A stretch of 64,000 nt of DNA from Candidatus Eiseniibacteriota bacterium (GTDB lineage: Bacteria; Eisenbacteria; RBG-16-71-46). The stretch spans positions 32,001-96,000 of the forward strand of contig JBGAML010000009.1 of assembly GCA_044223005.1 (NCBI GenBank), given 5' to 3'. Numbering within the stretch: the first letter of the stretch is position 1; the number at the start of each line of letters is the position of its first letter. The notes under the pieces are model-generated. The model did no database searches. It was not told the origin of the DNA and saw only the letters and a program-made list of their open reading frames with translations. This document shows, piece after piece, positions 1-64,000 of the stretch. Made by a program: the position numbers and the translations under genes.

Positions 1-1374
1 ACCACCGGCACCATGATGGCGCTCGTGGGTTGCCCCGACGATTCGGGTGGCGTGATCCTCGTCTGGCAGCACGCGGGCGGTCCCGCGGCCAACCGCCTGC
101 TCGCGCAGCGCATCGATCGCAACGGCCAGCTGCGCTGGGGCGCCAACTTCCGGGTGTCCACGCCCAACGTGACGCAGACGCTGCCGCAGGTCGTTCCCGA
201 CGGCGCCGGCGGCGCGATCGTGCTGTGGGCGGACTGGTGGCAGGGGGCCACGGTCGCGAACGTGTACGGGCAGCGCATCGATCGCGACGGCGCTCGGCTC
301 TGGGGGACGAAGGGCGATTCGCTCATCGAGCGCGGCGAGATCCGGCGGATCTCGGCCGTGCCGCGCGCCGGTGGTGGCGTGTACTTCGCGTACTGGCGCT
401 CGAACGGCGTCATCAGCGCCGCGGGCATCGACGTGAACGGCGCTTCGCTCTGGGGCGCGGATTCGCTCACGACCGTCCCGATGGCGACGGCGCCGCCGCA
501 GTTCGCCGGCGCACCGACGAGCGATGGCGTGGTCTTCTGGGTCGGCGACGGCACCAAGCTCCTCGCGCGCAAGTTCACGGATGCGGGTGCCGCGTGGCCC
601 TCGTCGAAGTGGGTCGCGACGCACAGCGCGCACAAGAACGTGCCGCAGATCACGACCGATGGCGCGGGCGGAGCGATCGTCTCGTGGCGCGACGGCCGGA
701 CCGTGGGCCAGACGCAGATCTACGCCCAGCGGATGCGAAGCGACGGAACGCCGGCGTGGCTCGCCGACGGCGTGCAGGTGGGCAGCCCGATCAGCAACTC
801 CGGAGCGCACGCGCAGGCCGCCGATGGCATCGGCGGCGCCTGGTTCGCGACCAATGCGACGCCTGGCGCCTGGGTGCAGCACCTGGGCCCGAGCGGCTTC
901 GACCTGCTTCCCTCCAGCGGCGTGAACATCTCCTCCAGCGCGAGCCAGTTCGGCTACAACAACGGCTTCATCCTGCCCAACAAGGACGGCGCCCTCATCC
1001 TCGCCTCCGCCGGCTCGAACGTGACGTCGACGAGCAACGACATCCGGCTCAAGCGCTTCTTCGGCACGGGTTCGCTCTCGTCGGTCGGCGTCGAGACGTG
1101 GCCCGGGAGGCCCTCCGGACTCGCGATGGTCGCGGGACCGAATCCCGCGCGCACGAGCACGACGCTTCGCTTCACGCTCCCGCACGCGGGTCGCGCGACG
1201 CTGGAGGTGTTCGGACTTCGCGGCGAGCGCGTCGCGGTGCTGGCCGACGGCGTGCTCCCCGCGGGCGCGCACGCTCGGGCCTGCGATCTCGCGACGCTGC
1301 CCGCGGGCGTGTACCACGCCCGGCTCACGACGGACGCGGGCACCGTGGGAACGAGGATCGTGAACCTGAAGTGA
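1..1374 (+). CDS. Secreted repeat (beta-propeller-like) protein with C-terminal FlgD-Ig/T9SS-like sorting domain; 5' end outside window
   Basis: Frame is open from base 1. Repeated DGAGGAIVxW...YAQRxxxxG...WG units; C-terminus GPNPARTSTTLRFTLP...EVFGLRGERV...AGVYHARL. Confidence 0.75.
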   Translation, partial: TTGTMMALVGCPDDSGGVILVWQHAGGPAANRLLAQRIDRNGQLRWGANFRVSTPNVTQTLPQVVPDGAGGAIVLWADWWQGATVANVYGQRIDRDGARLWGTKGDSLIERGEIRRISAVPRAGGGVYFAYWRSNGVISAAGIDVNGASLWGADSLTTVPMATAPPQFAGAPTSDGVVFWVGDGTKLLARKFTDAGAAWPSSKWVATHSAHKNVPQITTDGAGGAIVSWRDGRTVGQTQIYAQRMRSDGTPAWLADGVQVGSPISNSGAHAQAADGIGGAWFATNATPGAWVQHLGPSGFDLLPSSGVNISSSASQFGYNNGFILPNKDGALILASAGSNVTSTSNDIRLKRFFGTGSLSSVGVETWPGRPSGLAMVAGPNPARTSTTLRFTLPHAGRATLEVFGLRGERVAVLADGVLPAGAHARACDLATLPAGVYHARLTTDAGTVGTRIVNLK

Positions 1375-1547
1375 CGGGGCGCGGGCGCCGGATGCATGCC
1401 CGCGCGCGACGCGCGTGCACGGGCGTCGTGTGCACCGACGAAGCGCGGTGCAGCCCGAGCGGCACCGGGCTGTCGCGGGCGGGGCCCGGCCGACGCGATC
1501 GCTGCCGAAGATCGCAGTGATCGGTTGGTCAGGCCACGACATCGCAC

Positions 1548-2111
1548 TCAGCGCACGCGGACGAACCTCCGTGTGCCGGCCACGCGTCCGTCCACGCGCA
1601 ACTGCGCGAAGTAGACGCCGGGCCCCAGAGGCGCATCGCCCGCGGGCGTGATCACGAGGCGGTGACGGCCCACCGGCAGGGAACGCGACGTGGGCGCCGA
1701 GACCGAGCGGCCCTGCAGGTCCAGCACCCGCAGCTCCACCCGACCCGCGCGCGGCAGGCCGACGTCGAACGCGATGCTGCCCTGCGAGGGATTCGGCGCC
1801 GGCGCGCCGAACTCGAGCGCCGCCGGCACCTCGCGCGGCAGCCCCGGGTCCACGGCCAGCACGGGCTGCGCGGCGACCGTCCAGTAGCCGTGCCCCGCGG
1901 CGAGCGCGGAGGCGCTGCTCGTGCCCACCGCGAGCTGGCCGAGCGTGCCGACGAGCTGGACACCCGCGGTGGTGGCGCTCGTGGCCCCGGCGCTCACGAC
2001 CGAGCGCGGAATCTGCTCGCCCGCGGCGCGGCTCGAAACGGGCGAGGCCAGTCCCACGAACGTGAGCGCGGCCAGGGAGAGGATCGCGATCGGCGTTGCG
2101 CGCGCGGTCAT
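1548..2111 (-). CDS. Small secreted protein (187 aa): SVVSAG...GTLGQ...GYW domain plus FlgD-Ig/T9SS-like CTD
   Basis: ATG at 2111 overlaps the upstream TGA (ATGA). Signal peptide MTARATPIAILSLAALTFVGLASPVSSRA; PNPSQG...DLQGR...GVYFAQL tail. Confidence 0.75.
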   Translation of the reverse strand: MTARATPIAILSLAALTFVGLASPVSSRAAGEQIPRSVVSAGATSATTAGVQLVGTLGQLAVGTSSASALAAGHGYWTVAAQPVLAVDPGLPREVPAALEFGAPAPNPSQGSIAFDVGLPRAGRVELRVLDLQGRSVSAPTSRSLPVGRHRLVITPAGDAPLGPGVYFAQLRVDGRVAGTRRFVRVR

Positions 2112-3106
2112 CGCGGTGAGTTCGCGATCGCCGGCGGCGTGACGCGCGGGCCGGTCGCGGCCTGTTCGATGCGCGGGGTCAGTTCGGCGGCGGCGTCGAT
2201 TCCCGAGGGAACGCCGGCCACCGCGCCGACGGTGGTGGAGTAGAACGTCGCGACCATGTTCAGGTTCGTGATGGTCGTGACGGTCGGACTGAACGCGCCG
2301 TAGCGCGCGGTGCAGAACGAGTAGCGGTGCGTACCGGCCGTCACGGGGAACGTGCGCACTGCGGCGAACGACCAGTCCCAGTAGCCGTTGTTGGGCGCGA
2401 ACTGGAAACCGATCCACTGGAAGTGCCCGGCGTCCGCATCCACGGTGAGTCCGGTGACTCCGGTGGTTTCGGAGAGCTGCAGCAGGCCGTACTGCGACGA
2501 ACCCGGGGTGACGAGCACCATGGTCAGGTAGCCGGTCGCATTCACGACCACGTAGCCGTCCGTCGGCGCGTTCACCACGACGCTCACGTCCCTCGCCACC
2601 TGGATCGGGTTCCCGAAGTTCGCGTTGCCGACCACGGTGTACGTGCCGGGGTAGTGCGCGGTGGCGATCGCCGGAGTGGGCGTGCGCGTGGCCATCGCGT
2701 AGGGCACCGACGAAAGCGCCGTGCGCGGGGTGAGTTCCTCCGATGCGCCGACCGTGATCCCCAGGTAGTACGGCTGGTCGAACGCGAGTGCGATCGGGGT
2801 CGAGGATCCGAGCAGGACCGAGAAGAGCCCCGACGCGACCGTGACCGCGGGCTGCGTCTCGGTCCAGAGCGGCGCGCCGCCGGTAGCCGCGTCGTAGAGG
2901 CTGAACGTGACCGCGTAGTCCCCGTCGGGCACGTGCGCGCCCGCGCCGTCGGTGAGCACGCCCTGGTAGCTCAGGGTGCCGGGTACGGAGGCTCGGGCGG
3001 TCGTGGTGAGGAGGGACGCCGAAGCGCACAGGAGCGCGGCGAACAGCAGCCGCGCGGGGCCGGGCAACCGGAAGGAGTGCCGGGCGAACGGCGCGAAGGA
3101 CAGCAT
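2108..3106 (-). CDS. Secreted protein (332 aa) with N-terminal SYQGVLTD domain, of the type found in tail-fibre/adhesin-like proteins
   Basis: GAGGTG RBS before ATG 3106; signal peptide; VPGTLSYQGVLTD...FSLYDAATGG...WTETQ...GLFSVLLGS...PRTALSSVPYA motif. Confidence 0.7.
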   Translation of the reverse strand: MLSFAPFARHSFRLPGPARLLFAALLCASASLLTTTARASVPGTLSYQGVLTDGAGAHVPDGDYAVTFSLYDAATGGAPLWTETQPAVTVASGLFSVLLGSSTPIALAFDQPYYLGITVGASEELTPRTALSSVPYAMATRTPTPAIATAHYPGTYTVVGNANFGNPIQVARDVSVVVNAPTDGYVVVNATGYLTMVLVTPGSSQYGLLQLSETTGVTGLTVDADAGHFQWIGFQFAPNNGYWDWSFAAVRTFPVTAGTHRYSFCTARYGAFSPTVTTITNLNMVATFYSTTVGAVAGVPSGIDAAAELTPRIEQAATGPRVTPPAIANSPR

Positions 3107-3550
3107 GGAGCACCTCGGGTGTTGGAGGGAGCAGCCGCCGGTGGTACCCGAGAGCAGACGGGGTCCGGGCAACCACGATCGGAGCAGCACCGACCGAAGC
3201 GCAGGAAACAAGCGTACAGGGCGCTTCGGGCCGCCCCTAGGGGTTTGTGCCGGGAGGGCGGCAGGCGGACGCGTCGTGCGACAGGGGCGGGCGGGCGAGA
3301 CGGAAAGGCATTGGCGCGAGAGCATGTGCACCGCCTGCGTCGATCAGGTGTGGCGATTCACGGCGCGCGGCGCTCGCGCTTGCGCGTGTGGTCCGCGAGT
3401 GGAAACTCGTGGACCGAGACAAGCCGTAAGGAGTTCACTGAGTCTGCAATACCATCGCGCGGGCCAGTCAGCCCCGTCCATGCACATGGGCCGCACGTGA
3501 GACACCGGGGGCCCTTACGCGCGCGCTCTCTTCCAGCATGGGAGGAATGA

Positions 3551-4225
3551 ATGGCACACGATTCGCAGTTCACGAACGAGCCGTTCGGGCGATTTCAATT
3601 CACGGAAGCCTGCGCGATGGCCCGATTCGTCGTAGACGTGATCATTCGGCTCATTTCGGTACTCATTCCCCTCGCGCTTGGCCTCACCACCGCCGGGCTG
3701 CTCTCGCACCGACCGGAGCCGCACCTCGCCAGCGCAGGAGTCGCGGTCCTGCTCGGGTTGATCATCTGGCGGACGTATCGCCTGGTGAACGGATTTCTGT
3801 TCAGCGTGCTCGCGGCCGAAACCCGATATTCCCCCGACCCGGAGTTCGGGCCCTTTCACCTCTTCGTGCGGACGACGCTTTCGCGTTCGTTCCGAGAAGC
3901 GCTCGATCAGACGATCTCGACCCTGGACCCCGAGCTTCGCCGCAAGCGATTCGACGCCCTCGGGCCTGCACATCTCGGTACGCCACCGTGGCTCATCTAC
4001 GGCGGGCTCGCGTTCTACGCTGGCGTCAGCATTTGGCTGGCATTCCTGGGCCCGGACGGCTTCCTCTCGGGGCGGAATCCAACGCCCCCGACGACGCCCG
4101 CCCCCACGTCCGCTTGTGCACCGCGAGTCCCAGGGCCGGCCGATACGTCAGTGGGGACGAGCGGGGTGCCTCGAGAAACGGATCGTTCGGCGAAAACTCG
4201 CACGACCCGCACGTCTGCGCGGTGA
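3551..4225 (+). CDS. Hypothetical membrane protein (224 aa), lower GC than neighbours
   Basis: GGAGGA RBS at 3541-3546; three hydrophobic segments; atypical codon usage. Confidence 0.45.
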   Translation: MAHDSQFTNEPFGRFQFTEACAMARFVVDVIIRLISVLIPLALGLTTAGLLSHRPEPHLASAGVAVLLGLIIWRTYRLVNGFLFSVLAAETRYSPDPEFGPFHLFVRTTLSRSFREALDQTISTLDPELRRKRFDALGPAHLGTPPWLIYGGLAFYAGVSIWLAFLGPDGFLSGRNPTPPTTPAPTSACAPRVPGPADTSVGTSGVPRETDRSAKTRTTRTSAR

Positions 4226-4345
4226 GGTTCAGCCAACGTGGGCGTGCGGGTTGCGATGAGGCCCTCGGATCGCTTCTCACGAACTAGGCGTAGGGAGCAG
4301 GACCTCCCGACTTCTGCTCACGGCCTGCTTGACGCCCACGCACGA

Positions 4346-4374
4346 AGGCCCCCGCGGTCTCGCCGCGGGGGCCT
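4346..4374. terminator. Hairpin between convergent genes (likely terminator for hppA)
   Basis: aggcccccgcgg-tctcg-ccgcgggggcct, 12-bp stem. Confidence 0.6.
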
Positions 4375-4401
4375 CTGCGTTTCTGCCTGTCGAGCGGAAA
4401 G

Positions 4402-6798
<2,397 letters not shown>

Positions 6799-6993
6799 CG
6801 GGTGCTCCTCGAATGGGTATGCGACCGGCGGGAATGCCGGAGGGACCCGACGACACGGGCGACCGCGAGGATGCAGACGGGGAAGCGGCCCGGACGGCGG
6901 GAAGATGGCGTGAACTCCGAAGGCACCACAGCCTCCGGAGGGCGCGCAAGGATAGCCGAAGTGTCAGGAATGAAACAAGCCCGGAGAGCATGA

Positions 6994-7029
6994 AAACGGC
7001 CCCGCGAGGAACGCCTCGCGGGGCCGTTT
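6994..7029 (-). terminator. Rho-independent terminator after cohesin gene
   Basis: aaacggccccgcgagg-aacg-cctcgcggggccgttt, 16-bp stem with T runs on both strands. Confidence 0.7.
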
Positions 7030-7048
7030 CCGGGGCCGTTCGCGGCGG

Positions 7049-7837
7049 CTAGTCGAGCACCACGAAACGCGCGATCCGCGCCTCGGCGCCGCTCTGGGCG
7101 CGGGCGAAGTAGACGCCGCTCGGCGCGCGGCCGCCGGCCTCGGTGCGCAGGTCCCACGCGAGCTCGCGCGTGCCGGGCTTGGCGCCCGCCTCCAGCGTAC
7201 GCACCCGGCGGCCGTCGAGCGCATAGATCGCCACGCGCGCCGGCGCCCCGCCGGCGGGCAGCGCGAGCCGGAAGCGCGCCTCGTGCCGCGCCGGGCTCTC
7301 GCCCGCGAGCGCGAACGCCAGCGCGTTCGCCGCGGCGGGCGAGACGTCGGCGGGCGGCTGCGTCACGGTGATCGAGCCGTTGGTCACCGCCACGGTCGGC
7401 GTGCCGTCGTTGAAGATGAGGTGGTGGAAGGTGAGCGGCATGACCGTGCCCCACGCGGCCTTGGGCGCGATCACGACTTTCACCGTATTGAGCAGCGTCG
7501 AGCTGGACGAGATCGCGTCGGGGCCCGTGGTGGCCGCGGCGAGGAACGAGCTCGTGCCGCTGACGAACGGGGGCCCCCAGAACTGCAGGAACCCGTCCGC
7601 CTGCGAGCTCGAGTAGGCGACGACGGCCGGGTTGAACGCCAGCCGCATGTCGATCGAGAGGATCCCGAGCCCCGCGGGCGCGGGGGAGACGGTGATCGGG
7701 ATCGTCACCTGCGTGCCGGGCGGGCCGCTCACGTTGGGCAGCGTGACGTTGAGGTCGGCGGCGGCGCACACGAGCGGTGCGGCGAGGCCGAACGCGAGCC
7801 AGGCGGCGGCACGGCGGAGCGGGAACGGACGAAGCAT
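7049..7837 (-). CDS. Secreted single cohesin-like domain plus FlgD-Ig/T9SS-like CTD (262 aa)
   Basis: Signal peptide; VTLPNVSGPPGTQVTIPITV...GILSIDMRLAFNPAV...LIFNDGTP cohesin-like pattern resembling the modules at 20819-22888; DGRRVR...WD...SGVYFAR tail. Confidence 0.7.
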   Translation of the reverse strand: MLRPFPLRRAAAWLAFGLAAPLVCAAADLNVTLPNVSGPPGTQVTIPITVSPAPAGLGILSIDMRLAFNPAVVAYSSSQADGFLQFWGPPFVSGTSSFLAAATTGPDAISSSSTLLNTVKVVIAPKAAWGTVMPLTFHHLIFNDGTPTVAVTNGSITVTQPPADVSPAAANALAFALAGESPARHEARFRLALPAGGAPARVAIYALDGRRVRTLEAGAKPGTRELAWDLRTEAGGRAPSGVYFARAQSGAEARIARFVVLD

Positions 7838-8043
7838 GGAACCCCCGGGGGCGGTTGGACGATGGACCCTGAAAGAGTAACGCATGGAGGGGGGCTTCCG
7901 GCACACGCGACTCCGCCGATTTCGGCCCCCGGCCGGGCGCGAGTTCGGTGCGGCGCGACGGGGCCCGCGGCCGGCGCGGGCCCAAGAACGCCGCGGGGGG
8001 CCGCCGTCGCCGGCAGCCCCCGCGGTGCGTCCCGATGCGGCGA

Positions 8044-9270
8044 TCAGCGGCGGCGCGTCTCGCGGACGGGCGCGAGCCCGCCCAGGAACGCGACGAACGC
8101 GAGCGCCAGCGCGAGCCACGCGATCGGCAGGGCCGGCCTCGTGCGCAGGTCGAGCATCACGACGTGCGCGGTCGAGGCGTTGGCGAGCTGCGGCAGCATC
8201 AGCCCGACGCGGCCGTTGTCGGCGTCGAACGCGGCCGCGGCGATGGGGCCGAAGCCCTTCGCCGTCGCGGCGAACGGGAGTTCGCCCGTGGCCGTCGCGA
8301 TCATGCCGGGCGAGACTTTCTCGATCCCGGCGGCCGTCTTCACCTCGAGGTCGGCGTACATGCGGATCGAGTCGGTCTGCTCGATCCGGAAGCCGACGAA
8401 CGTGACCGTCGCGCCGGGGGCCTCGAGCGATTCCTTCTTCTTCAGCCACTGGAGCTCGTGCGGATTCTGCCGGCGCAGCTGCATGGCGAGCGGCACCAGC
8501 ACGGGGCCCGAGAAGGGCCGCGCGTCCGCGATCGATTCCAGTTCCCGGCCCGGCACGCCCACGAGCTGGACCTGCATCGGCACGGTGTCGCGGCCCGCGG
8601 CCACGCGGACGTGCATCACCACGTGCGCGCTGTCGGCCTGCTCCACCTTCGCGAGCGCGAGGTGGTGCCCGAGCGTGTCGGCGGGCGTGTCCTCGGTGAT
8701 GCCGATGGCCGTCGCGCGCGGCCCCGTGAGCGCGAGCATCACGCACACGGCGAACGCGCCCATCGCGCACGCCTGCGCGAGCAGGGGCATCTGCCCCGGG
8801 CGGCGGCTGGCGCGGAACGCCAGCGTGATCGCGGTGCCGAGCACGAGCCCGCCGAGCGCGACGCCGGCGAGCGCCATGGGGGCGCGCACGCGCGTGAAGA
8901 ACGTGACCGCGCCGAGCAGGCCGGCGAGCGTGACGCCGGGCAGCAGCGCGCCGATCGCGCCCAGTGGCGCGAGCCGCAACGCGCTCCACGCCGGCAGCAG
9001 CGCGACGCAGGCCGCGACGGCGGCGATCAGCGCCGACAGGACGCGCGGATCCTCGCTCGAGCCGTCGCGATGCACGATCGCCGAGCGCAGGGGGAGGAGC
9101 GAGGGGAACGCGATCGACGCGAGCAGCACGCCGGCGCCCAGGATGAGGAACAGCGAACCGATGCGCCGGGGGCCGCGGCGGCTTTCGCCGGCACCCACCG
9201 CCAGGAAGATGGCGGCGAGCGCGAACAACGCCCAGGTGAGCGGGTCGATCCAGTCGAGTGTGGGTTTCAT
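8044..9270 (-). CDS. Polytopic membrane protein (408 aa) resembling the C-terminal half of cytochrome c synthetase CcmF
   Basis: GAGG RBS before ATG 9270; several TM helices, a large soluble beta-rich domain (LKKKES...VTFVGF), then RPALPIAWL plus a final TM like the CcmF KPxxxxIW end; no WxWD motif. Confidence 0.5.
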   Translation of the reverse strand: MKPTLDWIDPLTWALFALAAIFLAVGAGESRRGPRRIGSLFLILGAGVLLASIAFPSLLPLRSAIVHRDGSSEDPRVLSALIAAVAACVALLPAWSALRLAPLGAIGALLPGVTLAGLLGAVTFFTRVRAPMALAGVALGGLVLGTAITLAFRASRRPGQMPLLAQACAMGAFAVCVMLALTGPRATAIGITEDTPADTLGHHLALAKVEQADSAHVVMHVRVAAGRDTVPMQVQLVGVPGRELESIADARPFSGPVLVPLAMQLRRQNPHELQWLKKKESLEAPGATVTFVGFRIEQTDSIRMYADLEVKTAAGIEKVSPGMIATATGELPFAATAKGFGPIAAAAFDADNGRVGLMLPQLANASTAHVVMLDLRTRPALPIAWLALALAFVAFLGGLAPVRETRRR

Positions 9271-9566
9271 GGGTGACCTCCGCGGCCGGGAAGAGCCAGT
9301 TCCATGCCGTTGCAGCCGGTGAGCGATACGCCCCCGGGCGCGTTCCCGCAAGCTCGCTCGGGCCGCCGGGGCGGCTCGCTTCCTTCGCATTGGCCGTCAT
9401 TTCCGGCGCTCGGCCGCCGGGGTCAGAGGACCGTCAGTATGTCAGGAGAAGGTCGCCCATCCTGCCGCTCTGGCAGCATTCTCCATCGGGACGAATCTAT
9501 TTCGGCAATACGTCAAGTTGCGGTGGCGTCGCAACGGACTGGACCCCAAGGCGTTATCCAACCGGT

Positions 9567-9586
9567 TCTCCGTAGTACTACGGAGA
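9567..9586. promoter_or_regulatory. Perfect 20-bp palindrome (candidate operator)
   Basis: tctccgtagtactacggaga is its own reverse complement; extends to 9562-9591 with one mismatched pair. Confidence 0.6.
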
Positions 9587-9591
9587 TCCGG

Positions 9592-9608
9592 CTGGCACGC
9601 GGGTTGTA
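9592..9608 (+). promoter_or_regulatory. Sigma54-like -24/-12 promoter upstream of cytochrome cluster
   Basis: CTGGCACGCGGGTTGTA versus consensus YTGGCACG-N4-TTGCW (one mismatch at -12). Confidence 0.55.
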
Positions 9609-9680
9609 TTGTTCTTTCACGAACAACCCCGTGACAGTAGGCTCTCGTCACGGTTCGAGCAGCCGAATCGGGAGGCAACC

Positions 9681-10700
9681 ATGGCCCTTCAGCGCAGGAA
9701 TCCCGGAGTCGCGGCGACCCGCCGCCGCTTGCCGGTATTCGCGCTTTTCGGCTGCCTCCTCGCCGCGGTGACGCTCCCGGTCACGGTGCGCGGCTCCGCC
9801 GACACGACCTCGACGGCCGACGACGCCGTGCAGGTCGACTCGGCCCTGGTCCAGGACGTCGCCAACGGCGGGGGGCCGTTCGAGCAGCCCTGCGGCGTCA
9901 CATTCGACCGCGCGGCCAACGAGATCGTCGTCGCGAACACGGGCGCCGGCCGGATCGAGTTCTTCGGCAAGGACGGCCAGCCGCACGGGTTCTTCGTGCA
10001 CCGCGTCGTCGATTCGCTCGGCGTCGAGCGCGACGGCCTGCCGCGCCACGTCGTGATGGACGCGCACGGCCGCCTGCTCGTCGTGGACGCGTACGCGGCG
10101 TACATCGACGTGTGCGATTTCCGCGGCCAGAGCCTCGCGCGCATCGCGCTCCCGGCGCCCGACAACACGGCGCTCAACGGTTTCGGCCCCGGCCCCATCG
10201 CGGTCGCGCCCGACGGCCGGATCATCGTCGCCTCGCGCCACAAGACGGGGCCCATCCACGTGCTCGACGCCGATGGCAAGCCGCTCGCGCAGTGGGGCAC
10301 CGCCGGCACCGAGCCCGGGCAGCTGCGCGCCGTCTCGGGCGTCGCGGTCGCGCCGAACGGCGAGATCGTCGTCGTGTGCGTGCTGACCGAAATCGCCGTG
10401 CAGATCTTCGATGCGAACGGAAAGTACCTGCGGGGCTTTGGCCCGCATGACATCGGACCGGGGCGGTTCTCGGTCCCGAACGGCATCACCATCACGCCGG
10501 ATTCCCGCATCTGGGTCTCCGACATGATGCGGCACAACGTTCAGGTGTTCGATCCAACCGGGAAGCTGGTGGGGGTCGTGGGTGGTGCGGAAGGCCCCGG
10601 TGATCTGTTCTACCCGAGCGCCCTGGCGAGCGATGGCAGTGGGATGTTCGCCACTGTCGAGACGGGCGGGAATCTGTTGCGGTTGTTGTGGATTCGCTGA
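9681..10700 (+). CDS. Exported NHL-repeat beta-propeller protein (339 aa)
   Basis: GGAGG RBS before ATG 9681; N-terminal hydrophobic segment; FEQPCGV, FSVPNGITITPDSRIWVSD, VQVFDPTG, LFYPSALA NHL repeats. Confidence 0.85.
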   Translation: MALQRRNPGVAATRRRLPVFALFGCLLAAVTLPVTVRGSADTTSTADDAVQVDSALVQDVANGGGPFEQPCGVTFDRAANEIVVANTGAGRIEFFGKDGQPHGFFVHRVVDSLGVERDGLPRHVVMDAHGRLLVVDAYAAYIDVCDFRGQSLARIALPAPDNTALNGFGPGPIAVAPDGRIIVASRHKTGPIHVLDADGKPLAQWGTAGTEPGQLRAVSGVAVAPNGEIVVVCVLTEIAVQIFDANGKYLRGFGPHDIGPGRFSVPNGITITPDSRIWVSDMMRHNVQVFDPTGKLVGVVGGAEGPGDLFYPSALASDGSGMFATVETGGNLLRLLWIR

Positions 10701-10810
10701 CCGCCAGGACGTGGGCTGGACCCGAAGGAGGTGACATCTCTCGTCGTAGTACCAGAACCACCGAGTAGTTCTTCCACCGAATCCCTTCCAAACGATATTC
10801 GAGGTGAACC

Positions 10811-11860
10811 ATGAAACGCCTGACCATCCTCCTGACCGCCGTGATGCTGTCTGGGGCGGCGGCGTTGGCCGTCGCGGGTGATTTCCACTTCGGCACGACG
10901 CTCGTCTGTTCGGACTGCCACGTGGCCCACTACAGCCAGCAGCACGGCTACTCCGTCGGCGGCTTCGTCGTGCCGATGGGCGGCGCCGGTCCGTACACCG
11001 ACCTGCTCCGTGACGATGAGAACAAGGTCTGCCTGACGTGCCACAACGGCTCGTCGTTCGCGCCGGACGTGTTCGGCGCCGACGGAAGCGGCTCCGGCAT
11101 CCTGCGCGAAGCGGGCGGCCTGAACGTCGCGGCCGGCCACGGCCTCACCAACGACGCGGGCTACGACGACATCAACGGCCACACGCTCTACTCGATGGCG
11201 ACGCCTCCGGGCGGCAACACGAGCGCGTACGTGCCGAACGCCGAAGGCCTCCGTTGCATCGACTGCCACGCGCAGCACGGCACGGCGAACTACCGCAACC
11301 TGCTCAACCGCGGCATCTTCGCGGGCGACACGGTCTCCTACGCGGTCGGCACCAACGACCTCACGAAGGACGTGTTCGAGCGTTCGGCGGCGGCGTATGC
11401 CGAGGCCGACGTGGACTTCAACGAGCCCAACACCCGCCAGAGCCGTTATGGCCAGTGGTGCAAGGCCTGCCACAAGGACTTCCACGGCCAGGGCGGCGAC
11501 GTGAACATGGGCGGCCAGGCCGGCGGCGTCACGTCGACCAATGCCAACCCGTGGAAGCGTCACCCGGTCGCCGACGTCAACATCGGCGAGTCCGGCCCGA
11601 CCGCGACGTTCATCTCCAACCTCGCGCGCTACACGGCCGTCACCAACAAGGTGAAGGTCATGAGCTCGACGGGCACGTGGGTCGGCAACGAGACGGTGCT
11701 CACGCCGTCGTGCTTCTCGTGCCACAAGGCTCACGGCAACAAGAACGCCTTCGGCCTGATCTACATGAAGGGCGCGACGCCCGCGGGAACGCGGACCGAG
11801 GAAGGCGACGGCGGCGTGTACAAGGACCTGTGCCGTCAGTGCCACAGCCAGGGTGCCTGA
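10811..11860 (+). CDS. Secreted hexaheme c-type cytochrome, OmcS-like (349 aa)
   Basis: Sec signal peptide; 6 CxxCH motifs (CSDCH, CLTCH, CIDCH, CKACH, CFSCH, CRQCH); N-terminal FHx6CxxCHxxH and WCxxCHxDxH...RHP...CxSCHxAH...LCxxCH layout as in OmcS. Confidence 0.85.
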   Translation: MKRLTILLTAVMLSGAAALAVAGDFHFGTTLVCSDCHVAHYSQQHGYSVGGFVVPMGGAGPYTDLLRDDENKVCLTCHNGSSFAPDVFGADGSGSGILREAGGLNVAAGHGLTNDAGYDDINGHTLYSMATPPGGNTSAYVPNAEGLRCIDCHAQHGTANYRNLLNRGIFAGDTVSYAVGTNDLTKDVFERSAAAYAEADVDFNEPNTRQSRYGQWCKACHKDFHGQGGDVNMGGQAGGVTSTNANPWKRHPVADVNIGESGPTATFISNLARYTAVTNKVKVMSSTGTWVGNETVLTPSCFSCHKAHGNKNAFGLIYMKGATPAGTRTEEGDGGVYKDLCRQCHSQGA

Positions 11861-11905
11861 TCGGACCTGACGCGAACTGACCGCTCCTCCGGGAGAGGTC
11901 GGATG

Positions 11906-11938
11906 GGGGCGGCACGGATCACCGATCCGTGCCGCCCC
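11906..11938 (+). terminator. 15-bp-stem hairpin after hexaheme gene (partial terminator or mRNA 3' stabiliser)
   Basis: ggggcggcacggatc-acc-gatccgtgccgcccc; no U tract. Confidence 0.55.
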
Positions 11939-12027
11939 GTCGCGGCTCGAGCGATACAGTACGATTCGATGGGCCGATCGATGTAGGCAACCTGCTGCAC
12001 CAAATTGAAGAGAAGAAAGGACCCTCC

Positions 12028-13485
12028 GTGATCGAGTCGCCTCTCCATCCAGGCCTCGCGTCCGCAAGGTTCCCGGCGCGCTCGCGCATCGTCCCCACTC
12101 TTGCACGCGTGGTTCTGCTCACCGCCCTGGTGCTGGGCGCCGCCTCCGCGGCCCCGCGGGGGCTCCGCGTGCCCCGCGATTCCGACGCCATCCGCAAGGC
12201 GCTCGCGGTGGGACCGCACGCCGGCGACTGCGAGCAGTGCCACACGCAGCACGGCGACGAGCAGATCGACACGTATCCCAACGCGCTGACGAGCCCCAAC
12301 GACAACGCGCTCTGCGCGCGCTGCCACGCGACGCCGTGGAGCGGCGAGAGCTTCGGCGGCGATCCGCTCTATCGCGGCACCGGTCACGGCTCGAGCACAC
12401 GCATGGTCTGGCCGGGGCCCGAGCCGCCGATGCGGGTCGAGTTCGACGCGGCCACGAAGTGCGTCAACTGCCACGATCCGCACGGGTGGAGCGACGCCCA
12501 GGGCGAAGTGCCGCAACTCGGCCTGCAGCGCGAGGAGAAGCTCTGCCTCGGGTGCCACGACGGCAATCCCGCGGGGACCGACATCGCCGCGGACCTGCGC
12601 AAGCCCTACCGCCACCCGGTCACCGACTTCACGGGCCGCCATACGGGGCCCAACGAGACGCAGCCGTCCGACTTCGGGGCGGTACCGCTCGCGAATCGCC
12701 ACTCCGAATGCGAGGACTGCCACAATCCGCACGTCTCGCGCGCCGACCAGTCGATCCCGAACGCGGACGCCTCCAAGCTCGTGCTGGGCGTCAGCCGCGT
12801 CTCGGTGCTCAACGGACCGGCGGGCACGCCGCCCGTCTACACGTTCATCCCCGCGTCCGATACGCTCACCGCGCCGAACGCCGAGTACCAGCTCTGCTTC
12901 AAGTGCCATTCCGCGTGGACGACGCAGCCCTCCGGGCAGACCGATCTCGGCATGGTGCTCAATCCGGCCAATCCGTCCTACCACCCGGTCGAGGACGTGG
13001 GCCGCAACCCGAACATCGCGCCCGAGTCGTTCGCGCCCGGCTGGAACGCGAACTCGATCACGCGCTGCGGCTCGTGCCACGGCTCGGACTTCGGCGGTGC
13101 CGCGGGCCCGCACGGATCCACGAACCAGTACCTGCTGCGCGCGCCCTACCCGGTCGTGCTCGCCTCGCGACACATGAGCTCGAACGAGATCTGCTTCTCG
13201 TGCCACAACGTCGACACTTACGCGAACCCGAGCGCGCTGCCGTCCGTGCGCGCGGGGTCGCGCTTCAATGCGCCGGGGGCGGCGCACGGGCACGCCGAGC
13301 ACGTCTACCAGGACAACGTGCCGTGCAATGTCTGCCACGTGACGCACGGTTCGACCACGCAGCCGTTCCTGCTCGTGACGGGCCGCACGCCGGGCATCAC
13401 CTCGTACACGCAGACGCCGACGGGAGGGACGTGCACGACGACGTGTCACTCCGCGGCGAGCTACACGGTCCTCTATGCGCGCTGA
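12028..13485 (+). CDS. Multiheme c-type cytochrome (9 CxxCH plus 1 CxxxCH), doubled-CXXCH type
   Basis: AAGGA RBS before GTG 12028 (in frame with ORF 11929); hydrophobic signal; CEQCH, CARCH, CVNCH, CLGCH, CEDCH, CFKCH, CGSCH, CFSCH, CNVCH, CTTTCH. Confidence 0.9.
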   Translation: MIESPLHPGLASARFPARSRIVPTLARVVLLTALVLGAASAAPRGLRVPRDSDAIRKALAVGPHAGDCEQCHTQHGDEQIDTYPNALTSPNDNALCARCHATPWSGESFGGDPLYRGTGHGSSTRMVWPGPEPPMRVEFDAATKCVNCHDPHGWSDAQGEVPQLGLQREEKLCLGCHDGNPAGTDIAADLRKPYRHPVTDFTGRHTGPNETQPSDFGAVPLANRHSECEDCHNPHVSRADQSIPNADASKLVLGVSRVSVLNGPAGTPPVYTFIPASDTLTAPNAEYQLCFKCHSAWTTQPSGQTDLGMVLNPANPSYHPVEDVGRNPNIAPESFAPGWNANSITRCGSCHGSDFGGAAGPHGSTNQYLLRAPYPVVLASRHMSSNEICFSCHNVDTYANPSALPSVRAGSRFNAPGAAHGHAEHVYQDNVPCNVCHVTHGSTTQPFLLVTGRTPGITSYTQTPTGGTCTTTCHSAASYTVLYAR

Positions 13486-15202
13486 CCGCACGCTGCCGGC
13501 GGCGCTCCGCGCGAGCGCGACGATCGCGGCCCTGCTGTGCGGGTTCGCGGCCGCCGCGCGCGCCGAGGGCGTCTACGGCACCGTGCAGGTGCAGTACCAG
13601 AAGGCGGACATCTTCCAGACGCTTCTGGTGGGGGACAGCCTCACGTACACGCAGAAGAACAGCAGCGAGCTCTGGGTGAAGTCGGTCGACATGCACCACC
13701 AGGACTACCTCCGGCCCGACCTCATGCTGGAGTCCAACTTCCGCTTCTCCGACCAGTCGCGCCCCGACAACGGCACGCTGCAGCGCACGCCCTACGGCAG
13801 CATGCGGCTGCTGCACCCTTGGTTCCAGGTGCTGCTCTCGCACCAGCCCTCGATGCAGCGCGCGTCGCTCTCGGCGCAGAGCGGGCTCAACCCCGACTCG
13901 CTCACGCGGCGCAACGTGACCACGCACAACACCGAGTCGATGCTGAACGGTCACATCGGCGTCCCGCGCTGGCCGCAGCTCGACCTCGCGTGGACGCGCC
14001 GACGCCGCGACGGCGCCGGCGCGTCGGGCGAGCGCAACGACGCCCGCAGCGTCCGCGCGACGTTCGACCGCGAGCGCTACTCCGCGTACGGCGGCGTGAC
14101 CGACCAGCGCGTGTCGGCGGGCACGCCGGGCACCCACCCGAGCTCGCAGCAGGTTTGGAACGGCGGTGCGAGCGTTCGCGTGACGCCCATGCGCGCCGCG
14201 TCGCTGACCGCGCAGTACGACATGACCGACGTGACCGGGCGGACGTTCCAGGGGCCCCGCCCGCAGACGATCAGCCACTCCGCCACCGTGACCGGCGACT
14301 GGCGGCCGGCGCCGCGCTGGTCGACGAACCTCAACTACGCGTTCCGTCACGTGGACTTCGGCATCGTCGGCAACCCGCCGCAGAACGATCACGAGGGCTC
14401 GCTGCTCGAGCGCTGGAACTGGTCCAAGGCGGCGAGCCTGCTGGGCGGTGGCGGCCTGCACACGGTGCGCCTGACCAACGCCGGCGGCGGCACGACGCCC
14501 CGGCTCCAGGAGTACCTGACGGCCGTCGCGCTGCTCGACGCCCGCGTGCGTCCGCACTGGACTGTCGCCGGCAGCCTGAGCCACACGACCAACTTCGACC
14601 CCGACCGCTCTCCCTACGGCGTCCAGACCCTCGGCGGAACGACCCGGGCGCAGCTCTCGCGCCGGCTCCAGTTCGACGCCACGATGCAGCTCTCCCAGAA
14701 CGGGGACACCGCCTCGGCCTCGCAGCGGTTCTCGAACTCCTGGGCCGCGCGCCTGCAGGGGCAGGCGTTGCGGAACCTGATGCTGGCCGGATCCCTGCGG
14801 AGCACCCGCATCGGGACCGGTCTCTTCCGCGCCACGAGCGTCACGCGCGGGATCGCGGGCGACCTCAACTGGCGCCCGGTGCCCACGCTGCAACTCGTCG
14901 GAAGTTATGCTAGGAACACCATCCTGCCGGCCTCGACGGGCCGGAATTCCAGCCGCTCGCTGTCGGCCCGCTTCGAGCCGACCAGCCACTGGCAATGGTA
15001 CGGTAGTTGGACCCGTACCGATCAGCGGGTGTTCGCGAGCGCTGCGGGACAGCTTTCGAGCCGGGAGGTCGTCTCGACCCGGTTGCAGTACGCGCCGAGC
15101 CGCCGGTTGGCGGCCAGCGTGGGCACCACGATCAGCGAGCCCGGCCGGTCCGACGAATCGCGGCAGCTGGATGCGGCCCTCACCTGGAGCTTCGGACGAT
15201 GA
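13475..15202 (+). CDS. Probable outer-membrane beta-barrel protein (575 aa)
   Basis: Signal peptide ending ARA; alternating amphipathic strands rich in S/T/R/W/Y; C-terminal LDAALTWSF strand. Confidence 0.7.
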   Translation: MRADRTLPAALRASATIAALLCGFAAAARAEGVYGTVQVQYQKADIFQTLLVGDSLTYTQKNSSELWVKSVDMHHQDYLRPDLMLESNFRFSDQSRPDNGTLQRTPYGSMRLLHPWFQVLLSHQPSMQRASLSAQSGLNPDSLTRRNVTTHNTESMLNGHIGVPRWPQLDLAWTRRRRDGAGASGERNDARSVRATFDRERYSAYGGVTDQRVSAGTPGTHPSSQQVWNGGASVRVTPMRAASLTAQYDMTDVTGRTFQGPRPQTISHSATVTGDWRPAPRWSTNLNYAFRHVDFGIVGNPPQNDHEGSLLERWNWSKAASLLGGGGLHTVRLTNAGGGTTPRLQEYLTAVALLDARVRPHWTVAGSLSHTTNFDPDRSPYGVQTLGGTTRAQLSRRLQFDATMQLSQNGDTASASQRFSNSWAARLQGQALRNLMLAGSLRSTRIGTGLFRATSVTRGIAGDLNWRPVPTLQLVGSYARNTILPASTGRNSSRSLSARFEPTSHWQWYGSWTRTDQRVFASAAGQLSSREVVSTRLQYAPSRRLAASVGTTISEPGRSDESRQLDAALTWSFGR

Positions 15203-15801
15203 GTCTCTCGCAGCCCTTACTCGGTCCCGCACGTTTCGGCGCGTTGGTCGCACTCGCCGCCGTCCTCGCGGGCTGCGCGCCGTCCCCCCGGCTGTTCGTC
15301 AACCGGCAGGCCGACATGACCCTCTACAAGAAGGTGATCGTCGTGCCGTTCGCCAACATGAGCGGGGAGGGATACGCGTCGGGCCGCGTGACGCGCGCGT
15401 TCTCGACCGAGCTCGTGATCGCCGACCGCTTCCAGCTCGTGGACACGTCGCTCCTGCTCGGCGAACTCGAGAAGGCGAGCGTGCGCCCGGACGCGACGGG
15501 ACAGATCGACCTCAACAAGCTCCGCGATGCCGCGACCAAGCTCGAGGCGACCGCGATCATCCGCGGCGTCGTCACCGAGTACGGCACGCACCGGGCCGGC
15601 CAGGACGAGTTCCCGGTCGTGAGCTTCGACTGCGAGATGGTCGACGTGCAGACGGGCATCATCATCTGGCGCATGTCGATCAGCGAGTCCGGCAAGGGCC
15701 GGCTCCCGATCGTGGGCGGTTCGGGCGAGCGCACGTTCTCGCGCGTCACCGAGGAGGCCTGCCAGCACGCCGTGGCGCTGCTGCGGGCGAAGATCCTGTG
15801 A
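15199..15801 (+). CDS. Lipoprotein, CsgG/GNA1162-like fold (200 aa)
   Basis: ATGA overlap; lipobox LAGC; KVIVVPFANMS...FQLVD...AIIRGVVTEYG...VDVQTGIIIW pattern. Confidence 0.75.
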   Translation: MSLSQPLLGPARFGALVALAAVLAGCAPSPRLFVNRQADMTLYKKVIVVPFANMSGEGYASGRVTRAFSTELVIADRFQLVDTSLLLGELEKASVRPDATGQIDLNKLRDAATKLEATAIIRGVVTEYGTHRAGQDEFPVVSFDCEMVDVQTGIIIWRMSISESGKGRLPIVGGSGERTFSRVTEEACQHAVALLRAKIL

Positions 15802-16400
15802 TTCGCGGCCGCCGACTCCTCGCGGCCTTCGCGCTGCTCGTGCTCGCAATCGCGGGCTCGGGCTGCGCCGCCGGCGCGTCCCACGTGGCCCCGAACGCCA
15901 CCGGCGCCCGCGACGTGATCGTCGTGCTGCCGCTCGAGAACCTCTCGGGCCGCGCCGAATACGGCGAGCGCTTCTCGCGCATGACCTGGACCACGGTTGG
16001 CCAGGACAGCCGGTTCGAGGTGGTGGATCCGGGGCAGGTGGACGCGACGCTCGTCGAGCTGCGCATCCGCTCCGCCGGCGCGCTCACCACCGACCAGATC
16101 ACTCGCGCCGCCGCCAAGCTGCACGCGCGCTGGGTGCTGGCCGGCACGCTGCTCGAATCGGGCTCTTCGCGCACGCCGGACGGCGAGGTGCCCACGTTCT
16201 CGCTGGCGCTGCGCCTGCTCGACGGGCGCACCGGCCGCGTCGCGTGGACCGACCTGCGCGCGCGCAGCGGCGAGGACCGCGAAACCGTCTTCGGCTGGGG
16301 ACGTGAGAGCAATCTCGAGCGTCTCGCCCAGTCGACGATTCAGACGTTGGTGCAGAACATCCGAATCCCCGCGACCCCCGACTCCCTCGAGGGAAAGTAG
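15798..16400 (+). CDS. Second CsgG/GNA1162-like lipoprotein (200 aa)
   Basis: GTGA overlap; lipobox-like GSGC; IVVLPLENLS...FEVVD...VLAGTLLE...LLDGRTGRVAW; paralogous pattern to the upstream gene. Confidence 0.75.
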   Translation: MIRGRRLLAAFALLVLAIAGSGCAAGASHVAPNATGARDVIVVLPLENLSGRAEYGERFSRMTWTTVGQDSRFEVVDPGQVDATLVELRIRSAGALTTDQITRAAAKLHARWVLAGTLLESGSSRTPDGEVPTFSLALRLLDGRTGRVAWTDLRARSGEDRETVFGWGRESNLERLAQSTIQTLVQNIRIPATPDSLEGK

Positions 16401-16404
16401 CCAT

Positions 16405-16911
16405 ATGAACTTCCGACGCGTCGTCCTCGCCAGTCTCGTCGTTCTCGCACTCCCGCTCGCCGCCCGCGCCGCCGCGCCCGCCGCACCCGCGCCCGCGACC
16501 AGCGCCGCACCGGCGCAGCTCAAGAGCGTGACGCTGCACATCTTCAACCGCGTCTTCCCGGACTTCCACGACAAGGTCGAGGCCGTGCCGAACAAGGAGT
16601 TCCGCGTCGGCGACAGCGAGTACACCGCCAAGATCGTGCGCTTCGTGCCGGACTTCGACATGGACATCAAGGCGCACAAGGTCGTGAGCCGCTCCGGTGA
16701 GCCGCGCAACCCGGCCTTCCGCATCGCGGTCAAGAAGAACGGCGCGTCGATCGACACGAGCTGGGCGTTCTTCAACCTGCCGCCGCACTTCGGACCCCGC
16801 AACGTGCTCGCGTTCGTGGCGACCAACATCACGTTCACCAACCGGCCCGCCATGGCGAGCAAGGATTCGCTGGCGATCAAGATCCAGCAGCACGAGGGAG
16901 CGACGCATTGA
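16405..16911 (+). CDS. Exported protein, DUF2155-like (168 aa)
   Basis: Signal peptide and Ala/Pro linker; FVPDF...SRSGEPRNPAFRIAV...SWAF motif. Confidence 0.55.
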   Translation: MNFRRVVLASLVVLALPLAARAAAPAAPAPATSAAPAQLKSVTLHIFNRVFPDFHDKVEAVPNKEFRVGDSEYTAKIVRFVPDFDMDIKAHKVVSRSGEPRNPAFRIAVKKNGASIDTSWAFFNLPPHFGPRNVLAFVATNITFTNRPAMASKDSLAIKIQQHEGATH

Positions 16912-19900
16912 ACGCACGCTGGTGGTTCCCCCGCGCGTTCGCGGCCCTGGCCGCGACGCTGTTCGTCCTCGGCGTGGTGGTGTCCTCGGGCGCCGCGGGC
17001 CGCTCGAACGGGCCGGCGCGCGAGTGCTACGACTGCCACCAGAAATCCAAGGCCGAGTTCGGCAAGAAGAAGTTCATCCACGCGCCGATCAAGAAGGCCG
17101 ACTGCGCGAGCTGCCATGCGAGCCACGGCTTCTCGCAGAAGCTGGTGCTCGCGAAGCCGTCCGAGGAGCTGTGCATCGGCTGCCACGCGGACGTGATCAA
17201 GGCCACGACGGCGCCGCACCAGCACCCGGCGTTCAAGCGCGGTGACTGTCTCGCGTGCCACGATCCGCACGCGACCGACCGCCCGCACCTCGTGCGCGAC
17301 GACACGCCGCAGAACTGCTTCAACTGCCACACGTCGGCCAAGGCCGAGGCGGCCACCGCGCACGTGCACGAACCGTTCGCGAAGGGCGATTGCACGGCCT
17401 GCCACGCCTCGCATGCGGGCACGACGGCGGCGCTGCTCAAGCGGACCGACGACGGCCTGTGCACGGGCTGCCACGCCCTGGCGCAGATGGACGCCAAGCA
17501 CACGGGCAAGGGCCGCGGCGGCCTGCAGTGCCTCGATTGCCATTCGCCGCACGGCAGCGCGAAGGCCGGCCTGCTCCGCGCCGCGTCGCACCAGCCGGTC
17601 GCCGAGGGCAGCTGCGATGCCTGCCACGTGATGGAGGGCGGCAAGCCGACGGCCAAGCTGCAGGCGAGCAAGACCGAACTCTGCCAGACGTGCCACGAGG
17701 ACATGGCCAAGCTGTCGGCGCGCAAGCATCCGCACCAGCCGGCGGCCGAGGGCGAGTGCCTCGAGTGCCACGATCCGCACCGCAGCACGGCGGCGGGCTC
17801 GCTGCTCAAGGCGTCACCGAGCGAGCTCTGCATCGGCTGCCACGAGGACCTGAAGGCCGAACTCAAGAAGCCGGTCGTCCACAAGGCGTTCTCCGAAGGT
17901 CACTGCGCCGCCTGCCACGATCCGCACGGCTCGGACCAGGACCACATGATGAAGACGCCGGACGGCTCGGTGTGCCTCAAGTGCCACAAGGACGTCGAGC
18001 ACGACATCGCCGACGCCAAGGGCGCGCACCCGCCGGCCCTGCGCAAGGACTGCCTGCGCTGCCACGTCGCGCACTCGGGCACCGAGCACGCGCTGCTGCG
18101 GCAGCCGGAGAAGGTGCTGTGCGAGACCTGCCACGCGGCGACGGCCAAGAAGCTGGACGGCAAGACCAAGCACGCGCCGTTCGCGTCGGGTGACTGCGGC
18201 AACTGCCACTCGCCGCACGGTTCGCCGCAGCCGCACCTGGTGAAGGCGAACGACGGCGCGCTGTGCCTGGGCTGCCATGGCGACATGCAGCGCGAGTTCG
18301 CGCGCGAACACGTGCACCCGGGCCCGAAGGAAGGCCGCTGCCTGAGCTGCCACGCGCCGCACGGCGGCGAGGGCAAGGGCATGCTGGCGCGTCCGCCGGC
18401 CGAGCTCTGCGGCGGCTGCCACGCGCCGATCGCCAAGCGCATCGCCTCGACGGGAGCGCACTCGGCCGCGAAGCAGGGCAAGTGCGAAGCGTGCCACGAG
18501 CCGCACGGCTCGAAGGCGAAGTCGCTGCTGCGCGGCACGACCAAGCAGCTCTGCGCGAGCTGCCATCCGGACGTCGGCCACGGCGACAAGGTGCACCAGC
18601 CGGTCGCGGACGGGGACTGCCTCACGTGCCACGACGCGCACGGCGGCCCGGCGGCTCCGGCGCTCGCCAAGGCGGTGCCGGCGCTGTGCACGGACTGCCA
18701 CGACGGGACGGCGTCGGACATGAAGTCGAAGCACCGCGGCAGCGACGTGTCGAACGCGAACTGCCTCGGCTGCCACTCCGCGCACGAATCGAAGTCGGCG
18801 GCGCTGCAGCCGGCGGTGGTGCATCCGGGATTCGCCGAGGGCAAGTGCGAGAAGTGCCATTCGGGCGCCTCGCCCTCCAAGGCGAACCTGCTCGCGCCGG
18901 GCGGCGCGCTGTGCGTGCGCTGCCACGACGTGTCCAAGGTGAAGACGGCGGGCGACCACATCCACGACCCGGTGAAGAAGCTGCAGTGCCTGACCTGCCA
19001 CGCGCCGCACGCGTCGGCCCAGCCGAAGCTGCTGGTGGCGAAGTCGGACCAGCTCTGCGCGTCCTGCCACAAGGAGACGTCGGGAGCGGGGCAGCGGAAG
19101 TTCCCGCACGCTCCGGTCGCGAACGGCGAGTGCAGCAAGTGCCACGAGCCGCATCGCGCGCCGGGCGGCGGCATCGCGCTGCTCAAGAAGCGTCCGGGCG
19201 AGATGTGCGGCGACTGCCACCAGGACCTGGCGAAGCGGATCGCGGCGGGCAACGCGCACGCGCCGGCGGCCCGTGGCCAGTGCCTGACCTGCCACGACAG
19301 CCACGGCTCTGACCTGCCGGGCATGACGCGCCGCCCGGGCAGCGCGCTCTGCGCGGCGTGCCACAAGCTCGACGATCCGAAGCTGACGGCGAAGCATCCG
19401 GGGATGTCGATGGCGACGGTCAACTGCATCAGCTGCCACGACCCGCACGCGCAGGACAAGACGAGCAAGGCGCTGCTCCGGCCGGCGATCCACCTGCCGT
19501 TCTCGCGCGGCGAATGCGAGTCCTGCCACACGTCGAAGGGCAGCGCGAAGCTGCAGGCGACGGGGGCGGAGCTCTGCGTGACCTGCCACGAATCGGGTGG
19601 CTGGAAGGGCCGCAAGTACACGCACCAGCCAGTGACGAACGGCCCGCAGTGCCTGAACTGCCACGCGCCCCACGGTGGCGTGGCGCGCCCGATCCTGAAG
19701 GCGGCGGGTGACGAACTCTGCTTCGGCTGCCACGACCGCGCGATGGTCGAGGGCAAGGTGAAGCACAAGGCGCTCGAGAAGGGCTGCGTGAGCTGCCACG
19801 ACGCGCACGGCTCGGCGGATCCGGGAATGCTGAAGGCGGCCTCGGTCGACGATCTCTGCCGCAAGTGCCACACGGACCTCGCGAAGCACTACCACAAGAC

Positions 19901-20057
19901 GTCGAGCGAACGCCTGGACCCGTCGGGCAAGCCGCTCCGCTGCACGAGCTGTCACAACCCGCACTCGGCGCCGTTCGACGCGCTCCTCAACCACGACGCG
20001 AAACGCGACCTCTGCGTCCAATGCCACGACCCGGCCCAGATGCCCGGCGGCAAGTGA
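16908..20057 (+). CDS. Giant multiheme cytochrome c with 42 CxxCH motifs (1049 aa)
   Basis: TTGA overlap with GAGGGAG RBS; signal peptide; hand count of 42 CxxCH in HxP...CxxCHxPH...LL...LCxxCH doubled units. Confidence 0.95.
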   Translation: MNARWWFPRAFAALAATLFVLGVVVSSGAAGRSNGPARECYDCHQKSKAEFGKKKFIHAPIKKADCASCHASHGFSQKLVLAKPSEELCIGCHADVIKATTAPHQHPAFKRGDCLACHDPHATDRPHLVRDDTPQNCFNCHTSAKAEAATAHVHEPFAKGDCTACHASHAGTTAALLKRTDDGLCTGCHALAQMDAKHTGKGRGGLQCLDCHSPHGSAKAGLLRAASHQPVAEGSCDACHVMEGGKPTAKLQASKTELCQTCHEDMAKLSARKHPHQPAAEGECLECHDPHRSTAAGSLLKASPSELCIGCHEDLKAELKKPVVHKAFSEGHCAACHDPHGSDQDHMMKTPDGSVCLKCHKDVEHDIADAKGAHPPALRKDCLRCHVAHSGTEHALLRQPEKVLCETCHAATAKKLDGKTKHAPFASGDCGNCHSPHGSPQPHLVKANDGALCLGCHGDMQREFAREHVHPGPKEGRCLSCHAPHGGEGKGMLARPPAELCGGCHAPIAKRIASTGAHSAAKQGKCEACHEPHGSKAKSLLRGTTKQLCASCHPDVGHGDKVHQPVADGDCLTCHDAHGGPAAPALAKAVPALCTDCHDGTASDMKSKHRGSDVSNANCLGCHSAHESKSAALQPAVVHPGFAEGKCEKCHSGASPSKANLLAPGGALCVRCHDVSKVKTAGDHIHDPVKKLQCLTCHAPHASAQPKLLVAKSDQLCASCHKETSGAGQRKFPHAPVANGECSKCHEPHRAPGGGIALLKKRPGEMCGDCHQDLAKRIAAGNAHAPAARGQCLTCHDSHGSDLPGMTRRPGSALCAACHKLDDPKLTAKHPGMSMATVNCISCHDPHAQDKTSKALLRPAIHLPFSRGECESCHTSKGSAKLQATGAELCVTCHESGGWKGRKYTHQPVTNGPQCLNCHAPHGGVARPILKAAGDELCFGCHDRAMVEGKVKHKALEKGCVSCHDAHGSADPGMLKAASVDDLCRKCHTDLAKHYHKTSSERLDPSGKPLRCTSCHNPHSAPFDALLNHDAKRDLCVQCHDPAQMPGGK

Positions 20058-20087
20058 CCGCGACGCACTGACGTCCCGCAACGCACG

Positions 20088-20119
20088 ACGGCCACCGTTC
20101 CCCGGAACGGTGGCCGTTT
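20088..20119 (+). terminator. Terminator ending the cytochrome cluster
   Basis: acggccaccgttc-cccg-gaacggtggccgt followed by tt. Confidence 0.7.
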
Positions 20120-20136
20120 CGCGGCTCGGGAGGCTC

Positions 20137-20185
20137 ACTGCTCGAGAACGTGACGTCGCTCTACTGCTCGAGAGCGTGACGTCGC
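20137..20185. repeat. Tandem 23-bp direct repeat (2 copies)
   Basis: actgctcgagaacgtgacgtcgc (20137-20159) and actgctcgagagcgtgacgtcgc (20163-20185), 1 mismatch. Confidence 0.8.
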
Positions 20186-20364
20186 ACCGCCCCCCCCGGT
20201 CCGAGGCGGCCGGGGGACCGCTGAAGGGACCGCTCCTCGTCCGGCATCCTGCCGGACTCGTCACTAGGCGTCCGCATGCGACCGCCATCCCTGGCTCCTT
20301 CGCATGCTCCCGACTTCCCTTCATCGGCCCCCCGGCCGCCTCGGACCTGCCGCCCCACCACTTC
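20180..20364 (-). repeat. Structured element copy A (150-nt core 20198-20347); candidate ncRNA or MITE
   Basis: Reverse complement of copy B with 16 differences in the 150-nt core; self-complementary ends and two internal hairpins. Strand inferred from G-U wobbles. Confidence 0.8.
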
Positions 20365-20510
20365 ACTGCGCATTGGCTGCAGGCTCTGGCGCGCGCGTCA
20401 TCGCAGCGATCGGGGCTCACCAGTGCGCATGCCGACCGCATCGTCGCACCTGTCGCGCGCTGTACCTCGGCGCATCAGCGAAGCGGCGGTGCTTGCCTGC
20501 AGCCGATTCC

Positions 20511-20696
20511 GAAGTGGGGGTGGGGACGCAGGTCCGAGGTGCCCGGGGGTCCGATGGAGGGAAGTCGGGAGCGAGCGAAGGAGCCAGGGATGGCGGTCGC
20601 TCGCGTACGCCTAGTGACGAGCACGGCAGGATGCCGTGCGAGGAGCGGTCCCTCCAGCGGACCCCCGGGCGCCTCGGACCGGGGGGCGGTGCGACG
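20511..20696 (+). repeat. Structured element copy B (150-nt core 20531-20680); candidate ncRNA or MITE
   Basis: Inverted copy of A; hairpins gcca-ggga-tggc and gcacggca-gga-tgccgtgc inside a long outer stem. Confidence 0.8.
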
Positions 20697-20766
20697 CCGC
20701 GCTCTCGGGTGGTTCTGAATCGAGGTGCGCCCTCAGCGAGAACATCAGCCCATGACCGCAAACGCA

Positions 20767-20796
20767 ACGGGCCGCCTCGGTTGCGAGGCGGCCCGT
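20767..20796 (-). terminator. Terminator ending the cohesin/dockerin operon
   Basis: acgggccgcctcg-gttg-cgaggcggcccgt; TGCGTTT follows on the minus strand. Confidence 0.65.
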
Positions 20797-20818
20797 CGAG
20801 GGTGTGCAGGAAGCTGCG

Positions 20819-22888
20819 TCAGGGCATGTAGGTCAGTTTCTGCGTTGCGATGCGGCCCTGGTGCTCGAGGCGGGTGAAGTAGAGGCCTGCCGGGACGAGG
20901 TGGCCCGTGTCGTCGCGGCCGTTCCAGGTGGACTCGTGCGGGCCCGGGGCGAACGGGCCGTCGGCCAGGGTGCGGATGCGGCGGCCGTCGAGGCCGAAGA
21001 TCGCCAGCTGCACGCGGCCGCCCTGCGTCCCGATCGAGAACGGGATCCGGATGCCGTCACCGCGGGCCGGGTTCGGTTCGCTCGTGCGCAGTGCGAACTC
21101 CGCCGTCGTCCCGACCGGAGGCGCGTCCGCGCTCGACAACACGTGAACCGTTCCGTTCACGATCTGCGGAATCGGCGAGCCCTCGTTGAAGACCAGCCGT
21201 GCGAGCGACACCGTGATGTTCGTGCCCGACGGCGCCGACGGCGAGATCACCAGGTTCACCGAGCCCAGCAGCGTGCTCGTGTTCGGCAGCGTCGCCACGC
21301 CGCCCGCGGCGCAGTCCAGTTCCGTGAGGCCGTTGTCGAAGTGCGACTGGATGTTGCCCAGGCCCCACGAACTCCAGAGGCCCGAGGGCGACGCGACGCC
21401 GTTCGTGATGTTCGCGCCCGTCCAGTCGATCGCGAACTGCATCGAGTAGATGTTGAGCGAACCCACCGTGCGATCCGACGTGATCGGCAGGATCACCGTC
21501 GAGCCCGGAGGCGCGTTCACGGAGCCCAGCGTCACCTTGAGATCGTAGATCGTCAGGTTGTTCGTGTAGTCGACCGAGCCGTTCGCGTCCTGCACCCGCA
21601 CGCGCGTCACGCCGCCCTTCACCGCCGTGAGCAGGCCGGTGGGGGAGATCGTGGCCAACGTCGGATCCTCGACCGACCACGTGAGCGGAGCCGTTGCGCC
21701 GCTCACCGTGTATTGCTGCGTCTGGCCCGCGAGCAGCGTCACGTTGTCGGGGGACGCGAAGATCGTCGGGAGCGCACCGACGGAGAAGAAGCCGTTGGTC
21801 GCCTTGGCCGGCATCGTCTCGTTGAAGACCGGGTTGACGAACGTCAGGCTCGAAGACCCGGCACTCGTGGGCGATGCCTGCAGGTTCAGGTAGCACAGGA
21901 TGCCCGAACCCGAGAGGTCCGTGCTGCCGGTGAAATCCACCGAGCAGCCATTCGACGTGGCCGCGGCAAAGATCGGGCCCCAGCCGTTGAGCAGCGTGCC
22001 CGGCGGCGCCGTCACGCTGACGAAGCTCGCGACGTTCGTGCCCCACGTGAGGCTGAACTGGCCGCTGCGGATGCCGAGTCCGGTGAGCGACGTCACGGTG
22101 ATCGGGATCGCGAGCGGCTGGCCCACGAGCACGTTGACCGTCGTCGAGGTGATGCCCATGCCACGGATCAGCACCGTGCCCGTCGTGGTGCTGGCGTGAA
22201 GCGCGGCATCGGTGGCCGTGACCGTCACCGCGCCCGGCGCGACGCCCGTGAGCAGGCCCGAACTCGAGATGGTGGCGATCGCCGGGTTCGACGTGCTCCA
22301 CGTGACCGGATTGGTGACGCTGCCGCTGACGTTGAACTGCAGCGTCTGGCCGCGGATCACCTCGCCGAGGTCGGGGTAGACGTCGATCTGGGGCGTCACG
22401 TTGATCGTGATCGAGCCCGTCGTGGTGGTCACCGTCGGCGAGCCCTCGTTGAACTTGAAGTTCGAGAGCGTGAGCGACGTGCTGCCGCCGTTCAGCAGGG
22501 CCGGGTTGAGCAGGAAGCTGACCCGCACCATCGAGCCCGCGCCCGTCAGCGGCGTGGTGCCGGCGTCGCTCACCGTCACCTTACCCGTGTTGCTGACGGA
22601 GGAGACGAAGAACTGCGGGGTCTGCCAGCCGGCGGTGCCGGCGAGCGTGCCCGTGTTGATCACGTCGACGGCGGTCACCTGTGAGCTGTTGTAGCTGAGG
22701 TCGAACTGCAGGGACAGGATGCCCTGTCCGGTCACGTCCGCGGTGTTGATGTCGATGTTGACCGTCTGCCCGGCCAGCCCGTTTCCGGTGCCGACCGAGA
22801 CCGCGACGGCTCGGGCCGTGCCGGTGCCGGCGGCCGTGGCCGCCAGCACCAGCAGGAACCCCAGCGCCCAGGCGCGAAGTCGGAGCAT
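20819..22888 (-). CDS. Scaffoldin-like secreted protein: cohesin-Big2-cohesin-Big2-cohesin-FlgD/T9SS-like CTD (689 aa)
   Basis: GAGGAGGA RBS; signal peptide; three modules with G+xSxQF...FNE(G/T)xP; two xTWS...xATISxxGLLTxV Ig group-2 repeats; DGRRIR...WNGRDDTG...AGLYF tail. Confidence 0.8.
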   Translation of the reverse strand: MLRLRAWALGFLLVLAATAAGTGTARAVAVSVGTGNGLAGQTVNIDINTADVTGQGILSLQFDLSYNSSQVTAVDVINTGTLAGTAGWQTPQFFVSSVSNTGKVTVSDAGTTPLTGAGSMVRVSFLLNPALLNGGSTSLTLSNFKFNEGSPTVTTTTGSITINVTPQIDVYPDLGEVIRGQTLQFNVSGSVTNPVTWSTSNPAIATISSSGLLTGVAPGAVTVTATDAALHASTTTGTVLIRGMGITSTTVNVLVGQPLAIPITVTSLTGLGIRSGQFSLTWGTNVASFVSVTAPPGTLLNGWGPIFAAATSNGCSVDFTGSTDLSGSGILCYLNLQASPTSAGSSSLTFVNPVFNETMPAKATNGFFSVGALPTIFASPDNVTLLAGQTQQYTVSGATAPLTWSVEDPTLATISPTGLLTAVKGGVTRVRVQDANGSVDYTNNLTIYDLKVTLGSVNAPPGSTVILPITSDRTVGSLNIYSMQFAIDWTGANITNGVASPSGLWSSWGLGNIQSHFDNGLTELDCAAGGVATLPNTSTLLGSVNLVISPSAPSGTNITVSLARLVFNEGSPIPQIVNGTVHVLSSADAPPVGTTAEFALRTSEPNPARGDGIRIPFSIGTQGGRVQLAIFGLDGRRIRTLADGPFAPGPHESTWNGRDDTGHLVPAGLYFTRLEHQGRIATQKLTYMP

Positions 22889-22913
22889 GGATTCGTCCTC
22901 CTCGTCGCGCCGG

Positions 22914-25900
22914 TCAGCGAACCACGATGAGCCGCTGGTGGAACGCCTGCGAACCGAGGCGCGCCTGGACGAAGTACATGCCCGCGCGGACCGGGCGGCC
23001 ATCGCCGTCCGTGAGGTCCCACCGCAGCGAGTGCTCGCCCGGCGTCATCGCGCCGTCCACGAGCGTGCGCAGCGTGCGGCCGGCCACGTCCAGAACGCGC
23101 ACCGACGCCCGCGGCGCATCCGCCATCGAGACGCCGAACGCCAGCGTGACGGGCTCGCGCGCCGGGTTCTGCGACGGCCGGCCGAGGAAGCTGACCTGCG
23201 GCGCCGCCGGCGGCGTCACCGACTCCTGCACGATCGTGTCATTGACGCGCGCGAACGCGAGGGTCGGCGCGCGGAACTCGCCGGCGCCGGCGGGGAAGCG
23301 CAGCACCACCACGTCGCCCGACCCGAGCGGGTCGGCCGACGCCATGGCCACGAAACCCTTGCCGTCGCGGACCGCGAACGCGTCGATCGCGTGGCTGGCG
23401 TCCGAGGGCGTGGCGCCCGAAAGCGTCGCCGCGTTGCCACCGGTCAGCGTGAGTTCGAGCGAGTAGGCCGGCACCGTGCCGCTCACCGCGACCGGCACGA
23501 GCCACTCGTCGCCCGAGCGCTGGGCCGCGCCCAGGGCGACCGTGAAGCGTCCCTGCGAGCGGCGCACGAACTCGCGCGCGGCGAGCACGTCCGCGTCCGC
23601 CTGGCGGGCGCCGTTGGAGAGCGCCGGGAACGCGCGGATCTTGTTCGCGACCAGCTGCAGGATCAGCGTGCCGTCGAACGCCGTGATGCCGCTCGTGGCA
23701 CTGACATCGGCGACCAGCTTCTGCAGCGGGTTGAACACGATGCTGCTGACCGTGTACTGCAGCAGGAGCGAGGCGTCGTACGCCATGACCTGGCCGTTCA
23801 GGCTGCAGTCCCCGAGCAGCGGGTTGATGAGGCCCGAGCTGGCGTAGGGCGCGTAGTCGACGTTGTTGCTCACGACGTCGCCCGAGCCGGCGTTGGTGGC
23901 CGAGCCACAGAGATCCGCCGTGGCCGAAGCGTCCGCCGGGCCGTTCGCGGCTCCCCACCAGCAGCCCTCGGCCGAGACGCAGAACGAGGCGCCGGTATTG
24001 TTGATGCCGTAGTAGTAGTTGCCGTAGAAGCTGGAGCCGCGCACCAGCGGATTGCTCGAGCCTTCCGCCGAGATGCCGACGTTGTTGTAGGCGAAGAGGC
24101 ACGAGTCCACGGTGGGAGCCGAGCTCACGCAGCGAAGAGCGCCCTGGGTGCTGGACGCGCTGCCGTAGCGGAAGACGCAGTTCTTGAAGTTGACCTGCGG
24201 ATCGATCGCCGTGCCCTCGACCGTCACGTAGTTCCAGTCGCCGGGCGCGGGCGAGGTGTAGGTCGAATCGTTGTTCGAATCGCCGCCGTAGAAGTCGTCG
24301 CGGTAGGACGTGAAGACGACCAGGCTCTCGGGAACCGTGCGGCCGATCGAGGTGAACGCGCGCTGGATGTCGATCGTGCCACTGTAGCCCTTGACGATCA
24401 CGCCCGGCTGCATTGTGAGCGTGGCTCCGAGGCCGACCGTGAGCAGGCCGTTCAGGAAGAACGGCATGTTCTGGCGTCCGGCCACCGGCCGGACCTTCCA
24501 CAGCACGTCCTGCGCGATGTTCTCCGTGATCACACCCAGCGCCGTATAGGCATTGCCCTGGAAGCGGCAGTTGTTGAAGACCGGGTCACTGACCAGCGAG
24601 AGGTAGACCGGCGTACCGGTGATGTTGGCCGTGGTGGAATCGAAGTCGACGCTGTTGAAGGTCGGTGTCGAGGCGCCCGCGATCGTGGCGCCCGTGACAT
24701 AGCTCCGGGTGATCTGGGTGTTCGAGATCGTCGGGCCGGCGCTCGAGAAATACAGCGCGCCGCCCGAGTTGCCTGCGTAACGGATGCGGCAGTAGTTCAT
24801 CAGGGTCGCGGCGTCATTGCTCACCGGCTCGAACTGGATGCCGTACCACTGTCCCGGGGCGGGCAGCGTGGCGGCGCCGTCCCCCATGACGTCCTGCCCG
24901 AAGGCGTCGTCGGCCAGGGACGTGAACATGATCAGGCTGTCGAGCTTCCCGTTCGCGTAGAGCGTTCCGAAGATGTCGATCCAGTTGCCGGTCGGGTCGG
25001 CGTAGAGCCGCCCGGACTTGATCACGACGCCGGGGTTGATCGTCCACTTGGCGCCGAACGCGATCGTGACGTTGCCGGCCAGGATGTAGTTCAGGTTCGA
25101 GAAGGGGCCGATCTTGCCCACGCCCAGCAGGACGTCCTGCGCGATCGTCTCGCCCAGGATGCCCAGGCCGAGGTAGGCGTTGTTCGCGAACGTCATGGTC
25201 TGGCCGTAGGTCGGGTGGCTGATCAACGACGTGACGATCGGCAGCTGCGTGCAGTTGAGGATGTTCAGCGAGTCGATCGACGGCGTCGAGTTGCCCGCGA
25301 TCGTGAACGCCGTGGCGTTCTGGAAGAACTCGAGATTCGCGCAGCGCGGGCCGGCGCTCTGGCAGCTGATGACGCCACTCGTGTTGCCGCCCGAGCCGCC
25401 GAACTGAAACTTCACGTTGCGGATCACGCACGAGGCGTCCACCGACGTGTCCTCGAACAGGAGGCGTCCCCAGTTGCCGGCGTTCGGCAGCGTGCTGCTC
25501 AGCGGGGTCGTGTCACCCGCGATCGCGTCGTCGTACATCGACGTCACGAAGATGCGGTTGGTTCCGTTGTCGCTGCCGACCATGTTCAGCGCGCCGAAGA
25601 CGTCGAACAGCGCGTACGAGCTGTTCGGCTTGATCACGACCTGGGGGGCGATCGAGAGCGTGACACCGCTCGCGACCGTGATGGTGCCGGTCGGGAGGTA
25701 CGCGAACGTGGGGCTCGCCGGATTGCCGACGTTGGGCCGGTACTTGAGCAGCGCGTTCTGCGACAGCGTCTCGCTGATCAGCGCCAGCGCGTTGTAGGTG
25801 TTGGTCGTGTAGGTGTTGTTGGTGGCGATCTGGGGGTCGGACAGCACGCTCATGACGATCGGCGCGGCGCCCAGGTTGTCGAACGTGTTCGCGCTGATCA

Positions 25901-27686
25901 CCGGGGCGCTGTTGCCGTCGCACCGGATGCCGTAATAACCCTTGAAGATGAACGAGTTCGTGATCGTCGGGCTGGCATTCGTGCACCAGATCGAGGTCGG
26001 GTAGCCGTCGTACGGGCTCTGGGATGCGTACGTGACGCGGCAGTAGTTGAGCTTGCTGGTGACGTCGTTGGACGAATCCGTGAAGTGGATCCAGTTCCAG
26101 TTGCCCTGTGCCGGCGTGGTCGTGGCGCCGTCGCCGTTGGTGTCGAGCGGGTTGCCGTACTGGTCGTCGCGCTCCGAGGTGAACACGATGTTGTTGAGGG
26201 CCGTGCCGTTGGCCACCAGCGCGCCGTCGATGATGAAGCCGCCGCCGCTGAGCTGGTGCTTGATCACGATGCCCGGATCGATCGTGAGCGTCGCGCCCGA
26301 GAGCATCTGGAGCGACCCGTTCATGAGGTAGTAGGTGATGTTGGCGAAGCCGCCCATCGTGCGCTGCTGCAGGTGCGAGTCGACCGCGATCGGCTCGCCC
26401 TCGAGCCCGATCGCCGTGATGGCGTTGGCGAGCAGGCCGATGTTGGTGAAGGTCGGATTGGCGGAGACCGACATCAGCACGGGGGTCGACGAGCAGTTGT
26501 TGATCTGGACGTTGGTGATGCTCGGATTGCAGACCCCGAGCAGGTTGATGCCGTGTCCGGCGTCGCTCAGCAGCGAGTTCGTGATGTCGATGCTGTTGTT
26601 CTGCTCCATCACGAGGCCCTGCGTGGTGGCGTTGGTCCCGAACTTGAGCCGGCAGTAGGAGAGCGATCCCGTCGCGCCCTGCTGGTAGTAGATGTATCCC
26701 CAGTCGCCGCGGTTGGGCGCGGTGATCGAGCCGTTGTTGTTGGTGTCCTTGGGCTGGCCGTAGTTGTCGTCGTGGATCGAGGTGATCGTGATGGAGTCAC
26801 CCGCCGCCGACGTGCCGTTCATGGTCAGCCCGCCCGCCACGGTGATGGCGGCGCCGGGGATGGGCTTGATGACGACGCCATGCTGCACCGTGAGCGATGC
26901 CGTCGCCGGGATCGTCAGGCTGCTGAGCAGCACGTACGTCACGTTGGTGATCGGGTTGGCGCCCACCGTCGCGCCGCGCTGGACGAGGCTCGAGGCGCCG
27001 GCCGGCAGCGTGCCGCCGCGCACGCCGATGGCGTCGTAGCCGTTGTCGGAGGACGAGAACGCGACGGACGAGAAGCTCGGGTTGGAGGTGAAGTCGATCA
27101 CGACCGGCGTCTGGGTCGAGGCCTGGATCGTGGTGTTGTTCAGGGTCGGCGCCGCCGTGCCCTGGCAGTCGATGCCGTAGTAGGACTTGCTGATCGTGCA
27201 GTTCGTGATCGGGTTGCCCACGCTCTGGAACGTGAGCGCACCGGTGTTGTTGTAACCGGCGTAGCGGAGGACGCAGTAGGTGAGCGCCGAAGCGCCGCTG
27301 ACCGAGCTCGACGGGAACAGGATGCCCCACCAGTCGCCCGTGTTGGGCACCGTGAGGTTGCCGTCGCCGTTGGTGTCGCCGGCGGGATTGTTGTCGTCCT
27401 TGATGGACGTGAAGTAGATCGGGTTGGCCAGGGTGCCCACCGCCTGCAGCGCGCCGATCGCGTTCAGCTGCGCCCCGGGGTTGAACTTGACGACCACGCC
27501 GGGCTGGACGGTGAGCGTGACGCCGGCGCTGATCGAGATCGTGTTCTTGACCCAGTAGGGCGATCCGGCGACCGTCCAGTTCGTGTTCGCCACGATGTTG
27601 GTGGTGACCGACGTCTGGGCGAACGACGCCGCGGCCGAAACGGCCAGGGTAGCGAGCACCAGCAACAGGAACCGGGCGAAGCGCAT
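22914..27686 (-). CDS. Large secreted parallel beta-helix repeat protein with dockerin-like duplex and FlgD/T9SS-like CTD (1590 aa)
   Basis: GGAGG RBS; signal peptide; six repeats with FTSxxDD...GDTNGDG...GDW; GDCSLNGQVMAYDASLLLQ...ADVSATSGITAFDGTLILQ; WDLTDGDGRPVRAGMYF tail. Confidence 0.85.
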   Translation of the reverse strand: MRFARFLLLVLATLAVSAAASFAQTSVTTNIVANTNWTVAGSPYWVKNTISISAGVTLTVQPGVVVKFNPGAQLNAIGALQAVGTLANPIYFTSIKDDNNPAGDTNGDGNLTVPNTGDWWGILFPSSSVSGASALTYCVLRYAGYNNTGALTFQSVGNPITNCTISKSYYGIDCQGTAAPTLNNTTIQASTQTPVVIDFTSNPSFSSVAFSSSDNGYDAIGVRGGTLPAGASSLVQRGATVGANPITNVTYVLLSSLTIPATASLTVQHGVVIKPIPGAAITVAGGLTMNGTSAAGDSITITSIHDDNYGQPKDTNNNGSITAPNRGDWGYIYYQQGATGSLSYCRLKFGTNATTQGLVMEQNNSIDITNSLLSDAGHGINLLGVCNPSITNVQINNCSSTPVLMSVSANPTFTNIGLLANAITAIGLEGEPIAVDSHLQQRTMGGFANITYYLMNGSLQMLSGATLTIDPGIVIKHQLSGGGFIIDGALVANGTALNNIVFTSERDDQYGNPLDTNGDGATTTPAQGNWNWIHFTDSSNDVTSKLNYCRVTYASQSPYDGYPTSIWCTNASPTITNSFIFKGYYGIRCDGNSAPVISANTFDNLGAAPIVMSVLSDPQIATNNTYTTNTYNALALISETLSQNALLKYRPNVGNPASPTFAYLPTGTITVASGVTLSIAPQVVIKPNSSYALFDVFGALNMVGSDNGTNRIFVTSMYDDAIAGDTTPLSSTLPNAGNWGRLLFEDTSVDASCVIRNVKFQFGGSGGNTSGVISCQSAGPRCANLEFFQNATAFTIAGNSTPSIDSLNILNCTQLPIVTSLISHPTYGQTMTFANNAYLGLGILGETIAQDVLLGVGKIGPFSNLNYILAGNVTIAFGAKWTINPGVVIKSGRLYADPTGNWIDIFGTLYANGKLDSLIMFTSLADDAFGQDVMGDGAATLPAPGQWYGIQFEPVSNDAATLMNYCRIRYAGNSGGALYFSSAGPTISNTQITRSYVTGATIAGASTPTFNSVDFDSTTANITGTPVYLSLVSDPVFNNCRFQGNAYTALGVITENIAQDVLWKVRPVAGRQNMPFFLNGLLTVGLGATLTMQPGVIVKGYSGTIDIQRAFTSIGRTVPESLVVFTSYRDDFYGGDSNNDSTYTSPAPGDWNYVTVEGTAIDPQVNFKNCVFRYGSASSTQGALRCVSSAPTVDSCLFAYNNVGISAEGSSNPLVRGSSFYGNYYYGINNTGASFCVSAEGCWWGAANGPADASATADLCGSATNAGSGDVVSNNVDYAPYASSGLINPLLGDCSLNGQVMAYDASLLLQYTVSSIVFNPLQKLVADVSATSGITAFDGTLILQLVANKIRAFPALSNGARQADADVLAAREFVRRSQGRFTVALGAAQRSGDEWLVPVAVSGTVPAYSLELTLTGGNAATLSGATPSDASHAIDAFAVRDGKGFVAMASADPLGSGDVVVLRFPAGAGEFRAPTLAFARVNDTIVQESVTPPAAPQVSFLGRPSQNPAREPVTLAFGVSMADAPRASVRVLDVAGRTLRTLVDGAMTPGEHSLRWDLTDGDGRPVRAGMYFVQARLGSQAFHQRLIVVR

Positions 27687-27935
27687 GGGGCCTCCGTTGG
27701 GAGTCGGCGGAAGTCACGATCCCGCGGGGTCGAGAGGCGTCCGGGCATGGGGGCCGGGGGAGCCTGGTGCCGCGCGGGGGCTGGAAGGACGGGGACGGGG
27801 AACGTCCTCAGGACGGTCCACAGAAGGATAACGTCACGAGTTGCCGAGTCGGCACATGCATTTTTCACGATGGCGCTGCAGCAATGGGACCGCCGGAAAG
27901 CGGCACTGAACCTCGGGCGGGCCCGCCGGCTCGGG

Positions 27936-30416
27936 TCAGCCCTCGCTGCGCCGGGCGACGAGCATCGTGATGTCGTCCGCCGGGCCGGTTTCGCCCTCGA
28001 ATGCGCGGACTTCCCGCACGACCCCGTTCGCGATCGCATCGCAGCTCTCGCCGCGCCGCCGGAGCAGCGCCTGGACCAGCCGGTCCTCGCCGAACTGTTC
28101 GGTCGCGGCGTCCGCGCCCTCGGTGACGCCGTCGGTGTAGAGCACCAGCAGGTCCCCGGGGGCGAGCGTGGCCTCGCCGCTCTCGAACCGCGACTCCGGC
28201 AGGATGCCCAGGATGAGGCCGCCGGTCGCCAGCCACTCGACCGTCCCGTCCGCCCGCACGAGCGCCGGCGGGTTGTGGCCGGCGTTCGCGTAGACGAAGC
28301 GGCCGGTGCGGCCGTCGAGGAAGCCGACGAACGCGGTGACGAACTTGCCCGGGTCGACGCTGCGGTGGAGGAACGCGTTCAGCCGCCCGGCCACCTCGTC
28401 GGGCTGCGAGCGGTCGACGTCCTGGCTCATCAGCGAGGCGCGGAACGCCGACATGAGCAGTGCGGCCGGGACGCCCTTGCCCGAGACGTCCGCGATCACG
28501 AGCAGCACGCGGCCGTCGCCGAGGGGGATGTGGTCGTAGTAGTCGCCGCCGACCTCACGCGCGGGTTCGCTGTGGCCCGCGACTTCGAGCCCCGGGACCT
28601 GCGGCGGCGCCGCGGGGAGCAGGCGCTGCTGGATGCGCCGCGCCAGGTCGAGCTCGCTCTCCAGCCGGTCCCGTTCCTTCTGCACCTCGCGCGCGCGTTC
28701 GAGACCTTCCGCCATGCGGTTGAACGCGCTGGCGGCGTCCCAGAGTTCGTCGTCGCCGTGGATCGGGATCCGGTACTCGAGCCGCTGCTCGCCCAGCGCG
28801 CGGGTGCCTTCGCGCAGCGCCGCCACCGGCTGCACGAAGCTGCGTCCGAGCTGGCGCACCATGGTCATGTTGAAGAGCAGCACCGGCAGCAGGAGCAGCA
28901 CGAGGCCCGCGAGGATCATGATCGGGATCAGGTTGTACGGGTTCTCGCTCACGTTGCGGTAGAGCCCGCTCACGATCGCCTTGAACGACACCTTCGCCGA
29001 AATCGCGAAGCTGCGTTCCGCCCACTCGCCGTCGCGGAAGCGCAGTCCGGCGACGTTCGCGCGAGCGGCGCCACCGAGCGAGTCCACGCGCACGTCGCCG
29101 TCGGAGTCCTCGGCGCCGACCAGCGTGTCCTGGCCGGTGCTGATCATGATCGCGCCGGTGCCCGGCCGGGAGTGGACCGCCGAATCCGGCACGCCGAACG
29201 TGCGCGCGACCGCGCGGGCACGTTGCAGGCCGAGCGAGTCCTCGCGCGCCAGGCGGGCGCGGTTCGCGATCACGCCGGCGTTCGACGGTCGGAGTTCGGC
29301 CATGACGAGGTGCGCGTCCGCGAGGTGGGAGGGGCCGCTCACCAGCGCTTCTCCGATCGGCACGAGCGCCACGGCTGCGACGCCGCGCGCCGAGTCGCGC
29401 GCGGCCGCGCCGAGCCAGCGCACGTCCTCGAGTTCGACGACGCCGTGGTCGGGGAGCGAGTCGAGGCCCGCGGCCCACGTCGCCAGATGGGACTCTCCGC
29501 CCGCGGGGTCGCCCGCGACGCGGTGCGCCGCTCCGCCCTCGATCCGCCAGAGGCGTGCGTGCGGCCACTCGCGGGCGTGGGAGGCGACGACCGCGCGCAG
29601 GGCCGCGTCGGGGTCGCCGGGCGTCGCGAGCGCCTGCGCGAGCGCGAGCCGCAGCCCGTCGGCTTCCGCGTTCACGGCGCGCTGCGCGAGCAGCGCCCGA
29701 TCGGAGCCGGCCCCGAGCCATGTGGTGAGCACCCACATGCCGACGGTGAGGACGAGCGGCACGCCGACGACCAGCAGGTGCGAGAGTGCGAGGCGGCGGC
29801 GCACCGTGCGGATGCCGAGGCTCGGATCCGTGACGAACGTCGCGAGCGCCTTGAAGAAGCCGGTCACCACGTAGGTGAGCGCGACCGCCGTCGTGAAGCG
29901 GCGGAAGTCCGCCAGCGCGAGCAGGGCACCCGTGTACTCCGGGGATTCGGCGCGGCCACCGAATCGCGCGAAGAACGCGGCGACCACCGCCAGCGCCCCC
30001 AGCGCCGAGGCGAACAGCGCGCGCGTGCCGAGCGCGGACCGCCAGCCGAACGACAGCGTCGCGAACACGGCGAACGTCGCGATCGCCGCCCACGGCGCGT
30101 GCATGGCCGCGAGCAGGACCGCGATCGCCGCGGACGCGATGCGGAGCCAGCGACCACGGCGCGGGACGCCGCACGTCGAGAGCCACACGACCGAGGTCCA
30201 GAGCGCCATGCCGGAGAGCGCGCGGACCACGAGGAGTGCGGTGGAGGCCGCGCCGGCCACGCCGCTCCCCTCGACGTCGCGCAGCAGGCCGGAGACCAGC
30301 AGGCCCACGCCGAGGACGAGAAGGGCCGCGCGTACCCGCGGTGGCCGCGCGGCCTGGGGAACCCTCGCCGCCCAGGTCGCGACGGCGAGCGAGATCAAGA
30401 AGAGGAGGGGACCCAT
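27936..30416 (-). CDS. Membrane sensor with HAMP domain and SpoIIE/PP2C (RsbU-like) phosphatase
   Basis: VGGDYYD, ADVSGKG, NAGHNP, YTDGVTE, DDITM motifs; HAMP DELWDAASAFNRM; multiple TMs. Start uncertain (30416 or 30476). Confidence 0.9.
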   Translation of the reverse strand: MGPLLFLISLAVATWAARVPQAARPPRVRAALLVLGVGLLVSGLLRDVEGSGVAGAASTALLVVRALSGMALWTSVVWLSTCGVPRRGRWLRIASAAIAVLLAAMHAPWAAIATFAVFATLSFGWRSALGTRALFASALGALAVVAAFFARFGGRAESPEYTGALLALADFRRFTTAVALTYVVTGFFKALATFVTDPSLGIRTVRRRLALSHLLVVGVPLVLTVGMWVLTTWLGAGSDRALLAQRAVNAEADGLRLALAQALATPGDPDAALRAVVASHAREWPHARLWRIEGGAAHRVAGDPAGGESHLATWAAGLDSLPDHGVVELEDVRWLGAAARDSARGVAAVALVPIGEALVSGPSHLADAHLVMAELRPSNAGVIANRARLAREDSLGLQRARAVARTFGVPDSAVHSRPGTGAIMISTGQDTLVGAEDSDGDVRVDSLGGAARANVAGLRFRDGEWAERSFAISAKVSFKAIVSGLYRNVSENPYNLIPIMILAGLVLLLLPVLLFNMTMVRQLGRSFVQPVAALREGTRALGEQRLEYRIPIHGDDELWDAASAFNRMAEGLERAREVQKERDRLESELDLARRIQQRLLPAAPPQVPGLEVAGHSEPAREVGGDYYDHIPLGDGRVLLVIADVSGKGVPAALLMSAFRASLMSQDVDRSQPDEVAGRLNAFLHRSVDPGKFVTAFVGFLDGRTGRFVYANAGHNPPALVRADGTVEWLATGGLILGILPESRFESGEATLAPGDLLVLYTDGVTEGADAATEQFGEDRLVQALLRRRGESCDAIANGVVREVRAFEGETGPADDITMLVARRSEG

Positions 30417-30571
30417 CGAGACCACTGTATCGGAGCCGCAACCCTTTGACCACCATCGCGCTCCGCGATTCGGCATGCCGCGTGCGCCTTTTCGGGCACC
30501 TGCGGGGGTGCAGCGGTGTAGGAACGGGTGGCTCCCCAGCCATCGCGAGTCCTGTCCGACAACGGAGGCCC

Positions 30572-31222
30572 GTGGCGTCCCGAATGCTGGTCCCGAACGC
30601 TCCGTCCCGCCCGCCGCTGGGCGTGAGCGCACCACCCGAACGCCGATCGATCGCCGCGCCCCGACCGGGCCGCGCGGCGCCGCTCCATGCGCTGCCGGTC
30701 ACGGGGACGCCCGGTCCCTCGACGCTGGCGGATGTGTGGGCGGCGCTGCGCCGCAGCGCCGACGCGCTCGGCGTGCCGGAGCATGGCGTGCTCACGATCG
30801 CGCGGCTGCAGCGCCGGCTGCGCGGCATCGGCGAGCGTGCGGCGGCGATGCCCGAGCGCCGCATCGCCGTGCTGGAGAGCGTCACACCGCCGCGGGCCGC
30901 GGGCCGCTGGTGGCCCGAGATCGCGACGATCGCGCACGCCCTCGACGCGCCCGCGTGGGACGCGGCGCTCGCGCTCGACGCCGTGTTCGTGGTGCCGCCG
31001 GCGCTCGACCTCGCGCCGTCGGTCGCGCTCAGCGAACCGTTCGTGCGCCGGCTCGCCAGAAAACTGCCCGACGCCGCGTGGATCGCATGCAGCGGCCGTG
31101 CGCTCTGGATCGGCGGCGGCGAGAACGTCGCGCTGGCGCTCGAGGTGGTCGCCGAGGTGCTGCACCCGGCGGCGTTCCGGTTCGGCCACGAGGGCCGGCT
31201 CTGGAGGCGCGTCCGCGCCTGA
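30572..31222 (+). CDS. Degenerate or N-terminally truncated BtuF/TroA-like substrate-binding protein
   Basis: STLADVWAAL...ADALGV...AAGRWWPEI...LEVVAEVLHPAAFRFGHEG resembles the C-terminal part of cobalamin-binding ABC proteins. Start uncertain (30572 or 30584). Confidence 0.45.
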   Translation: MASRMLVPNAPSRPPLGVSAPPERRSIAAPRPGRAAPLHALPVTGTPGPSTLADVWAALRRSADALGVPEHGVLTIARLQRRLRGIGERAAAMPERRIAVLESVTPPRAAGRWWPEIATIAHALDAPAWDAALALDAVFVVPPALDLAPSVALSEPFVRRLARKLPDAAWIACSGRALWIGGGENVALALEVVAEVLHPAAFRFGHEGRLWRRVRA

Positions 31223-31497
31223 CGCCCGGCGCCGGGGCCGCTTCCCGCGCTGCGGGAGCGGATTCCGGCTGCGATCGGGGCTCGTGGCGCGTGCTGGAGC
31301 GGCGGCGCGCAGGTGCCGAAAACCTCCGGGATCGACCGGGGGCGGCCGGCCACGGCCTGCCGCCCGCGAGCGGGCTTGGCCCGCCCCGGGGCAGGCGCTA
31401 ACCTGCCGCGCGGATCGGTCCATGGACGCCGCGCGACCCGCCGGAGAGCCTGGCGGGGCGGGCCGAGGCAACGTACCGAGCACGGACGGGGACAGCG

Positions 31498-33390
31498 ATG
31501 AGCGAGACGAAGCCCAACGTCAGCGAGAGCGAAGCGCGCGCGGTCGCCGAAGGGGCGCGCGAGACCACGTGGGAAGCGCCGTCGTTCGTGCGCGAGCTGT
31601 TCCTCGGCAAGCTCGATCTCGGGCTGATCCACCCGTACCCCGAGCCCGACGCGGAAGAGCAGAAGCGCGCCGCGGCCTTCCTCGAGGCCCTCGGCCGGTA
31701 CGCGCGCCAGATCGACGGCGAGCGCATCGAGCGCGATGGCCGCATCCCGCCCGAGGTCGTGCAGGGCCTGCGCGAGCTGGGCGCGTTCGGGATCAAGATC
31801 CCGCGCGAGTACGGCGGCCTCGGCCTGTCGCAGTACAGCTACTGCCGCGCGATGGCGCTGATCGGCACCGTGCACGGTTCGCTGGTCGCGCTGCTCTCGG
31901 CGCACCAGTCGATCGGCGTGCCGGGCCCGGTCAAGATGTTCGGCACCGAGGAGCAGAAGAAGCGCCTCCTGCCGCGGCTCGCGAAGGGCGCCATCTCGGC
32001 GTTCGCGCTCACCGAGGACGAAGTCGGCTCCGATCCGGCGCGCATGACCACGACCGCGATCCCGACGGCGGACGGCAGCGCGTACGTCCTGAACGGCCAG
32101 AAGCTCTGGATCACCAACGGAACGGTCGCCGAACTCATGGTCGTGATGGCCCGCACTCCGGGCCGCGACGGCAAGCCGGGGCCGATCTCGGCGTTCGTCG
32201 TCGAGTCGAGCTGGCCGGGTGTCGAGGTCGCGAAGCGGCTCGAGTTCATGGGCGTGCGCGGCATCGAGAACGCGGTGCTCAAGTTCACCGACGTGCGGGT
32301 GCCGAAGGAGAACCTGCTCTGGGGCGAGGGCAAGGGCCTGAAGCTCGCGCTCATCACGCTCAACACCGGCCGTCTCACGCTGCCCGCCGGCATGGCCGCG
32401 ACGGGCAAGTGGTGCCTCAACATCTGCCGGCAGTTCGCCAACGAGCGCAAGCAGTGGGGCAAGCCGGTCGGCCAGCACGACGCGATCGCGCAGATGCTCG
32501 CCAAGATGGCCGCCGACACGTACGCGATGGAAGCGGTCGCCGACCTGGGCTGCCTGCTCGCCGATCGCGGCAAGGCCGACATCCGGCTCGAGGCCGCGAT
32601 CGCCAAGATGTGGAACACGGACCTCGCGTGGGCGCTGACCGACGACGCGATGCAGATCCGCGGCGGCCGCGGCTACGAGACGGCCGCGAGCCTCGCCTCG
32701 CGCGGCGAGGCGCCGATCCCGCTCGAGCGGATCATGCGCGACCTGCGCATCAACCGCATCTTCGAGGGCTCGAACCAGGTGATGCGGCTCTTCATCGCGC
32801 GCGAGGCGCTCGACGTGCACCTCAAGGTCGCGGGCGACGTGGTGATGCCCGGCGTGCCCATGGGCCGCCGGCTGTCGGGTCTCGTGCGCGCAGGCTTCTT
32901 CTACGCGGGCTGGTACCCGTCGCGCTGGCTGGGCTGGGGCCGCTGGCCGCAGTACGGCGAGTTCGGCGCGCTCGCGGATCACGTGCGCTGGATCGAGCGC
33001 ACGTCGCGGCGGCTCGCGCGTCAGGTGTTCCATCTCATGGTGACGAACGGGCCCGCGCTCGAGCGGCGCCAGTCGCAGCTCTTCCGCGCCGTCGACGTGG
33101 GCGCGGAGCTGTTCGCGATGGCGGCCACGTGCTCGCGCGCGATGCGCGACACGCGGCAGGGCCGCGGCGAAGGCACGGCGATCGAGCTGGCGGACACGTT
33201 CTGCCAGGCGGCCCGCCGGCGCGCCGAGGCGAGCTTCGCAGCGATCGGGTCCAACGACGACGTCGCGAACTACCAGACGGCGAAGGGCGTGCTCGCCGGC
33301 CGCTACGGCTGGCTCGAGTCGGGCGTCGTGCTCGCGCCGCACGAGGCGCCGGCCGAGTCCGGGCGCACGCGCGGCGCCGCGGCGCAGTAA
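31498..33390 (+). CDS. Acyl-CoA dehydrogenase, VLCAD/ACAD9-like long form (630 aa)
   Basis: AHQSIGVP, AFALTEDEVGSD, LNGQKLWITNG, QIRGGRGYE, RDLRINRIFEG plus C-terminal extension. Confidence 0.93.
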   Translation: MSETKPNVSESEARAVAEGARETTWEAPSFVRELFLGKLDLGLIHPYPEPDAEEQKRAAAFLEALGRYARQIDGERIERDGRIPPEVVQGLRELGAFGIKIPREYGGLGLSQYSYCRAMALIGTVHGSLVALLSAHQSIGVPGPVKMFGTEEQKKRLLPRLAKGAISAFALTEDEVGSDPARMTTTAIPTADGSAYVLNGQKLWITNGTVAELMVVMARTPGRDGKPGPISAFVVESSWPGVEVAKRLEFMGVRGIENAVLKFTDVRVPKENLLWGEGKGLKLALITLNTGRLTLPAGMAATGKWCLNICRQFANERKQWGKPVGQHDAIAQMLAKMAADTYAMEAVADLGCLLADRGKADIRLEAAIAKMWNTDLAWALTDDAMQIRGGRGYETAASLASRGEAPIPLERIMRDLRINRIFEGSNQVMRLFIAREALDVHLKVAGDVVMPGVPMGRRLSGLVRAGFFYAGWYPSRWLGWGRWPQYGEFGALADHVRWIERTSRRLARQVFHLMVTNGPALERRQSQLFRAVDVGAELFAMAATCSRAMRDTRQGRGEGTAIELADTFCQAARRRAEASFAAIGSNDDVANYQTAKGVLAGRYGWLESGVVLAPHEAPAESGRTRGAAAQ

Positions 33391-33436
33391 CCCGCCACCC
33401 GCACCCGACGGGTTGTGCTCGGAAGATTGCAGGTGA

Positions 33437-33469
33437 TCGGGGCCCGCACCCTCGTGGTGCGGGCCCCGA
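33437..33469. terminator. 14-bp hairpin inside the IS end, between convergent genes
   Basis: tcggggcccgcacc-ctcgt-ggtgcgggccccga. Confidence 0.55.
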
Positions 33470-33488
33470 ACCGTTTTCCGGCCTTCCA

Positions 33489-34545
33489 CTACATCGCGTA
33501 CTTCCGGAACGCCCGGTCCCCGTTCGGGATCTCGCGCGTCTCGATCTCGCGCCAGTAGTACTGCCGCCAGCGCTCCGGCACCGCGAGCCGCCCTGGGAAC
33601 AGCCGCCCATGCAGCATTTCCCTCACGGTCTGCGGTCGGTCCATCAGCTGCAGCCGCATCGCGGGTGTCTCCGTATGGGCTCGCTCGCTGAAGTACTTGC
33701 CGTAGTTCCGCCACACCAGGAACCACCACAGCCGCTCCACCGCCGCCTGCCGCCGCTTCGAGAACGCGATCGTCTCGCATGTCCAGCAGGTTCACTTCGA
33801 ACAGCGGATTCCGAGGTGTGCGCGCCGCGCGTGAGCTGATCGTGTGGTGCGCGATCGCGTGGTGCTTCAGGTGCCGGATCGCGCGCGGGTAGTCGCTGTG
33901 CTCGTCCGTGTAGAGCTCCAGCGCCTGCACCTGCGGCAGCGTGAGCTGGAGCAGGCCCGCCACCTCGCGCTCGATGCTGCGCGGGGCGGGGCGGCCCCAC
34001 TTCTCCTCCAGCTCCGTCCGGCGTCGCTTCTGGCGCTTCGTCATCTGGCCGCTTCTGCGCAGCTCCGAGTCAGCGAACCCGTAGAAGAAGTGGCTCACCC
34101 GCCCGGCCAACAAGTGAAAGAGCGTCGGGTGGTACTGGCTGTACTCGAAGCTCTGGAACGAATCCAGCGCCAGCGGCTCCTGGATGGGGCCCTTGGGGCC
34201 GTGCGCGACGTGGTAGAGCAGCGCGTGGCGCCCCAGCCGGATGGCGAGGTTCATGATCGACTGGGGCGAGGCCTTGAACTCGCGCGCGATCTGGCGCAGG
34301 GCCGAGCCACCCAGGAGCCGGTGGGCGACCGGGATCAGCCGCTTGGGATAGCGGAGCCAGTAGGTGGTGGCGAAGGTCTGGGTGGAGAAGTTGCGCCCAC
34401 AGTGGTCACAGCGGAAACGGGGGATGCGCCGGGGGCTGGCCTGGCGGGTGTAGTAGCCGGCGTGGGACCAGCGCCACAAGGCGCGTTCGGCCTTGTGGTA
34501 GCGACAGCGCGGGTTGGGGCAGAACGGCGGGATGAAGGTCGTCAT
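33489..34545 (-). pseudogene. Frameshifted IS1-family-like transposase
   Basis: N-terminal zinc finger CPNPRC...RFRCDHC, HTH (LRQIAREF), LALD and YTDEH acidic motifs; frame breaks near 33777 (NLLDM | ETIAFSKRR...WRNY...TPAMRL). Confidence 0.7.
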
Positions 34546-34650
34546 GCCGGAGGATCACTGCATCCCCCGCGCCAGCTGCATTCTTCCGAGCACAACGCTC
34601 GCGACGCTCCGGCTGGACGCACCGGCCGGGGCGTCGCACACTGTCCGGAT

Positions 34651-36196
<1,546 letters not shown>

Positions 36197-36213
<17 letters not shown>

Positions 36214-38800
36214 CGGCGCCGCGCGCGCGGGCGATACGCTCGCGCACTACCGCCTGATCGAGCGCATCGGCGCCGGCGGCATGGGCGAGGTCTGGCGCGC
36301 GTTCGACACGACGCTCGAACGCGAGGTCGCGATCAAGCGCCTGCCGGCGGAGCTGGCGGCCGATCCCGACGCGCGCGACGCGCTCGTGCGCGAAGCGCGC
36401 ACGGCCTCGAAGCTCGCGCACCCGAACGTGTGCGTCGTGCACGAAGTGGGCGTGACGGGCGACGTGGTCTACGTCGCCATGGAACGGATCGAGGGCGCCA
36501 CGCTGGAGGCACTGCTGCCGCCCGCGGGCTGGTCCGACGAAGTCGTCGCGCGCGACGGCGCCGCGATCGCGCGCGCGCTCGCGCACGCGCACGCGCGCGG
36601 CGTCGTGCACCGGGACTTGAAGCCCGCGAACGTCATGATCACGCCCGAAGGCACCGTCAAGCTGCTCGACTTCGGGCTCGCGCGTGCGCTGCCGGCGGGC
36701 GGCGGCGCCGCGGGCGCCACGACCACGGGTGTGGTCGCGGGCACGCCGCAGTACCTCGCACCCGAGGTCCTCATGGGCGGGCGCGCGACGCCGGCGAGCG
36801 ATCTCTGGGCGCTCGGCGCGCTGCTCCACCAGATGGCGTCGGGCCGGCCCGCGTTCGCGGGCGACACCGTCGGCGTCGTGGTGACCGCGATCCTGCACGG
36901 CGAACCCGCGCCGCTGCCGGCGCACGTGGGCGAGGGGCTGCGCGACGTGATCCGCCGCTGCCTCGCGCGCGATCCGGCGGTGCGCCCCGCGGACGCGGCC
37001 GAGATCGCCGCCGCACTCGAGGCGGTGCGCGCGGGCAGCGCACCGTCGCCGCGGCCCGCGCCCGCCGTGGCGCCGCCGGCGGCGCCACTCACGCATCCCG
37101 CGCGCCGCGTGGTCCTCGCGCTCGTGCTGCTCGCGGCGGTGGTGCTCGCGTGGCGGTACTGGGGGCCCGGGACGCACGTGTTCGCCGGCCGCGCGCGCAC
37201 CGTGATGGTCCTGCCGTTCGAGGTCCGCGGCAGCGTCGAGGGCTCGGCATTCGCGGGTCGCGCGTTCGCGGAGGCGCTGGCCGCCGGGCTGGCGCAGTCG
37301 CGCGAGCTGCGCGTCGTGCCGGTGCCGCCCGAGGCGGAACTGCCGGCGCCGGGATCGCGTGCGCAGGCGCGCGTCGCCGTCGAGGCGGGTGCGGGCCGTC
37401 TGGTGACCGGCGTGGTGGAGCGCGAGGGCGATTCGCTGCGCGCCGAGCTGCAGATCGTCGACGCCGGCGAGCGGCGCGTGCTCGGCGCCGCGATGCGCCG
37501 CGGCGCGCCCGAGGACCTGCCGCGGCTCGCGGCGCTGCTCGCGCTCGACGTGGCCGACCAGCTGGGGACGCCGCCGCCGCATCGCTACGAGTCGGTGATG
37601 CTCGCGACGGGTTCGCCCGCGCTCGCGGGCTCGCCGGTGTGGATCGAGGCGCTCGGGGCGCTGCGCCGCTGGGACGTGCCGCTGGGGCTCGAGTCCACGC
37701 AGCGCCTGGTCGCCGCGTTCCCGGGCGAGCCCGACGCGCGCGCACTGCGGCTCGCCGCGCTGCTCGCCGCCGCGCGTGCGCCCGGCGCCCGCGCGGACGT
37801 GACGCGCGAGATCACGGCGCAGGCGGACACGCTCGAGCGGATCGACCCGCGCACGCCGTGGGCGCCGGTGGCGCGCGCCATCGCGGGCCCCGAGCCCGCG
37901 GAGCGCCGCGCGGCCGCGCTCGGCCGCGTGCTCGGCCGGCGCGACCTGACGCCGGCGGCGCGCGCGTCCGTCTACACGCTGCGCGCCGACCTGCGCGGCG
38001 CGGTGCTGCACGACGTCGCGGGGGCGCTCGACGACGCCTCGCGCGCCATGGCGCTGGATCCGGCGAGCGACCTCGCGCTCTCGACGCAGGCGCGCTGGTA
38101 CTCGGCGGCTGGCCGCGATTCCGAGGCCGTGGATCGCCTGCACCGCGCGCTCGCGCTCAATCCCACGCTCGCCGACTACTGGCTCCAGCTCGCGCATGCG
38201 GAACTGCGTCGCGGCCGGGCCGACGAGACCGCGGCGGCCTACGCGCGCGCAGCCGCGGTGTCGCGCGACGAGTTCGCCGTGCGGCTCGACCAGTGGCGCG
38301 CGCTCGCGGCGCTCGGGCGCTGGGAGGAAGCCGAACTCTGCGCGCAGCGCCTGCGCGAGCTGCGTCCCGACGATCCCGCACCGGCGCTGCGCGCCGCGTG
38401 GGCGCAGATGCGGCTCGCGCACTGGGCCGATGCCGCCGACGCGCTCGCCCGCGCGTGCGCGCTCGGCGAGCCGGACGCGTGCGCGCTGCGCGGCGCCGTC
38501 GCGTCGGTCGTCGCGATGCGGCCGGGATCGCGGCCGCCGGCGATCGCGCCGGGTGCGGCGACGGCGGAGCGCTCCGGGGCGTACGTGCAGGCCGTGCTCT
38601 ACGCGCGCGCGGGTGCCCGCTCGGGTGCGATCGCGATGCTGCGTGCCGCGGCGTCCCGCGGCGAGGTGGAGCCGGCGCTCGCCCGCGATCCCAACTTCGA
38701 GGCGTTGCGCGGCGATCCGGCGTTCGACGCGCTCGTCGCGACCGCCACGTCCGTGCCGCCCGGTGCACGCGCCCGCGCGTGGGGCGCGCTGGAGCGTTAG
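36197..38800 (+). CDS. Hanks-type Ser/Thr kinase with TM, VLPF (TolB-N/CsgG-like) domain and TPR repeats (867 aa)
   Basis: GAGGMGEV, VAIK, HRDLKPAN, DFG, GTPQYLAPE; start overlaps the activator gene. Confidence 0.9.
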
Positions 38801-40251
38801 GGCGAAGGCGTCACCACGCGCAGCTCCACCGGTGCGCGGCGCCAGAGCGCGGTGGGCGCGGCGGCGTGGAAGCGCGCGACCGCCCACGCGCCGGCACGCG
38901 ATGCGACGCCGCTGCGCACCGCGGCGCGATCGGCGTCGACGCACCAGAGCCGCGTGCCCGCGGCGGCCGCGGCGTCGAAGTCGCGGGCGCGCCACAGCAC
39001 CGAGTCCGGGATCACGAGCCCGCCCTCGGCGTAGTGCACGCGCTCGCCGTCGCGCAGCAGCAGCCGGCTCCGCAGTTCCGGCGCGTGGTGCAGGAAGAAG
39101 AGCAGCGTGTGCGACTCGGCGTGCACGACCACGTCGCCGGGCCGGGCCGCCTCGCGGACGCGCTCGAGCGCGCCCGCGGCGCCCCGCACTTCGTCCGACG
39201 GCGCGGCACGCCACGCCGCGACCAGCGCGAGCACGAGCGCGACCGTGCCGCCCGCCCACCGCACGGCGCGCCAGGGCAGCTGCGCAAAGCCGGCGGCCGC
39301 GGCCATCAGCAGCAGCGGGATCACCACGAACGCATCGGGCGGCAGGATCACGACCCACACGCGCTTGAGCACGAGCGGCACGGCCGCGAGCGAGAGCACC
39401 AGCGCGACGCGCCGGCGCGAACGGGTGCGGACGAGCGCGAACGCCGCCAGCAGGCCGCCGACCAGCGCGCCGCGGAACGTGTGGTAGCCGGTGATGCGGA
39501 TCAGGTGCTCGAGCTGCGCCGGTGTGGGGAAGTGGAAGAACCGCGCCGAGCCCTCGCGCGCGAACTGGTGGCGGAAGGTCGCGAGCTGCGGCAGAGCGGC
39601 GGCGATCGGCACGAGCTGCAGCGCGAGCCATGTCCGCAGCCCCGCGCGGTCGCCGCGGAGCCGCAACGCGGTCGCGGCGGCGATCGCGATCACCATCGCG
39701 GTCGCGACGTACGACGTGTAGCTGGTGAGCGCCGCCACCGCGATCCAGCCGGCGGCGTCGCGCGTCCGGCGGCGCTCGAACCACGCGAGCGCGAAGTGGA
39801 GCGCGGCGTACGTGCAGAGCCACTCGAACGGCCACACGTCGACGGCCTGCCCGAACGGCACCAGCGCCGGATGGAGCGCGGTCAGCGCCGCGGCGAGCAG
39901 GCCGACGCCAGTGCCGAAGAGCCGCTGCCCCGAGCGCCAGACGAACACGGGCACCCACGCGGCGACGAGGATCGAGAGCGCACGCTGCACGCCGTCGCCG
40001 TCGCCGAAGCAGCCGGACCACGCGTGCCGCAGCAGGAACGTGAGCGGCGGATGGATGTCGTCGCGCACGATCGCGAGCACCTGCGGCAGGGGCGGGTCGC
40101 TCATGCGCGTGACGCAGATCTCGGCGAAGTCGGCCGGCGTGCGCAGCGAGTCGCGGACCATGGCCGCGACGCCGGCGAGCATGACGCCGGTAGCGGCGAG
40201 CAACTCCCACGCACGGGGCCCCGCGGGGGCCGGGCGCTCGGCCTTCGACAT
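38797..40251 (-). CDS. GT-C fold (family 39/ArnT/PMT-like) glycosyltransferase
   Basis: DFAE...DIHPPL...RALSIL...LLAAALTALHP pattern; polytopic membrane protein. Confidence 0.65.
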   Translation of the reverse strand: MSKAERPAPAGPRAWELLAATGVMLAGVAAMVRDSLRTPADFAEICVTRMSDPPLPQVLAIVRDDIHPPLTFLLRHAWSGCFGDGDGVQRALSILVAAWVPVFVWRSGQRLFGTGVGLLAAALTALHPALVPFGQAVDVWPFEWLCTYAALHFALAWFERRRTRDAAGWIAVAALTSYTSYVATAMVIAIAAATALRLRGDRAGLRTWLALQLVPIAAALPQLATFRHQFAREGSARFFHFPTPAQLEHLIRITGYHTFRGALVGGLLAAFALVRTRSRRRVALVLSLAAVPLVLKRVWVVILPPDAFVVIPLLLMAAAAGFAQLPWRAVRWAGGTVALVLALVAAWRAAPSDEVRGAAGALERVREAARPGDVVVHAESHTLLFFLHHAPELRSRLLLRDGERVHYAEGGLVIPDSVLWRARDFDAAAAAGTRLWCVDADRAAVRSGVASRAGAWAVARFHAAAPTALWRRAPVELRVVTPSP

Positions 40252-40440
40252 GCGCGTCTCCGCGCCGGAGGGCGTGAGGGATCCGGAGGGCCGTCGCGCT
40301 CGCGCGCGTGCGAGGGTGGGGAGTGTCTCGCGGCCTCTCCCGCGGAGCGAGCATACCAAGCCCGCGGACGGCGGCGTCCGGGCCGCGAAAAGCCTGCCGA
40401 AACCCCCGGAAGGGAGCCCGAACCGGCCCGCATGGCGTTA

Positions 40441-40469
40441 TTGCCCCGGGGGGGCGGCTCGTGCACAAT
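40441..40469 (+). promoter_or_regulatory. Candidate sigma70 promoter for ftsK operon
   Basis: TTGCCC-17 nt-CACAAT. Confidence 0.4.
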
Positions 40470-40581
40470 GCTCCCGCGTCCGCCAGGGAGGCGAGGCGCG
40501 CGGCGGGGGCCGCTCCCGGGCCCCGGCGCCGTGGATGGGGCCGCCGCGCGGCGGGGTCCAAGCCAATGACCTGCTACGGGA

Positions 40582-42945
40582 TTGCGCTCGCGAGTTCCAG
40601 TGGCTTCTAAGATCTCCGGTCGACGACAGCAACAGATCCTCGCCGTCCTGCTGGGTGCCCTCGCGGTGCTCGCGGCGGCCAGCGTCGCGACGTTCCGGCT
40701 CCCGGCACCCGAACAGGCGCCCTGGGACACGCCCAACGCCTGCGGGCCGGTCGGGGCGCTGCTCGCCTACGGACTCGTCTGGGCGCTCGGGCGCGCCGCG
40801 GCGTTCGGCGTGCCGCTCCTGGCGTTCGCGTGGGGGTGGAACCGCCTGCGCTCGAACGCCGCCTGGCCGCTCGTCGTGGTGACGGCGCTCGGCAGCCTGA
40901 TGGTGTTCGAGATCTGCACGCTCTTCGGTCTCGGCGGCCTCGACCGCTGGACGTGGGCCGGCGGCTGGGGCCTCGCGGGCGGCATGGCGCTGCACGCCGC
41001 ACTCGGCGCGGTCGGCTCGTGGATCGTCGCCGGCGCTCTGCTGTTCGTGACCGCCCTCGCCGCGAGCGAACTCGGCTTCCACTGGATCGCCCACCTCGCG
41101 CACGGACTCGTGCTGCGGCCCGCGAAGGGCGTCGCCGGCGGTGTCGCCGGGGCGTGGGGCGCATGGCAGGAGCGTCGCGCCGAGGCCGCGAAGCAGGCGG
41201 CGAAGGCCGCGAAGGCCGACGGCAAGAAGAAGAAGGAGAAGCCGGAGAAGCCCGTGCCCGTGCCGGTCGCCGCCAATGGCGCGTCGGCCGCGGCCGCCGA
41301 GGCCGCGCCCGCGCCGCGCATCGCCAGCAGCGTCGCCGTCGCCGAAGCCGACCCCGACGAGGACGAGGGCGACGACGCGCCGGTGCGTACGGTGCCGCCG
41401 CCGGTCATCAAGAAACAGGCGCCGCCCAAGGTGAAGTCGCTCGAGCCGCCGCGGCCCACGGGCCCCGTGCCGACCGAGGCGCTGCCGCCGCTCTCGCTGC
41501 TCGAGCTGCCGGGCCAGCCCGAGGACCTCGTCACCACGGCGGACCTGACCGCGCAGGCCAACCTGCTCGTCACCAAGCTGGGCGAGTTCGACATCGAGGG
41601 CCGCGTCACCGAGATCCACCCCGGGCCGGTCGTGACCATGTTCGAGGTCGAGCCGGCGGCGGGCGTCAAGATGAACCAGATCGTGGCGCTCGAGGACGAC
41701 CTGGCGCTGGCCCTGCGCGCGAGCCGGATCCGCGTGATCGCCCCGCTGCCCGGCCGCGGCACGGTCGGCGTCGAGATCCCGAACCCGCGCCGCCGTACGG
41801 TGTATCTCCGGGAGGTGCTGTCGTCCGATGCCTACGTCAAGAACGGCGCCTCGCTCAAGGTGCCGCTCGGCGTGGACGTGAACGGCAACTCGTTCATCGC
41901 CGACCTCACCAAGATGCCCCACGTCCTGATCGCGGGTTCGACCGGCGCGGGAAAAAGCGTCTGCCTGAACACGGTGATCACCGGTCTGCTCTTCCAGCAC
42001 GACCCCACGGCCCTGCAGATGGTGATGATCGACCCGAAGATGGTGGAGCTCTCCATGTTCAACGGCATCCCGCACCTGGTGATGCCGGTCGTGACCGAGC
42101 CCAAGAAGGCCTCGCGCGCCCTGCGCTGGGCGGTGGGCGAGATGGAGAAGCGCTACAAGCTGCTCGCGAGCTGTGGCGCGCGGAACATCAACACGTACAA
42201 CGAGCGCATCGCCGAGGGGAAGGTGCCGGTGCCCGAGGGCGAGGCGAAGCCGCCGGAGCGGCTCGGCTACGTGGTCGTGATCGTCGACGAGCTCGCCGAC
42301 CTCATGCTCACCGCGCCCGCCGAGATCGAGGAGCCGATCGCGCGGCTCGCGCAGATGGCGCGCGCCGTCGGCATCCATCTCGTGCTCGCGACCCAGCGGC
42401 CGTCGGTCGACGTCATCACCGGCGTCATCAAGGCGAACTTCCCCTCGCGGATCGCCTTCCGCGTCGCGTCCAAGACCGACTCGCGCACGGTGCTCGACAT
42501 GAACGGCGCCGAGAACCTGCTCGGCATGGGCGACATGCTCTTCCTGCCGATGGGCAAGGCGGATCCGTACCGCGTCCACGGCTGCTTCGTGTCCGAGGCC
42601 GAGACGACGCGCGTCGTCGACTTCTGGCGCGCCAAGGCCGCCGCGGCCGCCGCGCCGGCGCCGCCGCCACTCGCCACCGACGTCAACATTCCCGAGACCG
42701 ACGAGGAGGAGGCGGAGGACTCGTTCATGGACGACGAGTTGATCCCCGAGGCCGCGAAGCTCGTGGTGATGCACAACCAGGGTTCCACCTCGCTGCTCCA
42801 GCGCCGGCTCAAGGTGGGCTACTCGCGCGCCGGCCGGCTCATGGACCAGCTCGAGCAGCTCGGCGTCGTGGGCCCGTTCAACGGCAGCAAGGCGCGGGAC
42901 GTGCTCGTGGACCAGAACTGGCTCCAGCAGCGGGGATTCGAGTGA
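40582..42945 (+). CDS. ftsK: DNA translocase FtsK
   Basis: N-terminal TM domain, GSTGAGKS, IVDELADLM, ATQRPSVDVITG, gamma domain LQRRLKVGYSRAGRLMD. Start may be GTG 40600. Confidence 0.96.
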   Translation: MRSRVPVASKISGRRQQQILAVLLGALAVLAAASVATFRLPAPEQAPWDTPNACGPVGALLAYGLVWALGRAAAFGVPLLAFAWGWNRLRSNAAWPLVVVTALGSLMVFEICTLFGLGGLDRWTWAGGWGLAGGMALHAALGAVGSWIVAGALLFVTALAASELGFHWIAHLAHGLVLRPAKGVAGGVAGAWGAWQERRAEAAKQAAKAAKADGKKKKEKPEKPVPVPVAANGASAAAAEAAPAPRIASSVAVAEADPDEDEGDDAPVRTVPPPVIKKQAPPKVKSLEPPRPTGPVPTEALPPLSLLELPGQPEDLVTTADLTAQANLLVTKLGEFDIEGRVTEIHPGPVVTMFEVEPAAGVKMNQIVALEDDLALALRASRIRVIAPLPGRGTVGVEIPNPRRRTVYLREVLSSDAYVKNGASLKVPLGVDVNGNSFIADLTKMPHVLIAGSTGAGKSVCLNTVITGLLFQHDPTALQMVMIDPKMVELSMFNGIPHLVMPVVTEPKKASRALRWAVGEMEKRYKLLASCGARNINTYNERIAEGKVPVPEGEAKPPERLGYVVVIVDELADLMLTAPAEIEEPIARLAQMARAVGIHLVLATQRPSVDVITGVIKANFPSRIAFRVASKTDSRTVLDMNGAENLLGMGDMLFLPMGKADPYRVHGCFVSEAETTRVVDFWRAKAAAAAAPAPPPLATDVNIPETDEEEAEDSFMDDELIPEAAKLVVMHNQGSTSLLQRRLKVGYSRAGRLMDQLEQLGVVGPFNGSKARDVLVDQNWLQQRGFE

Positions 42946-44333
42946 CGTCGAAGCGCCGCTCGTCCTCCACGCCGACGCTCGCGTTCGTGACGCTCGGCTG
43001 CCCGAAGAACCAGGTCGACTCCGAGCACATGCTCGGCGCGCTCGTGCGCGAGGGCTACCGCACGGTGGCCGACCCGGGCGAGGCCGACGTCGCGGTCGTG
43101 AACACGTGCGCGTTCCTGCAGAGCGCGGTGCGCGAGTCGAGCGACGCGATCGAGCAGGTGGCGAGCCTCAAGGCGCGCGGCCGGCTGCGCGCGCTCGTCG
43201 TCACCGGCTGCCTCGCGCAGCGCGAGGGCGCGGCGCTGCTCGAGCGCTTCCCCGAGGTCGACGCGGTGCTCGGCACCGGGCACTGGCAGGACATCGGCGC
43301 CGCGGTCCGGCACGCGCTCGACGGCGCGGCCGAGCGGGTCGCGCGCACGGACGATCCCGGCGGCGCGATCGCGGACCTGGCGCCGCGCGCGCTCAGCACG
43401 CCGCGGCACATCGCCTACCTCAAGATCAGCGAAGGCTGCGATCACCGCTGCACCTTCTGCATCATCCCGCGCCTGCGCGGCGACCAGAATAGCCGCACGC
43501 TCGAGTCGCTCGTCGAGGAGGCGGAGCAGCTCGCGAAGCTGGGCGTGCGCGAGCTGAACCTGATCGGCCAGGACACGACCGGCTGGGGCACCGACCTGCC
43601 CGGCACGCCGCAGCTCGCGGACCTGCTTCGGGCGCTCGACTCGGTCGAGGGTCTCGAGTGGATCCGCGTCCAGTACACGTATCCGCGGCTCTGGAGCGAC
43701 CGGCTGATCGAAACGTGGGCCGGGGCGCGCCGCATCGTGCCCTACGTGGACATGCCGCTGCAGCACATCGCGCAGGAGGTCCTGCGCCGCATGGGCCGCG
43801 CGATGACCGAACGCGACACGCGCGCGCTGGTGCGCCGGATCAAGGACGGCATCCCCAGTGTGGCGTTCCGCACCAACTTCATCGTAGGTTTCCCGGGAGA
43901 AACCGAGGAGGAGTTCGAGACGCTCGTTCGCTACGTGGAGGAGGAACCTTTCGACAACGTGGTCGTCTTCGCCTACGAGCGTGAGCCCGAGACGCCGTCG
44001 CACGCCATGACCCCGCGGGTGGCGCTGAATACCCGCCGGTCGCGGCGCGCGCGGTTGCTCGCGCGCCAGCAGCAGCTCTCCCGCGAACGGCTCGCCCGCC
44101 GCATCGGCGATGTCGTGCCGGTGATGGTCGACGGGCCCGCCGGCGGGCGCGAGGGGCTGTGGGCGGCGCGGACGCCGGGCTCGGCGTGGGAGGTGGATGG
44201 TGGCGTCGTCGTCGAAGGGGAAGACCTGGTTCCGGGGGAGGTCGTGCCGGCGCGCATCGTCGGTGCGTCCGCCTACGACCTGTTCGCGCGCGTGGAACGG
44301 CCGTCCGATCCCGCGCTTCACGTCCTGAGCTGA
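42942..44333 (+). CDS. rimO: Ribosomal protein S12 methylthiotransferase RimO
   Basis: LGCPKNQVDSE, NTCAF, GCLAQR, radical SAM CDHRCTFC, TRAM end; GTGA overlap. Confidence 0.93.
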   Translation: MTSKRRSSSTPTLAFVTLGCPKNQVDSEHMLGALVREGYRTVADPGEADVAVVNTCAFLQSAVRESSDAIEQVASLKARGRLRALVVTGCLAQREGAALLERFPEVDAVLGTGHWQDIGAAVRHALDGAAERVARTDDPGGAIADLAPRALSTPRHIAYLKISEGCDHRCTFCIIPRLRGDQNSRTLESLVEEAEQLAKLGVRELNLIGQDTTGWGTDLPGTPQLADLLRALDSVEGLEWIRVQYTYPRLWSDRLIETWAGARRIVPYVDMPLQHIAQEVLRRMGRAMTERDTRALVRRIKDGIPSVAFRTNFIVGFPGETEEEFETLVRYVEEEPFDNVVVFAYEREPETPSHAMTPRVALNTRRSRRARLLARQQQLSRERLARRIGDVVPVMVDGPAGGREGLWAARTPGSAWEVDGGVVVEGEDLVPGEVVPARIVGASAYDLFARVERPSDPALHVLS

Positions 44334-45104
44334 ATGAGGATCCATCGGATGCGTGCACGTATGGGCGGATTGCCGCTCGCGCTGCTGGCCGTCGCGTTCC
44401 TGGCTTCGGCGGCACACGCCGGCAAGTTCCGCTACGCCAGCGGCCCCAAGGTCCCGGCCGACACCGCGCTCTACGTCGGGAACGCCTACCTCGAGCCCGT
44501 GGTGAGCTCGCGGGGCCAGCGCGTGCCCTACACGAACCTCCAGCTGGTCGCGTTCGTCGCGGATTCCGCGGCGCCGCGCGCGCTGGCCTCCGCGCCGCTC
44601 GAGAGCGGCCAGCACGTGGTGCTGTCGCCGGCGCGCGCACACCCGCTCGACTTCGTCGCCGAACGCAGCCTGCTCGCGGCGCTCACCGCCCGCGGCGTCC
44701 AGGTCACCGTGCGCCACACGCCGGTGCCCGACGACAGCGTGTCGCTGCTGTACGCGCGCCCCGGCGATCCGCTGCTCGAGTACACCCTGGGCTCGGCCAA
44801 GGTGTCGTACGTGCGGCTGGTCGGCTGGCTGCCGGGCCGCGTCAAGATCGAGCGCCAGGCGCTGGTGCAGGGCAACCTCGTGATGCGCGACCCCACGACC
44901 TCGCGCGTCCTGTGGTCCGGTGACGTCGGCTACTCGTTCGTCGACCGCTTCCCGCGCAACAAGCAGTCGGTGGTCGAGGACGCGCGCTACACCGACCTCA
45001 AGGACGACGTGCCCGGCCGCAGCATCGACAAGCTCGCCGAGCCGGTGATCGTGCTCGCGATCGTCGGCGGCCTGATCGCGCTCTTCTTCCAGAACAAGCC
45101 GTGA
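44334..45104 (+). CDS. Hypothetical exported protein with C-terminal membrane anchor
   Basis: Signal peptide; C-terminal EPVIVLAIVGGLIALFF; operonic. Start may be 44349 or 44361. Confidence 0.7.
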   Translation: MRIHRMRARMGGLPLALLAVAFLASAAHAGKFRYASGPKVPADTALYVGNAYLEPVVSSRGQRVPYTNLQLVAFVADSAAPRALASAPLESGQHVVLSPARAHPLDFVAERSLLAALTARGVQVTVRHTPVPDDSVSLLYARPGDPLLEYTLGSAKVSYVRLVGWLPGRVKIERQALVQGNLVMRDPTTSRVLWSGDVGYSFVDRFPRNKQSVVEDARYTDLKDDVPGRSIDKLAEPVIVLAIVGGLIALFFQNKP

Positions 45105-46000
45105 CGGTCTCTTCCCGTCGCTCCCCGTCAGGAGGTTTCTTGAATCCGTCTCTCCGGGCCGCTCTCGCGGGGCTCGTGCTCGCCGTGCTGGCCGCAGGCT
45201 GTGGCGCGTCGATCGTGCCGCAGATCCGCAACGACGCCGACCGGCTCACGGTCGCGCGCCGGCTGCACGACCAGGGCGAGAACGCCGTGGTGGTGGAGGT
45301 GTTGAGTGCCTACACCACGACCAGTGGTGGCAGCGCCGACATCGACCAGGCCGTGTACCTGCTGGGGCTCGCGTACCTGTCGCAGAAGGACTGGGTGAAC
45401 GCGCAGACGCAGTTCGAGCGCGTGACGCGCGACTACCCCGAGAGCGACAGCGCCGTCGCCGCCGCGTACCACCTCGGCGAAGCGATGCTCGGCCAGTCGC
45501 GCGGTCCCGACTTCGACCAGGAATACACGCTCAAGGCGATGTCGCAGTGGCAGCGGATCGTCGCCGACGTTCCCGGCACCGAATGGGCCGACCGCGCGCA
45601 GGCGCGCGTGGCCGAGTGCCGCGCGAAGCTGGCGCGCAAGCTCTGGCGCAACGGCGACCTGTACGTGAAGCAGAACCTGTACGAGCCCGCGCTCATCTAC
45701 TTCCGCAGCATCATCACGGACTACTCCGACACGCCGGTGCTGGGGGATGCGCTGATCGGCCTCGCGGTCGCGGACGCGCGCCTCGGGCGCAAGGACACGG
45801 CGCTCGTGATCCTCGGCGACTTGCAGAAGCGCTTCGAGGGGCACGAACTCGGGCTGCGCGCGTCGGAGATGCGCGCGAAGGTGGAGAAGTGGCCGGCGGC
45901 GGGGGACACGAAGCACCTCCGCCACCGCAGCGTCGAGCAGGCCCAGCCCACGCCGCAGAGCGTGACGCCGGGCAACTCGTCGAACCCGTTCGGCTCGTGA
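45101..46000 (+). CDS. bamD: Outer membrane assembly lipoprotein BamD
   Basis: Lipobox LAAGC; TPRs with YPES, DFDQEYT, LARK...LY...YEPA motifs. Confidence 0.8.
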   Translation: MTVSSRRSPSGGFLNPSLRAALAGLVLAVLAAGCGASIVPQIRNDADRLTVARRLHDQGENAVVVEVLSAYTTTSGGSADIDQAVYLLGLAYLSQKDWVNAQTQFERVTRDYPESDSAVAAAYHLGEAMLGQSRGPDFDQEYTLKAMSQWQRIVADVPGTEWADRAQARVAECRAKLARKLWRNGDLYVKQNLYEPALIYFRSIITDYSDTPVLGDALIGLAVADARLGRKDTALVILGDLQKRFEGHELGLRASEMRAKVEKWPAAGDTKHLRHRSVEQAQPTPQSVTPGNSSNPFGS

Positions 46001-46608
46001 GCGGACGGGCCGCGCCCCGGCGCCTCGGCGTGTTCGGCGGGACGTTCGACCCGCCGCACGTCGGCCATCTCGCGCTCGCCGAGTGCGCGCGCGAGGAGCT
46101 GGCGCTGGACCACGTGCTGTTCGTGCCCGCGGGCACGCCGCCACACAAGCGCGGCGCACGGACGCCGGCCGCGGCACGGCTGGCGATGACGCGGCTCGCG
46201 GTGCGCGGTCACCGCGGCTTCGCCGTGAGCGACCTCGAACTGCGCCGCGACGGCCCGTCGTACACCGCCGACACGCTGCGGACGCTCGCGGCGAAGTGGC
46301 CCCGCACGAAGCTCGTGCTGCTCGTGGGCGCCGACATGTTCGCGACGCTCGGCGCGTGGCGCGAGCCGCGTGCGATCGCTGCGCTCGCCGAGATCGCGGT
46401 GGCGGTCCGCCCCGGGACGCGCCGGCCGAAGGCCGGGGCGTGGGCGCGCGGCGGCCGCGGCGTGCACTGGCTGCACAACGCCGCGCTCGACGTGTCGTCG
46501 CGCGAGGTCCGCACGCGTGCCCGCGCCGGGCGCAGCCTGCGCTATCTGGTGCCCGACCCGGTCGCGCGCTACGTCGTGCGGCACCGGCTCTACCGGGAGG
46601 ACGCGTGA
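45997..46608 (+). CDS. nadD: Nicotinate-nucleotide adenylyltransferase
   Basis: GGTFDPPHVGH, PPHK, SYTADT, GAD, VSSREVR motifs. Confidence 0.95.
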   Translation: MSGRAAPRRLGVFGGTFDPPHVGHLALAECAREELALDHVLFVPAGTPPHKRGARTPAAARLAMTRLAVRGHRGFAVSDLELRRDGPSYTADTLRTLAAKWPRTKLVLLVGADMFATLGAWREPRAIAALAEIAVAVRPGTRRPKAGAWARGGRGVHWLHNAALDVSSREVRTRARAGRSLRYLVPDPVARYVVRHRLYREDA

Positions 46609-47336
46609 CGTACCGGCCGCGGGAGTTCTGGGAGCAGCGCCTGAGCGAGCAGTTCGACCTGCGCGGCACGGGCGAGACGAGCATGAGCGCGGCGTACAAC
46701 GACGCCTGCTACGTATTGCGCCGCGAGGTGCTCGACCGCACGCTCGCCGAAGCGGGCATCGACCCGCGCGGCAAGGACGTGCTCGACGTGGGCTGCGGCA
46801 GCGGCTTCTGGACGAACTACTACGTGAGCCGCGGCGCGCGCTACACCGGCGTCGACATCGCCGAGGCCAGCGTGCAGCGCCTGCGCGAACGCTGGCCGCA
46901 GGCGAACTTCCTGCGCGCCGACGTCGGCGGCGACGACGTGCCGGGGAGCTACGACGTCGTCAACGTGTTCGACGTGCTGTACCACATCACCGACGACGCT
47001 CGCTGGGAGGCCGCGGTCCAGCGGCTCGGCCGCGCGCTCAAGCCCGGTGGCGTCCTGCTCGTCACCGACACGTTCGCCGACACGCCCGGCCTGCAGTCGC
47101 ACAACAAGATGCGCGCGCTCGCGCGCTACCGGGCCGCGCTCGAGGCGACGGGCCTGCGTTTCGAGTGGAGCGAGCTGCGCCCGACGCACGTGCTGCTCAA
47201 CATCCACCTCGGCTTCTGGCGGTTCCTCAACCGAGCCCCGGGACTGCTGCTCGCGCTCGACCGCACGCTGCTCGCGCTGGGCGCCGGCCGCGACGAACAC
47301 CACAACCGCCTGGTGGCGATCCGCCGCGTCGGCTGA
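46605..47336 (+). CDS. Class I SAM-dependent methyltransferase
   Basis: VLDVGCGSG, GVDI, FDVLYHI, LKPGG. Confidence 0.9.
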   Translation: MTYRPREFWEQRLSEQFDLRGTGETSMSAAYNDACYVLRREVLDRTLAEAGIDPRGKDVLDVGCGSGFWTNYYVSRGARYTGVDIAEASVQRLRERWPQANFLRADVGGDDVPGSYDVVNVFDVLYHITDDARWEAAVQRLGRALKPGGVLLVTDTFADTPGLQSHNKMRALARYRAALEATGLRFEWSELRPTHVLLNIHLGFWRFLNRAPGLLLALDRTLLALGAGRDEHHNRLVAIRRVG

Positions 47337-47356
47337 CTGCACCTCCCGAATGGACG

Positions 47357-47386
47357 ACGCCCGCGGACCGGATGGTCCGCGGGCGT
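47357..47386. terminator. Hairpin between convergent genes
   Basis: acgcccgcggacc-ggat-ggtccgcgggcgt. Confidence 0.6.
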
Positions 47387-47409
47387 TCGTGTTCTCGCGG
47401 CGGTGCGAC

Positions 47410-48348
47410 CTACCGGTACCGTGCCTTGAGCGCTCCCCATGTCGTGTTCGCGGTCGGCGTCGGGGCGCTCGGGCTGAAGATCTGGATGCTGTAGTGGTAG
47501 GTGTCGCTCACCCAGATGTTGCCCATCTGGGTCACCGCGACGCCCCACGGGTTGTAGAACGTGGCCGCGGTACCCCACTGCAGCACGGGCGTGCCGTTGG
47601 CGCGGAACTTCTCGATGCGGTTGTTGAGCTGGTCGGTCACGTAGAGATCGCCGGAGACCGGGTCGCGGCCGAGGCCGACGGGGAAGTGGAACTGCCCGAG
47701 AGCGGTGCCGAGCGAACCGAACGACGAGAGGAAGTTGCCGGTCGCGGAGAAGCGGTCGACGCGGTTGTTCATCTCGTTCGCAACCAGCACTTCGCCCGTC
47801 GCGGGCTCGACCACGATGCCGAACGGGTAGTCGAGCTGCCCCGCGCCCGAGCCCTGCGTGCCGAAGCTGGACAGGAACGCGCCATTGCGATCGAAGATCG
47901 ACACGCGCCCGCCCCAGAGTTCGGTGACGTACAGCTTCGAGTAGTCACTCGAGAACGCGAGGTTCGTGGGCAACAGGAGTTCGCCCGGGCCGGAGCCGTA
48001 GCCGCCCCACGTCGCGACGGGGTGCATGAACCGGTCGTACTTGCGGACCAGGTGCGCGTGCTGCTCGGCGACGTAGAGATTGAGCGAGTCGTCGAGCGCC
48101 ACACCGGTCGGCTGGTCGAGCCCGGCGATCGCGATCGGGCCGAAGTTCCCGAGTTCGTCCAGGGTGACGACCTGGCCGAGGTCCTGGAGCGGGACGTAGA
48201 TCGTGCCGCCGGGGGCCTGTGCGATCTGGCCCGGCCGCACCTTGAAGCCACAATAGATGGAGCCGATCTGTTGCGGAATCGGGTCGGCGTGGACGGTCGG
48301 GGGAATGAGCAGACCCGCGAGCACGAGGAGCGAGTACCACTTGCGCAT
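47410..48348 (-). CDS. Secreted NHL-repeat protein with C-terminal TWGALKARYR motif (312 aa)
   Basis: GGAGGA RBS; signal peptide; GQLDYPFGI, GQFHFPVGL, FYNPWGV repeats. Confidence 0.88.
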   Translation of the reverse strand: MRKWYSLLVLAGLLIPPTVHADPIPQQIGSIYCGFKVRPGQIAQAPGGTIYVPLQDLGQVVTLDELGNFGPIAIAGLDQPTGVALDDSLNLYVAEQHAHLVRKYDRFMHPVATWGGYGSGPGELLLPTNLAFSSDYSKLYVTELWGGRVSIFDRNGAFLSSFGTQGSGAGQLDYPFGIVVEPATGEVLVANEMNNRVDRFSATGNFLSSFGSLGTALGQFHFPVGLGRDPVSGDLYVTDQLNNRIEKFRANGTPVLQWGTAATFYNPWGVAVTQMGNIWVSDTYHYSIQIFSPSAPTPTANTTWGALKARYR

Positions 48349-48583
48349 GCTGTCCTCCACGAACGCGGTGCGGATGCCACGGAGTGAAGCGTCCGTTCGG
48401 GAGACCGGGACAGCGGCCTGCCCGAATTCACCCTCAAGCGTAGCGCGTGCAGAACCCTCGGCACAACCGGGCCGATGGTCGCCCGCGCGCGCGCTGTGCT
48501 AGCGTGACGGTGGCTCGCCCCGCGCCGCTGGCGGCGGGGCCGTCCGGCGGGGCCGCGCGATCGCGGCCGGGTGGAGGAACGCG

Positions 48584-49951
48584 ATGGCGCATGCGGGAGT
48601 GGAGCGACGGATCGCCGGGATCCCGGTGCCCCCGGGAGGACGTGCGCTCGTCCTGGGGGATTCCGCCCTCGCGCCCGCCCTGCGCGCGCGCGGCTGGGAC
48701 GTGCTCGCACGCACGTCGCCCGAGCCGCTCGACCTCCCGGACGCCCACGTTCAGCTCGCCGTCGTGGCTGGCGTGTTCGGGCGCCACGAATGGGACCGCT
48801 GGCTGCTGCAGGAGCTCGAACGCGTGCTCGCGCCGGGGGGCGTGCTCGTGGCGACCGTGCCCAACCTGACGAGCCTCGTCTCGCCCTCGGACTGGGCGTT
48901 CTTCGCGGGACGGGCGCTGGTCGCGGCCCGCCGGCGCGCCGCGAAGCTCGCGGGACGGCCGGCGCCGGCGTTCGGCTTTTCGGGGCGGCGCTACCGGATC
49001 GCGCAGTTCCTCGCGCTGCTGCCGCCGCTCGGATTCGCGGACGTGACCTGCGATCCGGCGCCGGCAGGCGCGGCGCCGGCCGTGCGCGAGTACGTGGTCT
49101 CGGCGCGCGCGACGGCGAGCCGCTTCGGCGAACACCCCGAGCGGCCGTGGCCGGACGCTGCGGCACACCGCGCGCGCTACGAGGCCGCGAATCCCGCGTT
49201 CCTCGCGCATCGCGACGCGTGGGTGCGCGCGCATCCGGCGATCCCGCTCGGCGCGCCGCGCGAGCTCGACCCGGCGGCGTTCGCGGGCCGCGACGTGCTC
49301 GTGCTCGCGCCGCATCCGGACGACGAGGTGATCGGCGCGGGCGGCACGCTCTCGCGCCTCGTGGCCGCGGGAGCGCGCGTGACGGCGCTGCAGGCGACCG
49401 ACGGCAGCGAGGGCGCGGCGCTGCGTGACGCCTCCGACGCCGACCGGCGCCGCATCCGGCTCGACGAGGCGGCGGCGGTCGCGCGGGCGGCGGGCTTTTC
49501 GCACGTGGAGTTCTGGCGCGAGGACAACGGCCACTTCCGCGCGACCGACGGCTGCGTCACACGCATGCGCGAGCTGCTCGCGCGCGTCCGGCCGGCCCTG
49601 GTGTTCACTCCGTTCGTCGCGGACATTCATCCCGACCACGGCACCCTGAACCGCATCCTCGCGCGTGCGCTCGACGACGCCTCGCCGGCGCGCGTGCTGC
49701 AGTACGAGGTGTGGGGGCTGGTGCCGGCGAACACGTGGTGCGACGTCACCACGCGCGGCGCCGAGCTCGAGCGTCTGCTGCGGCTCTACCCGACGGCGAT
49801 GAAGGTCGACGACTTCGTCCACTTCTGCGAGGACCGGAACCACTGGCACGCGATCGCGCTCGCGGGCCGCGGCGGCCTCGCCGAAGCGTTTCTCGAAACC
49901 TCCGCGGCCGATTTCCGGCGCGTCGCGGACGAACCGGTGGCCGGCTCATGA
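48584..49951 (+). CDS. Degenerate methyltransferase-like domain fused to PIG-L/LmbE deacetylase
   Basis: ELERVLAPGGVLVATVPN; APHPDDEVIGAGG; HPDH; YEVW. Confidence 0.85.
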   Translation: MAHAGVERRIAGIPVPPGGRALVLGDSALAPALRARGWDVLARTSPEPLDLPDAHVQLAVVAGVFGRHEWDRWLLQELERVLAPGGVLVATVPNLTSLVSPSDWAFFAGRALVAARRRAAKLAGRPAPAFGFSGRRYRIAQFLALLPPLGFADVTCDPAPAGAAPAVREYVVSARATASRFGEHPERPWPDAAAHRARYEAANPAFLAHRDAWVRAHPAIPLGAPRELDPAAFAGRDVLVLAPHPDDEVIGAGGTLSRLVAAGARVTALQATDGSEGAALRDASDADRRRIRLDEAAAVARAAGFSHVEFWREDNGHFRATDGCVTRMRELLARVRPALVFTPFVADIHPDHGTLNRILARALDDASPARVLQYEVWGLVPANTWCDVTTRGAELERLLRLYPTAMKVDDFVHFCEDRNHWHAIALAGRGGLAEAFLETSAADFRRVADEPVAGS

Positions 49952-51032
49952 GCGACACGACGCGCGCCCCGCGCGACTGGGCGATCGCCCCGTACGCGCC
50001 GGGCGACGAGGCGAAGATCCTCGAGATGTTCAACACCGAGTTCGGCCGCTCGCGCTCGATCGAGCACTGGCGGTGGAAGTTCGGCACGAACCCGTACGGC
50101 GGCCCGTTCATCACGCTCGCGTGGCGGACGGCGGACCAACACCTCGTCGGCAACCACGTCCTGATGCCGTTCCCGCTGAACGTGCTCGGCCGCCAGGTGC
50201 TCGCGGGGCACTCGCTCGATCTCGTGGTGCGGCCGTCGCACTGGGGGCAGGGCATCTTCGAGGTCGCGGGCAAGGACTCGATCGAGCGGCTGCACGCGCA
50301 GGGCGGGCGCGCGGTGGTCGCGTTCCCCAACGTGTCCTCGTACCCGGGCTTCGTGCGTTCGCTCGGCTGGAACCGGATCCTGTTCCCGGAGCTCTGGACG
50401 CTGCGGCTCGACCTGGGCCGCGCGATCGAGCGCAAGCTCGAGCTGGGCCCGCTCGCCGCACTGGCGGGGCTGCCCTCGCGGATCGCGCGCGGTGCGTCGC
50501 TCGCCGCACAGCTGGGCGGGCTCGCGCACGGCCCGGTGGGCGCGCTCGCGTTCCGTTCGGACGCGGCACTGCCCGCGGACACGGACGCGCTCTGGAACGC
50601 GATCCGCTCGCAGGAAGTGATCTCGCTCTGGAAGGACGCGCGCTACCTCGACTGGCGCTACGTCCGCAATCCCGACCACCGGTTCCGCTTCGAATCGCTC
50701 GCGGGCGAGGACGGCACCGCGGCGCTCGCGGTCACGGTGGAGAAGGACGACGCCGTGATGATCTGCGAGCTGCTCGTGCGCGGGCGCTCGGTGCCGGTGG
50801 GGCGGCGGCTCGTACTCGAGATCGCACGCCGCGCGCTCGGGGCCCGGGCGCGGGCGCTGCAGTTCTTCGGCCACGACGCCGGCTACTTCGCCGAGGTGTT
50901 CGCGGGATTCGAGCGGCGCACGGCGTTCGAGAACGTGTTCGTGGGCCGCTCGCTCGCGGCCGACGACCTGGACCAGCGCCTCGCGAATCCGCACAACTGG
51001 ACGCTCACCTACGGCGACGCGGACTTCGTCTG

Positions 51033-51033
<1 letters not shown>
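49948..51033 (+). CDS. GNAT family N-acyltransferase
   Basis: WRWKFGTNP, DLVVRPSHWGQGIF, FPN, YLDWRY, GDADF end; ATGA overlap. Confidence 0.8.
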
Positions 51034-53897
<2,864 letters not shown>

Positions 53898-53961
53898 GAC
53901 GGTTCCGGCCCCTGCGGCGCGCGATCGCGGGGGCCGGGAACGTCGGCGCGCGGAGGACCGG

Positions 53962-54633
53962 ATGAGCGAGACGTCGAAGCCGCGCCGCGCGCCCGTGGAC
54001 GACGGCCTGCTCCTCGTGGGGCTGGTCGGCCGCGCGGGCAGCGGCAAGAGCAGCGTCGCGCGCGTCTTCGCCGCCCGCGGCGCCGCGGTGATCGACGCGG
54101 ACCGGCTCGGGCACGAGGTCACCGACCACGATCCCGAGGTGCGCGCCGCGCTGCTCGCCGAATACGGCCCCGCGGTCTACCTCGAGGACGGCACGCTCAA
54201 CCGCCGGCTCGTCGCGACGATGGTGTTCTCGCATGCGGCCGCGCGTGAGCACCTGAATCGCCTCGTGCACCCGCGCATCGTGCAGCGCGTGCGCGCCGAG
54301 TTCGCGCGCCGCGTGGCCGAAGGCTGGCGCGGCACGGTGATCGTGGACGCGGCCCTCATGCTCGACTGGGGCTTCGAGCGCGAGTGCGACGCGGTGATCG
54401 CGGTCGTGGCGCCCGAGGCGGCGCAGGTCGCCCGGCTCGTCGCGGCGCGCGGCTGGTCCGAGGCCGATGCGCGCCGGCGGCTCGACGCGCAGCGCCCGGA
54501 GGCGGCGTTCCGCGAGGCGGCCGACGAGGTGATCGAGAACGCGGGCGCCGAGAGCGCGCTCGAGGCCGCCGCCGTCGCCGCGCTCGAGCGCGTGCGCGCG
54601 CGCCACGCCGCCGCGCTCGGGAGCCGCGCGTGA
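53962..54633 (+). CDS. coaE: Dephospho-CoA kinase
   Basis: GRAGSGKS, IDAD, LNRLVHP, ADEVIEN. Confidence 0.93.
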   Translation: MSETSKPRRAPVDDGLLLVGLVGRAGSGKSSVARVFAARGAAVIDADRLGHEVTDHDPEVRAALLAEYGPAVYLEDGTLNRRLVATMVFSHAAAREHLNRLVHPRIVQRVRAEFARRVAEGWRGTVIVDAALMLDWGFERECDAVIAVVAPEAAQVARLVAARGWSEADARRRLDAQRPEAAFREAADEVIENAGAESALEAAAVAALERVRARHAAALGSRA

Positions 54634-56462
54634 TCGTCGCCGGGATCGTCGCGGCGGTGCTGCTCGGCCTGCTGCTCTGGCGCGTCGCCGTCGCGCGCCG
54701 TCGCGACGACGCGCACGCCGCCACGCGCGACGCCGCCGAGTTGCTCACCGCCGCGCTCGCCGAGGAGGATCCGGTGCGGCGCGTGGAGCGCCTGCGCGAG
54801 GCGATCGCGGCGGGCGAGAAGCTGGCCGGCGCGCAGGGCGAGGTCGTGGTGATGGAAGCCTCGCTCCACCTGGGCGAGAAGCTGCGCGCGCTGGGCCGCC
54901 GCGACGAGGCGATGGAGCATTTCGGCCGCGCGGTCGAACGCTCGTTCCGCGTCGGCGATCCACTCGGGCGCCAGCGGCGCGCGGGCGTGCTGTCGCGGCT
55001 CGCGATCCTCGACCAGGAGTCGGGCAACGTCGCGCGCGCGCGCCAGCGCTACCTCGAGGCGCTCGATCTCGGCAGCGATACCGATTCGGCGCTGCTGCTG
55101 GGCATGCTGACGCAGGCGGCGTTCAACCTCGGCCTGCTCGACACCGACGGCGGCGACGAGGACGCGGCGCGCGTGGCGTGGGAGCGGGCGATCGTGCTGG
55201 GCGAGCGGACCGGGCACCCGAGCGGCTGGGACCCGGCGGCGGTCGCGGCGTTCAACCTCGGCCACCTGTTCGTGCGCCGCGGCGAGATCGACCGCGCGCG
55301 CGCGCTGCTCGAACAGGCGGGGCGCCTCGCCGAACCCTCCGGCACGCCGCTCGGGCTGATGGCGGCGGCCAAGTCGGAGCTGGCGCTGGGCGGCCTCGCG
55401 GCGGCGAACGGGATCTTCGGCGAGGCCGAAGCGGCGCGGCACTACGAGCGGGCGCTGCGATTGGGCGCCGCGAGCGCGCTGCCCGAGGCGGCGTTCGCCG
55501 CGGTGCAGGGCGCGCTCGCGCTGGGCGAGATGGCCGTGGGCGCGGGCCGCTGGCCGGAAGCGGTGGCGCACTTCCGCGAGGCCGTGGCGGTGGCGCCGCG
55601 GGCCGGCGAGTCGGGCGTGCGCTTCGCCGTGCTGGCCGCGCTGCGGCTCGGGCAGTCGCTCGCGGAATCGGGCGTGCGCGAGGAAGCGGACGTGCAGCTG
55701 GCGGCGGCGTTCGACGCCGGTCGCGGCTCCGACGAGGAATGGGTGCGCGAGCTGGCGGCGCAGGCCGCGTGCACGCGGCACCGCGTGCTGTGCGCGCTCG
55801 AGCGCTGGGACGACGCGGCGGATCTCGCGGTCACCGCCGAGACGTTCGCGCGCACGCTCGAATCGCCCACGGGCCGCGCGCTCGCGGCGGCGGGGCACTA
55901 CGCCCGCGCGTTCCAGGTGATGCACGCCGGCGATTCGGTGCGCGCGCGGGAGATGCTGGCCGAGGTGGCCGACGAGGCGTTCGCGACCGAGACCGACGTC
56001 GGCGAGCGCGTGGGGCTCGACGCGCTGCTGCTGCAGGGCCACCTGGAGCGGCGCGCCGAGCGCACCCCCGCGGCGCTCGAGGTGTTCCAGCGGGCGGCGC
56101 GGCGGCTGCGTGATTCGTCGTCGGCCGAGACCGCCGGACTCGCGGCGATGGCCGAGGTCAACGCGGGCCACTGCCTGCTCGCGCTCGAGCGCCGGCTCGA
56201 AGCCACGCACGCGTACGAGCGCGCGCTGGCGCGCGGCCGCACGAGCGGCTCCGCCGGCGGCCGCGCCGCGGCGTCGAACGCGGCGCTCAACCTCGCGTCG
56301 GTGCAGGTCGACGAGTGGCCGGAAGCGCGCCGCCGCGAGATGTACGGCGTCGCGATCGCGCTCGGACGCTCGAGCGGCACGCCGCTCGGCGCCACGTGCG
56401 CGCAGGCCGCGGAACGCGCGTTGCGCGGCGGGGACGAGGACGGCGTGGAGGACGAGAGCTAG
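54630..56462 (+). CDS. Membrane-anchored TPR-like alpha-solenoid protein (610 aa)
   Basis: GTGA overlap; N-terminal TM; repeated AAFNLG / YERAL..G helices. Confidence 0.7.
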   Translation: MIVAGIVAAVLLGLLLWRVAVARRRDDAHAATRDAAELLTAALAEEDPVRRVERLREAIAAGEKLAGAQGEVVVMEASLHLGEKLRALGRRDEAMEHFGRAVERSFRVGDPLGRQRRAGVLSRLAILDQESGNVARARQRYLEALDLGSDTDSALLLGMLTQAAFNLGLLDTDGGDEDAARVAWERAIVLGERTGHPSGWDPAAVAAFNLGHLFVRRGEIDRARALLEQAGRLAEPSGTPLGLMAAAKSELALGGLAAANGIFGEAEAARHYERALRLGAASALPEAAFAAVQGALALGEMAVGAGRWPEAVAHFREAVAVAPRAGESGVRFAVLAALRLGQSLAESGVREEADVQLAAAFDAGRGSDEEWVRELAAQAACTRHRVLCALERWDDAADLAVTAETFARTLESPTGRALAAAGHYARAFQVMHAGDSVRAREMLAEVADEAFATETDVGERVGLDALLLQGHLERRAERTPAALEVFQRAARRLRDSSSAETAGLAAMAEVNAGHCLLALERRLEATHAYERALARGRTSGSAGGRAAASNAALNLASVQVDEWPEARRREMYGVAIALGRSSGTPLGATCAQAAERALRGGDEDGVEDES

Positions 56463-57001
56463 GCGCCCGCGCCCGGGGGCAGCAGCATGTCCTCGAAGAA
56501 GAAGGCGGCGAGCTCGGCGCGGCCGCGCAGTCCCGACTTGCGGTACACGGCCACCGCGTGCTGGCGCACGGTGCGCTCGCTGCGCCCGGTCAGCTGCGCG
56601 ACCTCCTTGTGGCTGTAGCCCTTGAGCAGGAAGAGCGCGGTCTCGCGCTCGGCGGGCGTCAGCGACCACGTCCCGAACTGCGCGTCCATCGCTTCGCCGA
56701 GCCCGCGCAGCGCCTCCTGCGCGCGGGCGCGCCAGGCGTCCCGTTCGGCGGTGTGCTCGGCCAGCGCGGCGCGCGTGTCGGCGAGCGTGGCCTCCGCCTC
56801 GCCCCAGCCGCGCCAGAGCAGGACCGCCGCGGTCGAGCCGAGCAGGACGAGCGCGAGTTCGACCGCGAGGTGCGCCGGCCGCGATTCGCGCGGGGAATCC
56901 GTGACCAGGTCCCACGCGCCGAGCAGCACGGTCACGAGCAGCAGTACCGCGACACGGCGCCGGGCGGGGAAGGCGGGTATGCGGGAACGGGCCTGAGTCA
57001 T
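56459..57001 (-). CDS. Membrane-anchored LuxR-family HTH regulator
   Basis: Two TMs then LTPAERETALFLLKGYSHKEVA...SERTVRQHAVAVYRKSG. Confidence 0.9.
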   Translation of the reverse strand: MTQARSRIPAFPARRRVAVLLLVTVLLGAWDLVTDSPRESRPAHLAVELALVLLGSTAAVLLWRGWGEAEATLADTRAALAEHTAERDAWRARAQEALRGLGEAMDAQFGTWSLTPAERETALFLLKGYSHKEVAQLTGRSERTVRQHAVAVYRKSGLRGRAELAAFFFEDMLLPPGAGA

Positions 57002-57180
57002 TTGCCGGATCCTCGGTCGGACAACGACTTACGGGGGCACCATACGGCATGTGCCCGATGGACGGAACCACCCCTGCGGGCGAGGCTGATCGTGCAGGCG
57101 CCACGAGGCCGCGTGGCGACCGCGGTTGCGAACCCGTTCGCGGGACTCGCACTGCACAGACCCCCCGGAAGGAGCCCGAC

Positions 57181-57795
57181 ATGCCGTCGTCCCGCACGCT
57201 CACCCTCGCGCTGCTCGTCCCCGTCGCGATCGCGATCCTGATCCAGCTCGTGCCCTACGGTCACGACCACACGAACCCGCCCGCGGGCCGGCTCGTGCAG
57301 TGGGATTCGCCCCGCACGCAGGAACTCGCTCGCCGCGCCTGCTTCGACTGCCACAGCAACGAGACGAAGTGGCCCTGGTATTCGTCGATCGCCCCGATCT
57401 CGTGGCGGATCCAGACGCACGTGCGCGAGGGCCGCGAGAAGCTCGACTTCACGGCCTTCGACCCCGCGAACGAGGACGTCGCCGACGCGGCGGGCGAGGC
57501 CAGCGAGACGATCACCAAGGGCGAGATGCCGCCGTCGGACTACCTGCTCGCACATCCGGAAGCCCGGCTGACGCCGGAGGAGAAGCAGGCGCTCATGCGC
57601 GGGCTCGACGCGACGTTCGCGGCTTTCGGCGAGGGCGGCGAGAAGGGTGAAGGCGGCGCGGGCGGCGAAGGCGGCGAGCGGGGCGAGCGCGGTGAGGCCG
57701 GCGAGCGCGGCGCGCTCGCGCCCGCACGTGGCGACTCGCTCGCGGGTGCGCGCCGAGCGGCCGGCGAGCGTGACCGCGACGGGGACCGCGACTGA
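57181..57795 (+). CDS. Haem-binding domain protein (monoheme cytochrome c, Haem_bd-like) with Gly/Glu-rich tail
   Basis: AAGGAG RBS; IQLVPY, ACFDCHSNETKWPWYS, GEMPP..YL..HPEARL. Confidence 0.88.
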   Translation: MPSSRTLTLALLVPVAIAILIQLVPYGHDHTNPPAGRLVQWDSPRTQELARRACFDCHSNETKWPWYSSIAPISWRIQTHVREGREKLDFTAFDPANEDVADAAGEASETITKGEMPPSDYLLAHPEARLTPEEKQALMRGLDATFAAFGEGGEKGEGGAGGEGGERGERGEAGERGALAPARGDSLAGARRAAGERDRDGDRD

Positions 57796-57807
57796 CGGCA
57801 CGCGAGG

Positions 57808-57850
57808 CGCGGCGGTACCCGCGGGCCCCCGGCCCGGCGGTACCGCCGCG
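57808..57850 (+). terminator. GC-rich hairpin after haem-binding gene
   Basis: cgcggcggtacc ... ggtaccgccgcg inverted repeat. Confidence 0.45.
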
Positions 57851-57930
57851 GCGGTTGCCCGCCACGGCGCGTTCCGCGTAAGGTGCCGGGTCGCACGTTC
57901 CGTCTCGACCCTCCGGAGAACACCCCCGCC

Positions 57931-59050
57931 ATGCTCACGTCCGCCGAACTGCGCAAGCGCCTCGAACCCACCTCGCAGAGCCTGGACGGGTTGCGGAGGT
58001 ATCTTTGACCTCGAAACGCTGACGGCCGAGGTCGCGGGCCTCGAAGCCCGCATGGCCGAACCGGGCTTCTGGGACAAGCCGGAGGAAGCGCAGCGCACCG
58101 TCGCGCGCATGAAGTCCGCCAAGCGGGCGATCGACGACTTCACGGCCCGCGACGCGTCACGCCGGAGCATCGCCGAACTGCTCGACATGGCCGAGGCCGA
58201 GAACGACCAGGGCATGCTGGCCGAGATCGAGCAGGAGATCGTCGCGCTCGAGAAGCACGTGGCCGATCTCGAGGTGCGCAGCCTGCTCAAGGGCGAGCAC
58301 GACCGGCTCGGTGCGATCGTGATCATCCATCCCGGCGCCGGCGGCACCGAGTCGCAGGACTGGGCCGAGATGCTCATGCGCATGTACCAGCGCTGGGCCG
58401 AACGCAGTGGCTACAAGGTCACGCTGCTCGACTACCAGGCGGGCGACGAGGCGGGCATCAAGGACGCGACGCTCGAGATCGACGGCGAGTACGCGTACGG
58501 CTACATCAAGGCCGAATCGGGCGTGCACCGGCTCGTGCGCATCTCGCCCTACGACGCGAACGCGCGCCGGCACACGTCGTTCTCGTCCATCACCGTGCTG
58601 CCCATGCTCGACGACACCATCAAGGTGGACATCGCGCCGGGCGACCTGCGCATCGACACGATGCGCGCCGGCGGCGCGGGTGGCCAGCACGTCAACAAGA
58701 CGGAATCCGCGGTCCGCATCACGCACCTGCCCACGGGACTCGTGGTGCAGTCGCAGGCGGAGCGCAGCCAGCACCGCAACAAGGACGCTGCGATGAAGAT
58801 CCTCATGGCGCGGCTGTTCGTGCTCAAGGAGGCCGAGGCCAAGGCCAAGACCGAGGCGCTCGCGGGCCCCAAGAAGGACATCGACTTCGGCAGCCAGATC
58901 CGCTCGTACGTGCTCCAGCCGTACACGATGGCCAACGACCACCGCACCGAAACCAAGATCCCGGACGTGCACGCCGTCCTCGACGGCCAGATCGATCCGT
59001 TCATCGACGCATGGCTGAAAGCGCAGCAGCCGGCGAAGGAGCGCTCATGA
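57931..59050 (+). CDS. prfB: Peptide chain release factor 2 with programmed +1 frameshift
   Basis: ATG 57931, 25 codons to GGAGGT-AT-CTT-TGA-C (CTT 58003-58005); +1 frame has [27 protein letters not shown]. Confidence 0.97.
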
Positions 59051-60432
59051 TTCCCGGTCACATCTTCCGCGAGTACGACATCCGCGGCCTGCACGCCACC
59101 GAGCTCACCGACGAGACCGCCGAGGCGGTCGGCCGCGCGTTCGCGAGCGTGATCCGCCGCGAGGCGCAGGCCGCGGGCAACACCGGGCCGCGCGTTGCGA
59201 TCGGCCGCGACGTGCGCCCGAGCAGCGAACGGCTCGCCGCCGCCGCCGAGAAGGGCATGCTCGCGGCCGGCGTGAGCGTGGATCGCGTCGGCACGGTGCC
59301 GACGCCGGCGCTCTACTACGCGGTGTCCGCGCGCGGGCTCGACGGCGGCATGCAGATCACGGGCAGCCACAACCCGCCCGAGTTCAACGGCTTCAAGATG
59401 GCCAAGCGCAAGCTGCCGCTCTTCGGCGCCGAGATCCAGGGCATGAAGCAGATGATCCTCGCGCAGTCCTGGGAGAGCGGCTCGGGCAGCTGGACCGACC
59501 GGCCGATCCTCGACGACTACCGCGCGATGCTGGTGGAGCGCTGCAAGTCGCCCCGCGGCCTGCGCATCGTGATGGATTGCGGCAACGGCTGCGCCGGCAC
59601 CGTCGTGCCGCAGGTGTTCGAGCGCATGGGCCACACGGTGATTCCGCTCTACGCCGAGCTCGACGGCAACTTCCCGAACCACCTGCCGGACCCGACCGTG
59701 CCCGCGCTGCTCGTCGACCTGCAGAAGAAGGTGGCCGAGACCGGCGCCGACTTCGGCATCGGCTTCGACGGCGACGCCGACCGCATCGGCGCGATCACCG
59801 GCAGCGGCCGCATCGTCTGGGGTGACCAGCTGCTCGCGCTCTTCGCGCGCGACGTGCTGCAGCGCGTTCCGGGCGCGCCGATCATCTTCGACGTCAAGTG
59901 CTCGCAGGGCCTGATCGAGGACATCGCGGCGCACGGCGGCAAGCCCGTCATGTGGAAGACGGGCCACTCGCTCATCAAGAGCAAGCTGCAGGAAACGGGC
60001 GCGCCGATCGCGGGCGAGATGAGCGGCCACATGTTCTTCAGCGAAGGCTTCTTCGGCTTCGACGACGCGCTCTTCGCCGCCGGCCGCCTGCTGCGTTACG
60101 TCGCCGCGAGCGGGAAGTCGCTCGACGAACTGGTCGCGAGCATCCCGCAGTACCACTCGACGCCCGAGACGCGCCTCGCCTGCCCGGAGGAGAAGAAGTT
60201 CCAGATCCCCGAGGCGCTCAAGGCCGAGTTCGCGGCGAAGTACAAGGTGATCGACATCGACGGCGCCCGCGTCGAGTTCGGCGACGGCTGGGGCCTCGTG
60301 CGCGCCTCGAACACGCAGCCCGTGGTCGTCGTGCGCTTCGAGGCGCGGACGCCCGAGCGGCTCGCCGAGATCCAGGCGATGATGATGGGGCCGCTCGAGG
60401 CGCTGGGTGTCGGGGAGGCGATGGGCCACTGA
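59047..60432 (+). CDS. Phosphomannomutase/phosphoglucomutase
   Basis: [34 protein letters not shown]. Confidence 0.95.
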
Positions 60433-61070
60433 GCGCGGACGCGTTCGGCTCGCCGCTGCCGCGGTCCTTCTACGCGCGCGACGCATGCGTCGTCGCGCGC
60501 GCGCTGCTCGGCCGCGTGCTCGTCTGCGACCTCGCGCGCACGCGCGTCGCGGGGCGCATCGTCGAGGTCGAGGCCTACCGCGGCGCGCACGATCCGGCCA
60601 GCCACGCGTTCCGCGGCCGGACGCCGCGCAACGTCGTGATGTTCGGCCCCGCCGGACACGCGTACGTCTACTTCACGTACGGCATGCACCACTGCCTGAA
60701 CGTGGTCTGCGGCCGCGAGGGCGTCGCCGCCGCGGTGCTCGTGCGCGCGCTCGAGCCGCTGGCGGGGGAGTCGCTGCTCGCGCGCCGGCGCGCCGGCGTG
60801 CCGCGCGAGCGCTGGCTGCGCGGTCCCGGCTGCGTCGCCGCCGGTCTCGGACTCTCCCGGGAGCACGACGGCACCGACCTGGTCGCGGGTGGGCTCTGGG
60901 TCTCGGCCGCGCCGCCGCGGCGGGAGGGCCGCCGCATCGCGACCGGTCCGCGGATCGGCATCCGCGTCGGGCTCGAGCGGCCGTGGCGATACTGGCTCCT
61001 CGGGCACCCTGCGGTATCGGGTCCGCGCACACCGAGTTCCGCGTTGACACCCGCGCGCGGGCGTCCCTAG
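60429..61070 (+). CDS. DNA-3-methyladenine glycosylase (MPG/AAG family), probable CTG start
   Basis: [43 protein letters not shown]. Confidence 0.9.
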
Positions 61071-61073
61071 TAT
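61044..61073 (+). promoter_or_regulatory. Candidate sigma70 promoter
   Basis: TTGACA-18 nt-TAGTAT, overlapping the glycosylase stop codon. Confidence 0.5.
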
Positions 61074-61191
61074 CGCGCCCTCGTGCTCCGCACAGTTCGT
61101 TGACCGTGCGCGCTTTCGCTTCTACGAGCGGGAGCGCTTTGGCGTGTCGACGTTCCCCAACATATCGAGAAGAACGGTGGAAAGGAGTGCT

Positions 61192-62808
61192 ATGAGGCCG
61201 TCGCGCAGGATTCTGGCGAAGGCGGTATTCCTCGCCTCGCTGGCCGGCGTGCTCGCCGCCGGTTCGGCCTTCGCGCAGTTCTACGATCCGGCGCTCACGA
61301 CGCTCGGTCTGTCGACCGACGTCGCTCGCAGCCCGCGCCTGCTCGGCATGGGCGGCCTGAGCCTCGCGGTGCCCGATCGCAACCAGAGCCTGACGCTCTG
61401 GGACTTCGCGGGGAGCCCGGTCGGGGCCTACGGCACCGACAGCTCGTCGACGATCGATCTCTGGCCGGGCTCCGGTTCGGCCGACGCGCTGGCGTACGGC
61501 GTGGATCATCCGGTCCGCCAGAACCTCGCGGGCCGGGCCACCGACGGCCGCTTCGAGGCCTTCCATCGCGACGCCGAAGGCACGGCCTGGGGCGTCGCCG
61601 GCGTCGTGCGCTCGCTCCGGCTCGACCAGCTCGCCTCGGCTTCGACCGAAGCGCGCCGCACGGTCGCGCTCCCGGAGGCCACGCCGCTCATCACCGGTCC
61701 GTTCCCGTACTTCGGAGGCGGCAAGCTCCACTACGCCGTGCGCTTCAACTTCTCGCGCGAGCACGTCGAGGACACGTACCTCGGCACCGTCAGCAACGCG
61801 GCGGGCGAGTTCATCGCGCTCGACGGCACGACGCTCACGCCGCCCAGCCTGTTCGACCCGGTCCAGTGGGACGTGCGCCGCGTCGGCATCGGCACGGCGT
61901 GGTCGTATCCCCTCGGCCGCAACGCGACGCTGGCGGCGGGGGTGGACGTCGACCAGAACCGCCTGCTCGGGACCAACGACCAGAAGAAGTCCTCGTCGCA
62001 GGTCAACGAGAAGCGCCCGGTGCGCACGTTCCAGGGAACGCTCGTGGGCAAGCTCGCGAAGAGCCTCGAGTACGGCTTCGACGATCGCTACTGGACGTCG
62101 TCGTCGCAGCAGAACTGGGTCATGTCCGTCTCGGCCGGCGTCGGCACCTACCCGCTCAATGGGCGCGGCAAGCTGCTCGAGCGCGAGGAGAAGGGCAACG
62201 CGTTCGCGGGCCAGATGCGCTGGACCCACGGTCCGGTCGTCTTCGGCGGACGCTACTGGACGCGTGCGGGGCAGGTGACGCTCACGCCTCCGGACGCGAA
62301 CGATCGCACGGCCTTCAACCTGTTCCTGAACCGCGTCTACCAGATCCCGACCGCCGACTCGCTCGCGCTGCCGGACAGCATCGTCGCCAACGAGACGAAG
62401 GAACGCTCGTTCGGTTACGGCTTCGGTGCGTCGTGGAAACTGTCGCAGCGGGCGCTGGCCGGGGCCGAGTACCACTGGGGCCGCCGGGCCTACTCGCAGG
62501 ATATCGCCGGCAGTGGTCCGAAGCCGATCCAGTGGGACTTCCGGGCGGGCCTCGAGTACCAGTGCAGCCCGATCGTCACCGGCCGGATCGGCGGTGGCTA
62601 CGGCTGGCGGGACGCCGACGACCTGACCGAGCACAACGAGTTCAAGTCGCAGATGGTCAGCCTCGGCCTGGGCCTCAAGCCGCCGGGCGCCAGCTACGGC
62701 GTGGACATCGGCTGGTCGATGACCTGGTCGCAGAACGATTTCGACGATCCGACCGGGCAGCACGGCAGCCATCAGCAGGTGCTCGCGCTGATCCACTGGG
62801 GGCTGTAG
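61192..62808 (+). CDS. Outer-membrane beta-barrel protein, FadL/PorV-like N-terminus (538 aa)
   Basis: AAAGGAG RBS; signal peptide; SPRLLGMGG motif; FRAGLEY and other amphipathic strands. Confidence 0.65.
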
Positions 62809-62852
62809 GCGCCTTCGGGAATCGAGGCGCGTACGCGCGCGAAAGCTGTGGG

Positions 62853-62905
62853 GGAGAGCCCCGGCGAAAAAAATCGTTGACGTTTCGCCGGGGCTTTCCG
62901 ATAGT
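62853..62905 (+). promoter_or_regulatory. Inverted repeat overlapping a candidate sigma70 promoter
   Basis: ggagagccccggcgaaa / tttcgccggggctttcc arms; TTGACG (62877) in the loop, 17 nt, GATAGT (62900). Confidence 0.4.
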
Positions 62906-63190
62906 GTCCTTGACCGGGCGGTTCCGCCGCCCAGAGCGCGCGCCCTCTTCACCGGCGCCCTCGGCGTGTTGCCGCAGCATCGCACCGCCTCGTCCACCCG
63001 ACCGTGTGCGCTTCGAGTCGCATCGCGTCGCCTCCCACGCAGCAAGGGATCGGCGATCCGTTCGTGGAACTCGCGCTTCGCGAACGAGTTGAAGCCCGGA
63101 AATGCGTTGACACCTCGGTGTGAAGTTGGCACCTTGGGCGGGATTCTGCCAAGGACTCAACGTGTCGCTATCAGTGAGGGTCGTAGCCCC

Positions 63191-64000
63191 ATGCTCTTGA
63201 ACGCCAGACGCTTCTTCGCAGCCACGATGGTTGCCTGCGTGATGCTGGCGGTCGCGGTCCCCGCGCACGCCCAGACCAAGCCGGCGCCCAAGCCGGCTCC
63301 CAAGTCGACCGCACCTGCGGCCAAGCCGGCGACTCCCGCGGCGAAGCCCGCGACGCCGGCGCCCGCGACCGCGCGACCCGCGACGCCCGCTGCGACGCCC
63401 GCGCGTCCTGCGGCTCCCGCGGCTCCGGCGGCCGGCGCCACCGGCAAGATCGCCGGGCGAGTCATGGAACACGGTTCGCCGCTCGGCTACGCGAACGTGA
63501 TCGTGCTCGGCACCAAGCAGGGCGCGGCCTCCGACGAGAACGGCAACTTCGTCATCGCCGGCGTTCCCGTGGGCACGTACCAGGTGAAGATGATCGCGAC
63601 CGGCTACGACCCCGTGATCCAGCAGGTGCAGGTGAACGCGGGCCAGACCGCGAGCCTGACCTTCACCGTGGGCGCCTCCAAGACGGTGAAGACGCTCGAG
63701 GAGATCGAGGTCCGGGCCGAGAAGAAGATCGACACCAAGTCCTCGACCACGAAGCAGACGATCAACTCCGAGAAGCTGCAGGAGATCCCGGTCGACAACC
63801 TGAGCCAGGCCGTCGCCACCAAGGCCGGCATCGTGGCGCAGGGCGGCGAGCTGCACTTCCGCGGCGGCCGTGGCGGTGAGGTGAAGTACCAGTTCGACGG
63901 CGTCGAGGCCACCGACCCGGCCTTCGGCGGCAGCGCGAACATCGCGACCCTCGCGGTCGCTGGCGCCGACGTGCTCTCGGGCGGGTTCGACGCCGAGTAC
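63191..64000 (+). CDS. TonB-dependent receptor with carboxypeptidase-regulatory-like N-domain (partial, runs off window)
   Basis: Translated by hand (absent from the ORF track): signal peptide, Pro/Ala linker, GKIAGRV...ANVIVLGT...DENGNFVI...GY, plug LHFRGGR...DGV...SGGFDAEY. Confidence 0.9.
   Translation, partial: MLLNARRFFAATMVACVMLAVAVPAHAQTKPAPKPAPKSTAPAAKPATPAAKPATPAPATARPATPAATPARPAAPAAPAAGATGKIAGRVMEHGSPLGYANVIVLGTKQGAASDENGNFVIAGVPVGTYQVKMIATGYDPVIQQVQVNAGQTASLTFTVGASKTVKTLEEIEVRAEKKIDTKSSTTKQTINSEKLQEIPVDNLSQAVATKAGIVAQGGELHFRGGRGGEVKYQFDGVEATDPAFGGSANIATLAVAGADVLSGGFDAEY

Follow-up and report, generated by a model that had tools for sequence, protein, structure and literature searches.

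Does a run of multiheme cytochrome genes in a bacterium outside Geobacter encode an OmcS-type filament together with the means to export and wire it, and is such a system new? Cytochrome filaments are known from few organisms; Geobacter is reported to build conductive OmcS cytochrome filaments with a related gene set, and the available excerpt of PMC12307469 treats the secretion, anchoring and charging of OmcS wires as an open question. The genes considered here lie in a window of 64,000 nucleotides (the whole stretch of DNA that was analysed) from a Candidatus Eiseniibacteriota bacterium, in which an earlier note had described a complete, self-contained and novel OmcS-like nanowire and export cluster. 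The features are:

8044..9270, minus strand: half-ccmF, the divergent gene (alignment to CcmF of locus L038)
9593..9607, plus strand: sigma54-like (-24/-12) site upstream of the NHL gene (10 of 11 consensus matches)
9681..10700, plus strand: exported NHL-repeat beta-propeller (Pfam NHL, E 1.1e-12; hhalign 99.9%, 276 columns)
10811..11860, plus strand: OmcS-like cytochrome with six hemes and a Sec-type leader, 349 aa (profile, Foldseek and fold match to 6EF8)
11906..11938, plus strand: GC-rich stem-loop of 15 bp after the hexaheme stop, without a U tail (z -4.88)
12028..13485, plus strand: 10-heme cytochrome (9 CxxCH and 1 CxxxCH by motif count)
13475..15202, plus strand: outer-membrane beta-barrel of about 28 strands, OscE slot (AlphaFold2 model; hhalign 95.6%)
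15199..15801, plus strand: lipoprotein 1, single domain of PelC/LpoB type, OscF slot (PDB matches; hhalign 99.9%)
15798..16400, plus strand: lipoprotein 2, same fold as lipoprotein 1, OscG slot (profile matches to canonical N-terminal domains)
16405..16911, plus strand: small exported protein, relative of a ResB-type domain, PPIase-gene slot (profile matches in longer proteins)
16908..20057, plus strand: 42-heme exported cytochrome, OscI/OscJ slot (42 motifs; hhalign 100%)
20087..20118, plus strand: closing hairpin of 14 bp with a weak U tail (z -3.66)

Eight co-oriented genes, all on the plus strand, were read from the open reading frames within positions 9681-20057, and recounting their heme motifs gave the numbers first reported: six CxxCH in the hexaheme, nine plus one CxxxCH in the 10-heme and 42 in the giant cytochrome, in total 57 and one. 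Since the remaining ORFs of at least 100 aa in the six frames of the window hold one CxxCH, the motif density of the cluster is far above chance. The junctions also agree in their coordinates: the 10-heme and barrel genes overlap by 11 nt (13475/13485), the barrel gene joins the first lipoprotein gene at ATGA (15199-15202) and this one the second at GTGA (15798-15801), a 4-nt gap (16400/16405) precedes the gene for the small exported protein, and the latter meets the 42-heme gene at TTGA (16908-16911). The start codon given for the 10-heme gene is putative, chosen from a purine-rich site upstream. The single terminator said to close the cluster is a hairpin with a poor U tail, and a terminator scan listed no plus-strand site; stems of at least 9 bp occupy this position in 16 of 45 relatives. 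Flanking cohesin and FlgD-Ig genes, on the opposite strand and matched in at most 10 of 79 loci, were rejected as parts of the cluster.

The proposed non-Geobacter, Eisenbacteria-like host was borne out by RF2 and FtsK, used as markers because rpoB was not found in the assembly; both lead to Eisenbacteria in marker comparisons made without Geobacter genomes. All eight genes are kept in order by 31 of 79 related loci. Among 151 genomes sampled from the class, the hexaheme occurs in 49, while hexaheme, barrel and small protein are all present in 44 and all absent from 101 (kin are not independent in these counts); barrel and hexaheme occur together in 46 of the 50 genomes holding either. No title or abstract among the literature matches listed for Eisenbacteria with OmcS, multiheme or extracellular electron transfer concerns the cluster, and the excerpts retrieved name Eisenbacteria only as carriers of iron-cycling genes or Cyc2, or in a tree.

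The hexaheme is a remote, shortened relative of OmcS. The homology first claimed is upheld by three routes leading to 6EF8: OmcS is the sole PDB match at E below 0.001 both by profile search (E 2.4e-7) and by Foldseek (E 2.7e-4, with a TM-score of only 0.38), and it is the top fold match of the hexaheme model (pLDDT 83.8; Z 11.7, 253 aligned, rmsd 4.1; next fold Z 5.1). Plain phmmer with the single sequence against the PDB did not find OmcS and returned one chance row (E 0.6); identity is 22-27% to 23 OmcS-type proteins without distinction, a spread that does not mark the hexaheme as an orthologue of OmcS proper (GSU2504) as against OmcT, OscC or OmcJ. By inspection, six CxxCH motifs follow a hydrophobic leader ending A-V-A. 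Fold, order of the six motifs and twelve aligned His are common to the hexaheme and OmcS (6EF8/6NEF), and in both the mature chain begins just ahead of the first heme; the hexaheme is, however, about 80 residues shorter (about 326 mature residues against 407, or 54 against 68 per heme). Its twelve His align in register with those of OmcS-type proteins: the non-motif His 26, 40, 124, 156, 251 and 308 are common to all 23 of them and, in a diverse set of 112 family members, to at least 108, and an additional His45 is found in 90 of the 112 family members and in none of the 23. His40 corresponds to OmcS His16, three residues after the first motif's His, which we take to be the inter-subunit ligand. 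OmcS requires twelve His ligands, one supplied by the neighbouring subunit, according to an excerpt of PMC6584659. The hexaheme is probably the major, filament-forming subunit.

As to novelty, the earlier claim was overstated, the system having been published as osc (omcS-companion), which in G. sulfurreducens extends from omcS to GSU2493 (Shen et al. 2025, Cell Chem Biol 32:239, as relayed by excerpts of PMC13194489 and PMC12977616); the title of that study, as given by citing papers, terms osc widespread and ancient. Among the literature matches listed, osc gene names appear in PMC13194489 only. Our canonical reference consisted of 33 metagenome loci found by an OmcS motif, standing in for G. 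sulfurreducens, with Osc letters assigned by gene order. Six of the eight cluster genes match by hhalign the neighbours of true OmcS genes in these loci, in the same order, which makes the locus a variant of osc as already published and not a system of a new kind; the expected homology and synteny with the omcS neighbourhood were both found. The shared elements are an NHL gene, here upstream of the hexaheme and matching NHL proteins beside OmcS-type genes (hhalign 99.9%, 276 columns), an OmcS-like hexaheme, a large barrel, two lipoproteins and a very large multiheme, together with a sigma54 link, GSU2506 being listed as a sigma54-dependent regulator.

By contrast, the present cluster has a single hexaheme gene and no YncE-propeller, PPIase or spermidine-synthase-like gene, a barrel of 575 aa instead of about 665-754 aa, a single-domain second lipoprotein, 26 and 16 hemes fused in one protein, and a ccmF gene adjoining the operon. 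The YncE-type propeller that precedes the barrel in canonical loci (OscD slot) is replaced by the 10-heme gene, and the SurA-type PPIase that follows the lipoproteins in L091, L096 and L102 (OscH slot) by the ResB-type domain gene. Elsewhere in the genome the propeller gave partial matches only, in a search that failed to retrieve even the barrel encoded in the window itself, and the PPIase two weak partial ones. An excerpt of PMC13194489 reports roles in morphology and folding for OscD-like and OscH-like genes. With both missing the cluster is not complete, nor is it self-contained, as heme attachment requires a ccm operon on a different contig and a candidate quinol-oxidising partner is encoded on contig C23.

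The barrel model (AlphaFold2, pLDDT 90.3) has about 28 strands and no plug domain. Its top fold match is MtrB (6R2Q_B; Foldseek E 1e-10; Z 15.7, 417 aligned, rmsd 7.9), which we take to have 26 strands and which is tied with FhaC (Z 14.8); no Pfam family was found for the barrel. It is a remote counterpart of the OmcS-cluster barrels (hhalign 95.6%, 15% identity over 220 columns), and it and the two lipoproteins are reciprocal best domains with the canonical OscEFG slots. The lipoproteins (hhalign to canonical ones 99.9% and 99.6%) keep their cysteines, Cys26 of the first in 97% of 58 rows and Cys23 of the second in 56 of 56; the second, about half as long, best matches the N-terminal domains of canonical two-domain proteins of 375-411 aa. 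They had been called CsgG-like, yet their PDB matches are PelC-type proteins, GNA1162 and LpoB (for lipoprotein 1 best 5T11, 5T10, PelC 9H80 and 5T0Z), with no CsgG chain among 12 matched PDB sequences, and of 37 members 28 match Pfam LpoB, 10 GNA1162 and 8 CsgG. By sequence they belong to the CsgG clan but to a different branch, nearest PelC. As in PelB/PelC, single-domain lipoproteins adjoin a barrel gene; here, however, there are two distinct ones, the barrel is far larger, the neighbours are cytochromes and polysaccharide genes are absent. The 12 chains of 9H80 and of 5T11 presumably form a ring.

For the 10-heme cytochrome, no full-length hhalign match was found among the genes of metagenome loci with true OmcS-type genes and no close solved relative in a profile search of the PDB (best E 0.004). 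Assignment to the DmsE/MtrA decahemes was rejected, its TIGR03508 score being 41.1 bits against a cut-off of 192.2 and the MtrA chain being absent from 14 PDB matches of its profile. The barrel start codon lies 11 nt before the 10-heme stop in 38 of 39 loci holding both genes. In the loci listed, a multiheme gene (10, 6 or 12 hemes) stands just 5' of the barrel gene, and the 6-heme version is related to the 10-heme (hhalign 99.7%). The 10-heme is a candidate partner of the barrel. Complex prediction for the pair scored 0.48 (runs 0.01, 0.48 and 0.68) against 0.00 for the best of three controls, with runs agreeing in at least 0% of contacts and a partner pLDDT of at least 73; of 157 solved complexes 116 pass the mark, as do 2 of 215 mismatches, but those passing with a score no higher than 0.60 are only 18 of the solved complexes and the two mismatches, and as MtrAB is solved, the pass may stem from likeness. 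MtrAB (6R2Q) resembles the pair in its large plug-less barrel, preceding 10-heme gene and coupled translation; it differs in that the 10-heme here falls outside DmsE/MtrA, an MtrC-type gene is absent from the cluster and ring-type lipoproteins are added.

The small exported protein gave no Pfam or PDB match of its own; its profile matches (E 2e-17 to 1.5e-9) lie inside longer proteins, of which all seven tested carry Pfam ResB. These matches make it a free-standing relative of a domain within ResB-type cytochrome c biogenesis proteins. The DUF2155 label given to it survives as a lead only: atlas neighbours at scores of 0.79-0.80 carry PF09923 in 13-32% of members, no Pfam family was found for the window protein and 0 of 24 family members match PF09923. 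L038 has a full CcmF, and the divergent gene aligns with residues 340-710 of that protein (28% identity, E 7.8e-28): it encodes only the C-terminal half of a heme lyase of CcmF type and lacks the half that bears the WWD motif. Many of its relatives are full-length, five long ones scoring Cytochrom_C_asm and CcmF_C, and the WWD motif is kept in 15 of 28 related ORFs. The small protein does not resemble this half-CcmF (hhalign 1.2%).

The 42-heme cytochrome matches the multiheme whose gene comes after that of the PPIase in canonical loci (hhalign 100%, 400 columns). Separate 26- and 16-heme pairs stand in its place in L046 and L063, and exactly 42 motifs occur in 43 of 46 related ORFs having at least 35, so that it is probably a fusion of 26-heme and 16-heme proteins. 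We take GSU2494 to carry 16 hemes; GSU2495 is given 26 in the published excerpts. Six relatives have a 13-heme/cytochrome b gene 3' of the 42-heme gene, matched at 61-65% on contig C23, and the C23 protein is a candidate quinol-oxidising partner.

The sigma54-like site, scored against a -24/-12 consensus and with an imperfect -12 element, has counterparts scoring at least 9/11 in 28 of 36 loci (two controls, 3/36 and 2/36), and rpoN was found in the genome. No such site lies 5' of the hexaheme (6/11); no sigma70-type promoter was found, nor any Rfam family within 9200-20900. The hairpin after the hexaheme, overlooked earlier, is stronger than the closing one. Of 77 loci, 53 have a stem of at least 9 bp within 90 nt after the hexaheme, compared with 2 of 69 that have one after the NHL gene, and the element is probably mRNA-stabilising or attenuating. 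Four runs of a single study hold identical RNA-library contigs over the hexaheme gene, which indicates presence only. The 32 of 198 pieces listed from that study include no long identical piece over the genes 3' of the hairpin; in three runs, pieces start near 10570-10580. Such contigs do not resolve starts, ends, strand or level, and we draw no inference from this distribution.

Taken together, we consider it reasonably probable that the cluster is a variant osc system, an operon that makes an excess of an OmcS-like hexaheme, matures and exports it, and links it electrically to the cell so that electrons can be transferred to the outside. From homologies, predicted folds, gene order, co-inheritance and conserved signals we infer the assembly steps, locations, electron path and direction that follow. 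A sigma54-type promoter would drive the operon, and the hairpin 3' of the hexaheme gene would favour the first two genes. Every product would cross the inner membrane via Sec and heme would come from Ccm, with help from the small ResB-type protein. Beneath the large barrel, which would export or anchor the hexaheme, the two PelC-like lipoproteins may form a periplasmic ring; hexaheme subunits would stack head to tail like OmcS, with a histidine of one subunit as ligand to a heme in its neighbour. Electrons would pass from quinol through the multiheme/cytochrome b protein encoded elsewhere to the 42-heme, to the 10-heme at the barrel and outside.

Several observations weigh against this reading: the low identity, shorter mature chain, modest TM-score and failure of phmmer to retrieve OmcS, the missing OscD-like and OscH-like genes and the remote barrel link. 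Excerpts of PMC12977616 add that OmcS alone is known as a wire-former, its close paralogues being of unknown function, and that sequence models are said not to pick out true nanowires outside the genus. The same genes could instead build a porin-cytochrome conduit and no long filament: the 10-heme would fill the barrel as MtrA does MtrB and be fed by the 42-heme, with the hexaheme a surface or released protein in monomers or short oligomers. The MtrB fold match, the multiheme gene just before the barrel in the loci listed and the complex prediction, which lends weak support, point that way; yet as a fold match MtrB is level with unrelated barrels, the 10-heme is far under the DmsE/MtrA cut-off, the genome has a separate pair on contig C8, named MtrAB/DmsEF-like from resemblance, and in the hexaheme the six extra His are all conserved, as is the hairpin downstream of it. 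We hold this arrangement unlikely.

A filament might also serve mainly electron uptake, storage across oxic-anoxic swings, cell-cell contact or biofilm structure rather than mineral respiration. Two heme-copper oxidases, a cluster that resembles alternative complex III and the origin of the identical RNA contigs in runs labelled sludge metagenome, from one study, are consistent with this, as is one report, in an excerpt of PMC11077965, that OmcS is dispensable for Fe(III) oxide reduction; the same source records a dispute over the respiratory role of OmcS filaments, which also counts against our preferred reading. Against such uses stand 33 ORFs genome-wide with at least two CxxCH (291 motifs together) and multiheme/cytochrome b proteins resembling those of metal reducers, and we rate them as decidedly unlikely. 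Least credible, and highly improbable in our estimate, is a periplasmic redox system whose barrel and lipoproteins move other cargo, such as polysaccharide, like PelB/PelC: the lipoproteins are nearest PelC, and no cluster cytochrome has a lipobox cysteine, so that sequence alone does not place the cytochromes outside, but barrel and hexaheme are co-inherited in the class, the same genes adjoin true OmcS genes and none of the eight matches a polysaccharide-synthesis family.

A hybrid can also be put forward tentatively: the 10-heme in an MtrB-like barrel would be both electrical contact and base of a compact OmcS-type filament, fed by a 42-heme periplasmic wire and matured by a ResB-derived helper and a CcmF partner, an arrangement that appears to lack a counterpart in the literature examined. 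If this holds, a single 10-kb operon would specify a continuous chain of hemes between periplasm and filament, and would explain the charging and anchoring of OmcS-type wires, in about one-third of the genomes of a class that has no named cultured model. The cluster reveals swappable parts, with hexaheme, barrel, lipoproteins and large multiheme kept while propeller and PPIase are replaced, and because it is compact and has a single hexaheme gene, it is better suited to expression tests than the Geobacter locus with its paralogues. OmcS-type electron export, with predicted filaments, probably reaches far beyond Geobacter, and if the system works as proposed, Eisenbacteria and related uncultured lineages would be candidate electroactive cells.

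The eight plus-strand genes of the cluster (9681-20057), their motif counts (6 in the hexaheme, 9+1 in the 10-heme and 42 in the 42-heme protein) and all five junctions agree with the earlier description upon an ORF and motif check, and a single CxxCH lies outside the cluster among all window ORFs of at least 100 aa. Queried as a single sequence, the hexaheme (10811..11860) had no matches in the PDB; a profile built from the best 120 of 630 homologues matched OmcS (6EF8) at E 2.4e-7, the sole match below 0.001. Its AlphaFold2 model (pLDDT 83.8) had 6EF8 as top Foldseek match (E 2.7e-4, TM 0.38), and a fold search of 48,161 representatives placed 6EF8 first (Z 11.7, 253 aligned, rmsd 4.1), the second match reaching Z 5.1. 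The proposed homology to OmcS is thus borne out. Against the true OmcS-type proteins of 33 metagenome loci carrying an OmcS motif, one of which (from locus L107) matches 6EF8 at E 5.8e-193, profile-profile comparison (hhalign) gave 99.7% over 281 columns.

We aligned the window protein with 112 six-heme representatives (310-445 aa, from 150 listed) and 23 full-length six-heme proteins of the OmcS-motif loci. Outside the motifs, six histidines and no more (26, 40, 124, 156, 251 and 308) are common to all 23 OmcS-type proteins and to 108-112 of the 112 representatives; His225 occurs in 14 of the 23 and His45 in none. We take the ligand that OmcS borrows between subunits to be its His16, equivalent to window His40. 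In OmcS, as described in PMC6584659, eleven of the twelve histidine ligands come from the same chain and one from the neighbouring subunit. With 22-27% identity to the OmcS-type proteins and a chain ~80 residues shorter, the hexaheme is, judged by its sequence, a separate branch of the OmcS family, homologues of which beyond Geobacter have already been published (PMC10954620). Loci L055, L066 and L071, from records titled Armatimonadetes and Zixibacteria, hold at least two close tandem hexaheme paralogues.

The true-OmcS loci, our stand-in for Geobacter sulfurreducens, share the order NHL, hexaheme, YncE propeller, barrel, short lipoprotein, two-domain lipoprotein, SurA-type PPIase and large multiheme, some with a spermidine-synthase-like gene and a hexaheme paralogue between the hexaheme and the propeller. 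This order, by which we assigned Osc letters, fits both the osc operon as PMC13194489 summarises it and the block of eight genes, GSU2500-2493, given in PMC12977616; the former assigns folding to OscH, secretion to OscEFG and morphology to OscD, and equates oscI with GSU2495 and oscJ with GSU2494. An hhalign comparison of the eight window genes with nine canonical ones paired six of the eight with their positional partners, in line with the expected synteny: NHL (99.9%), hexaheme (99.7%), barrel (95.6%, identity 15%), the two lipoproteins (99.9% and 99.6%) and the 42-heme protein (100%). The 10-heme protein gave heme-motif matches only and the small protein no match to the canonical genes. The cluster lacks a counterpart of either the YncE propeller gene or the PPIase gene and is therefore not the 'complete' one first described; elsewhere in the genome these two genes gave partial matches only, in a search that also overlooked the window's own barrel.

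The small protein (16405..16911) had no match in Pfam or the PDB, and its profile matches an inner segment of longer proteins from 11 genomes of the source genome's class. All seven longer proteins tested (six from these class genomes and one from locus L058) are ResB, and the three neighbouring genes tested all encode cytochrome c assembly proteins. Occupying the PPIase slot, the small protein would be a maturation or folding helper. Of 46 ORFs that are related to the 42-heme protein (16908..20057) and carry at least 35 motifs, 43 have exactly 42. In loci L063 and L046 the counterpart of the 42-heme protein is split, 26 + 16; the L063 pair is best placed on residues 10-651 and 655-1044, and the L046 16-heme protein has three equal placements because of the repeats. 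GSU2494 presumably carries 16 hemes. GSU2495 is reported with 26.

The barrel (13475..15202) is modelled with ~28 strands and no plug (pLDDT 90.3), and MtrB was its top fold match in both searches, level with other barrels in the second. Its start codon lies 11 nt before the end of the 10-heme gene (12028..13485) in 38 of 39 loci holding both; in more distant loci, the slot before the barrel holds a 6-heme protein related to the 10-heme or a 12-heme protein. Complex prediction lends weak support to a barrel and 10-heme pair: its score was 0.48, and the best of three controls had 0.00. The individual runs gave 0.01, 0.48 and 0.68, at least 0% of contacts agreed between them, and the partner pLDDT was 73 or more. 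Of 157 solved complexes 116 pass the mark used, as do 2 of 215 mismatches; only 18 of the 157, but both mismatches, pass it at 0.60 or below. As MtrAB is already solved, likeness to it may explain the score. In four loci (L059, L074, L075 and L079) the NHL genes number two or three, and a ~700-aa 12-heme protein precedes the barrel; these 12-heme proteins match the hexaheme profile in part and look like a fusion of two OmcS-like units, and the related protein P0269 has the same shape. The lipobox cysteine is kept in 97% of 58 rows for lipoprotein 1 and in 100% of 56 for lipoprotein 2. The lipoproteins had been called CsgG-like, a label that does not hold: the lipoprotein 1 profile matched PelC-type chains first, with no CsgG among 12 PDB matches, so a periplasmic ring below the barrel appears likelier than a CsgG-type pore.

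Around the cluster, the window contains the following features.

9593-9607, plus strand: sigma54-like site, kept across loci
8044-9270, minus strand: CcmF C-terminal half, divergent from the cluster
7049-7825, 20819-23002 and 22914-27686, minus strand: flanking exported cohesin, Ig-like and beta-helix proteins with C-terminal FlgD-Ig

Among 36 loci that match NHL strongly and have sufficient upstream DNA, the sigma54-like site scores at least 9/11 in 28 (controls, 3/36 and 2/36); the window's -12 element deviates from the consensus. The genome has rpoN, and PMC10599522 lists GSU2506 as a sigma54 regulator. The leader before NHL (9540-9680) contains three hairpins (z -3.78), one overlapping the sigma54-like site, and had no match in Rfam. 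Of the terminator said to close the cluster, the hairpin exists (20087-20118, z -3.66); its U tail is weak and the terminator scan made no call there. A 15-bp hairpin absent from the earlier note lies at 11906-11938 (z -4.88). Post-hexaheme stems of at least 9 bp, varying in sequence, recur in 53 of 77 loci, against 2/69 after NHL, 1/35 after the barrel, 5/58 after lipoprotein 2 and 14/39 after the 10-heme gene (the barrel, lipoprotein and 10-heme controls being coding DNA) and ~7% of shuffles. Identical RNA-library contigs spanning ~10570-11900 come from a single study, in four runs that carry the label sludge metagenome, and indicate presence only.

Among 28 ORFs related to the half-CcmF, 15 are full-length with the WWD motif and 13 lack it, one of these being cut by a contig end. 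In 12 related loci the version without the WWD half is still an open frame of ~410-460 aa; the half-CcmF may be an accessory subunit instead of a decaying gene. A whole ccm operon lies on contig C30. The flanking FlgD-Ig genes, on the opposite strand, are not conserved alongside the cluster.

Marker genes support an Eisenbacteria host, RF2 and FtsK both being nearest to Eisenbacteria-titled genomes. RF2 is 67-84% identical to six and 53-57% to five of the 11 matched genomes so titled, 82% to one titled Verrucomicrobiia, 56% to one titled Bacteroidota and 44-54% to 11 more, with one of the 25 lacking a match; FtsK shares 76-92% identity with seven of the nine Eisenbacteria-titled genomes compared, and 49-56% with the remaining 11 of all 18. 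No rpoB match was found in the assembly, rated 99.3% complete, probably reflecting an assembly gap. Of 162 confirmed related loci we retained 79, of which 35 are titled Eisenbacteria and the remainder Zixibacteria, Latescibacterota, Krumholzibacteriia, Acidobacteriota, Ignavibacteria, Armatimonadetes, Gemmatimonadetes, Planctomycetota or unnamed. The window's eight-gene order is intact in 31 of the 79, many others being cut by contig ends. Among 151 class genomes, the hexaheme occurs in 49, the barrel in 47 and a strong match (E 1e-18 or better) to the small protein in 45; all three are present in 44 and none in 101, counts in which kin are not independent, and of the six discordant genomes five have a locus that meets a contig end. 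Cluster genes of the Eisenbacteria type also occur in loci L008, L021, L028 and L030, whose records bear the titles Verrucomicrobiia, Saccharimonadales, Bacteroidota and Hyphomicrobiales. The title of L008 is probably wrong, given the 82% RF2 identity of its genome.

The genome (G000) holds further redox genes apart from the cluster.

C23:55343-65943: four multiheme genes (9/17/13/19 motifs), two with terminal cytochrome b-like membrane domains; candidate quinol-oxidising entry points
C23:96858-100607, minus strand: 49-heme exported protein
C8:33249-36489, minus strand: 10-heme gene then 736-aa porin-like gene, resembling an MtrAB/DmsEF pair
C27:63465-71000: alternative-complex-III-like cluster, named by resemblance

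Six loci have a 13-heme/cytochrome b gene after the 42-heme gene, and such a gene lies within the locus in seven of 42 with room; its counterpart here (61-65% match) is on C23. The genome also has two secretins.

On balance, we think it probable that the cluster encodes an osc-type system exporting an OmcS-like filament, which the 10-heme and 42-heme proteins would wire; the hexaheme subunit would be produced in excess, which the recurrent post-hexaheme hairpin fits. A porin-cytochrome conduit without a filament is unlikely. A filament with a different role or electron direction seems rather more doubtful, even with two heme-copper oxidases in the genome (C8 and C11) and the respiratory role of OmcS disputed (PMC11077965), and a periplasmic system is highly improbable.

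The exported-filament system would share its mode of working with osc, yet two osc genes, those for the YncE propeller and the PPIase, were not found in the Eisenbacteria cluster. We therefore file the cluster as a variant of the already published osc system, a machinery that the title of the osc paper (Shen et al. 2025) calls widespread and ancient.

Follow-up and report, generated by a model that had tools for sequence, protein, structure and literature searches.

Between a multihaem cytochrome gene (16908-20057, plus strand, with 20 paired-CXXCH stretches) and a cohesin/Big_2 gene (20819-23002, minus strand), the window, by which we mean the whole 64,000-nt stretch of Candidatus Eiseniibacteriota DNA that was analysed, contains two inverted copies of a 150-nt sequence, and the question raised by this locus is what kind of object such a doublet represents. 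An initial annotation had proposed a selected single-strand structure with hairpin loops of CsrA-binding type, belonging either to two back-to-back sRNA paralogues or to a MITE/REP-like family. Its observation of the inverted 150-base pair is confirmed here, and its interpretation as a whole is partly supported. The doublet is one of many dispersed, insertion-prone structured elements that are under selection on one strand, a result far beyond chance.

A repeat search delimits main inverted-repeat arms of 168 nt (20192-20359 and 20519-20686, 89% complementary) and outer arms of 27 nt (20169-20195 and 20681-20707, 93% complementary). The entire 555-nt stretch gives an 80% match to its own reverse complement, and each arm of the doublet is a hairpin in its own right, with 32-nt terminal arms. 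The features of the locus are collected in Table 1.

Table 1. Features of the doublet locus, in coordinates of the window. R1 is the covariance model described in the text.
Feature	Position	Strand	Remarks
Composite palindrome (doublet)	20169..20707	.	Both copies and spacer; wider palindromic stretch 20137-20707
Tandem 23-nt repeats of the copy A 3'-flank motif	20137..20185	-	Two repeats
Copy A, entire model match	20176..20362	-	R1 match G000:C18:52176-52362(-), 179.8 bits; fold
Copy A, make-up			G-rich 5' flank; basal stem of 30 bp with two hairpins; GGGGGGGGCGGTGCGACG as 3' flank
Copy A core, basal stem to basal stem	20198..20347		Functional strand minus
Copy A hairpin-1 loop	20286..20293	-	CAGGGAUG
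Copy A hairpin-2 loop	20245..20251	-	CAGGAUG
Spacer between copies A and B	20363..20515	.	Unique in genome; degenerate palindrome centred near 20438
Copy B, entire model match	20516..20700	+	R1 match G000:C18:52516-52700(+), 185.3 bits
Copy B core	20531..20680		Functional strand plus
Copy B hairpin-1 loop	20585..20592	+	CAGGGAUG
Copy B hairpin-2 loop	20627..20633	+	CAGGAUG
Context hairpin 3' of multihaem cytochrome gene	20086..20121	+	Outside element
Context hairpin 3' of cohesin/Big_2 gene	20768..20797	-	Outside element

Comparison of the two copies

Ungapped comparison of copy B's core with the reverse complement of copy A's gives exactly the 16 differences counted previously. Seven base pairs differ on both sides between the cores (core positions 12-139, 20-131, 27-124, 43-72, 44-71, 92-108 and 93-107). 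Six of them change from one Watson-Crick pair to another, which reproduces the earlier tally of twelve differences forming six compensatory pairs in the basal stem and both inner hairpins; the seventh, 20-131, passes from G-U to U-A. Together with the one-sided change at pair 10-141 (C-G to U-G), it makes up the three differences that had been described as tolerated by wobble on one strand, and the single remaining difference, at core position 76, is indeed unpaired.

The minimum-energy fold is identical in both copies, with two hairpins set on a basal stem of about 30 bp, and its energies are -114.2 and -116.7 kcal/mol on the G-rich strand and -103.3 and -106.8 kcal/mol on the opposite strand. 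The fold z-scores of the cores lie between -10.7 and -11.9, and none of 200 shuffles folds equally well. In each copy the more stable strand is the one bearing the loops (minus for A, plus for B), and both of the GGA-loop hairpins reported for that strand could be located in both copies.

A dispersed family

Searched by similarity, the genome that holds the window (35 contigs, 4.52 Mb) shows additional copies on four other contigs, some of them in inverted pairs. The covariance model R1, built from seven copies, matches this genome 15 times, always on the loop-bearing strand, and two additional copies are truncated by contig ends, which indicates that the assembly breaks at the element. The copy-number check suggested by the initial annotation thus yields a multi-copy, insertion-prone family. 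GGGGCGG-type motifs flank both sides of the stem in one subfamily within this genome, and short tandem repeats often lie 3' of copies, as they do beyond copy A. No shared upstream motif was discernible by eye among the 15 own copies and 10 from Planctomycetota-titled records.

R1 also matches in 15 of 40 relatives. Scanning public genomes for the loop pattern yielded 81 stretches, and R1 gave 21 matches among 80 of these loci, the named records among them being titled Candidatus Eisenbacteria, Planctomycetota or Pirellulales; one of the named loci proved identical to a locus in a same-genus genome. The Aeromonas and other proteobacterial matches to the loop pattern were considered as CsrB-type sRNAs and rejected, since none of 20 loci hit Csr/Rsm and the only hits were tRNAs. 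A refined model, R2, was built on 57 matches and applied to another 150 genomes from a sample of the phylum. It found the element in 52 of the 59 genomes of family f1, in two of three in f2 and in one of two in f8, and in none of 86 genomes from 14 other families of the sample. Copy numbers per genome reach at least 17, the best 17 candidates per genome having been scored. Searching 19800-21100 of the window against Rfam 15 gave no family match, only chance-level scores, so that the Rfam check suggested by the initial annotation places the element in no known family.

Selection on pairing, strand and loops

Among the seven closest copies, 27 of 63 pairs are already compensatory. Over 56 distinct copies drawn from numerous genomes, the paired fraction of cells is 91.8%, compared with 57.9% in shuffles and 32-40% in slid-partner controls, and 56 of 60 pairs have changed on both sides, a figure attained in 0 of 500 shuffles. 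Covariation extends to every one of the 30 basal-stem pairs, each position having several pair types; since the letters are free while the pairing is kept, selection must act on pairing and not on sequence.

The kind of mismatch tolerated identifies the strand. In the basal stem G-U or U-G combinations occur 64 times and A-C or C-A combinations four times (86 versus 17 over all pairs), and this excess points to selection on a single strand, because an unselected duplex should show both equally. Although the alignment was made with a model of the G-rich strand, it is the loops that set each hit's orientation, and no shift of an ungapped 30-bp helix could convert A-C to G-U. What functions is accordingly one strand, that of the loop-bearing sense, and the selected single-strand structure envisaged in the initial annotation is borne out by the covariation and by the G-U excess. 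RNA is the natural reading of that strand; as G-T wobbles are tolerated in single-stranded DNA too, the strand test leaves room for a DNA intermediate.

Conserved letters are concentrated in the two loops and in the junctions GGAGUCG, CGCCUAGYGAG and CGARCGUCC. The loops take the form CA(N)GGA(N)G, with GGA kept in 53 of 56 copies in hairpin 1 and in 54 of 56 in hairpin 2. Hairpin 1 mostly reads AGGGAU, with some AUGGAU or ACGGAA, and hairpin 2 reads AGGAU. Variants occur mostly at the letter before or after GGA, as in CAUGGAUG, CACGGAAG, CAGGGAAG and CAGGGACG. The CsrA/RsmE site consensus is CANGGANG, with free positions on either side of GGA, and, judged by sequence, the variation in the loops appears to fall mainly on the two N positions of this consensus. 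The CsrA-like character claimed for the GGA loops thus extends, as a resemblance, to nearly all of the 56 copies. Adjacent G-A and A-G pairs are seen in the hairpin stems of roughly a quarter to a third of copies. A pairing of the 3' GACG motif with the junction GUCG was considered and dropped, the motif being too short and too common in G+C-rich DNA.

CsrA and FliW

The presence of csrA, which the initial annotation had made a test of its proposal, was established: the window's genome has two homologues, scoring 91 and 76 bits. The first can be aligned from end to end with Escherichia coli CsrA, the VHREEIY segment included; the second is divergent and lies among unannotated genes. The resemblance of the loops to the consensus suggests that the element probably binds CsrA. 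Of four sequencing runs compared in contig form, two labelled as metatranscriptomic but flagged as probably DNA contain contigs that cover parts of both copies and not the cytochrome gene, a pattern that carries no weight as evidence of transcription.

The genome also encodes three flagellins, and a FliW gene was not found in it. In a first sample the element was present in 14 of 24 f1 genomes and in none of ten from f3, and FliW in none of the 24 and in eight of the ten (f3 tallies include the unpublished genome G026; without it each f3 count shifts by one and the conclusions are the same). The complementary distribution of FliW and element that these numbers suggested was overturned in the wider sample. 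FliW is indeed missing from all 59 sampled f1 genomes and present in most other csrA-bearing families, but in family f10, where 30 of 32 genomes have csrA, both FliW and the element are absent from all 32, and at least six genomes carry the two together (G025, G029 and G048 within the phylum; G041, G042 and G045 from outside the phylum sample). csrA itself is widespread, occurring in 132 of 151 sampled genomes and in all four motif-bearing genomes examined outside the phylum sample. Given this breadth, the situation in f10 and the co-occurrence of FliW with the element, the distribution lends the CsrA reading no independent support.

Mobility and genomic placement

Copies of the element behave like mobile DNA. 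Four sites filled in relatives are empty in the window's genome, and the doublet site is empty in a congener, in which roughly 82 nt containing one hairpin separate the same two genes. At least two element sites are common to other congeners, and both position and copy number vary among species of one genus. The most readable event is at a site where two genes overlap by ATGA in the window's genome and in 12 of 15 congeners (one further contig ends early); in two others, G013 and G006, an insertion of 193 or 236 nt carrying the element is flanked by the direct repeat (G)ATGAGC, a duplication of 6-7 bp representing a single event. Neither the leader nor the trailer of the insertion in G013 was found at other copies. 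A second clear target duplication was not found at C5:194873 or at the ArgH-GNAT site, whose flanks are too diverged to read. At the latter site one of the genome's own copies lies in frame within the linker of an argininosuccinate-lyase/acetyltransferase fusion gene; 15 relatives matched this gene, and in all seven inspected the linker is shorter and lacks the loop motif. Another copy takes up all of the space that separates two convergent stop codons.

A first count had suggested placement in 3'-UTRs, a reading abandoned when the corrected count of orientations proved mixed, with no clear bias. With the element drawn left to right, the genes on its left and right have orientations + and - in eight cases, + and + in seven, - and - in six, and - and + in three. 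Eight singletons and three doublets lie between convergent genes. Among the matches listed, pairs closer than 1 kb are, by their loop-bearing strands, divergent in 17 cases, tandem in one and convergent in none, some of these pairs being orthologous. The model ends of close pairs are 16-424 nt apart, with one further pair at about 710 nt and another overlapping by 12 nt; in some doublets the separation is 16-56 nt, which would be tight for two promoters.

These properties raise the question of whether the element is simply a mobile and selfish repeat akin to a MITE, REPIN or RPE, whose fold and loops a mobilising enzyme would recognise in single-stranded DNA or RNA form and whose likeness to CsrA sites would be coincidental. 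Such a repeat would be expected to show the insertion polymorphism, the target duplication, the copy in frame within a gene, the breaking of contigs at copies, the REPIN-like inverted doublets and the mixed orientation to neighbouring genes. It would also have a use for the single-copy, syntenic Y1 transposase gene found in 55 of 59 f1 genomes, three of three in f2 and six of six in f3. Yet this gene, the one outcome of the suggested search for a cognate RAYT/IS200-like transposase (Y1_Tnp, C31:241-558), has neither the element nor any other repeat family in its visible flanks, one of which is the 240 nt before a contig end. Genome G048 lacks the Y1 gene yet carries at least 17 copies, whereas in f3 the gene is present in six of six genomes and copies in none of the six. 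Y1 transposition is not known to leave a target duplication, and the duplication at the one readable insertion would not be expected from Y1. Nor do the other features of a transposable unit fit well: the terminal stem keeps its pairing only, unlike the terminal inverted repeats of a MITE, no full-length parent with a transposase was seen between copies among the own-genome matches, and the inserted segment's leader and trailer are not common to other copies. Loop variation that lies mostly at the N positions of the CsrA consensus would be unexpected for binding by an unrelated protein. We regard a purely selfish repeat as unlikely, though it deserves to be kept in mind.

Transcription signals and the small RNA reading

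If copies A and B are transcribed outward, their promoters would have to sit in the spacer between them. Consensus scans of 19900-21000 recognised neither a sigma-70-like promoter nor an intrinsic terminator, using consensus sequences that may not be those of the host phylum. The doublet had been described as lying between two terminator hairpins; hairpins do exist on both sides (Table 1), but neither passes the terminator scan, because a T-run is missing 3' of both.

This bears on the idea of two ordinary sRNA genes, that is, sponge paralogues of Csr/Rsm type with their own spacer promoters and terminators, the remaining copies of the genome being further paralogues. The match of the loops to the CsrA consensus and the strand-specific selection are what such genes should show; the palindrome reaches into the spacer, as would be expected from joint duplication of promoter and gene, and some copies are antisense to both neighbours and would need a promoter of their own. 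The absence of FliW from all 59 f1 genomes, although the window's genome has flagellin genes, would suit sponges as well. Classical free-standing genes placed back to back nevertheless find no support in the consensus scans, in which promoter and terminator both went unrecognised, and there is no common upstream motif. Ordinary sRNA genes would hardly be expected to take up an entire gap between convergent stop codons, to lie inside an open reading frame or between genes that elsewhere overlap, or to differ in number and position among species of one genus. We judge this explanation improbable.

A structural 3'-end element, either a bidirectional terminator or an mRNA stabiliser like REP/BIME, in which the GC-rich stem does the work and the inner hairpins are incidental, would explain the many copies between convergent genes, the copy replacing an entire convergent spacer and the single hairpin held instead by the doublet site in a congener, but is very hard to reconcile with conservation that, across phyla, is strongest in the inner loops and junctions and leaves the stem free in sequence, with copies that lie inside a gene or separate co-directional or divergent genes, and with a doublet locus that already has its own hairpins after both genes.

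Preferred interpretation

We favour, with a probability of roughly 60%, a dispersed structured RNA element resembling TwoAYGGAY, about 150-190 nt long, insertion-competent and probably CsrA-binding. Each unit would act in single-stranded form, most likely as RNA from the G-rich strand, with the long basal stem of about 30 bp, free in sequence, carrying two hairpins joined by conserved junctions. Its loops, CA(N)GGA(N)G and CAGGAUG, lie about 40 nt apart, a consensus and a spacing that could allow one CsrA dimer to clamp both sites. Units may be transcribed alone or within host transcripts, and as very stable RNA modules would bind CsrA; at least 15-17 of them per genome could form a distributed CsrA decoy, or could place host transcripts under CsrA control. 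The family would multiply by insertion, and divergent doublets may arise by inverted duplication about the 5' side of the element.

A bolder version, in which the units are mobile CsrA-decoy modules, in effect an RNA gene with transposon-like spread, and serve as the main CsrA antagonists of the flagellated, FliW-less family f1, strikes us as doubtful. Were it true, mobile decoys would represent RNA-based control of CsrA independent of, and convergent with, the gammaproteobacterial Csr/Rsm sRNAs, and would supply a function for the TwoAYGGAY class. RNA antagonists of CsrA are described as established only in the Gammaproteobacteria (PMC4333381). In the passages covered of a published CsrA survey, which a literature search on Eisenbacteria and CsrA had pointed to, such an RNA is not described, and the papers listed by a search joining CsrA with REP or MITE make no mention of CsrA. 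The family is absent from Rfam and represents a TwoAYGGAY-like family in new phyla that are unrelated and uncultivated. Read as RNA, its 150-nt unit is compact, would have a defined three-way fold and is open to direct CsrA-binding tests.

Comparison with known systems

The element shares with the sponge RNAs CsrB and CsrC as well as RsmX, RsmY and RsmZ the presence of GGA in hairpin loops and of many sites per genome. Sponge loops follow the consensus CAGGA(U/C/A)G and CANGGANG, and the several loop GGA motifs characteristic of such RNAs are found here as two per unit. The setting is also similar, with csrA in the genome and FliW not found in family f1. The architecture differs: the sites are distributed as two per unit over many dispersed units, whereas Csr/Rsm sponges gather many sites within a single gene or a small number of genes. 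Also unlike these sponges, the element has a 30-bp enclosing stem and insertion polymorphism, including one copy inside a gene; it matches no Rfam family, and consensus scans recognised no promoter or terminator.

Classical MITEs can be set aside because the terminal sequence is not conserved, all 30 basal-stem pairs being variable, and because no transposase gene lies between copies; a target duplication, as left by MITEs, is clear in the one case of (G)ATGAGC in G013 and G006, the other sites being too diverged. Rickettsia palindromic, Correia and ERIC elements are structured repeats, 100-150 bp in length, with insertions between genes, and those of Rickettsia insert in frame inside genes as well. 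By these descriptions the present element is like them in its intergenic insertion and like the Rickettsia elements in its in-frame case; they retain their terminal sequences, however, and are not known to carry loops of CsrA type. The assignment to a MITE/REP-like family therefore holds as far as a multi-copy, insertion-prone repeat is meant and fails for a classical MITE or REP, the stem being variable in sequence and terminal inverted repeats lacking.

REP and REPIN elements with their RAYT transposases offer a further comparison (PMC3116915, PMC2817692). As there described, they too are dispersed extragenic palindromes occurring as inverted doublets, and the single-copy, vertically kept transposase gene has its counterpart in the Y1 gene of the element's order. 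REP units are, in those accounts, hairpins of 20-40 nt, whereas the present units are 150 nt long with a branched fold. The Y1 gene without flanking copies, its imperfect phyletic match and the one target duplication are likewise unlike REP/RAYT. Such a system was rejected since the Y1 flanks lack repeats, the units are not short hairpins, and f3 and G048 do not match.

The closest parallel is the TwoAYGGAY motif (RF01731), described in 2010 (Weinberg et al. 2010, PMC2864571) and without proven function since. A 2015 study proposed that it binds CsrA and pointed out tandem G-A pairs in a stem (Gardner and Eldai 2015, PMC4333381). According to a recent account it consists of two hairpins arising from a common basal stem, with flanking repeats, and has a median copy number of 11-23 and doublets that are 68.4% divergent and a median of 249 bp apart (bioRxiv 10.64898/2026.09.22.753630). 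The present element corresponds closely: folds and covariation give two successive hairpins on a common basal stem; copies are numerous, vary in number among relatives and form mostly divergent doublets tens to hundreds of bp apart; short flanking repeats occur, here as GGGGCGG motifs and short tandem repeats; and tandem G-A pairs, as reported for TwoAYGGAY, are present in hairpin stems. Aeromonas members of TwoAYGGAY even show CAGGGAUG loops, the same as in copies A and B, and with respect to the AYGGAY form itself, the AGGGAU that prevails in hairpin 1 of the element is also found in accepted Aeromonas members, hairpin 2 having AGGAU.

There are also differences. The linker between the hairpins is conserved and about 17 nt long, against 1-2 nt in TwoAYGGAY, the second loop (CAGGAUG) is one base shorter, and the junction sequences are not the same. 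The hosts are Eisenbacteria- and Planctomycetota-titled records in one case and Pseudomonadota and Bacillota in the other. With membership set at 43 bits or more, the RF01731 covariance model has no match in 19800-21100 of the window or in the whole genome at E values up to 10, while two Aeromonas loci used as positive controls score 55.9 and 54.1 bits. Conversely, R1 scores no more than 13.7 bits on two true Aeromonas TwoAYGGAY loci, in alignments that miss the hairpins. Since each model misses the other family, the element is not filed as a member of TwoAYGGAY. It is a close match in architecture and behaviour, and thus a counterpart of that class, for which the cross-model searches give no support for homology; together the two suggest that dispersed elements with twin GGA hairpins are perhaps a recurrent bacterial solution, or a recurrent parasite.

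Element copies in and between genes

In two congeners of the genome that holds the window (G000), namely G013 and G006, a copy of the element lies between two genes that share an ATGA overlap in each of 13 other genomes. A duplicated (G)ATGAGC brackets the insertion, and the G006 copy has, in addition, an extra 24-nt tandem repeat on its 3' side. In G000 itself, one copy occupies the linker of a gene encoding an argininosuccinate lyase-GNAT fusion, where it is in frame and stop-free. The fusion is present in all seven relatives inspected (7/7), with shorter linkers that lack the loop motif.

A short remnant adjoins the full copy on contig 21. Its 5' flank and 20 nt from the start of the stem run straight into sequence resembling the 3' flank, and it looks like the product of a deletion between two G-runs. 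At a site in G013 orthologous to another G000 copy (contig 5:194873), an N run accompanied by long C-runs suggests that the assembly is faulty there. The loop pattern used to scan public genomes also matches beside tRNA genes in several records titled Spirochaetes (L033, L041, L045), loci that gave no match to the covariance model of the element.

Coordinates of the features described
Feature	Location	Strand
Element insertion, G013	L174:2059-2265 (compared with G000 contig 31 near 9256)
Element insertion, G006	L175:2056-2293 (compared with G000 contig 31 near 9256)
Element copy in fusion-gene linker	G000 contig 20, 58998-59172 (L141:485-659)	+
Element remnant	G000 contig 21, 44939-44988
N run and C-runs	G013 contig 2, about 91700-91760 (L184)
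Y1 transposase gene	G000 contig 31, 241-558	-
Canonical csrA and the ORF after it	contig 21 (L112:1483-1999)
Divergent csrA	contig 8 (L113:1423-1662)
GGCAGGAUGCC/CACAGGAUC site	G000 contig 8, 715	-
GGCAGGAUGCC/CACAGGAUC site	G000 contig 8, 124467	-
GGCAGGAUGCC/CACAGGAUC site	G000 contig 15, 71894	+
GGCAGGAUGCC/CACAGGAUC site	G000 contig 14, upstream of 21231
GGCAGGAUGCC/CACAGGAUC site	G000 contig 14, upstream of 22355
2576-residue open reading frame	window 22719-30449	+
Repeats in cytochrome gene	window 19543-20031

The Y1 transposase gene

G000 carries a Y1 (IS200/RAYT-like) transposase gene whose orthologues are single-copy and syntenic in place. The syntenic gene was found in 55 of 59 genomes sampled from the family of G000 (f1) and in all those sampled from two further families of the phylum (f2, 3/3; f3, 6/6); of the 82 genomes sampled from the other families, only 11 have it. 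No repeat family was found in its visible flanks in G000.

Other features of the window

A long open reading frame yielded zero Pfam matches. The 3' part of the multihaem cytochrome gene beside the element doublet is built of repeats with a period of 144 nt and related periods, each ending in TGCCACGA (CXXCH haem sites).

csrA genes and candidate targets

Downstream of the canonical csrA comes an ORF with no Pfam match, although its C-terminal end resembles FlgM by eye. A second, divergent csrA is surrounded by unannotated, possibly phage-derived genes. At several places in G000 a single GGCAGGAUGCC hairpin or a CACAGGAUC motif precedes a start codon by 30-60 nt, and the ribosome-binding sites of these genes contain GGA. 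Two of these leaders belong to flagellin genes, both preceded by sigma-28-like promoter motifs, and the leaders as a group are possible CsrA targets.
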